Assembly: GCA_963676395.1 (NCBI GenBank)
Contig: OY781066.1
Coordinates: forward strand, 1,824,001-1,888,000
Direction: 5' to 3'
DNA: 64,000 bases
Source of the DNA: a bacterium
GTDB taxonomy: Bacteria; Fidelibacterota; Fidelibacteria; Fidelibacterales; Fidelibacteraceae
Shown here: piece by piece, positions 1 to 64,000 of the stretch
Layout of the letters: each line of letters opens with the position of its first letter
Numbering within the stretch: the first letter of the stretch is position 1
Position numbers and translations under genes: made by a program
Notes under the pieces: model-generated
Told to the model about the DNA's origin: nothing
Database searches by the model: none
What the model saw: only the letters and a program-made list of their open reading frames with translations

Positions 1-911
1 GGTATATTAAGCAACTCAAAAATGCCGAACCTAAACTGCCTTTGAGATGGAGCGATGCTCAGATCGAAACCATTCGTCCGGTTCCGTGGAAAACCAAGCA
101 AATTTCGGTTGCAGGACTTGAGCTTAATGTGAAACCGACTTATGCCGGACAGTATTTACGTGTTCAGGATCTGATGATCTTTGAACTCATTCGAATAGCA
201 AACTGGGAAACACCGGTCTATTTTGCGGTTACCGTATCTACCAATGCGCGAGTTGGGCTTGATAGTTACTTATCTATGGAAGGACAGGTTATGCGCCTCT
301 ATCCTGAAAAGGTTGATCCTATTGATGAAGATGCTATTTATGAGAACTTTACCAATAATTACAAATTCCGGAATCTAAATAATCCTGATGTATATTTCTC
401 ACCGAACACTCAGCGTTTGATGCAAAACTATCGTACTGCGGTATTGCAGGCATCTATGAAATTCCTGGAAGATGATAGAGACGATAAGGTAAAAGAACTT
501 CTTGGGACTATTGAAGAAAAGATCCCCGAAGCCATTATACCTCAGTATCATCCTCAAATGACCTTGCAAGCCGGTCACATTCTTTTTGAACTGGGTGATA
601 CGGCAGAATACGAACGTCGAATTGATGAAGTACTTGGTTCCGATAATTTGGATCAACGTACGCTTATATTGGTTGCTCAGGAATTGGTTTACAGTATCAA
701 AAATTACGAAAAAGCCGAGCAAATTCTTTTGCCGATGTACAGACAAAATCCTTATGATAATTGGATTGCCGGTACATTGGTAAGATTATACAGAGAACAG
801 GAAAAATATACGGCTGCATTAAATATCCTGGATAAATGGCTTAAAGTATCTCCTAATGATAATCAAGCTCAGGCCTTAAAAATGCAGATCCAATCTTTGG
901 CGAGTGAATGA
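1..911 (+). CDS. C-terminal part of a DUF2723/TMEM260-like membrane glycosyltransferase with TPR-like tail (5' truncated by window edge)
   Basis: Frame is open from base 3 (YIKQLKNAEPKLPLRW...). 'YIKQLK' and 'PVYFAVTV...LSMEG' motifs; helical TPR-like C-terminus. Confidence 0.65.
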   Translation, partial: YIKQLKNAEPKLPLRWSDAQIETIRPVPWKTKQISVAGLELNVKPTYAGQYLRVQDLMIFELIRIANWETPVYFAVTVSTNARVGLDSYLSMEGQVMRLYPEKVDPIDEDAIYENFTNNYKFRNLNNPDVYFSPNTQRLMQNYRTAVLQASMKFLEDDRDDKVKELLGTIEEKIPEAIIPQYHPQMTLQAGHILFELGDTAEYERRIDEVLGSDNLDQRTLILVAQELVYSIKNYEKAEQILLPMYRQNPYDNWIAGTLVRLYREQEKYTAALNILDKWLKVSPNDNQAQALKMQIQSLASE

Positions 912-1984
912 TCTATAAAACCGTAGATAATCCCGTGATCAGGATTGAAGAAAAAGTGGCTGTTGTGCTCTTGAGTTACAACAGCCGCGAATACATAGAA
1001 CAGTTTATTCCTTATGTATTAAAATCCACTTATGATGATTTTAAGCTTATTCTAGTGGACAATGCTTCTACAGATGATACCTTGGATTTTATGAAAGAAA
1101 ATTATCCGCAGATCGATGTCTTGAATATTGATGTGAATCGGGGTTTTACTAATGGTTTTGTTGAATCTTTAGCTTGTATTAAAGCCAAATATTATGCTTT
1201 GCTGACATCTGATGTTGAGGTGGCACCCAATTGGCTGGAACCTATGGTTGAAGCCATGGATGCCGATGACAAACTCGGCGCTTGTCAGCCTAAGATCAAA
1301 TCATTCAAGGGTCGCGATTCTTTTGAATATGCGGGTGCTTGCGGTGGTTTTATGGATAAATGGGGCTATATGTTCTGTCGCGGTCGACTTTTCGATTCTG
1401 TGGAAAAAGATCGTGGGCAGTACGAGTCCGCCATTGATGTTTTTTGGGCAAGCGGCGCTGTATTCTTGCTACGAGCAGATGTTTACCATGAAGTAGGTGG
1501 TTTTGATAACGATTATTTTGCACATATGGAAGAGATTGATTTGTGCTGGAAGATCCAGCGTGCCGGTTATAGCATTAAAGTGATTCCTGCTTCTGAAGTT
1601 TTTCATGTGGGCGGTTCTGTTATCTTGTACGGCTCGGCCGAAAAAACATTTAGAAATTATCGTAATAATCTTATTCTTATGACTAAGCATCTTCCCGCTG
1701 CACGATTGGTCTGGCTTTTACCCTGGCGTATTTTACTGGATCTGGTGTCTGCATTGCAGGCAATGCTGGCAGGGCGGGATAAAGAAGCCGATGCCATCAT
1801 TAAAGCCCACGGTGATTATCTCAATTCTTTTGGGAAATGGTGCCGGAAACGCCGTGAACTTGTTTCGCGTGTACCTTACCGTAAAATTACAGGTGTGTAT
1901 AATCGTTCGATCGTTTGGCAATATTTTATAAAAGGTAAAACACTATTCTCAGATCTGCCCGGCAGACTGAGTAAAGGAGTTTAA
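908..1984 (+). CDS. Glycosyltransferase family 2
   Basis: VVLLSYN, VDNASTD, NRGFT, WASGA, FAHMEEIDLCW motifs; ATGA overlap with upstream gene. Confidence 0.9.
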   Translation: MIYKTVDNPVIRIEEKVAVVLLSYNSREYIEQFIPYVLKSTYDDFKLILVDNASTDDTLDFMKENYPQIDVLNIDVNRGFTNGFVESLACIKAKYYALLTSDVEVAPNWLEPMVEAMDADDKLGACQPKIKSFKGRDSFEYAGACGGFMDKWGYMFCRGRLFDSVEKDRGQYESAIDVFWASGAVFLLRADVYHEVGGFDNDYFAHMEEIDLCWKIQRAGYSIKVIPASEVFHVGGSVILYGSAEKTFRNYRNNLILMTKHLPAARLVWLLPWRILLDLVSALQAMLAGRDKEADAIIKAHGDYLNSFGKWCRKRRELVSRVPYRKITGVYNRSIVWQYFIKGKTLFSDLPGRLSKGV

Positions 1985-1985
1985 T

Positions 1986-2762
1986 ATGAAAGTGGTCATT
2001 TTCGCCGGTGGTAAAGGAACTAGAATTTCCGAAGAATCTGTTCTTCGCCCCAAACCTATGGTTGAGATCGGTGCTAAACCCATTCTTTGGCATGTCATGA
2101 AACATTACGCCGCTTACGGTCACAATGAATTTGTGATCTGCCTTGGTTATAAAGGTGAAATGATCAAAGAGTATTTTCTGAATTATTCTGCACTTAATTC
2201 CGATTTGCAAATAGATATCAAAGATAATAAGGTTAATGTTACCGGTTCATGTAACGAAGAATTTAAGATTTCTTTGGTGGATACCGGACTCGAGACCATG
2301 ACCGCCGGTCGTTTGAAACGCGTTGAAAAATATTTGAACGGTGAACAATTTATGCTCACCTACGGGGACGGTGTTTCGGATGTGGATATTAATAAATTGA
2401 TCGATTTTCATAATAGCAAAAAGGCAATGGCGACTATGACAGGTGTCCAACCTCAAAGCCGCTTTGGTATTCTTGATATCGACGATAATGATATGGTTAA
2501 AACTTTCCAGGAAAAACCCAAGAATGACAATGTCTGGATCAACGGAGGATTTTTCGTGCTTGAACCGGAAATCTTCGAGCATCTGCATTCGGATGCCGAC
2601 ATTATGATGTGGGAAAGGCAACCGCTGGAAGATATTTGTGCGCTGAATAAATTGGCTGTTTACAAGCATTATGGTTTTTGGAAGTGCATGGACACCTTGC
2701 GCGATAAGATCGAATTGAATGACATGTGGGAAAACGATCCCAAATGGAAGAGCTGGAAATGA
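1986..2762 (+). CDS. rfbF: Glucose-1-phosphate cytidylyltransferase
   Basis: AGGKGTRISEES, PKPMVEIG, TYGDG, INGGFFV, GFWKCMDTLRDK. Confidence 0.95.
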   Translation: MKVVIFAGGKGTRISEESVLRPKPMVEIGAKPILWHVMKHYAAYGHNEFVICLGYKGEMIKEYFLNYSALNSDLQIDIKDNKVNVTGSCNEEFKISLVDTGLETMTAGRLKRVEKYLNGEQFMLTYGDGVSDVDINKLIDFHNSKKAMATMTGVQPQSRFGILDIDDNDMVKTFQEKPKNDNVWINGGFFVLEPEIFEHLHSDADIMMWERQPLEDICALNKLAVYKHYGFWKCMDTLRDKIELNDMWENDPKWKSWK

Positions 2763-3832
2763 TCGCCGAGTTGAAAAAATTTTATCAAGGCAAGAAGGTG
2801 TTGCTCACCGGACATACGGGCTTTAAAGGAGCCTGGATGTTGGTGTTGTTGAATGAATTAGGTGCCGAAGTAAAGGGTTATGCCTTGGAAGCGCCTCGTA
2901 AGAATGACCTTTTTTATGCCATTGAGGGTGACAAACTCTGCGATTCGCAGATCGCCGATATTCGTGATCGTGATAGCATGACGAAAGCTATTGTAGATTT
3001 TCAGCCCGATGTGATCCTGCATTTTGCGGCTCAGGCTATTGTGCGTGAATCCTACAAAACACCGGTTGAGACTTTTGATACCAATGTAATGGGTAGCGTG
3101 CATGTGCTGGATGCCATGCGTCAGTTGGATAAACCTTGTTCGGCTGTGATGATCACCACGGATAAGGTGTATGAGAATATGGAATGGGAATTTCATTATA
3201 AAGAAAATGACAGGCTGGGCGGTTTTGATCCTTATAGCTCCTCGAAAGCAGGTGCCGAGATCGCGATCGCATCGTATCAGAAAGCCTTTTTTAATATGGA
3301 TAAATATGATCAGCATCAAAAAGCTGTCTCCGCCGCACGCGGCGGGAATGTGATTGCGGGCGGAGATTGGTCCGATAACCGTATTATTCCCGATTTGGTG
3401 CGTGCGCTACAGAACGATGAGCCGCTAGAGGTAAGAAATCCTAAGGCGATTCGTCCTTGGCAGCATGTGCTTGAATTATTATACGGATATTTATTGCTAG
3501 GTATGCGTCAAAGTGAAAAAGCCGAAGTATATCAAGGTGCGTACAACTTTGGTCCCGAAAAGGGTGATGAAATGACCGTGGAAAAATTGGTTCAGACTGC
3601 TATCAGGGTCTGGGGCAGCGGCGCTTTCGATCATCAGCCCGATCCCGAACAATTGCATGAAGCAGGTATTTTGCGTCTCGATATTGATAAGGCAAAATCT
3701 GTTCTCAACTGGTTACCCAAATGGACCTCCGAACAGACCGTGGAAAAAACCATGAGCTGGTATAAGGAGTTTGAGGATGGGGAGAAGGCGATTGAACTTT
3801 GCCGTAGACAGATTAAAGAGTATTTTGGGTAG
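2759..3832 (+). CDS. rfbG: CDP-glucose 4,6-dehydratase
   Basis: TGHTGFKG, TTDKVY, DPYSSSK, RPWQHVLE. Start placed at the ATG overlapping the rfbF stop (ATGA). Confidence 0.95.
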   Translation: MIAELKKFYQGKKVLLTGHTGFKGAWMLVLLNELGAEVKGYALEAPRKNDLFYAIEGDKLCDSQIADIRDRDSMTKAIVDFQPDVILHFAAQAIVRESYKTPVETFDTNVMGSVHVLDAMRQLDKPCSAVMITTDKVYENMEWEFHYKENDRLGGFDPYSSSKAGAEIAIASYQKAFFNMDKYDQHQKAVSAARGGNVIAGGDWSDNRIIPDLVRALQNDEPLEVRNPKAIRPWQHVLELLYGYLLLGMRQSEKAEVYQGAYNFGPEKGDEMTVEKLVQTAIRVWGSGAFDHQPDPEQLHEAGILRLDIDKAKSVLNWLPKWTSEQTVEKTMSWYKEFEDGEKAIELCRRQIKEYFG

Positions 3833-3888
3833 ATTTTATACTTTTCAATGATAGAAATGTTTGCCTTGGATTGAAATCCAAGGTATTA

Positions 3889-3997
3889 TTTTGTTCAACC
3901 CCTCGAAATACTCGGGGTTGGATATATTTTTGTATCCTTTTCTCGGCACTTCGTGCCGGGTTATTCAGAGTTTTACTCCTCGACAAGCTCGGAGTAA
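3889..3997 (+). repeat. REP/REPIN-like element family 1, copy A (109 bp, three hairpins)
   Basis: Direct repeat of 4688-4796 (7 mismatches by eye). Hairpins AACCCCTCGAAATACTCGGGGTT, CGGCACTTCGTGCCG and TTACTCCTCGACAAGCTCGGAGTAA. Confidence 0.85.
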
Positions 3998-4094
3998 ATT
4001 GATTAAATTTCATTTCATGAAAATTAAGCAGAAGATGAATATCACGATTGAATATTTTTTGTACAAAAATAATTTAAAACAAAATCCTATAGAA

Positions 4095-4197
4095 AATCCC
4101 GACAAATGGAGGGGGTAAACTCTACATAACCCGGGGTGAAACCCCGGGGAAATAACTCCCTCACACTGTCAACCCCGAGTATTTCGAGGGGTTAAAC
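4095..4197 (-). repeat. REP/REPIN-like element family 1, inverted diverged copy C
   Basis: CAACCCCGAGTATTTCGAGGGGTT and TAAACTCT...ATAACCCGG are reverse complements of copy A segments; abuts the transposase stop codon. Confidence 0.8.
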
Positions 4198-4619
4198 TAA
4201 AGTCCATTTCTTTTTAACAATCCCCCAAATTCCTGATAATAATTATTCTTTTTATGGTGTTCTTTTTGCTTATCAATATAATGTTTGACTGTTTCAAGCG
4301 AAGAATAGTCCTTGGTGAAAACAGAATAACCTATAGCCCAGGACTTGAAATGAGGAAATATTTTTTCTTGTTTAATAAACTTTGACGACGAAACTTTTAA
4401 GTCTTTCATAAAACCTGATATCGAAATATCAAGTCGAATTGATAGTAACATGTGTATGTGGTCTTCAATACCATTAATTGCATATAATACACAATTTTTA
4501 TTCTTTACAAAGGATCTGATGTATGCGTATAAACGATTTTGATTCTTATCATTTAGAACCTTTTCTCGTTTATAGGGCTCAATGATGATATGATAGAGTG
4601 TTTGTCTATATGTTCCCAT
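4197..4619 (-). mobile_element. tnpA: IS200/IS605-superfamily Y1 (HUH) transposase, REP-associated type; no tnpB
   Basis: YHIII, GIEDHIHML (HUH), WAIGYSVFT, VKHYIDKQKEHH (catalytic Tyr). Flanked by family-1 repeats. Start at MGTY assumed; ORF track gives 4634. Confidence 0.85.
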
Positions 4620-4668
4620 TTGATAAAATACCATATTTTAAAATGACTTTCTATATCTAAAAATAGAG

Positions 4669-4684
4669 TGTGATGTAGGTCACA
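4669..4684. promoter_or_regulatory. CRP-family-like operator
   Basis: TGTGA-tgtagg-TCACA, a perfect match to the CRP consensus, upstream of tnpA. Confidence 0.5.
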
Positions 4685-4687
4685 CTT

Positions 4688-4796
4688 TTTTGTTCAACCC
4701 CTTGAAATACTCGGGGTTGGGTATATTTTTGTATCCTTTTTCCGGCCCTTCGTGCCGGGTTATTTAGAGTTTTACTCCTCGACAAGCTCGAAGTAA
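4688..4796 (+). repeat. REP/REPIN-like element family 1, copy B
   Basis: Direct repeat of 3889-3997. Confidence 0.85.
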
Positions 4797-4966
4797 GCAA
4801 GAATCATGCTAATTATTACCATTACGATACTTAGTGAGCAAAATATGAAAATATTGAAGGCAAATTCTTCTAATTTTATATAGCAAACATCACCTTTTAA
4901 CCATTAAATTATGGGGTTGATTAAATGATGTTGTTAAATGTGCATCTACCTTATAAAAAGGATCAT

Positions 4967-5503
4967 ATGAAAATTATCAATACATTATTTGAAGCCGTCC
5001 ACCTTATTGAGCTTCCTCGTTTCGATGATGAACGCGGGTCGTTTATAAAATGCTATGATGAGGCTTCGTTCAAGGAAGCCGGCATCGCAAATTGTTTTAA
5101 AGAATCTTACTTTTCTATTTCAGATAAAAATGTGATCCGTGGGATGCACTTTCAGGTACCTCCGGCTGATCATGAAAAGCTGGTTTGTGTGACCAAAGGT
5201 GCCGTGAAGGATGTCATTCTTGACATACGGAAAGAGTCACCTACTTACGGTCAAGCGATGGAAGTAGAGCTAAGTGCAGAGAATCATTTGGCACTGTACA
5301 TTCCTCGGGGTTTTGCTCATGGGTTTATGAGTCTACAAGATCAAACCATCATGAATTATTTGGTTGCCACCGTGCACTCACCGGAGCATGATAAGGCCAT
5401 ACGCTGGGATTCATTCGGTTTCGACTGGAAAAACGAGCAGCCGGTGATGAGTCAGCGCGATAAAGACGCTCTTCCCCTCAGCGATTTCAAAAGTCCATTT
5501 TAA
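4967..5503 (+). CDS. RmlC/RfbC-family NDP-4-keto-6-deoxyhexose (3),5-epimerase
   Basis: DERGSF, RGMHFQ, KLV.V..G...DV.LDIRK.SPTYG, IPRGFAHGF. Start placed after an AAGGA RBS. Confidence 0.9.
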   Translation: MKIINTLFEAVHLIELPRFDDERGSFIKCYDEASFKEAGIANCFKESYFSISDKNVIRGMHFQVPPADHEKLVCVTKGAVKDVILDIRKESPTYGQAMEVELSAENHLALYIPRGFAHGFMSLQDQTIMNYLVATVHSPEHDKAIRWDSFGFDWKNEQPVMSQRDKDALPLSDFKSPF

Positions 5504-5512
5504 GAGAGAGCC

Positions 5513-6388
5513 ATGAAAGTACTTATTATCGGAGCATCGGGATTGGTTGGCAGTAATTGTTTGCACCGCATGCAGGAAGATCCCACCTTTGATGTGATCG
5601 GCACGCATTATTCTTTTGCTACCAATGATACGGAATATTTTGATGTTTTCGATCAAAGTAAAACAACATTTGATATCAGGGCGTTTTCTCCCGATGCGGT
5701 TGTTCATACCGGTGCTTTAACGCATGTAGATTACTGCGAAACGCACGAGGATGAAAGTTATCGGCATACCGTAGCATCTACCGAGGCTGCTATCGCTCTC
5801 GCGAATGATTTTGGTGCGCGCTTTGTGTACATTTCGTCTGATTATGTTTTCGATGGCGAAGACGGTCCTTACGATGAGAATGCAGAGACCCATCCTATAT
5901 CAGTCTATGGTCGTCACAAACTTCTTGCCGAAAAAATGGTGAGAGAACAATGCGAAAATTATTTGATCCTGCGTATTACCAATGTTTACGGTAGTGAAAT
6001 ACGTGGAAAGAATTTTGTAGCCTTTTTGGCAAAAACGGCAGAGGCCGAAGAAGAAAAAACATTGCGCTTACCGGTAGATCAATTTGCTACACCGATCAAT
6101 GCTGCAGATATTGCAAAGGTTTTGGTCGCTTTATTGAATGACAATAAGCAGGGTATTTATAATATTGCTTCGGACGAATATTTAAGTCGAGTTGAATTGG
6201 CCGAAAGAGTGCTGAAGCACTTTCCGGGGCATAAGGTCAAGGTCGAGGCCATAAGAACCGAGGATCTGGGGCAAGCAGCTCCAAGACCCCTATTCGGTGG
6301 TTTAAAAAATAATAAAATTAAGGGAGAGTATCCCAAGATGGATTTCTCAACCGTTGAAGAATACGTAGAGGAAGAATATGGAACTTAA
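5513..6388 (+). CDS. RmlD-like NAD(P)-dependent NDP-sugar 4-reductase (SDR)
   Basis: GASGLVG, T.VD.CE, ISSDYVFDG, YGRHK, APRP. Confidence 0.85.
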   Translation: MKVLIIGASGLVGSNCLHRMQEDPTFDVIGTHYSFATNDTEYFDVFDQSKTTFDIRAFSPDAVVHTGALTHVDYCETHEDESYRHTVASTEAAIALANDFGARFVYISSDYVFDGEDGPYDENAETHPISVYGRHKLLAEKMVREQCENYLILRITNVYGSEIRGKNFVAFLAKTAEAEEEKTLRLPVDQFATPINAADIAKVLVALLNDNKQGIYNIASDEYLSRVELAERVLKHFPGHKVKVEAIRTEDLGQAAPRPLFGGLKNNKIKGEYPKMDFSTVEEYVEEEYGT

Positions 6389-7691
6389 GAATATTAATAA
6401 GGATCTGGCGGCACAGTTAGAAACCATTGCTAAGCAACGTATAGAACGACCCATGGAACCGGGTGTAGATTATATTCCCGCATCTGGAAAGGTGTTGTTT
6501 GAACAGGATTTGCTCATGGGAGTTGATGCCGTGTTGGACGGTTGGCTGACCGGCGGTCGTTTTAATACAGAATTCGAATCCAGATTGGCTAAAATGATCG
6601 GTAATAAACGCGTATTGACCGTTAATTCCGGTTCATCGGCTAACTTGTTGGCATTTGCAACACTTACATCACCTAAGTTGGGTGATCGTGCACTCACAGA
6701 CGGTGATGAAGTCATTACCGTTGCTTCGGGTTTTCCCACTACGGTGAATCCTATTTTGCAGTTTAACTGTGTGCCTGTATTTGTGGATGTCACCGTGCCG
6801 GGTTACAATGCCAATGTAGACATTCTAGAAGAAGCGGTAGGGCCAAAAACCAAAGCTATTATGCTGGCGCATACCTTGGGTAATCCCTTTGACCTGGAAG
6901 CCGTGATGGCCGTTGCTAAGAAACATGACCTCTGGGTCATCGAAGACAACTGCGATGCCTTAGGCGCTGAATTTGCCGGTAAAAAGACAGGAACCTATGG
7001 TGATTTGGCAACCTGTTCATTTTATCCCGCTCACCATATCACCATGGGTGAGGGTGGAGCGGTGCTTATCAATAATCCCAAACTTATCCGCATAGCCGAA
7101 AGCATGCGCGACTGGGGGAGAGACTGCTGGTGCGAAACCGGTCACGACGATACCTGCAAAAATCGCTTTGGCGGACAGTGGGGCAATTTACCCTTTGGTT
7201 ATGACCATAAATATGTCTACTCCGAAAAGGGATTCAACTTTAAGATCACCGATATCCAGGCCGCCATTGGACTGAGCCAAATGGAACGCATGGAACCCTT
7301 TGCCGAAAAACGCAGACATAATCACGAATATTTAACGAACCTGGTAAAAAGCGAACTGGGTGATCTCATTATTGCCGATGAAGCCCATCCCAAGGCTACA
7401 CCTTCCTGGTTTGGCTGTACTTTTACATTAAATGACGGCTTCCCCAAGAATCGTCACGCACTCCTACAATACCTTGAAGACCATAAAGTCGGTTCAAGAT
7501 TATTATTTGCCGGTAACATCCTTAAACAACCCGGATACCTCGATATTCCACACAGAGTGGTAGGATCATTGGAAAATACTGATCGTGTGATGAATGATAC
7601 CTTTTGGGTAGGGAGTTGGCCTGGATTAGAAGAGAGGCATCTTGATTATATTGCGGAACAGATGGTTAATTTCGTTAAAGAAAATAAATAA
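6378..7691 (+). CDS. rfbH: CDP-4-keto-6-deoxy-D-glucose 3-dehydratase (E1/DdhC)
   Basis: NSGSSANL, EDNCDALG, SFYPAHHITMGEGG (His in place of the PLP Lys), RDWGRDCWC...DTC, GYDHKY. Confidence 0.93.
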   Translation: MELKNINKDLAAQLETIAKQRIERPMEPGVDYIPASGKVLFEQDLLMGVDAVLDGWLTGGRFNTEFESRLAKMIGNKRVLTVNSGSSANLLAFATLTSPKLGDRALTDGDEVITVASGFPTTVNPILQFNCVPVFVDVTVPGYNANVDILEEAVGPKTKAIMLAHTLGNPFDLEAVMAVAKKHDLWVIEDNCDALGAEFAGKKTGTYGDLATCSFYPAHHITMGEGGAVLINNPKLIRIAESMRDWGRDCWCETGHDDTCKNRFGGQWGNLPFGYDHKYVYSEKGFNFKITDIQAAIGLSQMERMEPFAEKRRHNHEYLTNLVKSELGDLIIADEAHPKATPSWFGCTFTLNDGFPKNRHALLQYLEDHKVGSRLLFAGNILKQPGYLDIPHRVVGSLENTDRVMNDTFWVGSWPGLEERHLDYIAEQMVNFVKENK

Positions 7692-7709
7692 TATTATTTA
7701 ACATAATGT

Positions 7710-7742
7710 GTAGAGACGCTGCATTGCAGCGTCTTTTTTTTT
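7710..7742 (+). terminator. Intrinsic terminator formed by a GTAG-type REP-like hairpin
   Basis: GTAG-AGACGCTGCA-T-TGCAGCGTCT followed by a T run, just after rfbH. Confidence 0.75.
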
Positions 7743-7764
7743 GTATGGGTGGGTTTTTGTGATG

Positions 7765-7841
7765 TATTAACGTTTCGCAAATATGCGAAGTGCTATAACA
7801 CCGCATTTGCCGTAGGGCGCAGTGCATATTTCTTGTTATTG
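7765..7841 (-). other. attC-like site 1 (77 bp, distal end of array)
   Basis: TATTAAC...AAATATGC...GCATATTT...GTTATTG. Confidence 0.7.
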
Positions 7842-7868
7842 GTAGAGATTATGGGGTTTTACTAATAA

Positions 7869-8303
7869 TTAAAAAATTATCCATCTATATCTACACTTCT
7901 GCCTTTCACCTTCAAGATATTGATCATTATCTTCAGGTAAATCAACGGTCGTCACATATTCTGCGCCAATCCATTCACAAGTTTTTCTGGATGCGTGATT
8001 ATCAGGATTACAAGTAATCCAAATAACATCAAGACCAAATTTTTTTATTTCATCCTTTAAAAGCAAACAAGCTTTACCAGCAAAATGATTGCCTCGAAAT
8101 TCTTCTATAATACTATAACCCAGATGCCCACCATAAAAAACAATAGAATCTGAATATCCAATTCGAAAATTAATATGTCCAATGACAATGTTCTGAGAAT
8201 TAAGAAAAATATTAAATTCCAAATTTCTTAACCAGTTTTTTTCAGGATTTGCAGGTGAATCTTTTTGCAAAACTAAGCTTATTTCATCATTCGCCAATTT
8301 CAT
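7869..8303 (-). CDS. Cassette gene: GNAT-family N-acetyltransferase
   Basis: GHLGYSIIEEFRGNHFA (AcCoA loop), ITCNPDNHASRKTCE. Start uncertain (8303 or 8324). Confidence 0.85.
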   Translation of the reverse strand: MKLANDEISLVLQKDSPANPEKNWLRNLEFNIFLNSQNIVIGHINFRIGYSDSIVFYGGHLGYSIIEEFRGNHFAGKACLLLKDEIKKFGLDVIWITCNPDNHASRKTCEWIGAEYVTTVDLPEDNDQYLEGERQKCRYRWIIF

Positions 8304-8346
8304 TTTTATAAATAGCCTCTCCAATAATATTATTCAGAATTTTTTC

Positions 8347-8478
8347 CGATAACGGTGGTGGTATGAGGTCGTGGCGGTCAGACGAGAGTCTGAGAGTCCG
8401 ACCGAAACTGAAGTTGGGACGAGATTCGACTTATCGAATCCGCACAAACCCAGTCATGACTTATACCACGTGTTATCG
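8347..8478 (-). other. attC-like site 2 (132 bp)
   Basis: CGATAAC..TGGTATGAGGTCGTGGC...GTCATGACTTATACCA..GTTATCG. Confidence 0.8.
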
Positions 8479-8486
8479 CCAGTAAT

Positions 8487-9761
8487 TTAATTTTTTGAAT
8501 ATTCATTAATTAATTTCTCAGCTTCATTTTTTTGATTTGGGTCTTCATATAATTCTTTCGCTTCTCTAAGTTTTTTTATTGCGTCTTGTTTCATCCCATT
8601 TATTGAATAAACCAATGCTAAACTTTTCTTATTTTGAGCACTTGATTTATAATTTTCAATCGTTTCCGCATATTTAACAGCGCGTGAGGAAGGTATTCTG
8701 TAAAAACTTGTAAATTCTATATAAAAATAATAATGCCAGAAATCATCCATGAAATTTTCCGGTTTCGAATACTCATCCATCCATTTGTTGAAAACTTCAA
8801 TCCCTTGTTTCATGTCTCCATGTCTTGCACAACGATGGGCTTTTAAATAAGGGGTCCAGTGGTCTGCATAGTTTCCCCCGTAATTGCTATATAGGGTAGT
8901 TAAACTGTCTGCTTTTTCAAAGTCTTTATTTTGCTTATACAAAAATTCTGCGTAATCTCTTACGTATCCCAAATGATGATTAAAATTCCCTTTTACAAGA
9001 GCATTTAAGTAATAGTTTACACTATCCATATTGTTGTTATCTCTATAGAAGAAATACAGTTCACTAAATCCCCATTCTTTAAATTGTTTGCTTATCCTTT
9101 CTTTCTTTACAAAGTTTATCATCTCAAGAGGTGATGGTTGTGGTTTTTTTCTTATCATAGAATATGCATGGTATAATTGGGCTTCTGTTTTCAGTTCCTC
9201 ATTATTACTGTGTCTTTCTGCATAGTCGGTAAATTCAATTGTCTTTAAATAAAGGTTTCGAGAAAGCATTTTATCCAGAGCAATCGTTCTAAATAATTCC
9301 AAACTGTCTGGATTTTGATAATATTTCTGTTCAAGAATGATTAAATTTTCTTTTCCTGAAATTATTTTTTTTATTGCATCAATAAACTCATTGGAGTTAT
9401 TTGCTTTTAATCCAACGATTCGGTCAATTTCATCACCATTGAGGTCAGTTATAATAAAGGTTGGATAGCCTGTAATTTTATATTTTTTTACAATTTCTTT
9501 ATTCTCTTCGATCTCTGCATTGATTTTTGTAGATAGAAAATTTCCTGAAATGTAATCTATGAATATACTATCAGTGACTATCTCTTTTTCAAACAATTTA
9601 CAAGGTCCACACCAATTTGTATAAAAATCGATGAATACCATTTTGTTTTCATTCTTGGCATTTTTAAAAACGCTTTTGTAGTCATTGTCAAAATAGGAAG
9701 TAGGCTCTTGTGTACAACCCCAAATTAGCGACAGAATTAGCAACGTGAATATGGTTTTCAT
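8487..9761 (-). CDS. Cassette gene: thioredoxin-domain lipoprotein with TPR-like C-terminus
   Basis: Lipobox IWGC, DFYTNWCGPCK, GYPTF (cis-Pro), helical repeats. Confidence 0.8.
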   Translation of the reverse strand: MKTIFTLLILSLIWGCTQEPTSYFDNDYKSVFKNAKNENKMVFIDFYTNWCGPCKLFEKEIVTDSIFIDYISGNFLSTKINAEIEENKEIVKKYKITGYPTFIITDLNGDEIDRIVGLKANNSNEFIDAIKKIISGKENLIILEQKYYQNPDSLELFRTIALDKMLSRNLYLKTIEFTDYAERHSNNEELKTEAQLYHAYSMIRKKPQPSPLEMINFVKKERISKQFKEWGFSELYFFYRDNNNMDSVNYYLNALVKGNFNHHLGYVRDYAEFLYKQNKDFEKADSLTTLYSNYGGNYADHWTPYLKAHRCARHGDMKQGIEVFNKWMDEYSKPENFMDDFWHYYFYIEFTSFYRIPSSRAVKYAETIENYKSSAQNKKSLALVYSINGMKQDAIKKLREAKELYEDPNQKNEAEKLINEYSKN

Positions 9762-9779
9762 AGTTGTCCTTATTATTGG

Positions 9780-9910
9780 CTACAACGGCAAATTGTATGA
9801 GTAGTGGCAGATTGCGTGGTAGTTTCCTGTCAAACCGGTACGCCGTTTGAGCGGGCTACAACCCTTGAATTTACTACTGACTCGGCTATTATTTTTATAC
9901 ATTGTTGGCG
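9780..9910 (-). other. attC-like site 3 (131 bp)
   Basis: CTACAAC...GTATGAGTAGTGGC...GCTATTATTTTTATAC..GTTGGCG; close relative of site 5. Confidence 0.85.
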
Positions 9911-9914
9911 GTAG

Positions 9915-11306
9915 TTATTCATATTCAATGTATTCTTTTGCATATTCAATCCAGTCCTCTACAAATTTATCCATATATATATCAGGTTGAATTCCAATAT
10001 TATCTAAAGGATATTCTGGCAAACGCATCATTCGAACCGTGGGCATATATAATTTATAATTTGAACAATCAAATTCAAATTCTCTAACTGAGACATAATC
10101 AATAGCTCCATAGGTTGGAGTACCTAATATTTTAACTTTTTTACTCTGCTTGGCAATTAAAACTAATTTTTCAGTCGAACTCGCACAACGTCCATCAACT
10201 AATATAGCAACTCTTTGTGGAAAACTGAATATTGAGTCTCTTTCTGTGAAACCAAAATTTGATTCTGCATTGTAGGGTATAAACTGTCCTATTTTGCCCT
10301 CCATACGTTTTAAATCACTTTTAACATCTTCAATTTCTTCGGAGTATTTTTCTTTATCTGCGGTATTGCACCAATTTTCAAGTTCGCTAATTAATGTCTG
10401 GGTAACAAGGTATTCTGCACCTAAATGTCTCACGGGATTTGAATAAATATATGGTAGTATTGGACGAAAACAATAATCTGTTCCACCACCATTTCCTCGA
10501 ACATCAATGATAAGATTTTTATGGGAAACAATTAGGGCATGATTTTTTTCGATAAGTTTAGTAACCTTTTTAACATTCGAATAATCAAAGCTTGAAAGTC
10601 TGAGCAATAAAGTTTGTTCGCTTAATTTGTCAAGATAAAACCCTAAAGCTCTTTGAACAATACTATCTGTATTGGTATTATAGCTTTCAGGAAAATCTTT
10701 GATAAAGGTCATTCCTAAATCTAAAAATTTAATCGCAACATTATCAACTATTTGAACAGAATCAAATGATAAAATATGATTCCGATTATAAATAACAGCT
10801 TGTCGGTTAGGATATATTTTGAACTTTACCTCGCCTTCGTTCCAATTGTCATATTCGCAATCGAATATAAGAGCATGGTAAATAGTGTCGATTTTTAGTA
10901 TTCCAACTTTATACTTACCAGATGTCCAAATTCCAGCTAACTTATCTTCGGATATTATTACTTGTTTCTTATAATCAGTAAATTTCATTTTTATCGTCTC
11001 AATAACCTGCAATTCATCATTGTCTACCTGATTTGATGAAATCTGCAAATGACCATCCTTAAAGTATTTAACGTATTCTTGTAGTATTTCAAAACAATCT
11101 CCTTCTTTGGTATTTTCAGCCCTTTTGATAAGATTGTTCTTGAAGTTTTTATACAACACCGAATCTTCTACTTTGTCTATAAATCCAGGATATTCATTTT
11201 CAACTTTGTTACTTAGATTGATAATTGACGTTTTGCACTCACAGTCGGATTGACCATAAATTTGGTGTGCGAAAAATAACAGTATTATAAATATTTTTAT
11301 TTTCAT
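9915..11306 (-). CDS. Cassette gene: secreted S41-family peptidase
   Basis: Signal peptide, FKDGHL, LIIDVRGNGGG, CASSTE, GTPTYG, GIQPD. Stop codon abuts attC-like site 3. Confidence 0.88.
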   Translation of the reverse strand: MKIKIFIILLFFAHQIYGQSDCECKTSIINLSNKVENEYPGFIDKVEDSVLYKNFKNNLIKRAENTKEGDCFEILQEYVKYFKDGHLQISSNQVDNDELQVIETIKMKFTDYKKQVIISEDKLAGIWTSGKYKVGILKIDTIYHALIFDCEYDNWNEGEVKFKIYPNRQAVIYNRNHILSFDSVQIVDNVAIKFLDLGMTFIKDFPESYNTNTDSIVQRALGFYLDKLSEQTLLLRLSSFDYSNVKKVTKLIEKNHALIVSHKNLIIDVRGNGGGTDYCFRPILPYIYSNPVRHLGAEYLVTQTLISELENWCNTADKEKYSEEIEDVKSDLKRMEGKIGQFIPYNAESNFGFTERDSIFSFPQRVAILVDGRCASSTEKLVLIAKQSKKVKILGTPTYGAIDYVSVREFEFDCSNYKLYMPTVRMMRLPEYPLDNIGIQPDIYMDKFVEDWIEYAKEYIEYE

Positions 11307-11352
11307 AAATCAACATGTTTTATTTGTGTAGCTCAGTTCTCTTTTTAATTAC

Positions 11353-11482
11353 TGCCAACGGTAAGTATATGAAAAGTTGCCGATTTCGATGCTCAGATTT
11401 TTCAAGTTACAATGAAGCTGAAATGAGCTACAAAGCTTAATTTTACTAATGTTTCGGCAATTATTTATATATATTGTTGGCG
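11353..11482 (-). other. attC-like site 4 (130 bp)
   Basis: TGCCAAC..GTATATGAAAAGTTGCCGA...TCGGCAATTATTTATATAT..GTTGGCG. Confidence 0.85.
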
Positions 11483-11505
11483 GTAGTTAATTTCATTTTC
11501 ATCAA

Positions 11506-12903
11506 TTAATTGTTTTGATTTATTAAAAAGCTGAGAGCAGTTTCAAGTGCTGTGTCTCTTCCTTTACGAAAATCCTCTATGGTAAGATGTGATTCTATAT
11601 CTGGCTTAATCCCGCTCCCTACAAACTCGCGACCATCTGGGTATGTATCTTTTTTTGAACATATTGACAATACACCACCATAAGGGAGATTCCATCTGAT
11701 TGGATTGCCAGTACTGCCAGCTGTCACTTCTCCAATTAGTGTAATGTGCTCTTGATTGTCGCAGAATACAAGAAAATCTTCGGCTGCAGAGTAGGTTTGA
11801 TGCCCGATAAGAATAACCGTTGGAATTACGAGACGTTCCCGATTGGAATCAAAAGTGAAATTAGTTTCTCCTCCTTTTTCGAAATACTTATGGTTTGCGA
11901 TTTCGTACTGTATTTTATTTTCAACATTTCTAATTGTGTCTTTCGGATTAATATTCTGTCCCCATGACATAAGAGCTGGATTATGTACTCGTGTGTACCA
12001 AGTCGAGCCAACAAGGTCATCTTCTGGGGTCAACCAACTTAGAATTTTCGCTGCATAACTGGAACTTCCACCATGATTGTTGCGAATATCTATTATCAAC
12101 CGTTTCGCACGTTTTTTAAGATCGGGGAAAATAGCCTCGAAGTCATCAACAGTCTGTTTATTGTTAAATGAATTGATAACAACATAGGCAATATCATTAC
12201 GATACCATTTAAGCTCTACAAATTTCCACTCTTTATCGGCTGGAACCAAAGGATCATTCTTAATTTCGGGCAGAACATCGTGAACCGCATGTGTTCTAAC
12301 CTCCTTTCCGTTGGGCGTAAGAAAAGCAATATCATAAGGGTCATATCTCAACGAAGTAAAAATTCTACTTATTGCCTCATCAAGCAAATGATGTTTAGTT
12401 GATGAACTTATGAAAGGCTCTACCTTTTCTTCAATATACTCAGCAGTCGGTATACCGTTTACTTCCACAATTTCACTACCGACAGGAATCCAATCGCTTT
12501 GTTTGCTGCTTATTTGGGATACTATAGCTCGTCCCTCAACAGGTTTAACAATAATCTGAAACTTGTCGAAAAAGGTTGTAACGGATGGATTGTATTTGTA
12601 ATAGACATATGAGTGCCCATCTTTTAACATTGCACAGTAACGGCTTAATATGCGATAGCATTCGTTATCACTTTTTGATTCCATAACTGGTTTTATCAAT
12701 GCAAGATATGTGCTATCCCATGCTTGCTCACCTATATTGTTAAAAAAAGCCTCATTATACTTAGCCTCTGACCATACTTTCGATAGTGCATACAATTTAT
12801 CTTCGGGTGTCATATAGGTGTTGATGCCATGAGTGATACGCTGTTGTGCGTTAGACGCCATTATTGACACGAAAATGAATACAGTAAATAGTAATATCTT
12901 CAT
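11506..12903 (-). CDS. Cassette gene: secreted S41-family peptidase with PDZ-like domain
   Basis: Signal peptide, LKDGHS, GSEIVEVNG, LIIDIRNNHGG, TYSAAEDF, GIKPD. Confidence 0.9.
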   Translation of the reverse strand: MKILLFTVFIFVSIMASNAQQRITHGINTYMTPEDKLYALSKVWSEAKYNEAFFNNIGEQAWDSTYLALIKPVMESKSDNECYRILSRYCAMLKDGHSYVYYKYNPSVTTFFDKFQIIVKPVEGRAIVSQISSKQSDWIPVGSEIVEVNGIPTAEYIEEKVEPFISSSTKHHLLDEAISRIFTSLRYDPYDIAFLTPNGKEVRTHAVHDVLPEIKNDPLVPADKEWKFVELKWYRNDIAYVVINSFNNKQTVDDFEAIFPDLKKRAKRLIIDIRNNHGGSSSYAAKILSWLTPEDDLVGSTWYTRVHNPALMSWGQNINPKDTIRNVENKIQYEIANHKYFEKGGETNFTFDSNRERLVIPTVILIGHQTYSAAEDFLVFCDNQEHITLIGEVTAGSTGNPIRWNLPYGGVLSICSKKDTYPDGREFVGSGIKPDIESHLTIEDFRKGRDTALETALSFLINQNN

Positions 12904-12973
12904 TATAATATATCCTATAAGTTACAAGTCTATTATTAATTGAAATATCATAAGTTTTGCGATTCTTAATTAC

Positions 12974-13103
12974 CGCCAACGACAAGTATATGCAAAGTAG
13001 GCAATTGCGGGCTTTAAACTTATCAAACCGTTACGATTTTGAAGCGGGCTACAACCCTTGAATTTACGACTGAATCGGCTATTATTTTTATACATTGTTA
13101 GGC
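12974..13103 (-). other. attC-like site 5 (130 bp)
   Basis: CGCCAAC...GTTAGGC; shares GCGGGCTACAACCCTTGAATTTAC...TCGGCTATTATTTTTATACATTGTT with site 3. Confidence 0.85.
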
Positions 13104-13114
13104 ACTGGCATTAA

Positions 13115-14428
13115 TTATAAATCCTTTGAATTCCATCCTAATTTATCAATTTGGTCAGAATAGTTCTCAAGTAAAAATTCCTGAACTTCATATTGATAAT
13201 CAAAATCAGATTGAGACTTTAACCATTCTAATGGCATTTCACCATTTAAAGCTTTAACAATTTCTTCCTCTAAATATTCAACAAGGTCATCAAGTGAATC
13301 GATACAAAAAGGCGTATCATGAGTTTCATCCGTCCCATCTAAAGTACCTTCTTCAAAGTTCCATTCTAAATTACTTATCGCTCCTTCTAATGCTTCTTGT
13401 GGAATATCTCTAATTGGGTCATAATAATCTTCTGCAATTTGATTAACAAATACTTCTAATTGTTCAAATAACTGTTCGTTTCTCAATTCCTCAATATCTA
13501 AAGCGTTCCTCAATTTAATTTTAAATGGTTCTGAGATGAAAAGAAATATAGTCCTGATAAAAACCGATGAGTTTTGTAATTGTTTTTCAATGTTTTGAAT
13601 AACAACATTCATTTCATTAGTTGATTGGTCATCATCTAGAATTACTATTACAGCTTTTGTATTCTTATGGTCTCCATAAATATTTAATAATGAAGGTAAT
13701 TGTCTAATATTATTTGCCCCATTTAAAGTTTCAATTCTATATGATAAAGAATATCTGTGTTTTATAGGCTCAATAAAGTTTTTAATTATTGGTATATCAG
13801 TTCTTCCTTCCACAAAAACTAATAAGTCATCAATCTTAACAGTCTTTTTAGATTCAATTCTAGAAAATTCATCGAACTTTAAAATTTCTGTTGGTTCTAA
13901 GTGTGATATTTTCTCTGCTTTTTCTTTTAAATCATATGGAGCTAACAAACTCCCAGTATCTCCAGCTTGTCGGAGCTTGAACTTTAATACATCTAAGAAC
14001 GATATTTCCCCGTTGAAAATTAGTTCAATATCATTTCTGTCGAATAACAATATGTTTAGTGATTTTCCAAATTTCAAGGCATCTTCAACATCTTCACTAT
14101 ATCCATTAACTGAAAGAAAAACACCACTGGTTGTATGAAATTTTCCGTCGAGTTTACCTTTAAATGAATAAATACTAGATGCTGGAAGTGTTTTTGCTAC
14201 CCATTTAGCTTCCAGTAAAAATGTTTGTCCACTCCAAAAAAACGACCCATCTATTTGTTCCCCTTCAGGTTTGTAGCCAGACCTTGGTTCCAAATTTTCA
14301 TTTTGTAATACTGAGTAAATAATTTTCTCAAATTCAAATCCTCTTTCTTGTGGGGTGTATCTCTTGCCCTCCAAAAGTTCTTTGAATTTATTTTTAATCT
14401 TAGTTTTGTTTAAAATCTCTTTTGACAT
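13115..14428 (-). CDS. Cassette gene: Mrr-like PD-(D/E)XK nuclease fused to a TOPRIM-like domain
   Basis: RGFEFE, EQIDG, LLEAKW, GVFLSVNGYS, then VFVEGRTD...ILDDD and an acidic tail. Confidence 0.7.
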   Translation of the reverse strand: MSKEILNKTKIKNKFKELLEGKRYTPQERGFEFEKIIYSVLQNENLEPRSGYKPEGEQIDGSFFWSGQTFLLEAKWVAKTLPASSIYSFKGKLDGKFHTTSGVFLSVNGYSEDVEDALKFGKSLNILLFDRNDIELIFNGEISFLDVLKFKLRQAGDTGSLLAPYDLKEKAEKISHLEPTEILKFDEFSRIESKKTVKIDDLLVFVEGRTDIPIIKNFIEPIKHRYSLSYRIETLNGANNIRQLPSLLNIYGDHKNTKAVIVILDDDQSTNEMNVVIQNIEKQLQNSSVFIRTIFLFISEPFKIKLRNALDIEELRNEQLFEQLEVFVNQIAEDYYDPIRDIPQEALEGAISNLEWNFEEGTLDGTDETHDTPFCIDSLDDLVEYLEEEIVKALNGEMPLEWLKSQSDFDYQYEVQEFLLENYSDQIDKLGWNSKDL

Positions 14429-14470
14429 TCAATATCTACTTAAGTCGTTTCAAGGTTGCTTCTATTTTTT

Positions 14471-14654
14471 GCTTGTGAAACGTAAGGGATTTGAAAAACT
14501 TTCCTATCAAGTTTGCACGTAGCCAAATTTACGTTTTGACACAAATTTAAAACTTTTAACAAACCCGTCAAATCGCAGATTTGGCGGACTTGATTAAATG
14601 TACAAATGTTCCGTAAACCACTGTCGCCCTTATGTTTTATATACTTTGTTAGCA
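14471..14654 (-). other. attC-like site 6, one arm deleted
   Basis: Right arm CCCTTATGTTTTATATACTTTGTTAGCA is intact. Left arm reads only GCTTGTG-AAACGTAAGGG and lacks the expected CCTAAC..GTATATA part. Confidence 0.7.
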
Positions 14655-14664
14655 AGCGTATTTC

Positions 14665-15492
14665 CTATTTTTGATAATATTTATAATCCTTATTCACTAA
14701 TATATAATCACTTATCGGATTGTTTCTCAAATTGCCATTGTTTCTCATAAATCGTGCAAAATTCATAATTGAATGATATTCGATTTCTCGCAATTCCGAA
14801 TGATATTTTGGATGAACTATTTCGTATCTAAATTTATTCCACTTTGGAATTTCATGTCGTCCAATTTTCACTCTATCTCCGAGGCGTTTTGCACTTCCGA
14901 TATATAATTCTCTATTCTTTTCGTCAATCAAGTAGTAAATAACAAACTCTCTATCTTCATGCTTAATAAGGTCAACCGAATCAATCCATGTTGTTGATTT
15001 TGTAATCATTTGATTGTTGTCAACCTTGCTTATCCAACCAAAAACATTTTTATCCACCAAGTCTCTGAAAATATTGTCGTAAGGTGTTTCAATTTTTATA
15101 AAAGTTTCTAATTCAATCAATGTGCCTGAAATTGGTTTAAAAATCAATACTTCTTGATTTCCCCCAAGTAAATTAGTCCTAAAATATTCTCCTTTCAATT
15201 TACTGTCATAGTTTTGACTCTCGATGGCAAAATAAGTTTGTATAAATTCCTTTTTCAGTTCGTTTAGTAAATCAATATTATTATCCCAACGAATCTGATA
15301 TATTGATTTTCCACTTTGATTTTTTCCATGAATCATTCGGGCAGAGTAAGTCATTTTCTTAAAAATCACATCAATCTCAATAGATGAACCTTGCTCAATT
15401 GTTCCACTCTGAAGAAACATTGAAATGTACTCTTTCGGAATCGCAATCCCGTATTTAAAAACTGATTTATCTATCTTTTTGTAATATGCCAT
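14665..15492 (-). CDS. Cassette gene: unknown N-terminal domain plus C-terminal GIY-YIG nuclease
   Basis: FVIYYL...ELYIGSAKRLGDRV...REIE...LVN matches the GIY-YIG/Arg/Glu/Asn pattern. Confidence 0.7.
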   Translation of the reverse strand: MAYYKKIDKSVFKYGIAIPKEYISMFLQSGTIEQGSSIEIDVIFKKMTYSARMIHGKNQSGKSIYQIRWDNNIDLLNELKKEFIQTYFAIESQNYDSKLKGEYFRTNLLGGNQEVLIFKPISGTLIELETFIKIETPYDNIFRDLVDKNVFGWISKVDNNQMITKSTTWIDSVDLIKHEDREFVIYYLIDEKNRELYIGSAKRLGDRVKIGRHEIPKWNKFRYEIVHPKYHSELREIEYHSIMNFARFMRNNGNLRNNPISDYILVNKDYKYYQK

Positions 15493-15522
15493 TTTATTAT
15501 CTGCTCTGTCTTTTTATATGCT

Positions 15523-15643
15523 TGCTAACGGTTGGTACATGTTGTCGGGGTGGATTTCGGAACGAAGGACACGGAACTGCGAAACGAGAATCCGCAGTTG
15601 GCGTACCACCGAACCCCGCCCTGCAATATGTACTGTGTTAGCC
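15523..15643 (-). other. attC-like site 7 (121 bp)
   Basis: TGCTAAC..GTACATGTTGTCGGGGTGG...CCCCGCCCTGCAATATGTAC..GTTAGCC. Confidence 0.85.
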
Positions 15644-15651
15644 ATAGTTTT

Positions 15652-16740
15652 TTATTTTATATTTTCTGCTGATTCCCAAATTGCAATGAAATTTTCGAGC
15701 ATTGTTTTTCCTTGGCTTGTATAAATGTTTGTTATTGTAAATGATGATTTTGTGAGTCTAACAGTTCTTCCTTGACAATCAAATCGAATTGGCGTAAATA
15801 ACACGGCATCATCAATAATAATTATTTCAAAAGTTCTTTGTGTCATATACTTTTTTAGGTGCAAGTTCGGCTCGATACTATTTCTCTCTAGAGTTGTAAT
15901 TGCATTATTCAAACAATTATTTAATTGATTGATAAAATCTTCATCTTGGTGAGCACAATCCAGGATAAACTTTGGCGAGTCAGGATTTAGAAACAAACAT
16001 TTAAAATCAAATCCATTACTAATTTTCTCTTTTAAGGATTCATAAAACCACCAGTGGTCTTTGTCAAAAACTTTTCTATTTTTTCTTCCAAAGATGTATA
16101 ATCTTTCTGAGGCATTATTGAATACTGCTTCATAAACTGCATGACTTTCAAAACCTTCTTTAAAATTTACTGTTCGACCTATCTCTGGTTTAGGTAATCC
16201 TCCTTTTTGTAATATGTCTATGAACTTTGGAAGAACTTTTGAAGTATTTGTTAGTCGTATACATTTAAAATTTTTATCAAGTGTGGTTTTGAAATTATCC
16301 CATTTTTCTTCAAACTCTTCAATTAATAATTCCTTCTCTTTTTTATATTCGTCAAGTAACTCATTTAGCGAAAGGATTAAATTAAGCATATCCTCCTTCT
16401 CAAGTGAAGTTGCTTGGAATTGAGCAAGTGGTCCTGTTAAGTCTCTTTTTTCCATGCCTATTAAGATTGGACATACTCGTGATTCTTCCATTACCTTTGA
16501 AATAGCCCCCGATTCAAATAGTAACCATTGTGAATCTTGATTTTCTGGAGTTATACAGATTACTCCAATCATATCATTTGATAATCTATTACCAATTTCT
16601 TGGCTCCAGCGTTGCCCTTTTTGTATCTCAATTGATGACATCCATGGTTTTAGTGGATGCAAGAGTCTTTTTGTAAAATCGTAGAATGATTCTGCAAATA
16701 TTTTACTCCTTTCTCCTGACCAGCTAATGAATATTTCCAT
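15652..16740 (-). CDS. First array gene: TIR-domain protein with C-terminal PLD-like-fold (DUF5919-like) domain
   Basis: IFISWSG, W.S..I.KG.RW, WLLFESGA (catalytic Glu). C-terminus has A.ERLYIFG, FKCLFLNPDS, IIIIDD. Confidence 0.75.
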   Translation of the reverse strand: MEIFISWSGERSKIFAESFYDFTKRLLHPLKPWMSSIEIQKGQRWSQEIGNRLSNDMIGVICITPENQDSQWLLFESGAISKVMEESRVCPILIGMEKRDLTGPLAQFQATSLEKEDMLNLILSLNELLDEYKKEKELLIEEFEEKWDNFKTTLDKNFKCIRLTNTSKVLPKFIDILQKGGLPKPEIGRTVNFKEGFESHAVYEAVFNNASERLYIFGRKNRKVFDKDHWWFYESLKEKISNGFDFKCLFLNPDSPKFILDCAHQDEDFINQLNNCLNNAITTLERNSIEPNLHLKKYMTQRTFEIIIIDDAVLFTPIRFDCQGRTVRLTKSSFTITNIYTSQGKTMLENFIAIWESAENIK

Positions 16741-16852
16741 ATGTTTAGTTTTTTCGCTTTTATGTTTTAAATGTTTTTCCCGGAAATTTGGTAATCGTTT
16801 TACTTGCTATCTAAATGAATATTGTCACAATCATATTTATCTAAGTTGCATA

Positions 16853-16881
16853 AAATTAAGGTAGGATAATCGCAATTCCAA
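16853..16881 (-). promoter_or_regulatory. Candidate array promoter (Pc-like)
   Basis: Minus strand TTGGAA-N17-TAATTT about 110 bp upstream of the TIR gene; resembles putative host promoters at gpmI, radA and thrS. Confidence 0.45.
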
Positions 16882-17242
16882 ATGATATTCTTTTTCAAGC
16901 GTAAGACGTGAGACGCCTGCCGGTAGTAGCCTTCTTGACCACCGTAGCCTAGGCGGGGGCGGGTTAGTAGTGAACCGTTAAAAAGAAGTTGATTTCAGAA
17001 TCGCCCGTATTATTTGAGTAAATTTTTAATGATATACAAAACATGGATCGTGATGGAGGCGAAAAAGGCGCTACCATCGTCACGATTACAACGGACAGGT
17101 TTATAGATAATGGCTCTTTTCAATAGCCGCGGGTAATGTCATCCTGAGCGAATAACCCAAGGCCAAAAGATCTCAAAATCTCTCGAAAAGGTTTTTTTGA
17201 CTGAATGCCTACGACTAAATTGGGTAGATTAATTCAGTATAA

Positions 17243-17283
17243 TAAAAGAACCCCATAATGGATGCATTTCCACTATGGGGCTC
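17243..17283 (-). terminator. Intrinsic terminator of the DUF898 gene
   Basis: CCCCATAATGGA/TCCACTATGGGG hairpin preceded by an A run on the + strand. Confidence 0.6.
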
Positions 17284-17301
17284 ATTTTATTTTAAGCCAG
17301 C

Positions 17302-18228
17302 TTACTTCGACTCTAAATATGTTTTACTTAATATTCTTTTTCCAATTTTGCAAGCAGCCCAGGGATAATAGATTCCCAGGGTAATGATTGATAAAAGGGA
17401 TTGTCCCCAAATAAAAAGAAAATCTTTCGATTGCTCTATATCATATCCAAGTCTCATTTTTGCTTCATTATTTTCTACGCATGTTTTTTGAGTAAAATAT
17501 TTATATAACCTAAGTATGGCTAGAGGGTAATATATTCCAAGTGTAATGACTGTGAGTAGTAATTCAATGGCAATTTTTCCACAAGATTCCCAAAATTTTG
17601 TATCCCAAGAAATTTGGTATTCTTTGTATTTTATATCTACCATCCATTTATATGCAAAGTATGCATAAGGTATTGCAATGATGAATATGATGATTTGAAA
17701 TATAAAATTTAATCCGACACTTCCGCTGTTGTTGATCAAAAACTGACTCATAACTATCGTTAATACAACAATAGGAATAATAATAGCTAATAACATGATC
17801 AGGAATAACTTCCCACCTTTACCTTGAAACTGAAGATTGTTTGATTTGTAAGAAGTATTATCTACAAAAAATTTATATATATTTCTAACATACCACGCTC
17901 CGTAAATTCCCAACGTAATAATAGTAAGAAAAAGCCCTAATAATACAGTGCCCATGTATTTCCCGAATTTCCCATTGAATTCTACACTTTCATTATTATA
18001 GCTTATGTTCTCAATGCTTAATTTTGTGATGTAAAAAGTGATAAAAAATGTAATGATCATTACTAAAAATAACAAGGGTAACAATATCAGCGAAGAAGCA
18101 TCATCAGCCTGAATATTTTGCATTTTAAGAATGATAATTGAATAAGGAATAATAAATAATACTAAAAAAGCTATCCATATTGGGAAAAGCTTTTTGCCGG
18201 TTAATTTGAAATCAAAATAATTTTTCAT
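17302..18228 (-). CDS. DUF898/YjgN-family membrane protein
   Basis: Three repeats of LTIITLGIY.PW-like motif with F.F.GK.G segments. Confidence 0.8.
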   Translation of the reverse strand: MKNYFDFKLTGKKLFPIWIAFLVLFIIPYSIIILKMQNIQADDASSLILLPLLFLVMIITFFITFYITKLSIENISYNNESVEFNGKFGKYMGTVLLGLFLTIITLGIYGAWYVRNIYKFFVDNTSYKSNNLQFQGKGGKLFLIMLLAIIIPIVVLTIVMSQFLINNSGSVGLNFIFQIIIFIIAIPYAYFAYKWMVDIKYKEYQISWDTKFWESCGKIAIELLLTVITLGIYYPLAILRLYKYFTQKTCVENNEAKMRLGYDIEQSKDFLFIWGQSLLSIITLGIYYPWAACKIGKRILSKTYLESK

Positions 18229-18415
18229 AATTCTCCTATTAGATTTTGCTGTTTAATTTCATGTGTATTCATGATGTCATCTCATTTATTTTAGAAATCG
18301 ATTAAGTCGTATTTATTTAATTGTGTAAAAATAAGATAAGTCAGGTAAAATTCCAAAGGCTTTTCTTTTTTGTGAGACATGGAATGTTGCAATTTGTCAC
18401 TATCGCTTTTCAAGC

Positions 18416-20983
18416 TTAGCGCTTATTAGCCCCCAAATATTTATTGATCAGTCCGAACAAATTATCTTTTTCAATTGGTTTAGAGATAAAATCATTACAA
18501 CCGGCGTTGAGACATTTTTCCCGGTCACCCATTTGAGCAAATGCGGTTTGTGCGATGATCAGGATATCTTTGTTAAATTCACGTATTTTTTGTGTGGCGG
18601 TAAGACCATTCATTTTGGGTAGTTTGATATCCATTAGAACCAGATCAAGATCGGGATTGTTTTTACATGTTTCAACGGCTTCGAGACCATTATTTGCAAT
18701 AAAAATTTCCTTAGCAAAATCTTCGAGAAGTATATTTAAATAGGTTGCTGCAAATTCTTCGTCTTCTACGATAAGAATTTTGAGTGGCTTATTGGTGGTA
18801 AAATCTTCATGCTTTTTATTGTCGGTGTGTACGATTGTTTCAACTGCGGGATTGTAAGGTAGTGTAAAATAGAAAATCGACCCGGATTTTTCAATGCTTT
18901 CCACCCAAATATTACCTCCAAGCATTTCTACATATGCTTTTGTAATGGATAAACCCAATCCGGAACCTTCGTACACATTTTTATCTTCTATGTCTGCTTG
19001 TTCAAAACGATTGAATATAGCGTTTTGTCGTTTTACCGGAATACCAATCCCGGAATCTTTGACATAGAATTTTAGTTGATCGTTAGCTTCTTTGGTGCAG
19101 CCAAATTCTATGCTTCCTTCGTGAGTATATTTTAGTGCATTTTTTATAAGGTTTGTCAGGATTGAATTTAATTTATCTTTATCTGTTTTGATGTTTATTT
19201 TATGATCTGTTGATTGTTTGCTTATTGATAACCTAAGATTATTTTCCTGGGCTTCAGGTTGGAAGAAATCTAATAATTCTTGCGTTAATAGACCTAAATC
19301 AACATCTGATAATGAAATTTTTTCCTGGCCGGATTCAATTTTTGATATATCTATAATATTCTGGAGTGTATCTAGCATTCGCTGTCCACTTTGTTCAATG
19401 ATATTAATATATCGTTTTTCTTCTTCTCCGGTTAAATTGGGTTTCTTTAATAGACCGGTAAAGCCCAGTATGCCATTCATAGGCGTTCTGATTTCGTGAC
19501 TCATGTTAGCCAGAAAAGCAGATTTTAAATGATCACTTTCTTCTGCTTTTTCTTTGGCGGATATCAGTTCTTTTTCTGCGATTATTTTTTCGCTTATATC
19601 GATCCATTGACAAACAATATTTGTTATTTCATTTTTTTCATTTAAAAGAGGGAATAATGTTACATTAATCCATAGATCATGAGCCCTAGACAGATCAATG
19701 TGTTTTATTTTGTTTGCTTCCCAAAGTAGTGTAAAGTCAACTGTTTTTTGTTCGTTAAATACTGACTTGATCTTTAGTGATAATTCATCATTTTGTAAGT
19801 TTTCATCTTTTAGTACACTGTATTTTCCTACTAAATCTTCATCAGTTAGATTCAGTATCGCTTTTAGTGCTTTGTTTGCATCTTGGAGTATACCATTTTT
19901 ATCGGCTATCCACATTGGGAAAGGGTTGTTCTCTACAAGGGCTCTGAATTTTTGTTCACTTTTCTTTAGCAGCCTTTCTGCTTTTTTTCTTTGGGCTTCA
20001 CCTTTCATGATGTTGCTTACTTTTGCTAAAGAAAAAACATAAATGATCACTGCTATAAATAATATGAAAAGGAATACAGTTGATCGTAATCTGAACTTAG
20101 AGAGAGAACTGTATATTTCGGCCTCATCGAAAGAAATTAAAATAGTCCAGTATGTAGATCCCAGTGGGATGCGTTGATAAACGACAAATTTTTTCTCTGC
20201 TTTTTTAGTATTTAATCCACTAAAATCTTGATGTGTGCTAAATCCTGTTCCGTTTTCACTTCCCTTGATTTTGTCGATTAATTCAAGCGTATTAACATCA
20301 CTCATTGTATTTTGAATGAATGATGCACCTTCGTGTCCCGGTATGCGACAATATATTTGAAACAAATTTTCAGAGATTAACCATGAATGCCCATTTTTTT
20401 CATCACCAATATTATCAAGAAATTTATTTCCAATTTTATTAAGGGGGATGAGTAAGGCAAGGCTACCATTAAATTCCTTATCTTTAAATACCGGTACATG
20501 TATAGCAATGGTATTGTAGCCTTGAACACTCATAAAAATATCACTGATCACCGGTTTGTGTGTGGCAAATATTTTGATCATATGGTCTTGCCATGAAATA
20601 TCCTGCCCTATGACTGAATCCATGTAAGGATAAGTATAAACGATCCTGCCGGAGGCGTTTACTCTTGTAATTGCATCAAGGGTGTTGGAGTGCATCTTAT
20701 AGTAATCTATCAGGCATTTTTTATATCCGGTGCTAAGGTCAATGACCGGGGCATATTTAGCTATGAATGTTAGGTCAGATTGATAGGTTGCCAAAAGCGT
20801 AGAGATACCCTGAGCAGCTGTTTTTGCCAATAACAACTGTTCCTTAACGAAATCATCTTTGGTTTTATTTTTAATGTCAGTGTATATGAGATTGAAAAAA
20901 AAGTAGAACAATACAAAAAATACAATGATAATCAGATATCTCTTGGAAGTCCATTCTATAAACTTTCTTTGTTTAGGAACCAT
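18416..20983 (-). CDS. Hybrid sensor histidine kinase (Cache-PAS-HisKA-HATPase-REC)
   Basis: Two TM segments, FLANMSHEIRTPMNGI, NLIKNALKYT, DSGIG, GSGLGL, LVLMDIKLP. Confidence 0.93.
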   Translation of the reverse strand: MVPKQRKFIEWTSKRYLIIIVFFVLFYFFFNLIYTDIKNKTKDDFVKEQLLLAKTAAQGISTLLATYQSDLTFIAKYAPVIDLSTGYKKCLIDYYKMHSNTLDAITRVNASGRIVYTYPYMDSVIGQDISWQDHMIKIFATHKPVISDIFMSVQGYNTIAIHVPVFKDKEFNGSLALLIPLNKIGNKFLDNIGDEKNGHSWLISENLFQIYCRIPGHEGASFIQNTMSDVNTLELIDKIKGSENGTGFSTHQDFSGLNTKKAEKKFVVYQRIPLGSTYWTILISFDEAEIYSSLSKFRLRSTVFLFILFIAVIIYVFSLAKVSNIMKGEAQRKKAERLLKKSEQKFRALVENNPFPMWIADKNGILQDANKALKAILNLTDEDLVGKYSVLKDENLQNDELSLKIKSVFNEQKTVDFTLLWEANKIKHIDLSRAHDLWINVTLFPLLNEKNEITNIVCQWIDISEKIIAEKELISAKEKAEESDHLKSAFLANMSHEIRTPMNGILGFTGLLKKPNLTGEEEKRYINIIEQSGQRMLDTLQNIIDISKIESGQEKISLSDVDLGLLTQELLDFFQPEAQENNLRLSISKQSTDHKINIKTDKDKLNSILTNLIKNALKYTHEGSIEFGCTKEANDQLKFYVKDSGIGIPVKRQNAIFNRFEQADIEDKNVYEGSGLGLSITKAYVEMLGGNIWVESIEKSGSIFYFTLPYNPAVETIVHTDNKKHEDFTTNKPLKILIVEDEEFAATYLNILLEDFAKEIFIANNGLEAVETCKNNPDLDLVLMDIKLPKMNGLTATQKIREFNKDILIIAQTAFAQMGDREKCLNAGCNDFISKPIEKDNLFGLINKYLGANKR

Positions 20984-21174
20984 ATATTTGCCGTTCGTTG
21001 TTTAAAATTATCCTTGCAGGTAGCTACCTTATAATGATATATATATTATTGAAAATCTTATTTAACTGCAAGAAAACAAAAAAGTAATCAAAAATGATAA
21101 GGTTGAAAATTACAATACTTTCTTTAGATGAATTTTGTCTGCGAATGAAATATCGTTCTGATATAGTGTATGAT

Positions 21175-22119
21175 TTACACGAGTGTAGCGAGGAATATTT
21201 TTCTTTCAAACTTTGTTTTACCCATCTTCCCGATGCTGCATTGATCAATCATGCTAAGTCCGCATGATTCGATCATACCAGAAATATCGCTGGTAGAAAC
21301 GATAACGAGTTTGTTTGCAACCTTAGCCGCAGAGCGAATGATATGGCTCAGAGTTTCATCATCGGCTCGACAAAAAAGATTGTAGGGGAGGTCTACAATG
21401 GCGGCATTGTATTTCCCTTGTATATCTTTGATGTCTGAGTGATATACCTTAGCTTTATAATCAAAATGTGCCAGATTAGCTCTGGCTTGATGGCAAACTT
21501 TTTTGCCGATCTCACAACCTTCAATATCATAACCGGCATAACAAGCTTCTAGAAGAACAGTACCAATCCCGCAGCAGGCATCGATAAGCTTTTTTTCTTT
21601 CTTGCCCTGTGAAGCGATATTTGCCAAAGCTTTAGCAACCTTTACATTTATCGCAGAGCTGAAAGTATAAGGTTTATTTTGATGTTTATTCCAATCGGCA
21701 TTGTTATGAATAAGCTCAGAGAAATACCATTGATCTTCATGATAACACAAAGCATAGCTAATATGTGGATGATAATAATCAGGTTCTCCCTCGATACAAA
21801 AAGCTATGTCACGACATTTGCTCAGTCGATCAGAATTTCTATGTGGGTCGCCGTGCAGACGAATGTATTCAATTTTAAAACCGTTGAGCTTAAGTTTTAA
21901 GGCTTTGATCTTTTGCAGGAGTTTGTCGTAGTGCTTATCTTGTAGCAGGATATCCAGTCGTTTACGAATAAAGGCTGAGGCATCTGGTTTGATTTTTATA
22001 TCAGAGAAGAGAAATTTATTTTCCATATTTACCGAGAATAAATATCGTGCTTCAAACAAACAGAGTTCCGTTTCGTGGTGATTATAATTAAAAATGTAAA
22101 GATAATTAGCTTTTTGCAT
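21175..22119 (-). CDS. TRM11-like SAM-dependent methyltransferase
   Basis: LIDACCGIGTVLLEA, IVDLPY. Confidence 0.8.
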   Translation of the reverse strand: MQKANYLYIFNYNHHETELCLFEARYLFSVNMENKFLFSDIKIKPDASAFIRKRLDILLQDKHYDKLLQKIKALKLKLNGFKIEYIRLHGDPHRNSDRLSKCRDIAFCIEGEPDYYHPHISYALCYHEDQWYFSELIHNNADWNKHQNKPYTFSSAINVKVAKALANIASQGKKEKKLIDACCGIGTVLLEACYAGYDIEGCEIGKKVCHQARANLAHFDYKAKVYHSDIKDIQGKYNAAIVDLPYNLFCRADDETLSHIIRSAAKVANKLVIVSTSDISGMIESCGLSMIDQCSIGKMGKTKFERKIFLATLV

Positions 22120-22201
22120 TGACTAAAATATGAAAACAATAATTTACCTCAAATGGAAAAGTTATTATTTGCATTATATAAATTATTTTGGGAAATAAAG
22201 T

Positions 22202-23104
22202 TTAGCTCATCGCTGAGTTGATCATTTCAGCTATTTTTACCGTTTTAACTCCGGTTTGAGCATTGATAGGATAATCTTTATTCTGTCTTACAGCTTCAAC
22301 AAAGGTATTTAGTTCATCCATCATGGCATCGGAAAACTCAAATTCGAGAACTTTATCATTCTTGCTGGAAGAAAGGGTACGATTCATTAGATCGGCTTTG
22401 TACTCAAAATCGCCGTCTGTACAAAGTATCTCACGTCTTCGTTTTTCTTCAGCCCGCGAGGCGAATAGAATAGCTTCTGAACCATTGGTGAATTTAATTA
22501 TAGCAGTGGCACGATCACTGTTATTTGTATAAGGATTTTCACCTGTTGCATACACGGTGTCGATAGGGTATGGGATAAAGTGTGTGATCAGATCAATATC
22601 ATGGATCATTAATTCAAGCACAATGGAAACATCAATACCATTTCCCGGAATGTATGGTCCTTGGCGGAATGCTAACAATTTTTTAGGTGTTGTTTTAAGT
22701 TGATCTTTAAGTTGGATAAGCACCGGATTGTAGCGTTCAATATGGCCAAGTCCAACTTTCACACCCTTTTGAGAGGCAAGTTCGGCCAATTCTTCGGCTT
22801 GTTCAAGTGTTTGAGCAAACGATTTTTCTATAAAAATATGTTTGCCGGCTTCAAGGCACTGTTTTGCAATAATATAGTGCTGGGATATAGGAACGACAAT
22901 ATCAAGAATATCACAGATAGCGATAAGATCATTCAAAGAATAATAGTTTAGATCCTGTTCTTTTTCAAGTTTTTGGCAGATCTCACTATTCTTGTCATTA
23001 AAGCCAATAACTTCAATATTATCCATTGCCAGCCACTTGCTGAGATGACGGGAACCAAAGCGTCCCACTCCGATGATACCGACTTTTAATGTTTCATTTA
23101 TCAT
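22202..23104 (-). CDS. Gfo/Idh/MocA-family oxidoreductase
   Basis: GIIGVGRFG, GKHIFIEK, GHIERYNP, LMIHDID. Confidence 0.9.
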   Translation of the reverse strand: MINETLKVGIIGVGRFGSRHLSKWLAMDNIEVIGFNDKNSEICQKLEKEQDLNYYSLNDLIAICDILDIVVPISQHYIIAKQCLEAGKHIFIEKSFAQTLEQAEELAELASQKGVKVGLGHIERYNPVLIQLKDQLKTTPKKLLAFRQGPYIPGNGIDVSIVLELMIHDIDLITHFIPYPIDTVYATGENPYTNNSDRATAIIKFTNGSEAILFASRAEEKRRREILCTDGDFEYKADLMNRTLSSSKNDKVLEFEFSDAMMDELNTFVEAVRQNKDYPINAQTGVKTVKIAEMINSAMS

Positions 23105-23246
23105 AAGCGTTAAAATAAGAAATTCCTATCGAAAGACAAAAGCATAAATATTATTAGAAGAATATTGTCTTGATAATCAGTATTGCATTTTTCTTGTTTT
23201 TTGGCAGTCTAAAAGATAAATTTCACGTTAAACAAAAAGGAATGAC

Positions 23247-24770
23247 ATGAAAAAAAATAATGTGATGTTGATGATCCTGGATGGCTATGGCATTCGTGAA
23301 AATCACGATAATAATGCAGCCTTTCAGGCAAAAACACCGTTTTTAGATAAGCTAAAAGCAGAAAATCCCATGACTGCTCTTAACTGTCACGGAAACGAGG
23401 TTGGTCTTCCTAAAGGTGTCATGGGGAATTCTGAAGTTGGTCACTTGAATATTGGAGCCGGTCGTGTTGTAATGCAGGATCTGGTTCGTATTGATAAAGC
23501 TCTGGAAGATGGCTCATGTGCCGACTATCCTGAGTATAAAGATTTGGTAAAGCATGCGGTAGATAATGATGTGCCTGTTCATTTAATGGGCTTGATGTCC
23601 GACGCAGGTGTTCACTCTAATGTTAATCATGTAAAAAAGATCCTTATTTCGCTAAAAGCCAATGGTGTAAAGCAAGCTTATATTCATGCCTTAATGGATG
23701 GTCGCGATACACCTCCCAACAGCGGTGCCGGATACCTTGAAGATCTGATTACTTTCATGAACAAAAATGAATTTGGTAAAATTTCAACAATTATCGGTCG
23801 TTATTATGCCATGGATCGTGATAAACGCTGGGAACGCGTAGAAAAAGCCTACAATGCCCTTGTTCGCGGTGAAGGTGTTAAAACGGATGACCCCGTTGCA
23901 ACTGTTAAAGAATTTTATGCAAAAGATGTTACGGATGAATTTATGGAAGCCATCATTGTAGAAGAAGATGCCAGATTAAAAGATGGCGATGCGATGTTGA
24001 CCTTTAATTATCGTGCCGATCGTGTACGTGAGATCTCTGTAGCATTGAATGATAAAAGCTTTAATGAATTTAAAACTGAAGATATTAATTTGCATTATGT
24101 AACGATGACTCAGTATCAGGCTGATTTCCCATATCCGGTGTTGTTTAAACCGGTACAAATGGATAAGATCTTCGGTGAAGTGGTTGCCGATGCGGGATTG
24201 ACTCAATTACGTATTGCCGAAACAGAGAAGTATGCCCATGTGACTTATTTCTTTAATGGTGGTGAAGAGCAGCAGTATCCCGGTGAAGATCGTATTCTGG
24301 TACCTTCACCTAAAGTTGCAACATATGATTTACAGCCCGAAATGAGTGCGCCCGAAGTCACTGAAAAACTACTTGAGGCCATCGAGGCGGATAAATTTAA
24401 TGCTATTGTCCTTAACTTTGCAAATGGCGATATGGTGGGACATACCGGTATGTTGGATGCCGCAATCAAAGCACTTGAATACTTGGATGGTGCTATTGAG
24501 CGCATCGTAAAAGCATTTAACGCCAAAGGTGGAACTGTATTTATTACAGCCGATCATGGAAATTGTGAAACAATGTGGGATGACAAGAACGGACAACCTC
24601 ATACACAACATACTTTAAACAAGGTTCCCTTTATTGCATGTGATCCCGATGGAAAGATCAAATCTATGCGCGATGGCGGAAAACTTGCCGATATTGCTCC
24701 GACTCTACTTGATGTTTTGGGCATTGAAAAACCAGAACAGATGACCGGTGAGAGTTTGTTGCTTAAATAG
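23247..24770 (+). CDS. gpmI: 2,3-bisphosphoglycerate-independent phosphoglycerate mutase
   Basis: LDGYG, MGNSEVGH, DGRDTPP, GRYYAMDRDKRW, AETEKYAHVT, DMVGH, TADHGN. Confidence 0.97.
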   Translation: MKKNNVMLMILDGYGIRENHDNNAAFQAKTPFLDKLKAENPMTALNCHGNEVGLPKGVMGNSEVGHLNIGAGRVVMQDLVRIDKALEDGSCADYPEYKDLVKHAVDNDVPVHLMGLMSDAGVHSNVNHVKKILISLKANGVKQAYIHALMDGRDTPPNSGAGYLEDLITFMNKNEFGKISTIIGRYYAMDRDKRWERVEKAYNALVRGEGVKTDDPVATVKEFYAKDVTDEFMEAIIVEEDARLKDGDAMLTFNYRADRVREISVALNDKSFNEFKTEDINLHYVTMTQYQADFPYPVLFKPVQMDKIFGEVVADAGLTQLRIAETEKYAHVTYFFNGGEEQQYPGEDRILVPSPKVATYDLQPEMSAPEVTEKLLEAIEADKFNAIVLNFANGDMVGHTGMLDAAIKALEYLDGAIERIVKAFNAKGGTVFITADHGNCETMWDDKNGQPHTQHTLNKVPFIACDPDGKIKSMRDGGKLADIAPTLLDVLGIEKPEQMTGESLLLK

Positions 24771-24778
24771 CCGAAAAG

Positions 24779-25407
24779 TGTCATCCCGAGCGAAGTCGAG
24801 GGAGCTAAAACTAAACTGTATGAATGCTGATAAGGAGTCTTATGTTAAGACTCCTTTTTTATTAGCACAGGTCTGTCCCCCCGAGCATGGTCGAGGGGTC
24901 TCAAACTAAATAGCAATGTGCTTGAGTATAGTGGTTATGTTGAGGAATGATTACATTCGTTGCGGCATTCAAGGTTATACTCAGGGAGTAATGTCTTTGG
25001 TTTGCGATCTCTCCACTCATTCGTTTCTCACTCGGTCGAGATGACAAGAAAAGTGTCACCCCGAGCGAAGTCGAGGGGTCTCAGGTTAAGTAGTGATGTG
25101 CTTGAGTATAGTGGTTATGTTGAGGAATGATTACATTCGTTGTGGCATTCAAGGTTATACTCAGGGAGTAATGTCTTTGGTTTGAGATCTCTCCACTCGT
25201 TCGTTCCTCACTCGGTCGAGATGACAAGAAAAGTGTCATCCCGAGCGAAGTCGAGGGAGCTCAAGTTAAATAGTGATGTGCTTGAGTATAGTGATTATGT
25301 TGAGAGAATGATTACATTCGTTGTGGCATTCAAGATTATATTCAGGGAGTAATGTCGTTAGTTTGCGATCTCTCCACTCGTTCGTTCCTCACTCGGTCGA
25401 GATGACA
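24779..25407. repeat. Tandem array of ~173-bp foldback units at 180-bp period (24874-25046, 25054-25226, 25234-25407) plus a half unit at 24779
   Basis: Near-identical units bounded by TGTCAYCCCGAGCGAAGTCGAGGG...CTCGGTCGAGATGACA. Confidence 0.92.
24832..24860 (+). terminator. gpmI intrinsic terminator
   Basis: AAGGAGTCTTA-TGT-TAAGACTCCTT followed by T run. Confidence 0.8.
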
Positions 25408-25432
25408 AAAAAGCCACGCTTATGCGTGGCTC
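25408..25432 (-). terminator. Intrinsic terminator of the homoaconitase/LD-transpeptidase operon
   Basis: A run then AGCCACGC-TTAT-GCGTGGCT. Confidence 0.75.
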
Positions 25433-25438
25433 AATGTT

Positions 25439-26104
25439 TTATCTAATTAACTTCGATTTTTTTAAATATTCTTCATCGTCACCATAAATAAACAATACCG
25501 TACCTTCTTTTATGGTTTTAATAATATCCTGAGTGATATCCGGAGGAAGCGCGGGACAGCCCCAACTGCGACCGAGTCTGCCGTTTTCTTGGATAAATTC
25601 ATCAGTAACATAATCAGCCGAATGGATCACGATGTAACGTTTTCTTGCGCGATGATTAACCCCTTTCTCTAAACCATCAAGTTTCAAAGATGTCCCATGT
25701 TTTCCTTCATATGTTTCTGCGGTTTTATAAAAGCCCAATGAACTCTGGCGAGAGCCTTCTTTGTTAGAAAAGGCCATTGCAATATCTTCGCCGGTATTGA
25801 CTCCGTGAGAGGTATATGTATAGTAGAGAAGATTTTTGTTTTTTAGGTCAATGACATAAAAACGTTGAAATGTTGAAGGAAGTCCAAAATCAATAATTGC
25901 CAATAAATTGTCTTTTTTTTGCGCGATTTTAGAGTATCCGGTCATAGCCATTTTAAAGACATTATAATCTAGGACAGCTTCTAATTCTATATCACTGTAG
26001 AGTTGATTGATCTCTTCGATTGGCATGGGGGTTTTATTATACATCATGGTTGAACATCCGGAAAAAATTGCGATTATTAATAGTAATGGTATAAGTTTTT
26101 TCAT
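25439..26104 (-). CDS. Murein L,D-transpeptidase catalytic-domain lipoprotein (YkuD_2-like)
   Basis: Lipobox FSGC, SHG, FSN..GS..SSLG, IVIHSA, GRSWGC. Confidence 0.88.
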   Translation of the reverse strand: MKKLIPLLLIIAIFSGCSTMMYNKTPMPIEEINQLYSDIELEAVLDYNVFKMAMTGYSKIAQKKDNLLAIIDFGLPSTFQRFYVIDLKNKNLLYYTYTSHGVNTGEDIAMAFSNKEGSRQSSLGFYKTAETYEGKHGTSLKLDGLEKGVNHRARKRYIVIHSADYVTDEFIQENGRLGRSWGCPALPPDITQDIIKTIKEGTVLFIYGDDEEYLKKSKLIR

Positions 26105-26113
26105 CGAGAGTTC

Positions 26114-28072
26114 CTAAGAGTTTTTAATCATTTGTAGTAAGCCGCCCTCAAGAATGAGTCGTTGTGCAGCTTTACCGAGAGGATTGAAAGTATATTGTTT
26201 ATCCGCCACTTTTATTAATGCTATCTTGAAATCCACTATGATATCCAGTCCTGTGACAATGGTTAAACCTGTTTTATATGCTTCACAAAGATCATTGATG
26301 AGTTCAGGGCATTCGATAACGATAAAACCATTGTTTATGGCATTACGTTTGTATGTTTCGGAAAATGACCCTGCGATTACCATTTGTATACCTTTATGCA
26401 AGAATGCTGTGGCTGCCTGCTCACGCGAGGAACCGGTACCAAAGTTGAAACCACCTGCCAGAATATCACCTTTTTGTGTGATATTTACGAATTCAGGATC
26501 ATAATTTTCCATGACCACTTCGGCTTGCTCGGCACCTGTCATAGCATCATTATATGTGTATTTACCAGGGTAAATTCCATCGGTATTCAAGTTGTTTTCA
26601 GGACAATAGATTAAGCGACCTTCTATTTTTTCGGGGAAACCGGCAAGAATACTGGTTTTGCTGTTTTTAATTTTCTTGGGAGCTTCTGCAATATCGCAGA
26701 CCGGCGCGTGAAGTGTTGCTTCGGCGACGATGTAACCTTCCACAGCCGACATGGCGACGGTAAGGGGAGAGCCAAGATAAGCTTCAGAATCTTTCGCACC
26801 CATACGACCTTTAAAGTTCCGATTGGTTGCAGAAATAGCCACTTCGCCGGATTCAAGCAGACCTTTACCAAGTCCGATACACATGCCGCAACCGGGAGGC
26901 AGTTCAATGGCGCCGGCTTCGAGTAATGTCGTCCAGTGACCTTCTTTTTCGAGTTTTTCCTGGATCTCTTTCGAGGCACATCCTACATAAAATTCAACGC
27001 CATCGGCAACTTTTTTGCCTTTAATATAATCGGCAGCCGTAACCATATCTTCATAGCGACCATTCACGCAAGAAACCAGATAGGCTTTGTTAATGGGAAT
27101 ACGTTTATTATTCATTTCTTCTGCAGAATACATAAGCTTTACACCGTGCGGTCCTGAGATGATAGGTGAAATGCTACTGACATCCAGAGTAAGCGTTTTA
27201 GCGTAGTAGGCATCGGCATCCGCTTCAAGAGGATTTGTTTTTAATTCTTTAATGTTATCATCATTGATACGAGGATGAATACTAAGACCTTTGTCTGATT
27301 CAACACCCATGAGCCCGCGAACTTTAATATCGGCATTGCGTTTATCGTACCAGGCCAGAGTAAGCGCATCAACCGGGAAAAGTCCGACTAAAGCACCCCA
27401 TTCGGTGGTCATATTGGCAATAGTCATGCGCTGTTCGATACTGATATGCTTTAGGGCATCACCTTCGAATTCCAAGGCATGGTTTAGGACTTCATCTTTA
27501 GCGAAGAGTCCACAAAGAGCCAGAGCAATATCTTTACCGCTAACACCTTCGGCAGGTTTGCCGTTTAAAATAATCTTTGCAATAGGTGGAATTTGCCACC
27601 ATGTTTCACCTGTAACCCAAAGTCCGGCGGCATCGGTACGAACGATAGGAGTGCCCAAACAACCCAAACCACCATACATATTGGAGTGTGAATCAGAGGC
27701 AACTGCCAGAGTATTAGGAAAGGCATATCCCTCGTCACACATTATTTGATGACCGATACCCGTTTTTGCCGGATAAAAATCAATACCGTATTTCTTGGCA
27801 AAAGCTTCAATTTTAGCATACTTGGCCAGATTTTTTTCATCGGTACTTTGGACATTATGATCCAATGCATAGACCGGTTGGCGGGGATCATTGATCGTCA
27901 TTTTTCCAATTTCATTAAATTTGGGAATGACTGCACCTGTGTTATCGTGAGTTAAAACATGTTTTGGGCGGATCATAACATAATCGCCACTATGAACTTT
28001 ATCTTCGTGTCCAATAACAAATCGCTGTACGATCTTCTCGATCCTGGTTTGTTGCATATGCTTAGTCTCCAA
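26114..28072 (-). CDS. lysF: Single-chain homoaconitate hydratase (fungal Lys4/LysF type)
   Basis: GIGHQIM..EGYAFP..L.VASDSHSNMYGGLGCLGTPIVRTDAA..W.TG.TWWQIPP; Fe-S Cys in VSCVN and GCGMCIG; fused swivel domain NTDGIYPGKYTY...NFGTGSSREQA. Confidence 0.85.
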   Translation of the reverse strand: METKHMQQTRIEKIVQRFVIGHEDKVHSGDYVMIRPKHVLTHDNTGAVIPKFNEIGKMTINDPRQPVYALDHNVQSTDEKNLAKYAKIEAFAKKYGIDFYPAKTGIGHQIMCDEGYAFPNTLAVASDSHSNMYGGLGCLGTPIVRTDAAGLWVTGETWWQIPPIAKIILNGKPAEGVSGKDIALALCGLFAKDEVLNHALEFEGDALKHISIEQRMTIANMTTEWGALVGLFPVDALTLAWYDKRNADIKVRGLMGVESDKGLSIHPRINDDNIKELKTNPLEADADAYYAKTLTLDVSSISPIISGPHGVKLMYSAEEMNNKRIPINKAYLVSCVNGRYEDMVTAADYIKGKKVADGVEFYVGCASKEIQEKLEKEGHWTTLLEAGAIELPPGCGMCIGLGKGLLESGEVAISATNRNFKGRMGAKDSEAYLGSPLTVAMSAVEGYIVAEATLHAPVCDIAEAPKKIKNSKTSILAGFPEKIEGRLIYCPENNLNTDGIYPGKYTYNDAMTGAEQAEVVMENYDPEFVNITQKGDILAGGFNFGTGSSREQAATAFLHKGIQMVIAGSFSETYKRNAINNGFIVIECPELINDLCEAYKTGLTIVTGLDIIVDFKIALIKVADKQYTFNPLGKAAQRLILEGGLLQMIKNS

Positions 28073-28277
28073 TATTAATGCTTTAATAATAGGGAAAATG
28101 AGAATAAAATTCCATAAAAAACGCTAAGAATACTTCATGCGAAGAGAAGGTGAAAATAAACAAAGGCACACTGCTTTACACGAAGTCACAAAGGGATCAA
28201 TTACAAAATTTGATTATAAGTATGTAATATTTGATTCGGATATTTTAAGCACTGAGTAAATTTGTGGGAGATAATAC

Positions 28278-28298
28278 AAAACCCCGATTCCGGGGTTC
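28278..28298 (-). terminator. Terminator downstream of tRNA-Lys
   Basis: AAAACCCCG-ATTC-CGGGGTT. Confidence 0.65.
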
Positions 28299-28302
28299 TT
28301 AG

Positions 28303-28375
28303 TGAGTGCGGAAGGATTCGAACCTTCGACCAACGGCTTAAAAGGCCGCTGCTCTACCGACTGAGCTACGCACCC
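28303..28375 (-). tRNA. tRNA-Lys(UUU), CCA not encoded
   Basis: Reverse complement GGGTGCGTAGCTCAGTCGGTAGAGCAGCGGC-CTTTTAA-GCCGTTGGTCGAAGGTTCGAATCCTTCCGCACTCA forms a full cloverleaf with anticodon TTT. Confidence 0.97.
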
Positions 28376-28488
28376 GTCTCAAAAGCCCAAAAGTATAAGT
28401 AAAATAGATTGTGAATGCAATAGAATTTTTAAAAAAGTGTAGCGTAAATCGTGAGTCCATAGTTGGAATGCAAATTGAACCGACATCC

Positions 28489-28551
28489 AAGCGACTCGGT
28501 TTCAAAAGGCTTCAACCGCCTCGGTTGAGTATACCTCGAACCGAGGCGGTT
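28489..28551. repeat. REP family 2 cluster (three 13-bp palindromes, 25-bp period)
   Basis: AAGCGACTCGGTT 28489, AACCGCCTCGGTT 28514, AACCGAGGCGGTT 28539. Confidence 0.8.
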
Positions 28552-28605
28552 CAAGTCGCTTAGATAGACCGTTGTTCATTTAAATAAAATTTCGTATCTT
28601 CCACC

Positions 28606-29130
28606 ATGAAAGTACAAGCAACACCCAAGGTAAAGCTCATTATCGGGTTGATATATTCGCAGCAGAGCGATCTTCGTGCCTGTGAGGTGCATTTACAAAA
28701 AGTATTTGGTACCATTGAGAGCATTAGTCCCGAATATGATTTTGATATTACGGACTATTATGAGCCTGAAATGGGAAAGGATCTAAAACGTCGATTTATT
28801 TCCTTCGAGCATCTGATCGATGCTAATGAGATCGCCGAAGTAAAACGTTTGAGTAATATAATTGAGCTGGATTATGTCAAAGAGGCCGGTCGTAGCATTA
28901 ATCTTGATCCGGGATACCTTGATATGGATAAATTTGTGCTGGCTTCGGCTAAGTATGGTAGACAAAAAATATATCTCGATAAAGGGATTTATGCGGATCC
29001 AACGCTTTATTTTTACAAGAAAGCGTTTCATGCCTATGAGTGGAGCTTTCCGGATTTTTCAAAAGGTATTTATAACGATTATTTTATAAACATTCGCAGA
29101 TATTATAAACAACAGATCAAATCATTATGA
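28606..29130 (+). CDS. DUF4416-family protein
   Basis: TDYYEPEMG..L.R.F..F, R.INLDPGY, VLAS.K, W.FPD. Confidence 0.85.
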   Translation: MKVQATPKVKLIIGLIYSQQSDLRACEVHLQKVFGTIESISPEYDFDITDYYEPEMGKDLKRRFISFEHLIDANEIAEVKRLSNIIELDYVKEAGRSINLDPGYLDMDKFVLASAKYGRQKIYLDKGIYADPTLYFYKKAFHAYEWSFPDFSKGIYNDYFINIRRYYKQQIKSL

Positions 29131-29855
29131 TCATACTTTACATACTATTAGGTATTTTCTTATTTCTTTTGCTTTTGTTGGCAATGTTTCTTTTTGTACC
29201 CACAAAAATCTGTATGCAAGGTTCCTTTTGGGATGGAGAAATCAATGCTAAACTCGATGCTTATTGGATCAAGTACGTATTTGGCATGCGCATTCGACTT
29301 CTTGATATGGAAAAGCTGAAGATTATTGTTTGGTTTCTCGCTATTCCAATTCCTTTTTCTCTTCCTTTCAAGAATGCTAAAGCTCAGGACGATTTAAACA
29401 ATAAGGCTAAGATTAAGGAAGACGTAAAGGTTCAAGATAAGGTCGAAGAAGATGAGATGATCTCCATTGAAGAAGAAGAGTCTGAAAAAAAACCTGATGA
29501 TAAGAAAAGTTTGAGAGAAAAACTTGAAGATATTCTTCAAATTAAAGATACGCTGATTGCATTTATTCGCAAGAATTGGTCCGATATTAAGAAAATATTT
29601 GTGACCTACATCACATTTTCTATAGAACATTTAGACCTGAATCTTGGAATGGGAGATCCTGCGCAAACAGGAAAAATGGCGGGAAACCTTTATACTGCCT
29701 TGACTTTTATACCGGTTAAGCGTGTAAACCTTTCTTGGGATTTTACAAAAGCATGTTTTAATATTGATGCAAGCATAAAAATTATAATGAAGTTTTATGG
29801 AATTCTTCTTACATTACTAAAACTTTACAGATCTTACAAAAGGGAAGTAAAATGA
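29127..29855 (+). CDS. DUF2953/YtfI-like membrane protein
   Basis: N-terminal TM, GMGDPAQTG...G motif, directly upstream of a YtfJ-like gene. Confidence 0.7.
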   Translation: MIILYILLGIFLFLLLLLAMFLFVPTKICMQGSFWDGEINAKLDAYWIKYVFGMRIRLLDMEKLKIIVWFLAIPIPFSLPFKNAKAQDDLNNKAKIKEDVKVQDKVEEDEMISIEEEESEKKPDDKKSLREKLEDILQIKDTLIAFIRKNWSDIKKIFVTYITFSIEHLDLNLGMGDPAQTGKMAGNLYTALTFIPVKRVNLSWDFTKACFNIDASIKIIMKFYGILLTLLKLYRSYKREVK

Positions 29856-30199
29856 CATTTAACGATACTCTGGCCACCTTGTTAGACAAGGTGAAAACAC
29901 TAGCAAAAACCGAAACCGTTGTAGGCGATCCAATTGTCGTTAAGGATACAACATTGATCCCGATCTCTAAGGTCAGTGTTGGCTTTGCCACGGGTGGGGG
30001 AGAACATGCCGTGGAATCTCGTAAAAGCGGTGGTGATGCGGCCGGAGGGGGCATAACGATCACTCCCATGTGTGTTGTTGTAATTACAGAGGGAAAAGAT
30101 TCCAAATTGCTTTGGTTGGAAAAAGACGATAATTCATTTAATAAACTTTTGGATCTCGTCCCCGGTATTATGGATCGTATTGTCCCGCAAGAAAAGTAA
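29852..30199 (+). CDS. GerW/YtfJ-family protein
   Basis: TVVGDPI, LIPISKVSVGFATGGG, GGGITITP. Confidence 0.88.
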   Translation: MTFNDTLATLLDKVKTLAKTETVVGDPIVVKDTTLIPISKVSVGFATGGGEHAVESRKSGGDAAGGGITITPMCVVVITEGKDSKLLWLEKDDNSFNKLLDLVPGIMDRIVPQEK

Positions 30200-30209
30200 A
30201 GGGACGAAG

Positions 30210-30887
30210 ATGACATGCCTGCTTGAAGAATTTCCATTATTTGATGGTATCAGCACCTCGGTTTTAAATCAGATTTCGGAAAAGACTACCATAACAAAAG
30301 CTAAACTAAACACACTTATTATTCATGAAAATTCAATGAATGAGTATGTGTATTTTATCAAGAAAGGTGAAGTTTGCGTTTATCGTGAAGATAAAAACAA
30401 AGAAAAGATCGTACTGGCTATTTTGAGTGAAGGTGATTTCTTTGGTGAGATGTCCGTATTGGAAAACTACGAAGCATCTGCAAGTGTTATGACCACTCAG
30501 TCATGTGAATTTATAGCATTTCATGACAGATATTTCATCAGGATCATGAAACGATATCCAAAGATCGCTTCCAAATTATTCTCATATATGTCACAAAGGA
30601 TCCGCCATTGTGATGAAAGCATTAAAACATTAAGTAAATCGCAATGTGGGGATAGAATAGCCGCAGTCATTATTCATCTGGCAGAAAAAAGCGGTTACAG
30701 AAGAAAAGATTCAGTGATTATAAAACGATTACCATACAATTATAATATAGCCTCATTAGCCGGTACCACACGAGAGAGTGTTTGCCGGACTTTTAGCATT
30801 CTTGAAGAAAATGAATACATTACAAGGAATGGCAGAGAGCTGGTGATTAACGATTATCCAAGATTTTACGAAAAGTATTCAACATGA
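30210..30887 (+). CDS. Crp/Fnr-family transcriptional regulator
   Basis: PLF, GDFFGEMS cNMP-binding fold, HTH IASLAGTTRESVCR. Start inferred at internal Met. Confidence 0.9.
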   Translation: MTCLLEEFPLFDGISTSVLNQISEKTTITKAKLNTLIIHENSMNEYVYFIKKGEVCVYREDKNKEKIVLAILSEGDFFGEMSVLENYEASASVMTTQSCEFIAFHDRYFIRIMKRYPKIASKLFSYMSQRIRHCDESIKTLSKSQCGDRIAAVIIHLAEKSGYRRKDSVIIKRLPYNYNIASLAGTTRESVCRTFSILEENEYITRNGRELVINDYPRFYEKYST

Positions 30888-31819
30888 CAAATTTACCATA
30901 TGCCCGCAGAGGTTTTCACTATAATAATTATACATATTATCTGCAAGATCGCTTTGGTGGTCGTGTACAGCGTGTTGCCATCGAAGGCGGTTTTACCTGT
31001 CCCAATCGTGATGGCAGCAAGGGAATAGGCGGTTGCATTTATTGCAATTCGGCATCATTTTCTCCACCCTATTCAGATAGCAAATATTCTATCGCAAGGC
31101 AGCTGGAAGAAGGGACAAAATTTCTATCCGGTCGTTTTGGTGCCCAAAAATTTATTGCCTATTTTCAAAATCGGACCAATACCTATGCAGCATTGAAAAA
31201 ACTGGAATCCATGTATCGCGAAGCGCTGGAACATCCACAAGTGGTTGGACTTTCGGTATCGACTCGTCCCGATTGTGTAGATGATGATGTGCTTTCACTG
31301 TTAGCTGATATCAATAAAGACTATGATGTTAACTTGGAGCTTGGCTTGGAATCCCTAAAAGACGAATCTTTGCAATGGATGAATCGTTGTCACAGCATGG
31401 ATGACAGTCGCAAAGCACTGGCACTGGCTGAAAAGCACGGGCTGGATGTCACGGCTCACCTTATCCTAGGTCTTCCCACGGAAACCCGGGAAGAGATGTT
31501 TGAGCAGATCAATGAGATCAATGTGTTGCCGATCAAATTCTTAAAACTGCATCATTTGCAGGTGGTCGAGAACACCCGACTGGCCGAAGTCTACGCAAAA
31601 GAACCTTTTAAATTATTCGATTATCGTGAATATATTGAATTCGTTGCAGATTACATTTCTCGTTTACGCCCCGGATTAATTTTACAACGTGTGCTTTCAT
31701 CCTCTCCTGATGAATGCCTTGTTGCCCCCAAATGGCCACATACCACCACTGCTTTTATGATGGATTTGCAGAAGTATATGAGGGAGAGTGAATTGTTTCA
31801 AGGTGATAAGTACAATTAA
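30884..31819 (+). CDS. TIGR01212/YhcC-family radical SAM protein
   Basis: GFTCPNRDG..G.GGCIYC, AYFQ..TNTY, TRPDC, HLILGLP, KLHHL. Confidence 0.92.
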   Translation: MTNLPYARRGFHYNNYTYYLQDRFGGRVQRVAIEGGFTCPNRDGSKGIGGCIYCNSASFSPPYSDSKYSIARQLEEGTKFLSGRFGAQKFIAYFQNRTNTYAALKKLESMYREALEHPQVVGLSVSTRPDCVDDDVLSLLADINKDYDVNLELGLESLKDESLQWMNRCHSMDDSRKALALAEKHGLDVTAHLILGLPTETREEMFEQINEINVLPIKFLKLHHLQVVENTRLAEVYAKEPFKLFDYREYIEFVADYISRLRPGLILQRVLSSSPDECLVAPKWPHTTTAFMMDLQKYMRESELFQGDKYN

Positions 31820-32015
31820 ATCTTGAATTGGGTTTATAATTTATTTTTGACTTAAGTGTTTCTAGTCATAATACCAAGGCTACTCACAAGCAAAAGAGGT
31901 ATAACTTGCAAGAATTTGTGTATTTTATTGCGAGTTAAACTATCGCTTGTGATACTCTATCATAATTAATAAATTTTTCTGCTTAGTATTAATAAAAATG
32001 CACAAGGGATGAATT

Positions 32016-33956
32016 ATGGCAAAGAGTAGCGATTCAGGCTGTTTATTTGGATTTATCGCAATTGCTGTTGTTGTTTCAATAATAATTGAAAATATAGAGA
32101 TCTTTATTGGAATTGCAATCTTTGCTTTGATCATATTTCTTCTTGTCAGAAATGCTAAAAAGACCAAAAACCAATCTAAAACTAAAAATTATTCACAGAA
32201 AACATATACTAGTAAGAGCATTCCAAAATATACACAAAAACAAACTATTGACTATTCATCAAGCAGTAGTAGTGGTGTTCCACATTGGAGCCATACATAT
32301 ATATACTCATCAAGTGATTTAGACTATGCAAATTACCTACAAAAAGCATTTTATTATCGCTTTAAAAAGGAATTCCTCCGAGGGAATGTTCTAAATATTG
32401 AGGGCAACACAAATTACGCTTTTATTTTGTACTTCGATTTGCTTGAGGAATATCAATCACATAAGAATATTGTTTTACTTGAAAAGCAATTTGATATGCT
32501 TGGTGAATGTTGTCCCAAAACAAAGCAATACTACTTCCCAGTTTTATTGGAATTATTAAATGAAAAAAACGATGATTTTTCTAAAAGAAAAATTGAAGAA
32601 CTTAAGGCCCCTTCATATCAGGATAAACAAGGTCTAATTTATGATTACGAATCGTATTATAAACTTGGCTATAAGTATAAGTCTATTTTAGGCTTAAATA
32701 ATCAAGAGCAGCGATGGTTAAATAAATTTTATCTGCATAAAAATGTATTTACATCTATTGAGGGATGTTGCATAATGACTATAAAATTATATCTCATTGC
32801 ATTAAATATATTAAATAAACGCTTAAATGCTAATAATACTTCATTGTCAAAAGAAGTTGCATATTTTAAAGACAAAGTAGCTGAAGTAAAGGGGCGAAAT
32901 GACTATTATGGATATGAAGATAAAAAATACTTACAGGAACGGGCTGAATCCGAGATTTATTTGTCATTCTTTAAAAGATGTGAAAACTACGTAAGAGAAG
33001 CATACAATAGTAACAGGCGCGTTTCTACAGAATGTTCTTATCTTTTCAGTTATACAGATGAATTTGAAGAAAAAATCGGATCATTATTTGACAACATTCT
33101 ATTAACGGCAAAAAGTATTATTGAACCCCCAGATAAAAATACCCAGATAGAATTAAATGTTACTTTTGTGAATCGTTGGAAAAATAAGTTTGAAGAAATA
33201 ACAAGTACGTTTAATAGCAATAATATTATCAAATACGCTGAAGAAATTGAAGAATTAGAAGAAATGAATCACCGTAATCCGAACATTGAAAATATAATGT
33301 TTGAATCGTCAAAATTTATTGCAAAATATGATAAAGTACTTTCTCTTCAATATTACGCAAAATACATCCACTATGACTTGCACTCAAAAAAAATTGATAA
33401 CAAACCCCTAAATAAAACTGTTCAAAAATCCTTATTTTCTAATCAAAAGCAAGTAGAAAAATTTGAAGACATTATTAATAGATTAATTAATGGTGCAAAT
33501 ATTGCTGTAATAATTGAGGAATTATCAAAATTCTATATTCGTGAAAGAAAGAAGATCAAACTGGATGATGATAAAGTAAAAGAAGCTAAATTAAAGCATA
33601 AAGATACCGTTAATATTTTAAATGAGTTTTTAGAAGATGCTGATGAAACGGAGGAAGGTGATGAAATCCAAATTAATATTCAAAGAGATGCAGTAACGGA
33701 TTCAATTTATAAACCCGAAATATATTTATCCTCTTTTGAAGAAATAATTATTGATCAAATTAAAGATAATTCATTTGTTATATCTCAAAACGAAATCGAA
33801 AAAATTGCAATTGAACAAGGAATGTTTAAAAACCAATTAATTGATAATATCAATGATAAATGTAATGAAATGCTTAATGGTGAAATGTTAATTGAAGAAG
33901 ATGAAGATAACTATGTTATTGAAGAATCGTATTACCTGGAATTATTAAAAGATTAA
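32016..33956 (+). CDS. Membrane-anchored TerB-N/TerB-C-like protein (Shango SngA-like)
   Basis: N-terminal TM hairpin, Tyr/Phe-rich TerB-N-like block, acidic C-terminal LIDNIND...LIEE; precedes an ATPase and a helicase. Confidence 0.65.
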   Translation: MAKSSDSGCLFGFIAIAVVVSIIIENIEIFIGIAIFALIIFLLVRNAKKTKNQSKTKNYSQKTYTSKSIPKYTQKQTIDYSSSSSSGVPHWSHTYIYSSSDLDYANYLQKAFYYRFKKEFLRGNVLNIEGNTNYAFILYFDLLEEYQSHKNIVLLEKQFDMLGECCPKTKQYYFPVLLELLNEKNDDFSKRKIEELKAPSYQDKQGLIYDYESYYKLGYKYKSILGLNNQEQRWLNKFYLHKNVFTSIEGCCIMTIKLYLIALNILNKRLNANNTSLSKEVAYFKDKVAEVKGRNDYYGYEDKKYLQERAESEIYLSFFKRCENYVREAYNSNRRVSTECSYLFSYTDEFEEKIGSLFDNILLTAKSIIEPPDKNTQIELNVTFVNRWKNKFEEITSTFNSNNIIKYAEEIEELEEMNHRNPNIENIMFESSKFIAKYDKVLSLQYYAKYIHYDLHSKKIDNKPLNKTVQKSLFSNQKQVEKFEDIINRLINGANIAVIIEELSKFYIRERKKIKLDDDKVKEAKLKHKDTVNILNEFLEDADETEEGDEIQINIQRDAVTDSIYKPEIYLSSFEEIIIDQIKDNSFVISQNEIEKIAIEQGMFKNQLIDNINDKCNEMLNGEMLIEEDEDNYVIEESYYLELLKD

Positions 33957-33966
33957 TAGGAAAAAA

Positions 33967-35274
33967 ATGGAAGTAAAAATTAAATCAAAAGAAGCAACTG
34001 CAATTATCAACTCCTTATCAAGTGGAGTAGTGCCAAATATTGGAATTCAGCATATTACAGTTGGCAGGAAGTTAGAAACAGAAGCGATTACAAATATTCT
34101 TAGGGATGTAGGAGAGGGACACAGTATAATGAAATTCTGGATAGGTGATTACGGTTCGGGTAAATCATTTATGCTTCATCTACTAAACACTATAGCTTTA
34201 AAACACAAGTTTGTTGTTACAAAAGCTGATTTTACACCTGATGTTAGACTATATTCTAATGATGGTAAAGCTGTTGCACTATACAGATCAATAATGGATA
34301 ATATTTCAATACAGACAAAACCTGAAGGTGGAGCTCTTTCTACCTTACTAGATAAATGGATCGAAAGCATTGTACTTAAAACAGCACAATCAAATAATAT
34401 TCCAATTACTGAAATTCGTGATGAAAAGTATTCTACATTAATTCAAGATAATATAATGTTTACCGTTAATGAGGTAACAACAACTGGGAGCTTCGATTTC
34501 GGTATTGTAATTAATAAGTATTATGAAGGTTTTATTAACAATGACGATCTATTAAAAAGAAGTGCTCTTAAATGGTTAAAGGGAGAATATAGAACTCGAA
34601 CAGAAGCAAGACAAGACTTGGGAGTAAGAGAAATTATCAACGATTGGAATTTTTATGATATGCTGAAAAATTTTTGCAGCTTATTCGTAAGTATTGGTTA
34701 TTCTGGATTTATTATTAATCTTGATGAGGCAGTTAATTTATACAAGTTATCTCAATCTACAACCAGGGCTAAAAACTACGAAAAACTTTTATCCATTTAT
34801 AATGATTGTTATCAAGGTAGAATATCTAATATGTTTATCAATATAGCTGGCACAAGAGAGTTTTTAGAAAATGAAAGAAAGGGTTTATTCAGCTATGATG
34901 CTTTAAAAACACGTTTAGCCTCAAATAAATATGAAACACTTGAAATTAGAGATTTTACTCAGCCGGTATTAAAACTTTTACCATTAAATCACAATGAAAT
35001 ATTTGTGCTACTTGAAAAACTCAGGAAGATTTTTAATTTAAATTATAACATTTCAATTGATATCACAGATGAAGATATTCGTTTATTTATGGAAGAAATG
35101 TTTAATAAACCCGGTGCAGATGAGTTTTTAACTCCTCGTGAAGTAATTAGGGAATTTCTAAATATACTTAGTATTCTGAGACAAAATCCAAATGTAGATA
35201 AATCCGATTTGATTTCCCAAATTGAGATTGAAGATGAAAGACCAGATTATAACGAAATAATTGAAGAAATATGA
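33967..35274 (+). CDS. DUF2791/BrxD-like P-loop ATPase (Shango SngB-like)
   Basis: SL.SGVVP..G...I.VGR, GDYGSGKS, ALKWLKGE, LDEAVNL, TPREVIREF. Confidence 0.85.
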   Translation: MEVKIKSKEATAIINSLSSGVVPNIGIQHITVGRKLETEAITNILRDVGEGHSIMKFWIGDYGSGKSFMLHLLNTIALKHKFVVTKADFTPDVRLYSNDGKAVALYRSIMDNISIQTKPEGGALSTLLDKWIESIVLKTAQSNNIPITEIRDEKYSTLIQDNIMFTVNEVTTTGSFDFGIVINKYYEGFINNDDLLKRSALKWLKGEYRTRTEARQDLGVREIINDWNFYDMLKNFCSLFVSIGYSGFIINLDEAVNLYKLSQSTTRAKNYEKLLSIYNDCYQGRISNMFINIAGTREFLENERKGLFSYDALKTRLASNKYETLEIRDFTQPVLKLLPLNHNEIFVLLEKLRKIFNLNYNISIDITDEDIRLFMEEMFNKPGADEFLTPREVIREFLNILSILRQNPNVDKSDLISQIEIEDERPDYNEIIEEI

Positions 35275-37409
35275 TAGCATATAAATTATTATCAGAACCG
35301 ATAAGAAAATATATTCGCGATAAGAATTGGACTGAACTAAGGCCAATACAAAATGCTGCTATCCAAAAGATTATAAATACTGATAATAATATTATACTTG
35401 CATCGAAAACTGCTTCAGGAAAGACTGAAGCAGCATTTTTACCCATATTATCAAAGACTAATTTTAATGAAATTGGAGTAAAAGTATTATATATATCACC
35501 ACTTATCGCTTTAATTAATGATCAATTTGAGCGTATTGAGCACCTGTGCGATAATATTGCTATTAAGGTTACAAAATGGCATGGCGAGGCAAATAGAACA
35601 CTTAAAAAAGAATTAATAAATGATCCTTCTGGGATTGTATTAATTACTCCAGAATCTCTTGAAGCAATGTTCACTAATGCTCCATATAACATTAAAAATT
35701 TATTTAAAAATTTGAATTATATTATTGTAGACGAAATTCATTCATTTATTGGTACCGATAGGGGTATACAGCTCATGTCCATTATTTCTCGAATTCAACA
35801 AATAAATGAAAAACGTATTATAAAAATAGGTTTATCCGCAACAATTGGTGAGCAAAATTTTGATGAAGTTAAGAAGATTACGGGAGAAATTGAAAAGACC
35901 AAGATTTTATTGGATAGAACAAAGAAAGAGACAGTAATTAATATTAAATATTATAAAGGTACTACAAAAGAATTACCAATAGACTTGATTAAAAATCTCT
36001 ATGAGGAGACTTTAGATAGCAAGGCTTTAATTTTTCCTAATAGCAGAGGAAGAACCGAGGAAATAGCTGTTAAGCTAAAGAAAATATCCAATCTTCACAA
36101 TGGACAAAATTACTATTTTTCACATCATTCTTCGATAGATAAAGAAATCCGAGAAAGTGTAGAAAGTTTCGCTAAAAACAACAGAAGATATAATTTTTCT
36201 ATAGTGTGTACTTCAACTTTGGAACTCGGCATTGATATTGGAATGGTTGATAAGATTATTCAAATAGATTCAACACATTCTGTTTCTTCTCTAGTTCAGA
36301 GGATAGGACGTAGCGGTAGAAAAGAGGGAGATAAGTCTCATGTTGTAATTTATACTACAAGTAATTGGAGTTTGCTTCAGTCATTAGCAACATGGTTATT
36401 ATATGAAGAGAATTATTTAGAGCCTTTAGAGATTTCTAAACATCCATATGATATATTGTTTCATCAAATACTTTCGATAGTAAAAGGGTCTTCGGGATGT
36501 AGAAGGAAACAATTAATAGAAAAAATTCAATCTAATGTTGCCTTTAAAGAAATTTCTATAAATGATATTAATCAGATCATTGATGATGCAATAGAAAAAG
36601 ACATTTTAGAATTAATACAACATGAATTAATCATTGGGGTTGATGGAGAGAAAATTGTAAATAGCAAAGAATTTTATAGTGTTTTTAAGACTGAACAAAA
36701 CATGAAAGTTTATCATTTTGGGAGGAAAATTGGCGATATACCGTTCTCACCTCAAATACAGATAAATGAAAATCTTTTATTAGCCGCAAAGATTTGGAAA
36801 ATAAAAGCAGTTGATATTAATAATAATAAGATCGATGTGATTTCAGCTAAAGATGGTAAAAATCCAATATTTTTTGGTCGCGGGGGTGATGTTGATCAAA
36901 AAATAAGAGAGAAGATGTTAAGAATAATCAAATCCAATGATTTTTATAAAGAATTAGAGCCTAATGCTAGTCAAGCGTTAAGCGATCTTAGATTTTTGTT
37001 TGAGAATTTTAAAATCAATGATTTTCTGATTGAACGTCCATGTGTGATATTAACTAATAAAATTGTGCTATATACATTTACCGGTACAAGAGTTAACCGA
37101 AGTTTATATTTTTTAATAAAAGCCTCAGGCATTGATGCTATAGTTAATGATCGAGAAAGCACAATAGAAATTGGTATAAATTTTAATGAATTTGACGTGT
37201 TGAAGTCTAAAATTATCAATGCCAGTAACAATATTGATTCAATCTTGAAAATGAAACTTGAAGAAAATGATAAATATCTATTTTTTTCAAAATGGGGGGA
37301 GTATTTATCTGATAAATTTAAAATTAAAATATTAAAAGAGCGATATTTTGATTTTGATGGAGCTATCGGTTTTATTAATAGAATAGCTCCAATTGGAGTT
37401 CAAAGTTGA
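35271..37409 (+). CDS. Lhr-like DEAD/DEAH helicase (Shango SngC-like)
   Basis: LRPIQ, TASGKTEAAF, SPLIALINDQ, DEIH, SAT, TSTLELGIDIG, QRIGRSGR. Confidence 0.9.
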   Translation: MIAYKLLSEPIRKYIRDKNWTELRPIQNAAIQKIINTDNNIILASKTASGKTEAAFLPILSKTNFNEIGVKVLYISPLIALINDQFERIEHLCDNIAIKVTKWHGEANRTLKKELINDPSGIVLITPESLEAMFTNAPYNIKNLFKNLNYIIVDEIHSFIGTDRGIQLMSIISRIQQINEKRIIKIGLSATIGEQNFDEVKKITGEIEKTKILLDRTKKETVINIKYYKGTTKELPIDLIKNLYEETLDSKALIFPNSRGRTEEIAVKLKKISNLHNGQNYYFSHHSSIDKEIRESVESFAKNNRRYNFSIVCTSTLELGIDIGMVDKIIQIDSTHSVSSLVQRIGRSGRKEGDKSHVVIYTTSNWSLLQSLATWLLYEENYLEPLEISKHPYDILFHQILSIVKGSSGCRRKQLIEKIQSNVAFKEISINDINQIIDDAIEKDILELIQHELIIGVDGEKIVNSKEFYSVFKTEQNMKVYHFGRKIGDIPFSPQIQINENLLLAAKIWKIKAVDINNNKIDVISAKDGKNPIFFGRGGDVDQKIREKMLRIIKSNDFYKELEPNASQALSDLRFLFENFKINDFLIERPCVILTNKIVLYTFTGTRVNRSLYFLIKASGIDAIVNDRESTIEIGINFNEFDVLKSKIINASNNIDSILKMKLEENDKYLFFSKWGEYLSDKFKIKILKERYFDFDGAIGFINRIAPIGVQS

Positions 37410-37453
37410 ATCTGAGATATTTGAGAATATGAATGAATAATCATAATTAAGAA

Positions 37454-38407
37454 ATGTCATCTTTAAATCTAAAAATTCCACTTGCCCTAAAAAACGGCAA
37501 AACGATCCATATTAGCGAGGTAGAACAATCAGGTCTGGCTTGTGGCTGTCGATGTCCGGCATGTAATGAATTATTAGAAGCAAGAAGACATACTAAAGAT
37601 CCTAGTGAATATAAATTTAAACACACAGATTATTTTGCCCATAGTAAAAGAAGTAAGTGTGAGTATGGGGCCGAAAGCGCATTGCACTATTTAGCTAAAG
37701 AAGTTATTGAAAAAGAAAAAAGAATTACTCTTCCGGTAAAGAAGCATAGCTATCCTCATTTTCACAATGAAGTAATTATACCTGAAATTTCACTTGAAGT
37801 TGATAAAGTAACACTAGAGCCTGTAATTGATAATATACGGCCTGATGTATTGATTGAATCAAGAGGTCAAAAATTAATGCTTGAAATTGGTGTTACCCAC
37901 TTTATTGACAAAGAAAAAAAGGAAAAGATTGAAAAGATCGGAATATCAACTATAGAAATAGATCTAAAAAGATATGATATGTTCGAAGTTGATAGAGAAA
38001 AACTAAAAAGTATCATAATTGATGATACAAAAGAAAAGAAATGGATATTTAATACAAAGTTTAAACAGTTAGTAGAAAAGAGAAGAAATGAACTAAAAGA
38101 TCAAATTGCTGCAAAGGACAAAGAAGACAGAGAACGATCATTAAAAGTCGTAGAATTGGAAAAATTTTACTGTAATTATAAACTTCCAATAGAGAAAAGA
38201 TCATCAAAAGGGGCCTGGAATGGAAAACTCGATCTCTGGCAGGTTAGCCCCTGCCCAATGGAAAAAAGGTATTATGGTGGTAGATATTATGCAAATATTC
38301 ACGTTGACTGTTATAATTGTAGGGTTAATGGAAAGAAAGCTTTTAAGGGTTTTCGAGATGATAAAACAACAATTGTATGTCTAGCTGAATATTACTTGAG
38401 GAAATAA
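37454..38407 (+). CDS. CoiA-like Zn-ribbon plus PD-(D/E)XK nuclease
   Basis: CGCRCPAC, YFAH, ESALH..AK, IRPDVL, LEIGVTH, Cys-rich tail. Confidence 0.7.
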   Translation: MSSLNLKIPLALKNGKTIHISEVEQSGLACGCRCPACNELLEARRHTKDPSEYKFKHTDYFAHSKRSKCEYGAESALHYLAKEVIEKEKRITLPVKKHSYPHFHNEVIIPEISLEVDKVTLEPVIDNIRPDVLIESRGQKLMLEIGVTHFIDKEKKEKIEKIGISTIEIDLKRYDMFEVDREKLKSIIIDDTKEKKWIFNTKFKQLVEKRRNELKDQIAAKDKEDRERSLKVVELEKFYCNYKLPIEKRSSKGAWNGKLDLWQVSPCPMEKRYYGGRYYANIHVDCYNCRVNGKKAFKGFRDDKTTIVCLAEYYLRK

Positions 38408-38411
38408 TTAT

Positions 38412-38939
38412 ATGATAAATATTATAAGAGGTAATTATATGTCGTATTTAGTAGCTGCTGCTGTTTTACTAATAATCGTCGGAATTTTTACTTTAGATCT
38501 TATCAAAATTGGTATAGGTATTGTCGTAATTGTAATTGTATTCAGTGTTTTTAGGTTAAAAAATAGGAGAGCAACTAAGGATCCAATTTTATTTGAGCTA
38601 CTTGTCTCAATAACAAATTTAACTCAGGAAATTGATAAAGAACTTTACAAAAAAGAAATCAACCTTTATTCTGATAGAAAATATAATTTGATATTAAGCC
38701 TATTCTATATTGGATTTGTTAAAGAAGCAGCAGACATAAAACAATTACCTTATGATAAGTATAAAGATTTATTTTATTCATCATTTAATAGCATTACATA
38801 CAATTATAAGAAAAATGAAATTGAATCTCTTTTCCTCATAGGTGTAAATATAAAATCATATCCTATTTCATCAAAGATTGTAAATGAAGGCGCAAGAATT
38901 TTCAGAAAAAGAATTACTAATAATGGAGATTACCTTTGA
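38412..38939 (+). CDS. Hypothetical membrane protein, possibly frameshifted at the 3' end
   Basis: Two N-terminal TM segments; coding-like sequence continues in another frame to 39030. Confidence 0.55.
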   Translation: MINIIRGNYMSYLVAAAVLLIIVGIFTLDLIKIGIGIVVIVIVFSVFRLKNRRATKDPILFELLVSITNLTQEIDKELYKKEINLYSDRKYNLILSLFYIGFVKEAADIKQLPYDKYKDLFYSSFNSITYNYKKNEIESLFLIGVNIKSYPISSKIVNEGARIFRKRITNNGDYL

Positions 38940-39451
38940 AGATGAAAAAGTATCAAAGGCAATAAATGATATTTTTGATGAATTTACTCTTTGTGATAAT
39001 AATCAGGAAGAACCTGATACAAAAAAATAACTATCTAAAAATTCAATTTAATATGGGAGCAGAATTTGAAAATAGTATTGAATTTGATATTTCCCTAACA
39101 ATCGGACAGTTTAAAATGTAGTTAATTCATCTTTTGCGCCCCAAAAATCGCATCATTACAGCGTAATACCCCTAAAAACACAAACTTCCGCATACCAGCC
39201 ACATATCAGTACACACAAACCGTAAAACTCTCATGGTTGAAGGCTCTGCACTGTACTCTTAATCCAGTGGGGATTATGCAAGGCTTTCAAAAAAAAAATC
39301 AGATTGAGCATTATATTTAGCCCTGCAATGCTTGGAAATCTATAGATTACAAGAAACCCCGGGATAAACCCGAGGTTACAATTATGTGACTTCTGATTGG
39401 AGTCTTTTTTATTTTTGCGAGACACGTTTCCCGATATCTCATGTTTTATAA

Positions 39452-42109
39452 TTACTTCATCAATAAGCATTTCTCAACAAATCGCTCTACACCACTATCG
39501 TTGCTTAGCGTTGCATGGATAAAATAAATTCCCGATGGATGAGCGGATGCATTCCAAGCCAGTTTATAGTCTCCGGCATTTTGACGTCCTGAATACAGTA
39601 TATCAACTTGTCTTCCATTAATATCCAGAACATTTATCTTGATATTGTTAGTAGCCGACAGCCGATAGCTGATAGTTAATTTAGGATTAAAAGGATTTGG
39701 ATATGCTTTCATTAAAAAGGGTGTTTCAGGAATTATTGGGTCAATTGCATCGTTAAGCTCACGGGTTATAATCGATGCTTCCACCATGGAGTTTGCGGGG
39801 ACATTCACTAAGGCATAAGCCATTTTCGAAAGAGTATCGACTTGGAATAATTTTGCATTGATGAGTGAATCGATTGCTTCGGTTTTTTCAAGCGGGAATT
39901 TTACCATGCACTGATCAAGATCAATATGGTGGTTATTATTGATACGTGCCATAGAAGAGTCGGCATTATAGATGATGGTCAATTCACTGCCGCTTGCTCC
40001 GGCTTGGACAGAAAGTGAATTTAAATATTGATTATTCTTGAACTTTATGATACGATATGCTCTTCTTCCGTTACAAGTTGCTGCGGTAGAAATACTGTAA
40101 GGATGTGTTTCATCTTCTTTATCCTTATGCGTATGTCCCCAAAAAGCGACATCGACATCGAGAGAGCTAAGGTTAATTTCATTCTTGAAGTCATAGTGAT
40201 AAAACATAACATTTAAACTATCGGTACTGTGTGCAGCAATATCGGTATTAAGCCATGTGAACTGCGATGAAATAAAGGAAGAACTGCCATAGAGTTCGTA
40301 GCGCCATTCATCGTAATTGTCGTAGGCCTCCAGTCCGATAAAGTGAACCTTACCGTAATTAAAGGAATAGTTTTGCGTGGTGGTGGCCGTTGCGGAAGTG
40401 CTGTTTAAATAATCCCAGCCAAAGAAATTCCACCAAGTTCTGCGGGCAGTACCATCGGGAGCGGGCGTAGCATCCCATCCGCCAAGATCGTGGTTTCCGG
40501 CAACTAGAAATACGGGGACATCCAGCTCGTACATGAGTTTTTTAGCTCTTGAAATTGAGGGAACACCCAATTCCTCGATCTCACCATCGTTAATGAGATC
40601 ACCGGTATGGATAACAAAATCCGGGTTAATAATATTAATGTCCTTGATCACTGCGCGGAAGTCTTCAATGCCAGTCGAGTCGGCTTCTAAACCATCATCT
40701 CCCCAGTAAAAATTTGAGGGAAGGTGAGTGTCGGTAACATGAACGACAGTGAATTCTTTTTTGTATTCCGGAATAATATAGATGGAGTTTTTTGAAAGAT
40801 CATTTTTACTTGTATCACTACATGTTATGTAGAGATCATATAGGCCATAAACCATGTTATCAGGAAGTGTCGCTTGGAATTTTCGTAAACCATTTTCACT
40901 TCCGTTTTCCGTGAAGTTTAAATCATACTCGATAGTGTTAAATTTGATTTTCACTTTGTTTAGAGCTATACCTGAGCTGAGGTCAAGTAAGATATCAAAG
41001 TTTTTACCCGGTAGATTCATGCTTGGAATATTTACCAGCGGTGACTGGATGACTGTTAGTGTATCTTTCGGGAAAACCGGGATCACGACCTCACCCAAGG
41101 ATAATTCAATGTTCTGACTGCTTGAGCTTGAGATATAAAAAGTTTCGTTTGCAACTTGCCCGGCATAGGAGCAGGAAGCTGTCCATGATCCGGTTTCTAA
41201 TTCTACCAGGGAAATACCTGAAGTATTTGTTCTGCTTTCAAAACTTTCTGTTTCGTTTGGAGCTTGTACAAATGAAACCAAGGCGTTTGAGACCGGTAAA
41301 CCATTTTGAGTCACTGTGATGGTCGCTTTACCTGTCGACAGTTCATTCAATTCGGCGTTAGCCAGATAGATATCGGCAAGATCATTACCCACAGCAAAGT
41401 ATCGCGTAATGGTATAGCTTGCGCCTGGAGCTAGATCGGTTTCAACAATGGTTGCATCACTCCAGTAGCCGCCATGAATGGCGAAGAATGATGTTTCGGC
41501 CATATAGCCGTAAAGAGTATTAGTAGTTGTGGAGGCCAACCATGTTGTATTAGAAGATCCTTCACGAGTTGAGCCTAAACCGGGAACAAAAGGATTGGAG
41601 CCCCAGGAAAAAGCATCGCCCATGCCATAGTTTTCCAGTCGTGAGCCACTATTATTTGTAAAGGTTGAAACCAGTTTAAGTAAGTTCGTATCATCATACA
41701 GGATATAATCCGATACAATACTGATGAGAGCATTATCTGAATCTACACCGCTTACTTGGACATGCGCTGAATCATTCGGCGTGCCGTTAGAGAGGATGGA
41801 GATAGAATTATAGATTGCCTGACGTGGCCAGGTTTTATTGAGATAGAGGTACATGAGATCGAAGTCATCTTGCCCACCATTAACAACGGCGTCAATGCAT
41901 AAGCCACCGGATTTCCCGGGAGATTTGGTATTGGGTATATCCGCAATAACAAACGAAACGCTATCATTTTTTATAATATAATCACCGACGACACCATTGG
42001 CATGTGTGCCGGAGAATAATTGAGAGCTGGATGTAATTTTACTGACTTGTGCTGCATTTGCAAACCCGATGATTATGAGCAAAATGCTAATGAGATGTTG
42101 TTTTTTCAA
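39452..42109 (-). CDS. Secreted multi-domain calcineurin-like metallophosphoesterase with T9SS/FlgD-type C-terminal tail
   Basis: Signal peptide, TDTH, TGDL, GNHD, GHTH, YPNPFNP tail; TTG start. Confidence 0.85.
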   Translation of the reverse strand: MKKQHLISILLIIIGFANAAQVSKITSSSQLFSGTHANGVVGDYIIKNDSVSFVIADIPNTKSPGKSGGLCIDAVVNGGQDDFDLMYLYLNKTWPRQAIYNSISILSNGTPNDSAHVQVSGVDSDNALISIVSDYILYDDTNLLKLVSTFTNNSGSRLENYGMGDAFSWGSNPFVPGLGSTREGSSNTTWLASTTTNTLYGYMAETSFFAIHGGYWSDATIVETDLAPGASYTITRYFAVGNDLADIYLANAELNELSTGKATITVTQNGLPVSNALVSFVQAPNETESFESRTNTSGISLVELETGSWTASCSYAGQVANETFYISSSSSQNIELSLGEVVIPVFPKDTLTVIQSPLVNIPSMNLPGKNFDILLDLSSGIALNKVKIKFNTIEYDLNFTENGSENGLRKFQATLPDNMVYGLYDLYITCSDTSKNDLSKNSIYIIPEYKKEFTVVHVTDTHLPSNFYWGDDGLEADSTGIEDFRAVIKDINIINPDFVIHTGDLINDGEIEELGVPSISRAKKLMYELDVPVFLVAGNHDLGGWDATPAPDGTARRTWWNFFGWDYLNSTSATATTTQNYSFNYGKVHFIGLEAYDNYDEWRYELYGSSSFISSQFTWLNTDIAAHSTDSLNVMFYHYDFKNEINLSSLDVDVAFWGHTHKDKEDETHPYSISTAATCNGRRAYRIIKFKNNQYLNSLSVQAGASGSELTIIYNADSSMARINNNHHIDLDQCMVKFPLEKTEAIDSLINAKLFQVDTLSKMAYALVNVPANSMVEASIITRELNDAIDPIIPETPFLMKAYPNPFNPKLTISYRLSATNNIKINVLDINGRQVDILYSGRQNAGDYKLAWNASAHPSGIYFIHATLSNDSGVERFVEKCLLMK

Positions 42110-42112
42110 AAT

Positions 42113-43177
42113 TTAAATACCTTTCTTAACATCTTTTTTTGAACGATGTATATGCTTGACTTCGCTGGTGATAACCCAAAGGCTGCCAAGTAATATTATT
42201 AGATAGTAAGTTAGAAAGCGCCAAATAATCATTGGCATGAAAATTGGGATAGAACCAAAGAATTTTGAAAAGAAGATATAAAAACCTCCTTCAGAGGCAC
42301 CGGCAGCACCAGGTAGTGGTACAAAAGATACGGCAAGGAAAAGAAAAGCTTGGAGAGTAAAAATAAGCATAAAGGATTCGTTATGTAGTCCAAAAGCTCT
42401 ATATATGAGATAAGGAATGGCAAATAGGAAGCCTAAATTGACCACAGAGATTAAAATTGATAGAAAAAAGTGAGCAATATTATTCTTGATATAGGTAGAT
42501 GATACAAAAAAATCATCAATCAAATTATCTATATGTGCCGTCCTTTTTTCTTCTTTGCGGATGATTTTAAGCTTGCTAAGAAAGTGAATAAAACCATGAA
42601 CTATTTTTTCGGTAATAGGACGATTTAAAAAAACCATGGAAATAAAACCAACAGCTATAAGGTTTAGAATAAAACCTGCTGTGGTAATCCAAAAAATGTG
42701 ATGATAATTCTGGAAGAAGAATGAACCTTTCGCAAGCATTGCAATGACATAGAGTAAGCATAGGGAAAGCTCATAAACGATAAATTTAATGGTGATGATG
42801 GAGGTGGATGTTCCAATGGGTATACCTTCACGACGCATATAAACAACTTGCATGGGCTGTCCACCGGACGAAAATGGTGTCAGTGCTCCATAGTAAAGTC
42901 CCATTATCCCAATTTTAAGTGATTTTATAAACCGTTGCTTTCCAAAAATATAGGATGTAACCTGTTTAAGTAAAAATGCATCACTTAGCCAAAACATTAT
43001 CATTGCAAGAAGTGAAACTGCTATCCACTTTTTATTTATTTGCGGAATAATTTCTTTTAGTGTATCAATATCATGATTCAGAAGACCAATAAGAAGGATA
43101 ACTACAATGGTTGCTGAGATATATACAAGCCTAAAAATATTTTGACGTTTTTTCTTTTTCTGTATGTTTTCTTCCAT
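42113..43177 (-). CDS. Lysylphosphatidylglycerol synthase TM/flippase-like (UPF0104) protein
   Basis: TPFSSGGQP, PLPGAAGASEGGF, IWRFLTYY; multiple TM segments. Confidence 0.88.
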   Translation of the reverse strand: MEENIQKKKKRQNIFRLVYISATIVVILLIGLLNHDIDTLKEIIPQINKKWIAVSLLAMIMFWLSDAFLLKQVTSYIFGKQRFIKSLKIGIMGLYYGALTPFSSGGQPMQVVYMRREGIPIGTSTSIITIKFIVYELSLCLLYVIAMLAKGSFFFQNYHHIFWITTAGFILNLIAVGFISMVFLNRPITEKIVHGFIHFLSKLKIIRKEEKRTAHIDNLIDDFFVSSTYIKNNIAHFFLSILISVVNLGFLFAIPYLIYRAFGLHNESFMLIFTLQAFLFLAVSFVPLPGAAGASEGGFYIFFSKFFGSIPIFMPMIIWRFLTYYLIILLGSLWVITSEVKHIHRSKKDVKKGI

Positions 43178-43315
43178 GTTCGTGCCTTATGTTTATATTC
43201 AACACAAGAAATACCATGGGATCACGTGCTTATAAATGTATTTCATTTTTAATTGAGAATGATCCATTAAAAATGAAATAGATCCATAAAAGATCCTCAA
43301 GATGCAAACATAAAC

Positions 43316-43346
43316 AAAACGCCTCCTTTTTCAAAGAGGCGTTTTT
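43316..43346 (-). terminator. nifJ terminator
   Basis: AAAACGCCTC...GAGGCGTTTT. Confidence 0.75.
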
Positions 43347-43373
43347 ATAAAATACTAAATAACCGATTAAGTT

Positions 43374-46300
43374 TTAATCAGCCATTTTTTTATATGTTTC
43401 CCAACGGTTCTTGGCAAATTTCAAGAAACCTTCGCGAAGAGCAGGTACCTGATCAGGGAAAGTTGTTTCTAATGAACTGTAACGTCTTTCACTGTTCATG
43501 AAATCAATAACCTCGAAGTTAGGTTCTTTAGAATCCAAGGTAAAAGGATTCTTGCCTTCAAGTGCCAGCAAAGGATTGTAACGATATAGTAACCAGTAAC
43601 CGGTTTCAACCGCACGTTTTTCCTGTTTTTGGCTTTTGCCCATATCAATACCGTGGTTGATACAAGGAGCGTAGGCAATAATGATCGAAGGACCGTCGTA
43701 AGCTTCAGCTTCTTGGAAAGCTTTAACCAACTGGTTTTTGTTAGCACCCATAGCTACAGATGCAACATAAACATATTCGTAAGTCATTAGCATGCGACCG
43801 AGGTCTTTCTTGTTTGTTTTTTTACCTGATTCGGCAAATTTAGCAACGGCACCAAGAGGAGAAGCTTTAGAAGCCTGACCACCGGTGTTTGAATAAACTT
43901 CGGTATCCATAACAAGGATATTGATGTTTTTACCTGATGCCAACGCGTGATCCAAACCTCCGTAACCGATATCGTAAGCCCAGCCGTCACCACCAAAGGC
44001 CCAGACTGACTTGTCAATGATATAAGATTTTAACTCTATCGCTTTTGCGACATCAGCATCTTTAGCATCTTCTTTTACAAGAAGGGTCTGGATTTTTGCT
44101 GCATTGGCTTTAGCTTCATCAGAAATATCTTTCCAGTTTGCAACGGCTGTCGTTATAGCGTCTTTTAATTCGCCTGCTATATCTTTAGCAAGAAGTCTTT
44201 CGAAGACGGATTTCAACTGACGGCGGTTAGCATCAACTGCGAGGCGCATACCTAAACCATATTCAGCATTATCTTCAAATAGCGAGTTAGCCCATGTAGG
44301 ACCGTGACCATCTTTGTTTTTGCAGTAAGGAGTGGTGGGGAATGTACCTGAGTAGATTGATGAACAACCGGTAGCATTCGCAATAACCATTCTATCACCG
44401 AAGAGCTGAGTAGTCAATTTAACGTAAGGAGTTTCACCACAACCTGCGCAAGCTCCGGAGAATTCGAAGAGAGGTTGTTTGAACTGAGAACCTTTTACAG
44501 AGTATAGACGACTTGAACCGATAACATCGTTTGATAATTCATGGAAGAATTTTTCATTTTCGTTTTCACCTGCATCACGTTCTGTCTGAATGGGGCTCAT
44601 TTCAAGAGCGGCAACAGGACATTCGTTAACACAAACTGAACAACCCTGACAATCTTCTACATAAACCTGGATCTTGAATTTCTTGTCAGCATCTTTACCT
44701 TTAACATCAAGGACGTTGAAAGATTCAGGAGCGCCTTCAAGTTCAGCAGGATCAATCAGTTTTGCACGAATTGAAGCGTGAGGACAAACGAATGTACATT
44801 GGTTACACTGGATACATTTATCTGCGATCCAATGAGGAACCATAGGAGCAACACCACGTTTTTCAAGAGCGGCAGTACCTGTTGGGACATAACCATCAAT
44901 AGGCATGTCGGCAACGGAAATGTCATCACCTTTTTCACGCATGATAGGTTCGATAATATTTTTAACGAAAGCAGGAGCATCGTCAGCAACGAGTTTTGCA
45001 GGTTCGGCAGCAACTTCGGGGAGTTCGGCCGGAACTGCAATTTCCTGGAGAGCAGCTTCTGTAGCATCAACAGCTTTCCAGTTCATCTCAACAATGTTCA
45101 TACCTTTTTTCTTGTATGATTTCTCAATGGCACCCTTGATCAGAGCGATAGCTTCATCTTTAGGAAGAACACCGGAAATAATAAAGAAAGCAGCTTGCAT
45201 CACAGTGTTAATACGACCACCAAGACCAACTTCTTTAGCAATATCAAGTGCGTTTACATTGTAAACTTTAACATTATTCTTGATGATAACTTCTTGCATT
45301 TCTTTAGTGAAATGTGAGAAAACTTCTTCAGCTTTCCAGTTTGAGTTTAGCAAGAAAACGCCATTTTCTTTGATACCTTCAGTTACATCGTAACGGCCGA
45401 TGAAAGCTTGATTATGACATGCGATAAAGTTTGCATGCTGAACAAGATATTCAGACTGAATTTTGGCAGTTCCGAAACGAAGATGTGAACGAGTGATACC
45501 ACCGGATTTCTTTGAATCGTACTGGAAGTAACCCTGAGCGTTCATATCGGTGTTGTCACCAATAATTTTAATTGAGTTTTTATTAGCACCAACAGTACCA
45601 TCAGAACCAAGACCCCAGAATTTAGCTGAGAAAGTACCTTCAGGAAGGGGGTTAATTGTTTCGGTCACTTCCAAAGATCTGTTTGATACATTATCATTGA
45701 TACCTACTGTAAAGCCATGAGTATCGGCTTTGTCGTAGATAGCTTTAACCATTGAAGGTGTAAATTCTTTAGAAGAAAGACCGTAACGACCGCCGATAAT
45801 ATTAATATCTTTATTTTTAAGAGCAGCTACAACATCCAAGTACAGAGGTTCACCCAATGAGCCGGGTTCTTTTGTACGATCGAGTACGATAATATTTTTA
45901 GCTGATTCGGGAATAACATCAACAAAAGCTTCTGCAGAGAAAGGACGATAAACGCGAACTTTAATAAGACCGAGTTTTTCGCCTTTGGCGTTCAATGAAT
46001 TGATAGTTTCTTCGATAGTGTCGCAAGCAGAACCCATAGCGATGATAACTTTTTCGGCATCTTTAGCACCAACATAATCGAATAGATGATATTGACGACC
46101 GATAACTTTGGCGACTTTATCCATATATTCTTGGATGATTGCAGGAGTTTCATCGTACATCAAATTAGTTGTTTCACGACCTTGGAAATAAACATCAGGG
46201 TTTTGAGCACCGACTTTGAGGCGAGGATTTTCAGGATTCATCGCGCGTGCACGGAATTCTTCAACATATTTTTCTTCTACGAGACCTTTGATCGTATCGT

Positions 46301-46865
46301 AGTCGATAATTTCAGTTTTTTGAATTTCGTGAGAGTTACGAAAACCGTCAAAGAAGTTCAAGAAAGGAACTTTAGATTTCAAGGTAGCCAAATGAGAAAC
46401 GATAGCCAGATCCATGATTTCTTGAAGGTTAGATGCAGCAACCAAAGCGTAGCCGGTGTTTCGAGCTGACATAACATCAGAGTGGTCACCAAAGATAGAG
46501 AGTGATTGTGCCGCAAGAGAACGAGCTGAAACGTGGAATACTGTGGGAAGCATTTCACCGGCAATCTTATGCATATTGGGAAGCATAAGCATCAATCCCT
46601 GAGAAGCGGTAAAAGTGGTGGTAAAGGCACCGGCAGAAAGAGAACCGTGAACGGCACCGGCGGCACCGGCTTCTGACTGCATTTCGACGATATCTACGAC
46701 TTCACCGAAGATATTTTTACGACCGTTAGCGGCCCAAACATCCGCATACTGACCCATATCAGATGAAGGTGTGATCGGATAGATCGCAGCTACATCCGAG
46801 AAAGCGTAAGCAACGTGTGCAGCAGCGGTGTTTCCGTCGATGGTTTGTTTTTTAAATTTACTCAT
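43374..46865 (-). CDS. nifJ: Pyruvate:ferredoxin/flavodoxin oxidoreductase (single chain)
   Basis: YPITPSS, EMQSEAGAAG, two CxxCxxCxxxCP motifs, GACAGCGE, GGDGWAYDIG. Confidence 0.97.
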   Translation of the reverse strand: MSKFKKQTIDGNTAAAHVAYAFSDVAAIYPITPSSDMGQYADVWAANGRKNIFGEVVDIVEMQSEAGAAGAVHGSLSAGAFTTTFTASQGLMLMLPNMHKIAGEMLPTVFHVSARSLAAQSLSIFGDHSDVMSARNTGYALVAASNLQEIMDLAIVSHLATLKSKVPFLNFFDGFRNSHEIQKTEIIDYDTIKGLVEEKYVEEFRARAMNPENPRLKVGAQNPDVYFQGRETTNLMYDETPAIIQEYMDKVAKVIGRQYHLFDYVGAKDAEKVIIAMGSACDTIEETINSLNAKGEKLGLIKVRVYRPFSAEAFVDVIPESAKNIIVLDRTKEPGSLGEPLYLDVVAALKNKDINIIGGRYGLSSKEFTPSMVKAIYDKADTHGFTVGINDNVSNRSLEVTETINPLPEGTFSAKFWGLGSDGTVGANKNSIKIIGDNTDMNAQGYFQYDSKKSGGITRSHLRFGTAKIQSEYLVQHANFIACHNQAFIGRYDVTEGIKENGVFLLNSNWKAEEVFSHFTKEMQEVIIKNNVKVYNVNALDIAKEVGLGGRINTVMQAAFFIISGVLPKDEAIALIKGAIEKSYKKKGMNIVEMNWKAVDATEAALQEIAVPAELPEVAAEPAKLVADDAPAFVKNIIEPIMREKGDDISVADMPIDGYVPTGTAALEKRGVAPMVPHWIADKCIQCNQCTFVCPHASIRAKLIDPAELEGAPESFNVLDVKGKDADKKFKIQVYVEDCQGCSVCVNECPVAALEMSPIQTERDAGENENEKFFHELSNDVIGSSRLYSVKGSQFKQPLFEFSGACAGCGETPYVKLTTQLFGDRMVIANATGCSSIYSGTFPTTPYCKNKDGHGPTWANSLFEDNAEYGLGMRLAVDANRRQLKSVFERLLAKDIAGELKDAITTAVANWKDISDEAKANAAKIQTLLVKEDAKDADVAKAIELKSYIIDKSVWAFGGDGWAYDIGYGGLDHALASGKNINILVMDTEVYSNTGGQASKASPLGAVAKFAESGKKTNKKDLGRMLMTYEYVYVASVAMGANKNQLVKAFQEAEAYDGPSIIIAYAPCINHGIDMGKSQKQEKRAVETGYWLLYRYNPLLALEGKNPFTLDSKEPNFEVIDFMNSERRYSSLETTFPDQVPALREGFLKFAKNRWETYKKMAD

Positions 46866-46950
46866 TTTGACTCCTAATAAATAATTTGTAAATCAAATCT
46901 CCAACAACTCGAAATATAAAAGGAAAAAGGTATGAGGAAAAGGGAAATAT

Positions 46951-46966
46951 TGGGAAAATAATCACA
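46951..46966. promoter_or_regulatory. CRP-family-like operator upstream of nifJ
   Basis: TGGGA-aaataa-TCACA (9/10 consensus positions). Confidence 0.35.
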
Positions 46967-46989
46967 TGAAAATATGCATGTAATTAATA

Positions 46990-47100
46990 AACCGAGTCGG
47001 TTTGGTGGTGATTAAGGCGACTCGCTTGAAGCAGAGAACAACCGCCTCGGTTGGATGAATCATAAACCGAGTCGGTTGAATATTATCGAACTGACTTGAT
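46990..47100. repeat. REP family 2 cluster (five palindromes, ~25-bp period)
   Basis: AACCGAGTCGGTT-like units at 46990, 47015, 47040, 47065 and 47089. Confidence 0.82.
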
Positions 47101-47127
47101 GATTACACGATTAAAGAAAGATCAATT

Positions 47128-47688
47128 TTATTTGACGAAATTAATCTTTCTGGTATACATACATGAATCAAATATACTATTAACATATCTATGATATTTA
47201 TCTGTATTCATTCCATATTTTAGAAATATTTCTTTTAAACAAGAATTGTCATCAATTTGTGTGTAATTTGTATATGGCCATTCTTCCGGATTAGCCATTA
47301 GATTTGCGCGAACAGGATTCATAAAAATGTATTTGCTTAATTGCAGTAAATATATATCGCTATCAATAATTTTGTGTTGTAACGCAGACCTAAATATCGG
47401 TCCCCTTCTTTTATATTTTTTGTTAAAGTATATAGCATATCGTACAAACACATAATTAAACAACCTATACACCTGTACTTCACTATTCTGTCTGATCAAA
47501 TAATGGTAGTGATTGGGCATTAAACAGTATGCATATATACTTGCTGGTACTTTTTTGAGGTTTTTATCAATAATACTCAAGAAAAAATCATAATCTTCAT
47601 CATCATAAAAAAGATCATAATCATCTATCGCATGATTGTAAATGTGAAAAATTGCTCCTTCTACAAAGTCTTCATGTAAACATCTCAT
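47128..47688 (-). mobile_element. REP-associated tyrosine transposase (RAYT, Y1/HUH)
   Basis: FHIYN, LF.D.EDY, AYCLMPNHYHYL (HUH), YFNKKYKR.G..F, YIFMNPVRA...PEEWPY. Start inferred at 47688. Confidence 0.88.
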
Positions 47689-47757
47689 GGTGTCCCCCAA
47701 AAATTGTTTCAATAATATAAGACATTATTTAATAAAAATTTGTCAACAGTCGAAAAA

Positions 47758-47773
47758 TGTGTCCCAGGTCACA
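47758..47773. promoter_or_regulatory. CRP-family-like operator between divergent RAYT and cupin genes
   Basis: AAAAA-TGTGT-cccagg-TCACA-CTTTT. Confidence 0.45.
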
Positions 47774-47830
47774 CTTTTATGTATTATTTTTTAGAGAATT
47801 TGCCAGAATACTTTAACTAAGGAGAAAATA

Positions 47831-48250
47831 ATGAAAAAGATTGTCGTTCATTGTATGATGATGTTGTTTGTATTTAGTATTGCATTTGCCCATGATGGAA
47901 CCAATACTACAGTCGATGTGCTGACTAAAACTTCAGAGAGTTGGAATGGTGCCAAACTTCCTCGGTATGCAAAAGGTAAACCGGAAATTACTATTCTTCG
48001 TATAAATATACCTCCGCATTCAAAATTAGCCTGGCATGAACATCCTTATATCAATGCCGGTGTTTTAATTTCGGGAGAGTTGACTGTAATCACCGATCAA
48101 GCGGATACTTTAGACTTAAAAGCGGGTGATCCTATTGTAGAATGTGTTAAGACCTGGCACTTTGGTGAAAATTTGGGTGATGAACCGGTTGATATTATTG
48201 TTTTTTATGCTGGAATAAAAGATAAAGATGTGACGGTAATGGAAAAATAA
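47831..48250 (+). CDS. Secreted cupin-domain protein
   Basis: Signal peptide, WHEHP.INAG...GEL, AGD, WHFGEN. Confidence 0.88.
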   Translation: MKKIVVHCMMMLFVFSIAFAHDGTNTTVDVLTKTSESWNGAKLPRYAKGKPEITILRINIPPHSKLAWHEHPYINAGVLISGELTVITDQADTLDLKAGDPIVECVKTWHFGENLGDEPVDIIVFYAGIKDKDVTVMEK

Positions 48251-48260
48251 TTGTTTATTG

Positions 48261-48347
48261 AACTGAGTCGGTATGAAAAATATTAACCGCCTCGGTCGAG
48301 TGTTTGTTGAACCGAGTCGGTTGAAAGAGATGGATACCGAGTCGTTA
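48261..48347. repeat. REP family 2 cluster (four palindromes, ~25-bp period)
   Basis: Units at 48261, 48285, 48310 and 48335. Confidence 0.8.
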
Positions 48348-48391
48348 AAATTATACTTTGAATCTTAATCTCATAACTATAAATTTATACT

Positions 48392-49735
48392 ATGCCTAAA
48401 CATAAAGACCAATTCAAATGTTCAAGTTGTGATGGCCTTACAGCCAAATGGGCCGGTCAATGCCCGCACTGTGGAGAGTGGAATACACTCGAAGCCTATG
48501 ATGCCCCTCAATCATCTTCTAAGCGTGTAAAAGCTGCTGGCTCACCACCACCTTTTTATTCTTTGTCTAATCCCCAAGAACCGTCCCGTTATGGTTCGGG
48601 ATTAGAAGAATTTGATCGCGTGGTGGGTGGTGGACTAATGGAAGGTAGCATCGTTCTGCTTGGTGGAGATCCCGGTGTGGGGAAATCTACACTCGCTTTG
48701 CAACTTTGTAAGGCATATCTTGATAGTAAAATAAAGATGTGCTATTTTTCAGGTGAGGAGTCTGTGGGACAACTTGCACTTCGCGCCAAGCGACTTGGTT
48801 TTGCAAACGATGATCTCCAAATATCTAATGATGTGGAGTTGAGCAAGATTATTGCCGGACTCGAATCCGAAAAGCCTCAAGTCGCCATTATTGATTCTAT
48901 CCAAACTGTTTATTCTCCAAATCTAGATTCCTTGCCGGGCTCACCGAATCAGGTGCGTGAGTGTGCAAGTGAGCTGATGACTTTAGGCAAAAAGAAAAAT
49001 ATTACAATAATTTTAATTGGGCATATTACGAAAAGCGGTACGATAGCCGGACCAAAATTGCTTGAGCATATTGTTGATACCGTGTTATATCTCGAAGGTG
49101 ATAAACAAAATTATTTTCGAATCCTTCGCTCGGTCAAGAATCGCTTTGGTGCAACGCATGAGATCGGTATCTTTGAAATGAAACAGGATGGCTTACAGGG
49201 AATCTCAAATCCGGGGGCCATATTCCTAAGTGAGCGTAAGCCAGGTGCCACCGGTTCGGTGGTAACTTGCGGTATGGAGGGTTCGCGACCACTGTTGGTA
49301 GAAATCCAAGCTCTTGCAGCCAAAGCAGCTTACGGAACACCTCAGCGCCATGCCAGTGGAATCGATCCTAAACGTTTGCAATTACTGCTTGCCGTGATGG
49401 AAAGACAATTGAATATCCAAGTCTCTCAGTATGATATTTTTGTGAATGTTGTGGGTGGACTTACCCTAAAAGAGCCGGCTATGGATCTCCCGGTGATCGC
49501 AGCCATATATTCATCAGTCAAGAATATTCCTCTAGCAGATAATACCTGTGTGATAGGGGAGGTGGGGCTCACCGGTGAAACCCGCTCCGTACAGCGCATT
49601 GAACAGCGCGTTTCCGAAGCTAATCGTATGGGCTTCGATAGATTGATCCTCCCTGCCTCGGTGAAAAAGAAAATTGTTGATAAGAATCATTTATATCGAT
49701 TTTTTAAAGATATTTCTGATTTGTCTGGCCAATAA
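48392..49735 (+). CDS. radA: DNA repair protein RadA/Sms
   Basis: C4 zinc finger, GGDPGVGKSTL, KNRFG, Lon-like C-terminus. Confidence 0.97.
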   Translation: MPKHKDQFKCSSCDGLTAKWAGQCPHCGEWNTLEAYDAPQSSSKRVKAAGSPPPFYSLSNPQEPSRYGSGLEEFDRVVGGGLMEGSIVLLGGDPGVGKSTLALQLCKAYLDSKIKMCYFSGEESVGQLALRAKRLGFANDDLQISNDVELSKIIAGLESEKPQVAIIDSIQTVYSPNLDSLPGSPNQVRECASELMTLGKKKNITIILIGHITKSGTIAGPKLLEHIVDTVLYLEGDKQNYFRILRSVKNRFGATHEIGIFEMKQDGLQGISNPGAIFLSERKPGATGSVVTCGMEGSRPLLVEIQALAAKAAYGTPQRHASGIDPKRLQLLLAVMERQLNIQVSQYDIFVNVVGGLTLKEPAMDLPVIAAIYSSVKNIPLADNTCVIGEVGLTGETRSVQRIEQRVSEANRMGFDRLILPASVKKKIVDKNHLYRFFKDISDLSGQ

Positions 49736-49756
49736 ATATAATTTAAAGGAGATATT

Positions 49757-50239
49757 ATGAAAAAGTCATGGATTTTTAGCATTCTTGCTATGATACTTTT
49801 AACAGCATGCATTTTTATTCCCCGTGATGAGAATTTGTCGAGTGGCATGTTCAAGTTAACCGATATGGAAGGTAATTACACAACGACCTTTAAAAGCGGT
49901 GATAATTTTTATATGAAGTTTTGTCTAGTAAATACAACGGTGGATACACAAGATTATGACTTATCCAATTCGGGTCCGGCTGTTAAATTTTACATTTATC
50001 AAGATGGTCAATATATTACGAGCAGTATTGATGGTTTTGACTTCCTTTCTGTTATTATTCCCAGAAAGCTGGCTCCTGGTGATACCATCCAAAGTAGCTG
50101 GTTGGCTCCAACACCTGCACACCAATCAACAATAAATGTGTTGTCACCGGGTAATTATGAAGCTCGTATAGAATTTCCGCATTTTGAGACATTTGAAACA
50201 GATACCATCACGGTTATTGATTTTACTGTAACCGAGTAA
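49757..50239 (+). CDS. Lipoprotein with Ig-like (BsuPI-like) fold, paralog 1
   Basis: Lipobox LTAC; aligns by eye with the next gene. Confidence 0.6.
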   Translation: MKKSWIFSILAMILLTACIFIPRDENLSSGMFKLTDMEGNYTTTFKSGDNFYMKFCLVNTTVDTQDYDLSNSGPAVKFYIYQDGQYITSSIDGFDFLSVIIPRKLAPGDTIQSSWLAPTPAHQSTINVLSPGNYEARIEFPHFETFETDTITVIDFTVTE

Positions 50240-50250
50240 AGGAGATAAAG

Positions 50251-50733
50251 ATGAGAAAGTCATTAATTCTATTGTTTCTTGTACTGATCATACTTTCAGG
50301 ATGTGTTTTTAATCCTGCACAAATTCCTGATGCAAGTAATGTGTTTTTCCTAAGTGATACGCTTGGAAATTCTACGACAACATTCCAGGTGGGCGAAGAG
50401 TTTTACATGAATTTCAGGATGATCAATACTACCGACAGTTCGTTAACTTATACACTTTACGATAGCGGTCCTGAGGTCCGATTTTCAATACTTCGTGATA
50501 GCATTTATGTAGCAGGTTCAATGGACGGTTATGGTGTGCGTCTACCGGTATTTAATCGCGAACTTGCATCCGGAGATAGTATCGTGGGACAGTGGAAAGC
50601 TCCAACCACACCTGCTCAAGACCCCATAGTAACACTTGAAGCAGGTACTTATCTTGCTGTTCCTCAGTTTCCTGCAATACCCGAGTTACAAACCGAAACC
50701 ATCATGGCAATTAGTTTTACTATAGTGGAATAG
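50251..50733 (+). CDS. Lipoprotein with Ig-like (BsuPI-like) fold, paralog 2
   Basis: Lipobox LSGC; same length (160 aa) and motifs as the previous gene. Confidence 0.6.
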   Translation: MRKSLILLFLVLIILSGCVFNPAQIPDASNVFFLSDTLGNSTTTFQVGEEFYMNFRMINTTDSSLTYTLYDSGPEVRFSILRDSIYVAGSMDGYGVRLPVFNRELASGDSIVGQWKAPTTPAQDPIVTLEAGTYLAVPQFPAIPELQTETIMAISFTIVE

Positions 50734-50745
50734 AGCCTATTTTTC

Positions 50746-51510
50746 ATGAGGGAAAATTCAAAAATACTGCTACTATTTACTATATTGACTTTACTGGTCA
50801 TCGCTTGCTCCTATTTGCCTGAAGGAGTACATATTGATACGGCATTAAACTATCAAGAAACTCCAGAATATTTAAGCTTGGATTTAATATCATATGATTC
50901 TGATATTACCTTGCTGTTTTTGCCGGGTGGTTTGGTTGATCCTCATGCTTATCTTTCACTCATGCAAAGAATCGCTTTAGATAGCATTAATGTTGTGATC
51001 CCTAAATTTACTTCCAATCTTGCGATATTTGAATTGTCTAAATATGAATCACTTCTTGATATTTATCCCCATACCGGTTTTTTGTATATATCGGGACATT
51101 CTTTAGGAGGTATAGCCGCCTTGAGCGCGGTGGCGGAAAGTCCGAATAATTTTGAAGGTTTGATTTTACTGGGTACTTATCCTAGTGAGGCTTTCGCAAT
51201 TTCCGATTGGGATCATTCGGTTCTTTCCCTCTATGCTGAAAATGATAGTTTATCCACTTCTGCCGAAGTTTTGGGCGCTTCAGCATTCTTGCCAGAAAAA
51301 GAGATACTCAGCAATGTCAATAGTTTAGATACTCTATCTGCTGGATCTGCGAAAACCTTTTACTATTTAATTAGTGGAGGCAATCACGCACAATTTGGTG
51401 ATTACGGTGTGCAACGTGGAGATGGAGTTCCAAGCATAAGTGTTGAAGAACAGCATCAACAAATCCATGCGGCGATCATGAAATTCATCAGGTGGGATCG
51501 CAGTGAGTAA
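50746..51510 (+). CDS. Alpha/beta hydrolase lipoprotein
   Basis: PGGLVDP.AY, GHSLGG, GGNHAQFGDYG.Q.GDG. Confidence 0.88.
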   Translation: MRENSKILLLFTILTLLVIACSYLPEGVHIDTALNYQETPEYLSLDLISYDSDITLLFLPGGLVDPHAYLSLMQRIALDSINVVIPKFTSNLAIFELSKYESLLDIYPHTGFLYISGHSLGGIAALSAVAESPNNFEGLILLGTYPSEAFAISDWDHSVLSLYAENDSLSTSAEVLGASAFLPEKEILSNVNSLDTLSAGSAKTFYYLISGGNHAQFGDYGVQRGDGVPSISVEEQHQQIHAAIMKFIRWDRSE

Positions 51511-52003
51511 ATTTAAACGTAAATATCTGATTTGTTTTGTTCTATTGGTTCTTGTGACTATGTCATATGCTCAAGAATTTGATTTAAAAGTCTCAACAAT
51601 TCAGGGAATCAGGTATAATTCCATTTGGGATACTTATCCCGGAGGCATAGAAATTACAGCGGCATATCGGTCATCTGATACAATATTCGATTATAGCTTT
51701 GGAATGTCTGCAAGAACGGTGCAGTGGGGGACTCAGGTCTCAATTTTATCTGAATTATCATATTCGCTTTTTGATAACTTAAGAATTGGACTTGAAGTAC
51801 AAAATGGTTTAGCTCTATTTTACACATCACCTTTGTATGTCTATTCTATCGGCATGAATACAGACCTAATATTACTTAAGCTCAATAAAGCTGTTATTGG
51901 GGCAAGACTGGGTCTTAGATTTACTCATTGTCCTAAATACCTCAATTATGGAGCGATCAATTGTATTCTTGACATACCGATCGGGTTATTTATATCATTT
52001 TAA
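51503..52003 (+). CDS. Hypothetical exported protein, possible small beta-barrel
   Basis: Signal peptide, alternating hydrophobic strands, terminal Phe; GTG start overlaps previous stop. Confidence 0.55.
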   Translation: MSKFKRKYLICFVLLVLVTMSYAQEFDLKVSTIQGIRYNSIWDTYPGGIEITAAYRSSDTIFDYSFGMSARTVQWGTQVSILSELSYSLFDNLRIGLEVQNGLALFYTSPLYVYSIGMNTDLILLKLNKAVIGARLGLRFTHCPKYLNYGAINCILDIPIGLFISF

Positions 52004-52091
52004 GGTCGTTTACAAGCAGGTTTTAGGGATTGCGGAATGAAACAGAATTCAACTGAATCCGTTGAATTTGTTGCCTGAAAAAGGGAATATA

Positions 52092-52551
52092 ATGGCAAAA
52101 AGAAGTAAAAAACTATTGAAGTCGTACAAAAGGCGGAAGAAAAACACGATATAGAAAAAATCACAAAAGATCCCAAAGCACCTTTGTTGTATCGAAGGAA
52201 TTCTATTCAGTTTAACTGTATTGTTTTTACTGCTTTCCCGGGCTCAATCCTTGTGGCAATTAATCTATTTCAACTCAAGAAAAAGCCGCCGCTTTATGGG
52301 AAATGTTGCTTGGTATTTTATATTCGGGATTGTCGGTTTGGATTATTTTGGCAGCCTTTAAAACTCTGGAAAAAGGTTTGATTCTTGTTGTGCTGGCTAT
52401 CGGTTTAATGGGTCATATTGTTCTTGATAAGTTATTTTGGAAATATAATGCCAAAGGCATTGAATTTTGCAAGTGACCTGTTTTACCCACTTTTTTTTTA
52501 CTATTGATTATTTCTGCTATTGTTATTATTGTTCTTTCTATCAATAAATAG
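52092..52551 (+). pseudogene. Disrupted small membrane-protein gene
   Basis: A continuous membrane protein can be rebuilt with frameshifts in A runs near 52110 and 52282 and read-through of TGA at 52474. Confidence 0.6.
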
Positions 52552-52562
52552 GATAATGATTT

Positions 52563-53126
52563 ATGGAATATTATAAAAAAACATTTACGAATATCGATTT
52601 TTCCCAAGAAGGGTTAGGCGCAGGCGAGTTTGAGTCTTGCACTTTTAATCAATGTAATTTGTCTTCACTTTTACTCGCCGAATGTCGTTTCATTGACAGT
52701 GAATTTATTGATTGTGACCTTTCTAATGCTAATCTATCACTAAGTTCTTTTCAGGAAACTGCTTTTATACGTTGTAAGATGTTGGGTCTTAATTTTAATG
52801 ATTGTAATTCCTTTGCATTTTCGGTTGAATTTCATGAATGCCAACTTGATCATACTTCGTTTTTTAAGATGGATCTACAATCCTGTTCTTTTGATCATTG
52901 TCATCTTGAAGATGTAGATTTTTCAGAGGCTAATTTAAAAAAAGTAGATGTGATCGCCTGTGAACTAAAAGAAGCTCGTTTTGATCACAGTAAACTCGAA
53001 AAAGCTGATTTCAGAGGGAGTGAAAATTATTCTATTGACCCTGAGAATAATATGGTTCAAGGAGCTAAGTTTTCACGATTGAGTGTTGTGGGGCTTCTTG
53101 ATAAATATGATCTAATAATTGAATAA
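52563..53126 (+). CDS. Pentapeptide-repeat protein (McbG/Qnr/MfpA superfamily)
   Basis: Repeats such as CTFNQ-CNLSS, CRFID-SEFID-CDLSN-ANLSL. Confidence 0.9.
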   Translation: MEYYKKTFTNIDFSQEGLGAGEFESCTFNQCNLSSLLLAECRFIDSEFIDCDLSNANLSLSSFQETAFIRCKMLGLNFNDCNSFAFSVEFHECQLDHTSFFKMDLQSCSFDHCHLEDVDFSEANLKKVDVIACELKEARFDHSKLEKADFRGSENYSIDPENNMVQGAKFSRLSVVGLLDKYDLIIE

Positions 53127-53134
53127 GGAGACCT

Positions 53135-53794
53135 ATGCTTAAGTCATCAACAATAAAGCTCCAACAAACTGCAAAGCACGAATGGCGCAAACATGAAAAG
53201 CGCTATTATCTGCCCAAGAATACCCCTGAGTTAGTAGATATTCCCGAATTTGGTTTTTATACTATTTCAGGTGAGGGTAATCCGAATTCTGATGAATTTT
53301 CAGATTATATTCAAGCTCTATATGCGGCATCCTATGCCGTGCGTATGAGTCCCAAAAAAAATATGGCACCTATAGCATATTATGATTATACAGTTTATCC
53401 ATTGGAAGGTGTCTGGGATCTTTCTGAAAAAGGCCGGGAAAATTACAATGGCGTGATTGATAAAGATGAATTGGTATTTACATTAATGATTCGTCAGCCG
53501 GATTTTCTTGCTGAAAAAGATGCTATACGGCTTCTTGATTGGGCAAAACAAAATAAGGATGCGAAGCTTTTATCCGAGGTTAAATATCAACGTTCACAAG
53601 AAGGAGTATGCGTGCAAATGATGCATTTGGGCTCTTACGATGATGAACCGGGTTCCTTTGCTCAAATGGAAGCGTTTGCTAAAGATCAAGGACTCGTACG
53701 TTTAAGTAAAGTTCACCGTGAGATCTATTTAAATGATGCTCGTAAGACAACTCCTGAAAAATTAAAGACCGTGCTACGATTTAAGATCACTTAA
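53135..53794 (+). CDS. GyrI-like small-molecule-binding protein
   Basis: G.GNPN, VYPLEG.W, MIRQPDF, EG.CVQMMHLGSYDDE, HREIYL.D. Confidence 0.85.
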   Translation: MLKSSTIKLQQTAKHEWRKHEKRYYLPKNTPELVDIPEFGFYTISGEGNPNSDEFSDYIQALYAASYAVRMSPKKNMAPIAYYDYTVYPLEGVWDLSEKGRENYNGVIDKDELVFTLMIRQPDFLAEKDAIRLLDWAKQNKDAKLLSEVKYQRSQEGVCVQMMHLGSYDDEPGSFAQMEAFAKDQGLVRLSKVHREIYLNDARKTTPEKLKTVLRFKIT

Positions 53795-54075
53795 CGATTC
53801 TTGTTGAGATATTGTATATTTGGGTAAATGATAAAAATATCTCCAAAGAAGATGATTATCGGAACGTTATCATTGTTTTTGTTTGTTGTTATGATTTTCC
53901 TTAAAAACTTTATTCGACTAAGCAATCGGGTAATGATGTGATTTATCGGATCAAAGAACATATTTCGTAGAATAAAAGTTTATTGGATATTGTGGATATA
54001 TATAAATACTTGATATTTGAAACTATTGTTGTATATTGGAACAGGGTTTATACAAAATAATGACTGGGAGGTTGT

Positions 54076-54453
54076 ATGAGTTTTACTATTTCCCTTGATC
54101 ATGATAACAAGCTTGTTCGTTATAGGCATAGCGGTAATCTGAAGATGGAAGATATAGGTATGGCGTGGGATAATTTTCTTAATATGAAAGAATTTGTTCA
54201 TGAGAAATACAATTTACTTTCAGATTACCGAGACGCTGTGTTCGATATGGATATTGACGAAGCATACAAAATTATTTCTATTCTCGATAGTATGGGAAGT
54301 ACTTTAGATGATAAAAAACAAAGCATTATTGTCAAGGATCCCTATTCTACAGCCGGATCGATTTTGTTTGAGCAATTATCACGACAACAACTGAACTTTA
54401 AAATTAAGATATTTTCCACGGAAAAAGCTGCTTTAGAGTGGTTACTAAAATAA
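54076..54453 (+). CDS. Hypothetical protein, STAS/SpoIIAA-like fold
   Basis: GGGAGG RBS; LLSDYRDA and KIFSTEKAALEWL motifs. Confidence 0.65.
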   Translation: MSFTISLDHDNKLVRYRHSGNLKMEDIGMAWDNFLNMKEFVHEKYNLLSDYRDAVFDMDIDEAYKIISILDSMGSTLDDKKQSIIVKDPYSTAGSILFEQLSRQQLNFKIKIFSTEKAALEWLLK

Positions 54454-54716
54454 TTTAAATAAAAGAAAATATAAGTCTCTGATAATTAATTTCATATAAA
54501 AGATAAAAAACACTCAAGGTTGAAATAATTCTTGCTGAAAGCAAGAAATGCATTATATATTCGTACTGAAATTTGGGACGAAACAGTTGTTAACGAAAGC
54601 CTTCCGGTTTTCATATTTTAGAACAATACAAGTAAGGAAGAAAAGTTTACTATTATATTAAATCGGTATAATTGAAAACTATTTTTGTATGCTTTGATTT
54701 TTGTAAGGAAAGAGAA

Positions 54717-55622
54717 ATGTTAGGATGGATTTTATATCGCAAATCTCAGGAAAATTTGCCTCCTGAAGCTTATGAAGTGCGACGGATGATTGAAGTTGCA
54801 AAAGAACATGATATTGAATTAAGGGTTTTAACTCCCGAGCAGATAGATATTATCGTTACGCGTGAAGATCGAAAGAGTATTTTAGTGGATAATGTTCCTA
54901 CGGCTTTGCCTGATTTTATTATCCCAAGAATGGGTGCCGGTACAACATATTTTGCATTGGCGGTTATACGACATTTAGAAAGACTTGGCGTATATTGCGT
55001 TAATTCCTCTCAGAGCATTGATACGGTGAAAGATAAATTGTACACTTTACAGATCCTTGCCGAATCGAATTTACCAATTCCCAAAACTATTTTATTGAAA
55101 TTTCCCGTTGAATCTGAAATTGTTACGAAACATTTAAGTTTTCCTGTGATAGTTAAAACTCTTTCCGGCTCTCAGGGGGCAGGAGTATTTTTAAGTCCCG
55201 ATAAAAATTCTTTTAAAGATCTAACCGAGTTGATTTACTCCACTAATAAAAGTGCTAACTTGATCTTGCAGGAATATATCGGGCACAGCAAAGGTAGAGA
55301 TCTGAGAGTTTTTACCGTAGGTGGGCGTGTTGTAGCTGCAATGGAAAGGATAGCCAAAGACGGTAACTTTAAAGCGAATTTCAGTATAGGTGGAGATGTT
55401 CAAGCATACGAAGTGACACCTGAACTGGAGTGGGTCGTCTTAGAAATATCAAGATTGTTAAACTTGGATATTGCAGGTGTTGACCTGTTATTTGATGAAG
55501 ATGGTTTTAAGATATGTGAAGTGAATTCTTCTCCCGGGTGGCAGGGACTTGAAAAATGTAATGATGTAGATGTTGCCAGTGAGATATTTAATTTTATTAA
55601 CATCAGATTGAAGAAATTTTAA
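54717..55622 (+). CDS. RimK-family ATP-grasp alpha-L-glutamate ligase
   Basis: IIPRMGA, DKL, PVIVK..GSQG.GV, QEYI, DLRV, EVNSSPG. Start at internal Met. Confidence 0.9.
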   Translation: MLGWILYRKSQENLPPEAYEVRRMIEVAKEHDIELRVLTPEQIDIIVTREDRKSILVDNVPTALPDFIIPRMGAGTTYFALAVIRHLERLGVYCVNSSQSIDTVKDKLYTLQILAESNLPIPKTILLKFPVESEIVTKHLSFPVIVKTLSGSQGAGVFLSPDKNSFKDLTELIYSTNKSANLILQEYIGHSKGRDLRVFTVGGRVVAAMERIAKDGNFKANFSIGGDVQAYEVTPELEWVVLEISRLLNLDIAGVDLLFDEDGFKICEVNSSPGWQGLEKCNDVDVASEIFNFINIRLKKF

Positions 55623-55731
55623 TTATTTTAAGCCGCTCTTCAATGTGCGGAGAGATTAAAAATTTATAAGCTTCTTTGCATCTATGCTCTTCCTTATTAT
55701 ATTTTTTTACTGGAAATATGAAAGGAAAATA

Positions 55732-56157
55732 ATGAAAATATTAGTCTTATGTACAGGTAATTCATGTCGATCACAAATGGCTGAAGGCTTTTTAAGATCT
55801 TTTGATCAACGAATAGATGTATATTCCGCAGGTACCGAAGCCTCGGGCAAAATTAATCAAGATGCTGTAAAAGCTATGGCTGAAATAGGTATTGATATTT
55901 CAAATTATACCTCTGATCCCGTTAATTTATATTTGAATGATGAATGGGATTATGTGATCACTGTCTGTGGTGGTGCCAATGAGAACTGTCCGGCATTTTT
56001 AGGCAACGTCAAACACAGACTTCACATGGGCTATGATGATCCCTCATTCGCCAAAGGCAACGAAGAGTTTATCTGGAGCGAGTACCGTCGTGTAAGAGAT
56101 GAGATCAAGGTCGGGTTTGAAAAATTATATAAAGAAGAGATCCTGCCACAGATGTAG
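55732..56157 (+). CDS. arsC: Thioredoxin-type arsenate reductase (LMW-PTP fold)
   Basis: LCTGNSCRSQMAEG, TVC...CP, DDP, RRVRDEI. Confidence 0.88.
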   Translation: MKILVLCTGNSCRSQMAEGFLRSFDQRIDVYSAGTEASGKINQDAVKAMAEIGIDISNYTSDPVNLYLNDEWDYVITVCGGANENCPAFLGNVKHRLHMGYDDPSFAKGNEEFIWSEYRRVRDEIKVGFEKLYKEEILPQM

Positions 56158-56491
56158 GTGGAATCTAAGTTTTTAATATTTGTTAAGCTCAATTATAAAG
56201 ATGGGCTCTCAGACTGTTAAGTTAATATTATGATATTAAACAGCTATTCCTCAATCTACAAAGCTTCATAAAAGCATCCAACACTCATAACTAATAATTC
56301 ACAATTCATAATTGATAAGCAAGAAATTGTATCTTGTCACTAACTTCTTATCCCATAAGCTGTTATTTTCTTTGTCTATGAATAAAAGTCCTTGCAAATC
56401 CAAGCATTCTTTGTATATATTTGGTGCTTTTTTGTAGTCCCGGAAGACAGAACAAAAAAGAATATGCTAAAAACAGAAAAAGGAGTTAAAG

Positions 56492-56923
56492 TTGAGCACT
56501 TTCTCAGCGAAACCAACAGACATCAAACATGAGTGGTATATTGTTGATGCCGAAGATGTAGTTCTCGGTCGTCTTGCTTCTCAAGTTGCACAGATTCTGC
56601 GTGGTAAACACAAACCCATTTATACTCCGCATATGGATACAGGCGACTTTGTTGTTGTTATCAATGCGGATAAAGTTCGTTTAACCGGTAACAAGGCAGA
56701 AGCAAAAAGCTATTTTCGCCATACAGGACATCCGGGCGGACAACGTCACACATCTTATAAAGAATTGATGGAAAAGAAACCCGAAGAAGTTGTAACCAAA
56801 GCCGTTAAAGGTATGGTTCCTCATAACCGTTTGGGCCGTCAGATTATGAAAAAATTGAAAGTGTATGCGGGAACAGCACACCCTCATGATGCACAGCAAC
56901 CTAAACCCCTGGTTATTAAATAG
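56492..56923 (+). CDS. rplM: 50S ribosomal protein L13
   Basis: WYIVDA...LGRLAS...[15 protein letters not shown] start after AAGGAG. Confidence 0.98.
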
Positions 56924-56933
56924 GAGTTAAAAC

Positions 56934-57332
56934 ATGGCAAACGTAAAGCACGAAAACATTACTGTCGGCCGTCGTAAATCCTCCGTAGCTAGAGTGATCG
57001 CTCGACCGGGCACAGGTAAAATTATTGTAAATAAACGTGATATGGGCGACTATTTTGGTCGCGAAACCTACTCAATGGTTATTCGTCAACCCCTCGAATT
57101 GACAAAGATGGATGGAAAATATGATTTCTTCGTCAATGTTCGTGGCGGTGGTTTGACCGGTCAGGCCGGCGCTGTTCGCCTCGGTATCAGCCGTTCATTG
57201 ATCGCGATGCACCCCGACCTACGTCCTGAATTAAAGGCGGCCGGGTTCTTAACTCGCGATTCACGTAAAGTCGAACGTAAGAAATACGGTCTACGCGGCG
57301 CTCGTCGTGCATTCCAGTTCTCGAAACGTTAA
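56934..57332 (+). CDS. rpsI: 30S ribosomal protein S9
   Basis: [26 protein letters not shown]...QFSKR. Confidence 0.98.
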
Positions 57333-57356
57333 ACCAATTATCGGAGTATCGAATAC

Positions 57357-58097
57357 ATGGAAAATATTACCATTGAAAATTTGATCAGTGCCGGCGCTCA
57401 TTTTGGTCATTTGACTTCCAAATGGAATCCCAAAATGAAAAAATACGTTTTTATGGAAAAAAACGGTATTCATGTCATTGATCTTGAACAAACATTAAAA
57501 GCTCTTGAAAAAGCAAATAAATTTGTTGGCGATATCGTACGCAACGGTGGAGAAATCCTTTTCGTAGGTACTAAAAAACAAGCCAAAAACGTTCTTGAAG
57601 ATGAAGCCATTCGCTGCGGCGCTCATTACATTACCGAACGCTGGTTGGGTGGAGCTTTAACGAACTTCCAGACAATCCGTCGTTCTATTCGTCGTCTTGA
57701 ACAACTTCAACGCGAAGCTGAAAATGAAGATGCTTGGGCAAATTTGACCAAGAAAGAAGTTCTCGGACTTATGCGTGAACGCGAAAAACTTGAATTATTG
57801 CACCGCGGTATTCAGCATATGCGTCGTCTTCCCGATGCTATCTTTATCGTAGATACTATTGAAGAAAAGATCGCTGTTCATGAAGCACGCAAACTGGACA
57901 TTCCAATTATTGGTATCCTTGATACAAACGCGGACCCTGAAGTTGTTGATATTCCTATTCCCGCTAATGATGATTCTATTCGTGCCATCCACCTGATCAC
58001 AAAGACATTGGCTGACACTATTATGGAAGCAAAGCGTGGAAGCAAGAAACAAGCGAAAGCTCCTGCTGAAAAAGCTGAAGCTAAAGAACAAAAATAA
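57357..58097 (+). CDS. rpsB: 30S ribosomal protein S2
   Basis: AGAHFGH..WNPKM, RWLGG.LTN, IPANDD. Confidence 0.98.
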   Translation: MENITIENLISAGAHFGHLTSKWNPKMKKYVFMEKNGIHVIDLEQTLKALEKANKFVGDIVRNGGEILFVGTKKQAKNVLEDEAIRCGAHYITERWLGGALTNFQTIRRSIRRLEQLQREAENEDAWANLTKKEVLGLMREREKLELLHRGIQHMRRLPDAIFIVDTIEEKIAVHEARKLDIPIIGILDTNADPEVVDIPIPANDDSIRAIHLITKTLADTIMEAKRGSKKQAKAPAEKAEAKEQK

Positions 58098-58124
58098 GAA
58101 AAGTAATACAAGGAACTTACGAAT

Positions 58125-58748
58125 ATGGCAATTACCGCAGCAATCGTTAAAGAGTTACGTGATAAAACCGGCGCAGGCATGATGGACTGTAAAAAAGCCT
58201 TGATCGAAACAGATGGCGATATTACAAAAGCCGTCGATCTACTTCGTGCAAAAGGTATTGCAAAAGCCGAGAAAAAAGCCGGCCGTGCAGCTAAAGAAGG
58301 TATTATCTATTCATACATACATCCCACAGGTCAAAACTTGGGTGTTTTGGTTGAGATCAACTGCGAAACAGATTTCGTTGCAGCTACAGATGACTTTAAA
58401 AAATTCGCAAAAGATATTGCTATGCAGATCGCCGCAATGGCACCTGTAGCAGTTAAACGCGAAGATGTCTCCGCAGATGTTATCGAACGTGAAAAAGCTG
58501 TTTACAAAGAACAAGTTCTCAACGAAGGTAAACCGGAACACATTGCTGAACGCATTATCACCGGTAAATTAGATAAATTCTTTAAAGAAAATGTTCTTTT
58601 GGAACAAGAATTCTTTAAAGATACAGATAAAACAGTTGAAACTTACTTAAAGGAAACAATCGGCACATTAGGCGAAAATATCGCTATTGCTCGTTTTGCT
58701 CGCTTTAAAGTCGGCGAATCTGCAGCAAAATCTTCAGACGAAGAATGA
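58125..58748 (+). CDS. tsf: Elongation factor Ts (short form)
   Basis: VKELRDKTGAGMMDCKKAL, EINCETDFVA. Confidence 0.98.
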   Translation: MAITAAIVKELRDKTGAGMMDCKKALIETDGDITKAVDLLRAKGIAKAEKKAGRAAKEGIIYSYIHPTGQNLGVLVEINCETDFVAATDDFKKFAKDIAMQIAAMAPVAVKREDVSADVIEREKAVYKEQVLNEGKPEHIAERIITGKLDKFFKENVLLEQEFFKDTDKTVETYLKETIGTLGENIAIARFARFKVGESAAKSSDEE

Positions 58749-58776
58749 AGAGATTCGTGCTGGATGTGTATACTCA

Positions 58777-59481
58777 ATGAGTTATCATAGAATCCTGCTA
58801 AAATTAAGTGGTGAAGTACTTGGCGGCGTTAAAGGACACGGCATTGATCCTGACGCCGCTTTCTATTTTTCCCAAGAAGTAAAAAGTGCCTATGATAAAG
58901 GTGTTCAGATCGCTGTCGTTATTGGCGGTGGGAATATCTTTAGGGGTGCTAAAAATATGACATCAATTGATCGTGTTACCGGTGATCATATGGGAATGCT
59001 GGCAACGGTTATCAATGCTTTCGCTTTGCGTGATACTTTTGAAAAAGCCGGAATGCCAACTGTTGTGATGGTACCTGCAAACATCTCATCACTCACGGAA
59101 CATTTTGATCGTCAGCGAGCTATTTCCCTTCTTGAAAAAGGAAATATCGTGATATTTGCAGGCGGAACGGGGAATCCTTTTTTTACAACTGATTCTGCCG
59201 CTGCCTTAAGATCAAGTGAAATTGATGCGGATATTCTGCTGAAAGGCACAAAGGTCGATGGTGTTTATACAGCCGATCCTGAGCTTGATCCTTCGGCCAG
59301 CCGCTATGAAACGGTTTCATATGATGAAGCTATTGATAAAAAATTACGAGTGATGGACATGAGTGCCATGGCTCTTTGTCGCGATAATGCGATGCCCATT
59401 AAAGTCTTTGATTTTACCAAAGCCGGAGAATTGCTCCGATTGGTGTCCGGTGAATCCGTCGGCACCCTGATCAACGAATAA
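58777..59481 (+). CDS. pyrH: UMP kinase
   Basis: RILLKLSGE, GGGNIFRG, GNPFFTTD. Start at internal Met. Confidence 0.97.
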   Translation: MSYHRILLKLSGEVLGGVKGHGIDPDAAFYFSQEVKSAYDKGVQIAVVIGGGNIFRGAKNMTSIDRVTGDHMGMLATVINAFALRDTFEKAGMPTVVMVPANISSLTEHFDRQRAISLLEKGNIVIFAGGTGNPFFTTDSAAALRSSEIDADILLKGTKVDGVYTADPELDPSASRYETVSYDEAIDKKLRVMDMSAMALCRDNAMPIKVFDFTKAGELLRLVSGESVGTLINE

Positions 59482-59497
59482 CATAAGGAGTTTGGCC

Positions 59498-60055
59498 ATG
59501 CAGAATGAAGTTTATTCATATTGTGAAGAACATATGGGAAAATCTTTAAAGCATTTAGATCATGAATACGCCAGTTTACGTACAGGCCGCGCAAACCCCT
59601 CATTACTTGATGGTGTGATGGTGGATTATTATGGTGCGCAAACACCTTTGGGACAAGCTGCAACTATTTCGGTGCCCGAAGCTCGTTTGCTGGTTATCCA
59701 ACCTTGGGATAAATCTCTCCTGCCTGCGGCAGAGAAAGCTATTCAAGCCGCAAATTTAGGTTTGAATCCCATTAATGACGGTAGCGTTATTCGCGTACCT
59801 ATACCTGCAATGACAGATGACCGTCGCAAAGAATTAGTGAAGATCGTTCATGGAATGGCGGAAGATGCACGTATTTCTGTACGTAATGTTCGCCGCGATG
59901 CAAACGATCAAATTAAAAAACTAGAAAAAAACAAAGACATCTCAGAAGATAATTCAAAAGATGCTCTAGTTGAAATTCAAAAGATCACCGATAAGTACGT
60001 CGATAAGATTAAAGAAGCTCAGGATAAAAAAGAAGAAGAGATTTTATCCGAATAA
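59498..60055 (+). CDS. frr: Ribosome recycling factor
   Basis: RTGRANP, VDYYG, IQPWD, RNVRRD. Confidence 0.97.
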   Translation: MQNEVYSYCEEHMGKSLKHLDHEYASLRTGRANPSLLDGVMVDYYGAQTPLGQAATISVPEARLLVIQPWDKSLLPAAEKAIQAANLGLNPINDGSVIRVPIPAMTDDRRKELVKIVHGMAEDARISVRNVRRDANDQIKKLEKNKDISEDNSKDALVEIQKITDKYVDKIKEAQDKKEEEILSE

Positions 60056-60102
60056 ACACTTAAGACGTTTGTCGTGAGCTGATGTAAATTGTAAAGATTG
60101 AT

Positions 60103-60130
60103 AAAAGGGCTGAACGTGTTCAGCCCTTTT
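60103..60130 (+). terminator. Terminator after frr
   Basis: AAAAGGGCTGAAC-GT-GTTCAGCCCTTTT. Confidence 0.85.
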
Positions 60131-60332
60131 ATGTTAATGGTGCTATAATTGTTAATACTGAATAAGGATTATCGATTTGAGTTTGAGAAAAATAAATAAA
60201 GAATTATTTTTCGATTAGCGATTTCTAACTTTAATAAAGCTTAAACCTTTTTTCTATGGATCATTGTGCACATGTCTCCGTATAGGTCGATTTCCCAATA
60301 TCGATGATAGGTCACAAATTAATGTTAAAAAT

Positions 60333-60359
60333 AAAAAAACCGCCCTTTCGGACGGTTTT
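60333..60359 (-). terminator. Terminator of the beta-barrel gene
   Basis: AAAAAAACCG.CC-TTTC-GG.CGGTTTT. Confidence 0.7.
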
Positions 60360-60383
60360 CTCTCTTTTATTTTCTAAACTTTT

Positions 60384-60842
60384 TTAGAATGTCCAACGAA
60401 CAGCAAGTCCTGTATTACCAAGATGTCCTGCCCAGCCACCAAGAATATCAAGACCGGGTTTCCAATCTAATGATACTGATAAGGGGAGATTGATGTGTTG
60501 TTTAAGGTCGTATTCAACACCAATAACTCCGTCAATGCCTAGAGCTAATGCTGCAGCCCACCATGAAGATATACCAAGATGTGCACCACCACCATAATAC
60601 CAGGATAAACCTTCAAGCTCACCTAGTTTAAGGGGTTTATGCCATTCATAAACACCGGTAACAATAAGACCGTTATTATACCCTAGAGTAGCTTCTATAG
60701 CATTGTTTTCGGTCCAAAGACGGCCAACAATTCCTGAGCGAACTCCGCCGCGTAGACCAATATCCATGTTATTACCTTCTTTGGCAATAGCAAAAGATGC
60801 AATCAGTACCAAAATCATTAGGATTGCGAGTAATTTCTTCAT
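60384..60842 (-). CDS. Small outer-membrane beta-barrel protein
   Basis: Signal peptide, IGLRGG, WYYGGGAH.G, G.EY, SLDWKP, terminal RWTF. Confidence 0.75.
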   Translation of the reverse strand: MKKLLAILMILVLIASFAIAKEGNNMDIGLRGGVRSGIVGRLWTENNAIEATLGYNNGLIVTGVYEWHKPLKLGELEGLSWYYGGGAHLGISSWWAAALALGIDGVIGVEYDLKQHINLPLSVSLDWKPGLDILGGWAGHLGNTGLAVRWTF

Positions 60843-61069
60843 TCCTTCTCCTTTTTATTTCCTTTCGTGTCAAATAACCATTGCATTCATAAGAATCGCA
60901 ATATTTTTTATTTCACTTTTGTAAAATCCCATTCCTTGTTGCAATATATGAAGGAAAATTTGAAATACCACTAAAAAATATTTACTCTGAATTGGAACGA
61001 AAATGTGTTGAAATTCATTGGTTTTAGGTAAAGTAATGCTTATTTTCTGCACGCTAAAAAAGGACATAT

Positions 61070-62857
61070 ATGAAAAAAGTACTTATAACATTATTGGTGT
61101 TCGCTATGGTTTTTGCGGCACCGGACCCGGACTATTATGACACCGCTGCGGGTTTATCCGGGGAAGCTTTGAAGGCAGCTCTACATGAAATTATTGATGA
61201 CCATACAACATATTCTTATGATGATTTATGGGCTAATTTAAAATATACAGATGAAGATTGGAATAATTCTGGCAATTTTATTTTATTATACTCTGGATGG
61301 TCAGTAAGTAAATCATCATCCTATCCCGTCTGGAATAGAGAACATTCCTGGCCTAAAGCTCATGGTGATTTTGGGACGAGTCGTCCCACAGGTACGGACA
61401 TGCATCATTTACGACCAACAGATTGTGATGTAAATTCTACTCGTGGTAGCAAGGATTACGATAATGGTGGATCAAGGGTTACTGTAAAAGCGGGACAAAC
61501 AAATTGCTATTCGGATGGTGATTCCTTTGAACCTCGCGATGAAGTTAAAGGTGATTGCGCTCGTATGATGTTTTATATGGTCACTCGTTATGAAGGTGAC
61601 AGTGGAGAACCGGATCTTGAATTAGTTGATTATACAGGCACCAGTGGCTCTAAATTGGGTAAGCTTTCTACACTCATTGCTTGGCATAATGCCGATCCCG
61701 TTGATGATTGGGAGGCTCGTCGAAACGATAGGGTTGAAGAATATCAACACAACAGAAACCCCTTTATCGATCACCCCGAATATGTTGCTTATATCTGGGG
61801 TGGAGAAACCCCTGATGATCTTCAGGCTCCCGTAGCGGCTGCCGCAACGAATATTGATTCAAGCTCGTTCACAGCCTCATGGTCGACCGTTGATGGTGCG
61901 ACAGGTTATGAACTTTATGTTGCGACAGATGCGGTATTTTATAATCCCGTTAGTGGCTATAACCCTAAAGATCTAACAACGCTTAGTGAAACAGTGACAG
62001 GTCTACAACCTTCAACCAAATATTATTATAAACTCAAAGCTTATAATAATGATGAGACTTCGATTTTTTCAAATATTGTTGTATTAACGACCCTTGAAGG
62101 TGCTGGAGATACAACAGTTACACCTCCGGATACAAATCAAACTCATATTGAAACCTTTGCCAATTTTCCAGAGACCGGTTCTTCATATTATAGTGGGACT
62201 TTTGTGGGCCAGGATGGCTTAACTTGGACCTATGAAAGTTGTCGCGGAGATCAAGAAATAGTTGAAGAAACACCATGCCTTGGAAAAGGCAGAACTCCCG
62301 AAGCCAGCATAACATCGGGAAGCATCCCGAATGGTATCAGTACACTGAGTTTTGATTACAAGCAAGCATTTTCTACCGATGTAAGTGTTGATGTGTATGT
62401 GAATGATGTGCTGAAAGCAACGGTTACCTCAAACAACGAACAATTCATTATAAAGAATAGCGGTACCATCAATGTTGATGAACCAAGTACGGCCGTGATT
62501 AAATTAGTTCAGACATCTTCAAGTGCTGGACAGGTTTCTATTGATAACCTTTCATGGTCATCCTACCCTGTAAGCGTTGTACCTGTGTTACCTAAAGAAT
62601 TTTCATTAGGTAATGCCTATCCAAACCCCTTTAACCCTTCTTGTACATTACCTTTAACTTTAGATCAGGATTCTCATATTTCTGTTTCTCTTTACGATGT
62701 TATGGGTCATATGAAGAAAAGTATTTTTTCAGGCTTTATGTCTGCGGGTGCACATGATATCTATGTGAATGCTTCTGATATACCGACAGGTATGTATTTG
62801 ATCAAAGTTGAGCATTATAGTGGCAGTGAAATGCGGAAAGTATTATTAATCAAATAA
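61070..62857 (+). CDS. Secreted endonuclease I family nuclease with FN3 domain and T9SS/FlgD-type tail
   Basis: WNREHSWP, DMHHLRP, KGDCARMMFYM..RY, NRNPFIDHP, FN3 (TGLQPSTKY), YPNPFNP. Confidence 0.9.
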   Translation: MKKVLITLLVFAMVFAAPDPDYYDTAAGLSGEALKAALHEIIDDHTTYSYDDLWANLKYTDEDWNNSGNFILLYSGWSVSKSSSYPVWNREHSWPKAHGDFGTSRPTGTDMHHLRPTDCDVNSTRGSKDYDNGGSRVTVKAGQTNCYSDGDSFEPRDEVKGDCARMMFYMVTRYEGDSGEPDLELVDYTGTSGSKLGKLSTLIAWHNADPVDDWEARRNDRVEEYQHNRNPFIDHPEYVAYIWGGETPDDLQAPVAAAATNIDSSSFTASWSTVDGATGYELYVATDAVFYNPVSGYNPKDLTTLSETVTGLQPSTKYYYKLKAYNNDETSIFSNIVVLTTLEGAGDTTVTPPDTNQTHIETFANFPETGSSYYSGTFVGQDGLTWTYESCRGDQEIVEETPCLGKGRTPEASITSGSIPNGISTLSFDYKQAFSTDVSVDVYVNDVLKATVTSNNEQFIIKNSGTINVDEPSTAVIKLVQTSSSAGQVSIDNLSWSSYPVSVVPVLPKEFSLGNAYPNPFNPSCTLPLTLDQDSHISVSLYDVMGHMKKSIFSGFMSAGAHDIYVNASDIPTGMYLIKVEHYSGSEMRKVLLIK

Positions 62858-62875
62858 AATGATTAACATATAAAA

Positions 62876-62906
62876 GTAGGGGCGGACCTGTGTGTTCGCC
62901 CTTTTT
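62876..62906 (+). terminator. Terminator formed by a GTAG-type REP-like hairpin
   Basis: GTAG-GGGCGGAC-CTGTGT-GTTCGCCC-TTTTT. Confidence 0.72.
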
Positions 62907-63068
62907 ATTTTTAAGCGATTTGACTTAAATTGGAATGCTTAGCATTGACTTAAATAAATCGACCCAAATCCAACAAATCATCAATTATCATTTAATTTCA
63001 TTAAAGCATTGAAAACAAAAGCAAATAAACTTAAATTATTCGTTAATAATAATGAAAGGAATCAAAAC

Positions 63069-64000
63069 ATGTCCCAAGTGAAAATTACTCTCCCTGACGG
63101 AGCGGTCAAGGCCTATGATCAAGGTGTGACTCCTATGGATATCGCCTTATCTATTTCTGAAGGTTTAGCACGCAATTGCGTTGTTGCCGAGGTCAACCAC
63201 CGTCTGACGGATATGGGACGAGAAATTACAGAGGATTCTGAGATACGCCTCATCACCTGGAGAGATGAAGAAGCGCATGAAGTGCTATTACACTCAACAG
63301 CTCACTTGATGGCTCAGGCCGTTCAGCGCTTGTATCCTGAAGTAAAAGTTACAATCGGACCCGCGATCGAAAATCGTTTTTACTATGATTTTGATACTGA
63401 AAAACCATTTACCGAAGATGATCTTGTAAAGATCGAAGCGGAAATGAAAAAGATCGTAAAAGAAAATATTCCCATTGTTCGTCAAGAAATATCACGCAAT
63501 GACGCGATCAAATTATTCGAAAAAATGGGAGAGACTTATAAGGTTGAGATCATCTCTGAGATCCCGGAAGATGAGATTCTTTCACTTTATTCGCAAGGCG
63601 ATTTTACTGATCTGTGTCGTGGACCGCATTTGTCATCCACGGGAAAGATTCCGGCATTTAAACTTTTAAGTGTAGCCGGAGCTTATTGGCGTGGTGATGA
63701 AAATAATAAAATGTTGTCTCGTATTTACGGAACAGCCTTTCCCTCTAAAAAAGAATTAAAAGCTTATCTTCAGTTAATGGAAGAAGCTAAGAAACGCGAT
63801 CACCGTAAGCTAGGTAAAGAACTTGATCTTTTCGAAATATCGGATACTGTTGGTCAAGGTTTATCTCTTTGGTATCCCAAAGGGGCTACAATGCGTAAGC
63901 TTATCGAAGATCGTTGGCATAAGGATCATCGTGAAAGTGGGTATGATATTGTTCAGACTCCCCATATTGGTAAGGCCGAATTGTGGGAAACCTCAGGTCA
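63069..64000 (+). CDS. thrS: Threonine--tRNA ligase (3' truncated by window edge; absent from ORF track)
   Basis: Manual translation: MSQVKITLPDG..., HSTAHLMAQAV, GPAIE..FYYD, DLCRGPH, GAYWRG, RDHRKLG. Confidence 0.97.
   Translation, partial: MSQVKITLPDGAVKAYDQGVTPMDIALSISEGLARNCVVAEVNHRLTDMGREITEDSEIRLITWRDEEAHEVLLHSTAHLMAQAVQRLYPEVKVTIGPAIENRFYYDFDTEKPFTEDDLVKIEAEMKKIVKENIPIVRQEISRNDAIKLFEKMGETYKVEIISEIPEDEILSLYSQGDFTDLCRGPHLSSTGKIPAFKLLSVAGAYWRGDENNKMLSRIYGTAFPSKKELKAYLQLMEEAKKRDHRKLGKELDLFEISDTVGQGLSLWYPKGATMRKLIEDRWHKDHRESGYDIVQTPHIGKAELWETSG

Follow-up and report, generated by a model that had tools for sequence, protein, structure and literature searches.

In a 64,000-nucleotide stretch of DNA from a marine bacterium (here called the window, with positions counted from its first letter), seven genes lie in one direction and each is followed by an imperfect palindrome, which raises the question of whether they form an integron-like cassette array and, if so, which recombinase assembled it. 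On the evidence presented below, the array is probably a recombinase-less satellite of a gene-capture system that is integron-like but works without IntI; in function it would correspond to a CALIN (a cluster in which attC sites occur without an integron integrase).

The array, its seven cassettes and its variation

The array occupies positions 7763-16740 and consists of seven minus-strand genes, each with a hairpin site located 8-31 nt past its stop codon. As described in the first-pass annotation of this DNA, AAC...GTT boundaries (on the + strand) are present in all seven sites; the spans from AAC to GTT are 69, 124, 123, 122, 122, 172, and 113 nt (77-180 nt with 4-nt flanks). The sites had been considered long; however, their 121-132 nt are ordinary against the attC range of 57-142 nt stated in the available part of Bouvier 2009 (PMC2727003). 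Five sites were graded as strong and two as degenerate (7763-7845 and 14456-14658). The AT-richness ascribed to the genes was also found, as the GC content of the array is 30-37% vs 42-45% in the 5-8 kb flank. The features of the locus are listed below; bit scores of sites refer to R2, a covariance model constructed from 56 sites, to be distinguished from the narrow model R1 used further on.

6378..7691, + strand: DegT/RfbH-type aminotransferase, conserved flank (PF01041, 294 bits)
about 7712-7745: terminator hairpin after the DegT/RfbH-type gene
7763..7845, folded strand +: attC0, short degenerate distal site (AAC 7769-7771, GTT 7835-7837; R2 20.5 bits, E=0.013 with filters off)
7869..8324, - strand: GNAT acetyltransferase cassette gene, 151 aa (PF13302/PF00583)
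8343..8482, folded strand +: attC1 (AAC 8351-8353, GTT 8472-8474; R2 80.8 bits)
8487..9761, - strand: thioredoxin-like cassette gene, 424 aa (PF00085)
9776..9914, folded strand +: attC2 (AAC 9784-9786, GTT 9904-9906; R2 94.5 bits)
9915..11306, - strand: S41 peptidase cassette gene, 463 aa (PF03572)
11349..11486, folded strand +: attC3 (AAC 11357-11359, GTT 11476-11478; R2 122 bits)
11506..12903, - strand: second S41 peptidase cassette gene, 465 aa
12970..13107, folded strand +: attC4 (AAC 12978-12980, GTT 13097-13099; R2 108.8 bits)
13115..14428, - strand: cassette gene without assigned family, 437 aa
14456..14658, folded strand +: attC5, degenerate long site (GTT 14648-14650, probable AAC 14479-14481; R2 16.1 bits, E=0.14)
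14665..15492, - strand: cassette gene, 275 aa (weak GIY-YIG match, PF01541 E=0.006, below cut-off)
15519..15647, folded strand +: attC6 (AAC 15527-15529, GTT 15637-15639; R2 59.7 bits)
15652..16740, - strand: TIR-domain protein, first (proximal) cassette gene, 362 aa (PF13676; PADLOC TIR-TM 163.8 bits)
16831..16893, - strand: promoter-like element directed into the array (78% identity over 63 nt to genome 712865-712927 and window 18306-18368)
17302..22119, - strand: remainder of the inserted block (DUF898 17302-18228; hybrid histidine kinase 18416-20983; methyltransferase 21175-22119)
22202..23104, - strand: Gfo/Idh/MocA-type dehydrogenase, conserved flank

The cassette genes are not all unrelated, as had been claimed, since two of them encode S41 peptidases, although these share only 22% identity over 145 aa. 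The product of 13115..14428 had no Pfam or NCBIfam match and only weak PADLOC matches (E about 3e-4). The TIR-domain gene is a candidate defence gene, and no immunity family was recognized among the seven cassette proteins with Pfam, NCBIfam, and PADLOC. The element at 16831..16893 resembles the regions upstream of DUF898 and of a recombinase gene described below and may act as a promoter. No sites were detected in 17302..22119, and no recognizable attI or GTT junction at the proximal end of the array. A search of the window against Rfam, which has no attC family, matched only a tRNA.

Comparison with related genomes, proposed in the first-pass annotation, revealed that the locus is variable. 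All 22 genomes compared within the genus, G000 among them, have the DegT/RfbH-type flank gene. In 9 of 15 congeners it directly adjoins the homologue of 22202-23104, with no array between them, and the entire 7.7-22.2 kb block, which also contains genes without sites, is an insertion relative to these genomes. One congener (G019) carries at the same locus unrelated genes and two sites, each just past a stop codon. DUF898 was not found in any of 21 congeners. Moreover, marine metagenomes of two other studies contain three window cassettes on short contigs (94-97% identity). The thioredoxin-like cassette (8455-9788) lies on a 1470-nt contig of metagenome X1 (42 differences), and short contigs of X1, X2, and X4 carry the S41 peptidase cassette 11492-12882 (about 94% identity). 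Circle-junction reads, another proposal, were looked for in the metagenome data, and among the joints, which are short contig pieces with sides of 20-49 nt, there was neither a recombination product nor a match to any predicted circle or deletion junction. For words of attC6, the depths in run X5 summed to 113,205, vs about 15 for the cassette bodies.

Site family, fold and proposed crossover

A custom covariance model, as advised in the first-pass annotation, was run against the whole 2.34 Mb genome. R2 gave 13 matches with E<1e-10, five of them in the window, and the next best at E=0.35; with filters off, the two degenerate window sites were the next-best window matches, on the correct strand. 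A genome-wide scatter of the repeats, named at the outset as an argument against cassettes, was not found: all 13 strong copies fall in four places. The genomic sites are always 1-31 nt past a stop codon, on the strand opposite to the gene. Window sites are 88-93% identical to those of the largest (main) array at genome 715-724 kb, e.g., attC2 to 715441-715537 (92.8% over 97 nt) and attC4 to 720430-720558 (87.7% over 130 nt).

The hairpin is composed of a short R box (YAAC/GTTR) whose outer pairs form in about half of the sites, an internal loop of about 6 x 3 nt, an L stem of at least 9 bp, and a variable loop; the 5' arm of attC5 has no L box. The + strand folds better in six of the seven window sites, the exception being attC0 (e.g., -28.8 vs -24.1 kcal/mol for attC1 and -27.0 vs -21.6 for attC6), and a conserved G-T wobble in the L stem marks the strand opposite the genes as the folding one, in agreement with the initial claim. 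Pairing in the L helix is 93.8% among 18 sites from this genome and related ones, with compensatory changes in six of nine pairs and the G-U pair in 17 of 18, and 98.6% among 41 sites from 15 loci of other taxa, with compensatory changes in 9/9 pairs; the alignments behind these numbers had been fitted to the model, a procedure biased towards the structure. The other-taxa sites have the G-U pair in 33/40 and retain AAC/GTT in 39-40/40. The observed covariation was reached by none of 500 shuffles, and slid controls pair at 23-55%.

The extra bases had been placed on the stop-codon arm. In 54 of the 55 sites that were folded, however, a conserved bulge of 2-4 nt lies next to the R box on the 5' (R'-L', AAC), stop-distal arm, which has 2-3 bases more in the first loop than the other arm; additional bulges on the stop-codon arm, further in, are limited to some sites (attC2, attC4, and attC6). 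No consistent single-base bulge was found in the first 9 or more bp of the L stem of the 55 sites. The coding-strand cores (GTTAATA, GTTATCG, GTTGTAG, GTTGGCA, GTTGGCG, GTTTCAC, and GTTAGCA) deviate from the consensus RYYYAAC/GTTRRRY, as previously noticed, and only GTTR is retained in them.

Over the 10 nt beyond AAC/GTT, the two ends of the same cassette agree at 9, 8, 10, 10, 4, and 10 positions (mean 8.5; the GTT flank of attC5 and the AAC flank of attC6 agree at 10/10), vs an average of 5.4 for the two ends of the same site and 4.6 for the other 36 pairs, as the initial claim on cassette ends implied. Under the mechanism proposed below, the first letters of a cassette are complementary to the stop-proximal end of its own site because cassettes would be excised as circles and inserted at G^TT, and a crossover at G^TT in the stop-distal end fits the data. 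The sites form one family with a covarying structure and the end logic of cassettes, behaving as folded-strand recombination sites of an integron-like array.

A distant Xer-like recombinase and its homologues

No recombinase lies within the window, as had been noticed, and one candidate is present elsewhere in the genome. The IntI-type enzyme that had been proposed as the target of a search was not found: model TIGR02249, run on the complete single-contig genome, matched six stretches in three genes, none above 265 bits. The candidate is a 279-aa XerA-like tyrosine recombinase (genome 712955-713794), located 1.1 million bases from the window array. It scores 237.9 with NF040815 (cut-off 220) and only 209.8 with TIGR02249 (cut-off 265), with model positions 182-238 unmatched, and the IntI4 structure 2a3v aligns to it in two pieces, skipping residues 181-247. 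Its ORF is intact, and the C-terminal catalytic motifs align with XerA and IntI4. As the genome has no IntI and the associated enzyme has no IntI insertion, the array is not a degraded classical integron.

The main array begins directly downstream of this gene. At 72 nt past the recombinase stop codon there is an attI-like junction of AAC and GTT (...CATACACTAAC before it and GTTGTGCCCA after it), and the own site of the first cassette starts with TGGGCACAAC. The contigs of 6 of 15 relatives stop 72-109 nt past the same stop codon, five of them ending with GTT or GTT plus one letter. A XerD gene (362 bits, above cut-off) is located 1.9 kb upstream. Orthologues of the 279-aa enzyme (E<1e-60) were found in 15 of 61 genomes, and Xer-like matches at 30-38% identity in nearly all. 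Sites are present in 20 of the 46 sampled relatives in which the orthologue was not found, which suggests that sites persist without the enzyme.

The association of the site family with the recombinase family extends across phyla. Around recombinase homologues (68 loci), R1 gave 35 matches in 268.6 kb of downstream sequence (34 on the opposite strand) and four in 496.6 kb upstream; it matched nothing in 32 of the 45 loci with at least 1 kb of downstream sequence, which, as R1 is narrow, is weak evidence either way. In Bacteroidota and other phyla, arrays of this family, about 80 kb long, follow the homologous recombinases. We counted 79 sites in an Algibacter genome and 75 in a Polaribacter genome, and most of those listed fall in such arrays beside the recombinase. 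At the Bacteroidota loci, conservation ends with GTT, and the sequence diverges after it. The 279-aa enzyme is 45-48% identical to its Bacteroidales homologues, and 38 sites of the family were counted in a Bacteroidales MAG whose recombinases are 48% identical to it. The accessible portion of the IntegronFinder 2.0 survey reports almost nothing in Bacteroidetes; set against the arrays of about 80 kb found there, this agrees with the suspicion in the first-pass annotation that standard models may overlook such sites.

Proposed gene capture and comparison with described systems

We propose that a cassette comprises one gene and a site of about 130 nt folding on the strand opposite the gene, that cassettes would be excised as circles, and that their insertion would involve strand exchange at AA^C on the strand that folds, corresponding to G^TT on the coding strand. 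The window cassettes are probably moved by the 279-aa Xer-like recombinase, which is accompanied by an attI-like site of its own and by a larger array of this site family and would act in trans on the window array. We infer single-strand folding in vivo, catalysis by this enzyme, and present-day activity. The domain that it lacks is said to be necessary for the single-strand pathway of IntI (Escudero 2016), so the chemistry may differ from the proposed one. The degeneration of two of the seven sites may indicate that the window array is decaying. The observation of the first-pass annotation is confirmed and its interpretation supported, with three corrections (no IntI, the bulge arm, and the ordinary length).

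The alternative that deserves most attention, though we regard it as unlikely, is that the array was built by the proposed mechanism and is now static, its hairpins being kept mainly as terminators or insulators. The two degenerate sites, the attI not found at the proximal end, the absence of junction reads among the metagenome data, and the position of sites just past stop codons, where a hairpin could terminate transcription, all agree with it; against it, five sites keep the full consensus (60-122 bits, equal to the sites beside the recombinase), the recombinase is intact with aligned catalytic motifs, and a congener has different cassettes at this locus. Recombination of the sites by housekeeping XerC/XerD, as in XerCD-dependent mobile elements and pdif modules, would make the 279-aa enzyme a bystander. 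The nearby XerD gene and the sites in genomes without a found orthologue could be read in this way; yet it is the 3' end of the 279-aa family gene, not of XerD, that abuts the conserved-to-variable junction in relatives and Bacteroidota, this gene is patchy like an accessory gene whereas Xer-like matches occur nearly everywhere, and the sites do not resemble the 28-bp dif core. We consider this reading quite improbable.

Very improbable, in our opinion, is a classical CALIN, i.e., what is left of an ordinary integron after its IntI was lost or when the IntI resides on another replicon; the sites would then be normal attC sites and the substrates of an IntI that has the I2 insertion. The AAC/GTT cores, the G after AAC, opposite-strand folding, the site lengths (77-180 nt), and the cassette-end logic agree with the description of classical attC sites (Bouvier 2009), but the TIGR02249 cut-off is reached nowhere in this complete genome, the same site family follows an insertion-less recombinase in many taxa, the bulge is on the R'-L' and not the R''-L'' arm, and the cores follow GTTR only. 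That the hairpins are ordinary intergenic repeats (REP-like elements or terminators) of a horizontally acquired island, with no part in gene movement, seems hardly credible: the insertion of the whole block, including genes without sites, is in line with such an island, but the repeats are confined to four places and always follow opposite-strand stop codons, flanks agree across cassettes rather than within sites, single cassettes recur elsewhere, and arrays begin at a fixed junction beside one recombinase family.

The preferred reading, a satellite of a system without IntI, has its closest described counterparts in classical integrons/CALINs and the rAID-1 arrays of Bacteroidales. Among the former, the Vibrio superintegron is a sedentary chromosomal integron with VCR sites of about 125 nt. 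With classical integrons and CALINs the system shares one-gene cassettes that terminate in an imperfect palindrome with AAC...GTT cores, folding on the strand opposite to the gene (the features by which attC sites are defined), and with a G following AAC. It also shares the crossover at G^TT in the stop-distal core, the complementarity between cassette ends, a double-stranded attI beside the recombinase, recombinase-less satellites, and defence-gene cargo. The system falls outside this class, however, as its recombinase scores below the IntI cut-off and has no IntI-specific insertion, its attI follows a co-directional recombinase gene, its L box has a conserved sequence (GTRTAWG / TTATAYAC), the cores are GTTR only, and its asymmetry is a bulge of 2-4 nt on the R'-L' arm, the one that is cleaved, and not the single extrahelical bases that Bouvier 2009 (PMC2727003) defines as lying on the R''-L'' arm.

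In the accessible parts of the rAID-1 papers (bioRxiv 10.1101/471110; PMC12247911), rAID-1 is defined in Bacteroidales as a XerD-like tyrosine recombinase 5' of a co-directional low-GC gene array with T6SS immunity cargo and repetitive intergenic motifs called "reminiscent of integrons"; close recombinase homologues are said to occur only there, rAID-like scaffolds without a contiguous recombinase are reported, no hairpin structure or crossover point is given in these parts, and biogenesis is called an open question in the 2025 preprint. The criteria of Ross et al. require that the 5' XerD-like recombinase share at least 44% identity with BF9343_RS08045. The window array likewise has seven co-directional genes of 30-37% GC (at least two of GC <=41% are expected) with conserved intergenic motifs, and the sites in the Bacteroidales MAG mentioned above provide a further link. 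In contrast to rAID-1, the host is Marinimicrobia-like (the closest named matches of its GcvPA, at 76-83% identity, belong to Candidatus Marinimicrobia), the cargo consists of peptidases and thioredoxin-like, GNAT, and TIR proteins, and the window array has no adjacent recombinase.

In XerCD-dependent modules (pdif modules, IMEX elements), as would be the case here, Xer-family tyrosine recombinases move genes and no large integrase is dedicated to the task; CTX-type elements also use a folded single strand. Such modules have 28-bp dif-like cores and depend on host XerC/XerD; the present system differs from them in its hairpin sites of about 130 nt, its dedicated third recombinase, and its attI.

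The cassette array of the window and its family of sites

We read the array in the window as a satellite without a recombinase of its own, belonging to an integron-like system that is probably driven by a non-IntI enzyme, which would act on it in trans; the site structure, the cassette logic, and the associations with the recombinase family are shown by the data below. Between the gene of a DegT/RfbH-type aminotransferase and position 16740 there are seven genes, all on the minus strand, and the GC content of this block is 30–37% versus 42–45% in the flank. Each gene is followed, 8–31 nt past its stop codon, by a site reading AAC...GTT on the plus strand (attC0 to attC6, with AAC-to-GTT spans of 69, 124, 123, 122, 122, 172, and 113 nt, respectively).

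Genes of the window array and its conserved flank
6378–7691, plus strand: DegT/RfbH-type aminotransferase, conserved flank of the array
Cargo 1, minus strand: GNAT acetyltransferase
Cargo 2, minus strand: thioredoxin-like protein
Cargo 3 and 4, minus strand: two S41 peptidases, sharing just 22% identity over 145 aa
Cargo 5, minus strand: 437-aa protein without a family match
Cargo 6, minus strand: 275-aa protein with a sub-threshold GIY-YIG match
Cargo 7, minus strand: TIR protein (PADLOC TIR-TM match)

Two covariance models of the sites were used. R1, built from five window sites, detected nine more copies outside the window in the 2.34 Mb single-contig genome, and was set aside as too narrow, since attC0 and attC5 escaped it at E < 0.1 and it found sites at just 13 of the 45 loci of recombinase homologues with at least 1 kb of downstream sequence. 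R2, built from 56 sites of many taxa, gave 13 matches at E < 1e-10 in the whole genome, the next match having E = 0.35. When the filters were switched off, the next-best window matches were 7763–7845 (attC0, E = 0.013) and 14456–14658 (attC5, E = 0.14), both in the predicted place and on the predicted strand; therefore, all seven sites proposed in the first-pass annotation are real members of the family, five of them intact and two degenerate. Searching the window with Rfam at the gathering threshold revealed tRNA only and no attC-type family.

The recombinase and its main locus

The first-pass annotation recommended a search of the genome for a tyrosine recombinase with the IntI-specific insertion, and this search came out negative: no IntI was found in the genome, and the IntI model TIGR02249 matched three tyrosine recombinase genes, all below its cut-off.

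Tyrosine recombinases and array loci of the genome (coordinates on G000:C1, the single contig)
XerD: 362 bits on its own model, above the cut-off; 155.6 on TIGR02249
1394 kb: Xer-like recombinase, below the TIGR02249 cut-off
712955–713794: 279-aa recombinase, passing the XerA-type model NF040815 (237.9, cut-off 220); 209.8 on TIGR02249
712955–728175 (L007 4955 to L008 175): main locus, i.e., the 279-aa recombinase, an attI-like junction, then cassettes
1104787–1107424 (L009 and L010 cover both satellites): recombinase-less satellite of two cassettes, site 1–4 nt past the stop codon of a plus-strand ORF
1135636–1135755: recombinase-less satellite of one cassette, site 1–4 nt past the stop codon of a plus-strand ORF
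Strong R2 sites (13): window, 5; 715–724 kb, 5; 1104–1107 kb, 2; 1135 kb, 1

In the TIGR02249 match of the 279-aa recombinase, model positions 182–238 were unmatched. Among proteins of solved structure, archaeal XerA proteins match it best, and it aligned with Vibrio IntI4 (2a3v) in two pieces, with IntI4 residues 181–247 skipped and 24 query residues (180–203) in their place, while the C-terminal catalytic motifs were aligned. The N-terminal domain is PF13495, instead of which XerD has PF02899. According to Escudero 2016, a specific domain of IntI is tied to the single-strand pathway; the insertion is not fully conserved within the integron-like subgroup (Smyshlyaev 2021). We infer that the 279-aa enzyme catalyses recombination of the sites, in trans in the case of the window, and that the system would be active at present.

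The main-locus cargo comprises Abi_alpha, a SIR2-like 930-aa protein, Septu PtuA/PtuB, an HD-CE/HATPase 838-aa protein, GNAT, and a polysaccharide deacetylase, and the genes after the first cassette are separated by opposite-strand sites. Five of the sites at this locus are strong and one is weak, and several later genes are without a detectable site. Window positions 8454–8530 (the stop-proximal arm of attC1 and the last codons of the thioredoxin-like gene) are 86% identical to G000:C1:725265–725344 in the main array, where no site was called by the models and which is probably a partial site.

Hairpin structure and crossover point

With DNA parameters, the plus strand was more stable than the minus strand in six of the seven window sites, the exception being attC0. 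The L stem, an inner helix of at least 9 bp, is 93.8% paired with two-sided changes in 6 of 9 pairs (18 sites of this genome and its kin), and 98.6% paired with compensatory changes in 9 of 9 pairs (41 sites, 15 loci, other taxa), these counts coming from alignments fitted to the model and thus biased toward structure. None of the 500 shuffles reached the observed covariation, and slid partners paired at 23–55% only. One L-stem position is G-U in 17 of the 18 sites of this genome and its kin, and the same position in 33/40 sites of other taxa, in which AAC/GTT is kept in 39–40/40. Since G-T wobbles turn into C-A mismatches when the complementary strand is read, it is the strand opposite the genes that is made for folding, which agrees with the earlier claim that this strand folds best; in the cell, too, it would be the folding strand. 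Outer R-box positions are paired in about half of the sites, as expected if their letters derive from the neighbouring cassette.

With the R triplet and the L core enforced, 55 sites were folded, and 54 showed 2–3 extra bases in the first loop, on the cleaved R'–L' arm; within the first 9 or more bp of the L stem no consistent bulge was found. The claim that the extra bases lie on the arm next to the stop codon thus holds for the secondary bulges of attC2, attC4, and attC6 only, and not for the conserved bulge. This differs from classical attC sites, whose extrahelical bases are defined, in Bouvier 2009 (PMC2727003), on the R''–L'' arm, beside the stop codon. Moreover, the sites analyzed here have a conserved L-box sequence, unlike classical attC, and their cores obey GTTR only, whereas a G after AAC is present in both (Bouvier 2009).

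When the 10 nt outside AAC/GTT were compared, the two flanks of a gene showed 9, 8, 10, 10, 4, and 10 paired positions (mean 8.5), versus a mean of 5.4 for the two ends of one site and 4.6 for unrelated pairs (n = 36), which bears out the idea that ends match across a cassette and less within a site. Among the related attC2, attC3, and attC4, the AAC end of attC2 and the GTT end of attC4 are foreign; since these give each model one exception, the crossover end is undecidable from the window alone. At the main locus, 72 nt past the recombinase stop codon, an attI-like junction reads ...CATACACTAAC|GTTGTGCCCA, and the exact complement is found at the stop-proximal end (TGGGCACAAC) of the site of the first cassette (the Abi_alpha gene and a 205-aa ORF). 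Among 15 orthologue-bearing relatives, six contigs stop 72–109 nt past the stop codon (five of them at GTT or GTT plus one letter), and the sequences of contigs reading past the junction differ from there onward. From the junction and the breakpoints together, the crossover is located at G|TT in the stop-distal core, corresponding on the folded strand to AA^C at its 5' end. The classical attC crossover is at the same point (Bouvier 2009).

Distribution, variation and significance

Orthologues of the 279-aa enzyme (E < 1e-60) occur in 15 of the 61 sampled genomes of the phylum, and Xer-like matches at 30–38% identity in nearly all 61; the host itself is Marinimicrobia-like, judging from the named matches of GcvPA. 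Sites were found in 32 of the 61 genomes, namely in 12 of 15 recombinase-bearing genomes and in 20 of 46 lacking the enzyme, a co-occurrence that is suggestive only, as kin are not independent and MAGs are incomplete. The latter count shows that satellite arrays without the enzyme are common. In G026 (C1:2363337–2363516) and G053 (C7:77287–77475 and 84510–84701), two relatives in which the full orthologue is absent, fragments of 60–66 aa, 77–80% identical to the recombinase C-terminus, look like recombinase remnants.

Several phyla are represented among the named matches at about 70% identity, and a species-genome scan gave 68 loci, mainly of Bacteroidota, with homologues of 40–59% identity; 19 of the 68 loci stop less than 300 nt from the recombinase gene. 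R1 sites downstream of these homologues numbered 35 in 268.6 kb (34 of them on the opposite strand), and those upstream 4 in 496.6 kb, all from one locus of divergent layout. R2 found 79 sites in an Algibacter genome, 75 in a Polaribacter genome, and 38 in a Bacteroidales MAG; in the first two, the majority of the sites listed lie in arrays of about 80 kb adjoining the recombinase, and satellites are scattered. In the flavobacterial loci, the sequence 3' of the recombinase is conserved to GTT and divergent beyond. At locus L098 of a Bacteroidales MAG (2878–8597), a 40%-identical recombinase has five sites on its upstream side, in the orientation that makes the cassettes divergent from it, a layout like that of classical integrons and not co-directional. 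Three relatives (G039, G049, and G059; loci L017, L018, and L024) have recombinases 43–46% identical to the query and, directly 3' of them, a conserved ORF starting MAYLILDIETVP... in place of the attI-like junction; they represent a different subfamily or arrangement.

The DegT gene is present in 22 of 22 genomes of the genus. In 9 of the 15 congeners examined it is directly followed by a homologue of window 22202–23104, and thus the whole 7.7–22.2 kb is an insertion; of the other congeners, one has a 2.9-kb gap, four have too little sequence, and G019 has unrelated genes there (6.7 kb) together with two sites, both immediately past a stop codon. The comparison proposed in the first-pass annotation therefore did reveal differing cassette content. 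The DUF898 gene was looked for in 21 congeners and detected in none.

In public runs, the contigs of the best-matching run are interrupted at each of the sites, and the summed depth of site words reaches 113,205 versus about 15 for cassette bodies. Cassettes 8455–9788, 11492–12882, and 15647–16459 recur at 94–97% identity on short marine-metagenome contigs of two other studies. The search for circle-junction reads was negative, as no junction read of the public runs fits a circle or a deletion, with the uncovered parts of the stretch in runs X1, X2, and X4 being no evidence of absence. Contig joints such as those from 8474 to 15527 and from 15653 back to 9784 were rejected as evidence of such events, having short sides and lying on contigs far deeper than the genome; the predicted junctions 8352|15529 (deletion) and 15528|9786 (circle) were unmatched by the observed joints. 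Short contig pieces of X5, X1, and X4 join an attC1-like GTT end (8472–8475) straight to an attC6-like AAC start (15526–15532), and these GTT|AAC joints could reflect either misassembly or empty junctions of other organisms.

On balance, we slightly favour the reading that hairpin cassette capture is not restricted to IntI and that true integron-type platforms are also run by a second lineage, of short Xer/XerA-like recombinases that lack the I2 insertion. Such a platform would combine a double-stranded attI, attC-like sites folded from a single strand, arrays reaching some 80 kb, and satellites served in trans, and the lineage would range over Marinimicrobia, Bacteroidota, and other phyla. 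A bulge on the cleaved arm, and not extrahelical bases on the arm across from it, would be the feature by which the hairpin is read; rAID-1 would belong to the lineage as a single gut-specific branch, and the window array would be one of its recombinase-less satellites. The rAID-1 architecture was described in Bacteroidales, with repeats "reminiscent of integrons" (Ross et al., bioRxiv 10.1101/471110), and according to a 2025 preprint it is still an open question how rAIDs arise. If true, our reading would give these arrays of gut Bacteroidales a concrete mechanism. Integron surveys rest on IntI and one attC model, and the IntegronFinder 2.0 survey reports almost nothing in Bacteroidetes. If the arrays work as proposed, a large share of cassette capture in marine and gut FCB-group bacteria is uncounted. 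In the literature outside subscription journals, we found no description of hairpin structure or crossover for non-IntI arrays. The IntI insertion is held to permit folded single-strand recombination, and a hairpin-acting enzyme without it would make the question directly testable. Defence candidates (TIR, SIR2, Septu PtuA/PtuB, and Abi_alpha) are among the cargo of the window and the main locus, so such arrays are a place to seek new defence genes.

At the proximal end of the window array (16741–17300), no attI, GTT junction, or recombinase remnant was found, only a promoter-like 63-nt match. This AT-rich element (TTTGGAATT ... TTAAATAAATAYGA) occurs in three copies, about 78% alike, 5' of the first cassette (window 16831–16893), 5' of DUF898 (window 18306–18368), and 5' of the recombinase gene (G000:C1:712865–712928), and may be a shared promoter type. 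Window 16900–17100, between the array and the DUF898 terminator, is GC-rich with several short hairpins, and gave no ORF of at least 60 aa and no Rfam match. Window 32001–39000 forms a second low-GC block (26–31% GC) in which GC skew and AT skew are both strongly positive, and this block may be a further acquired island.
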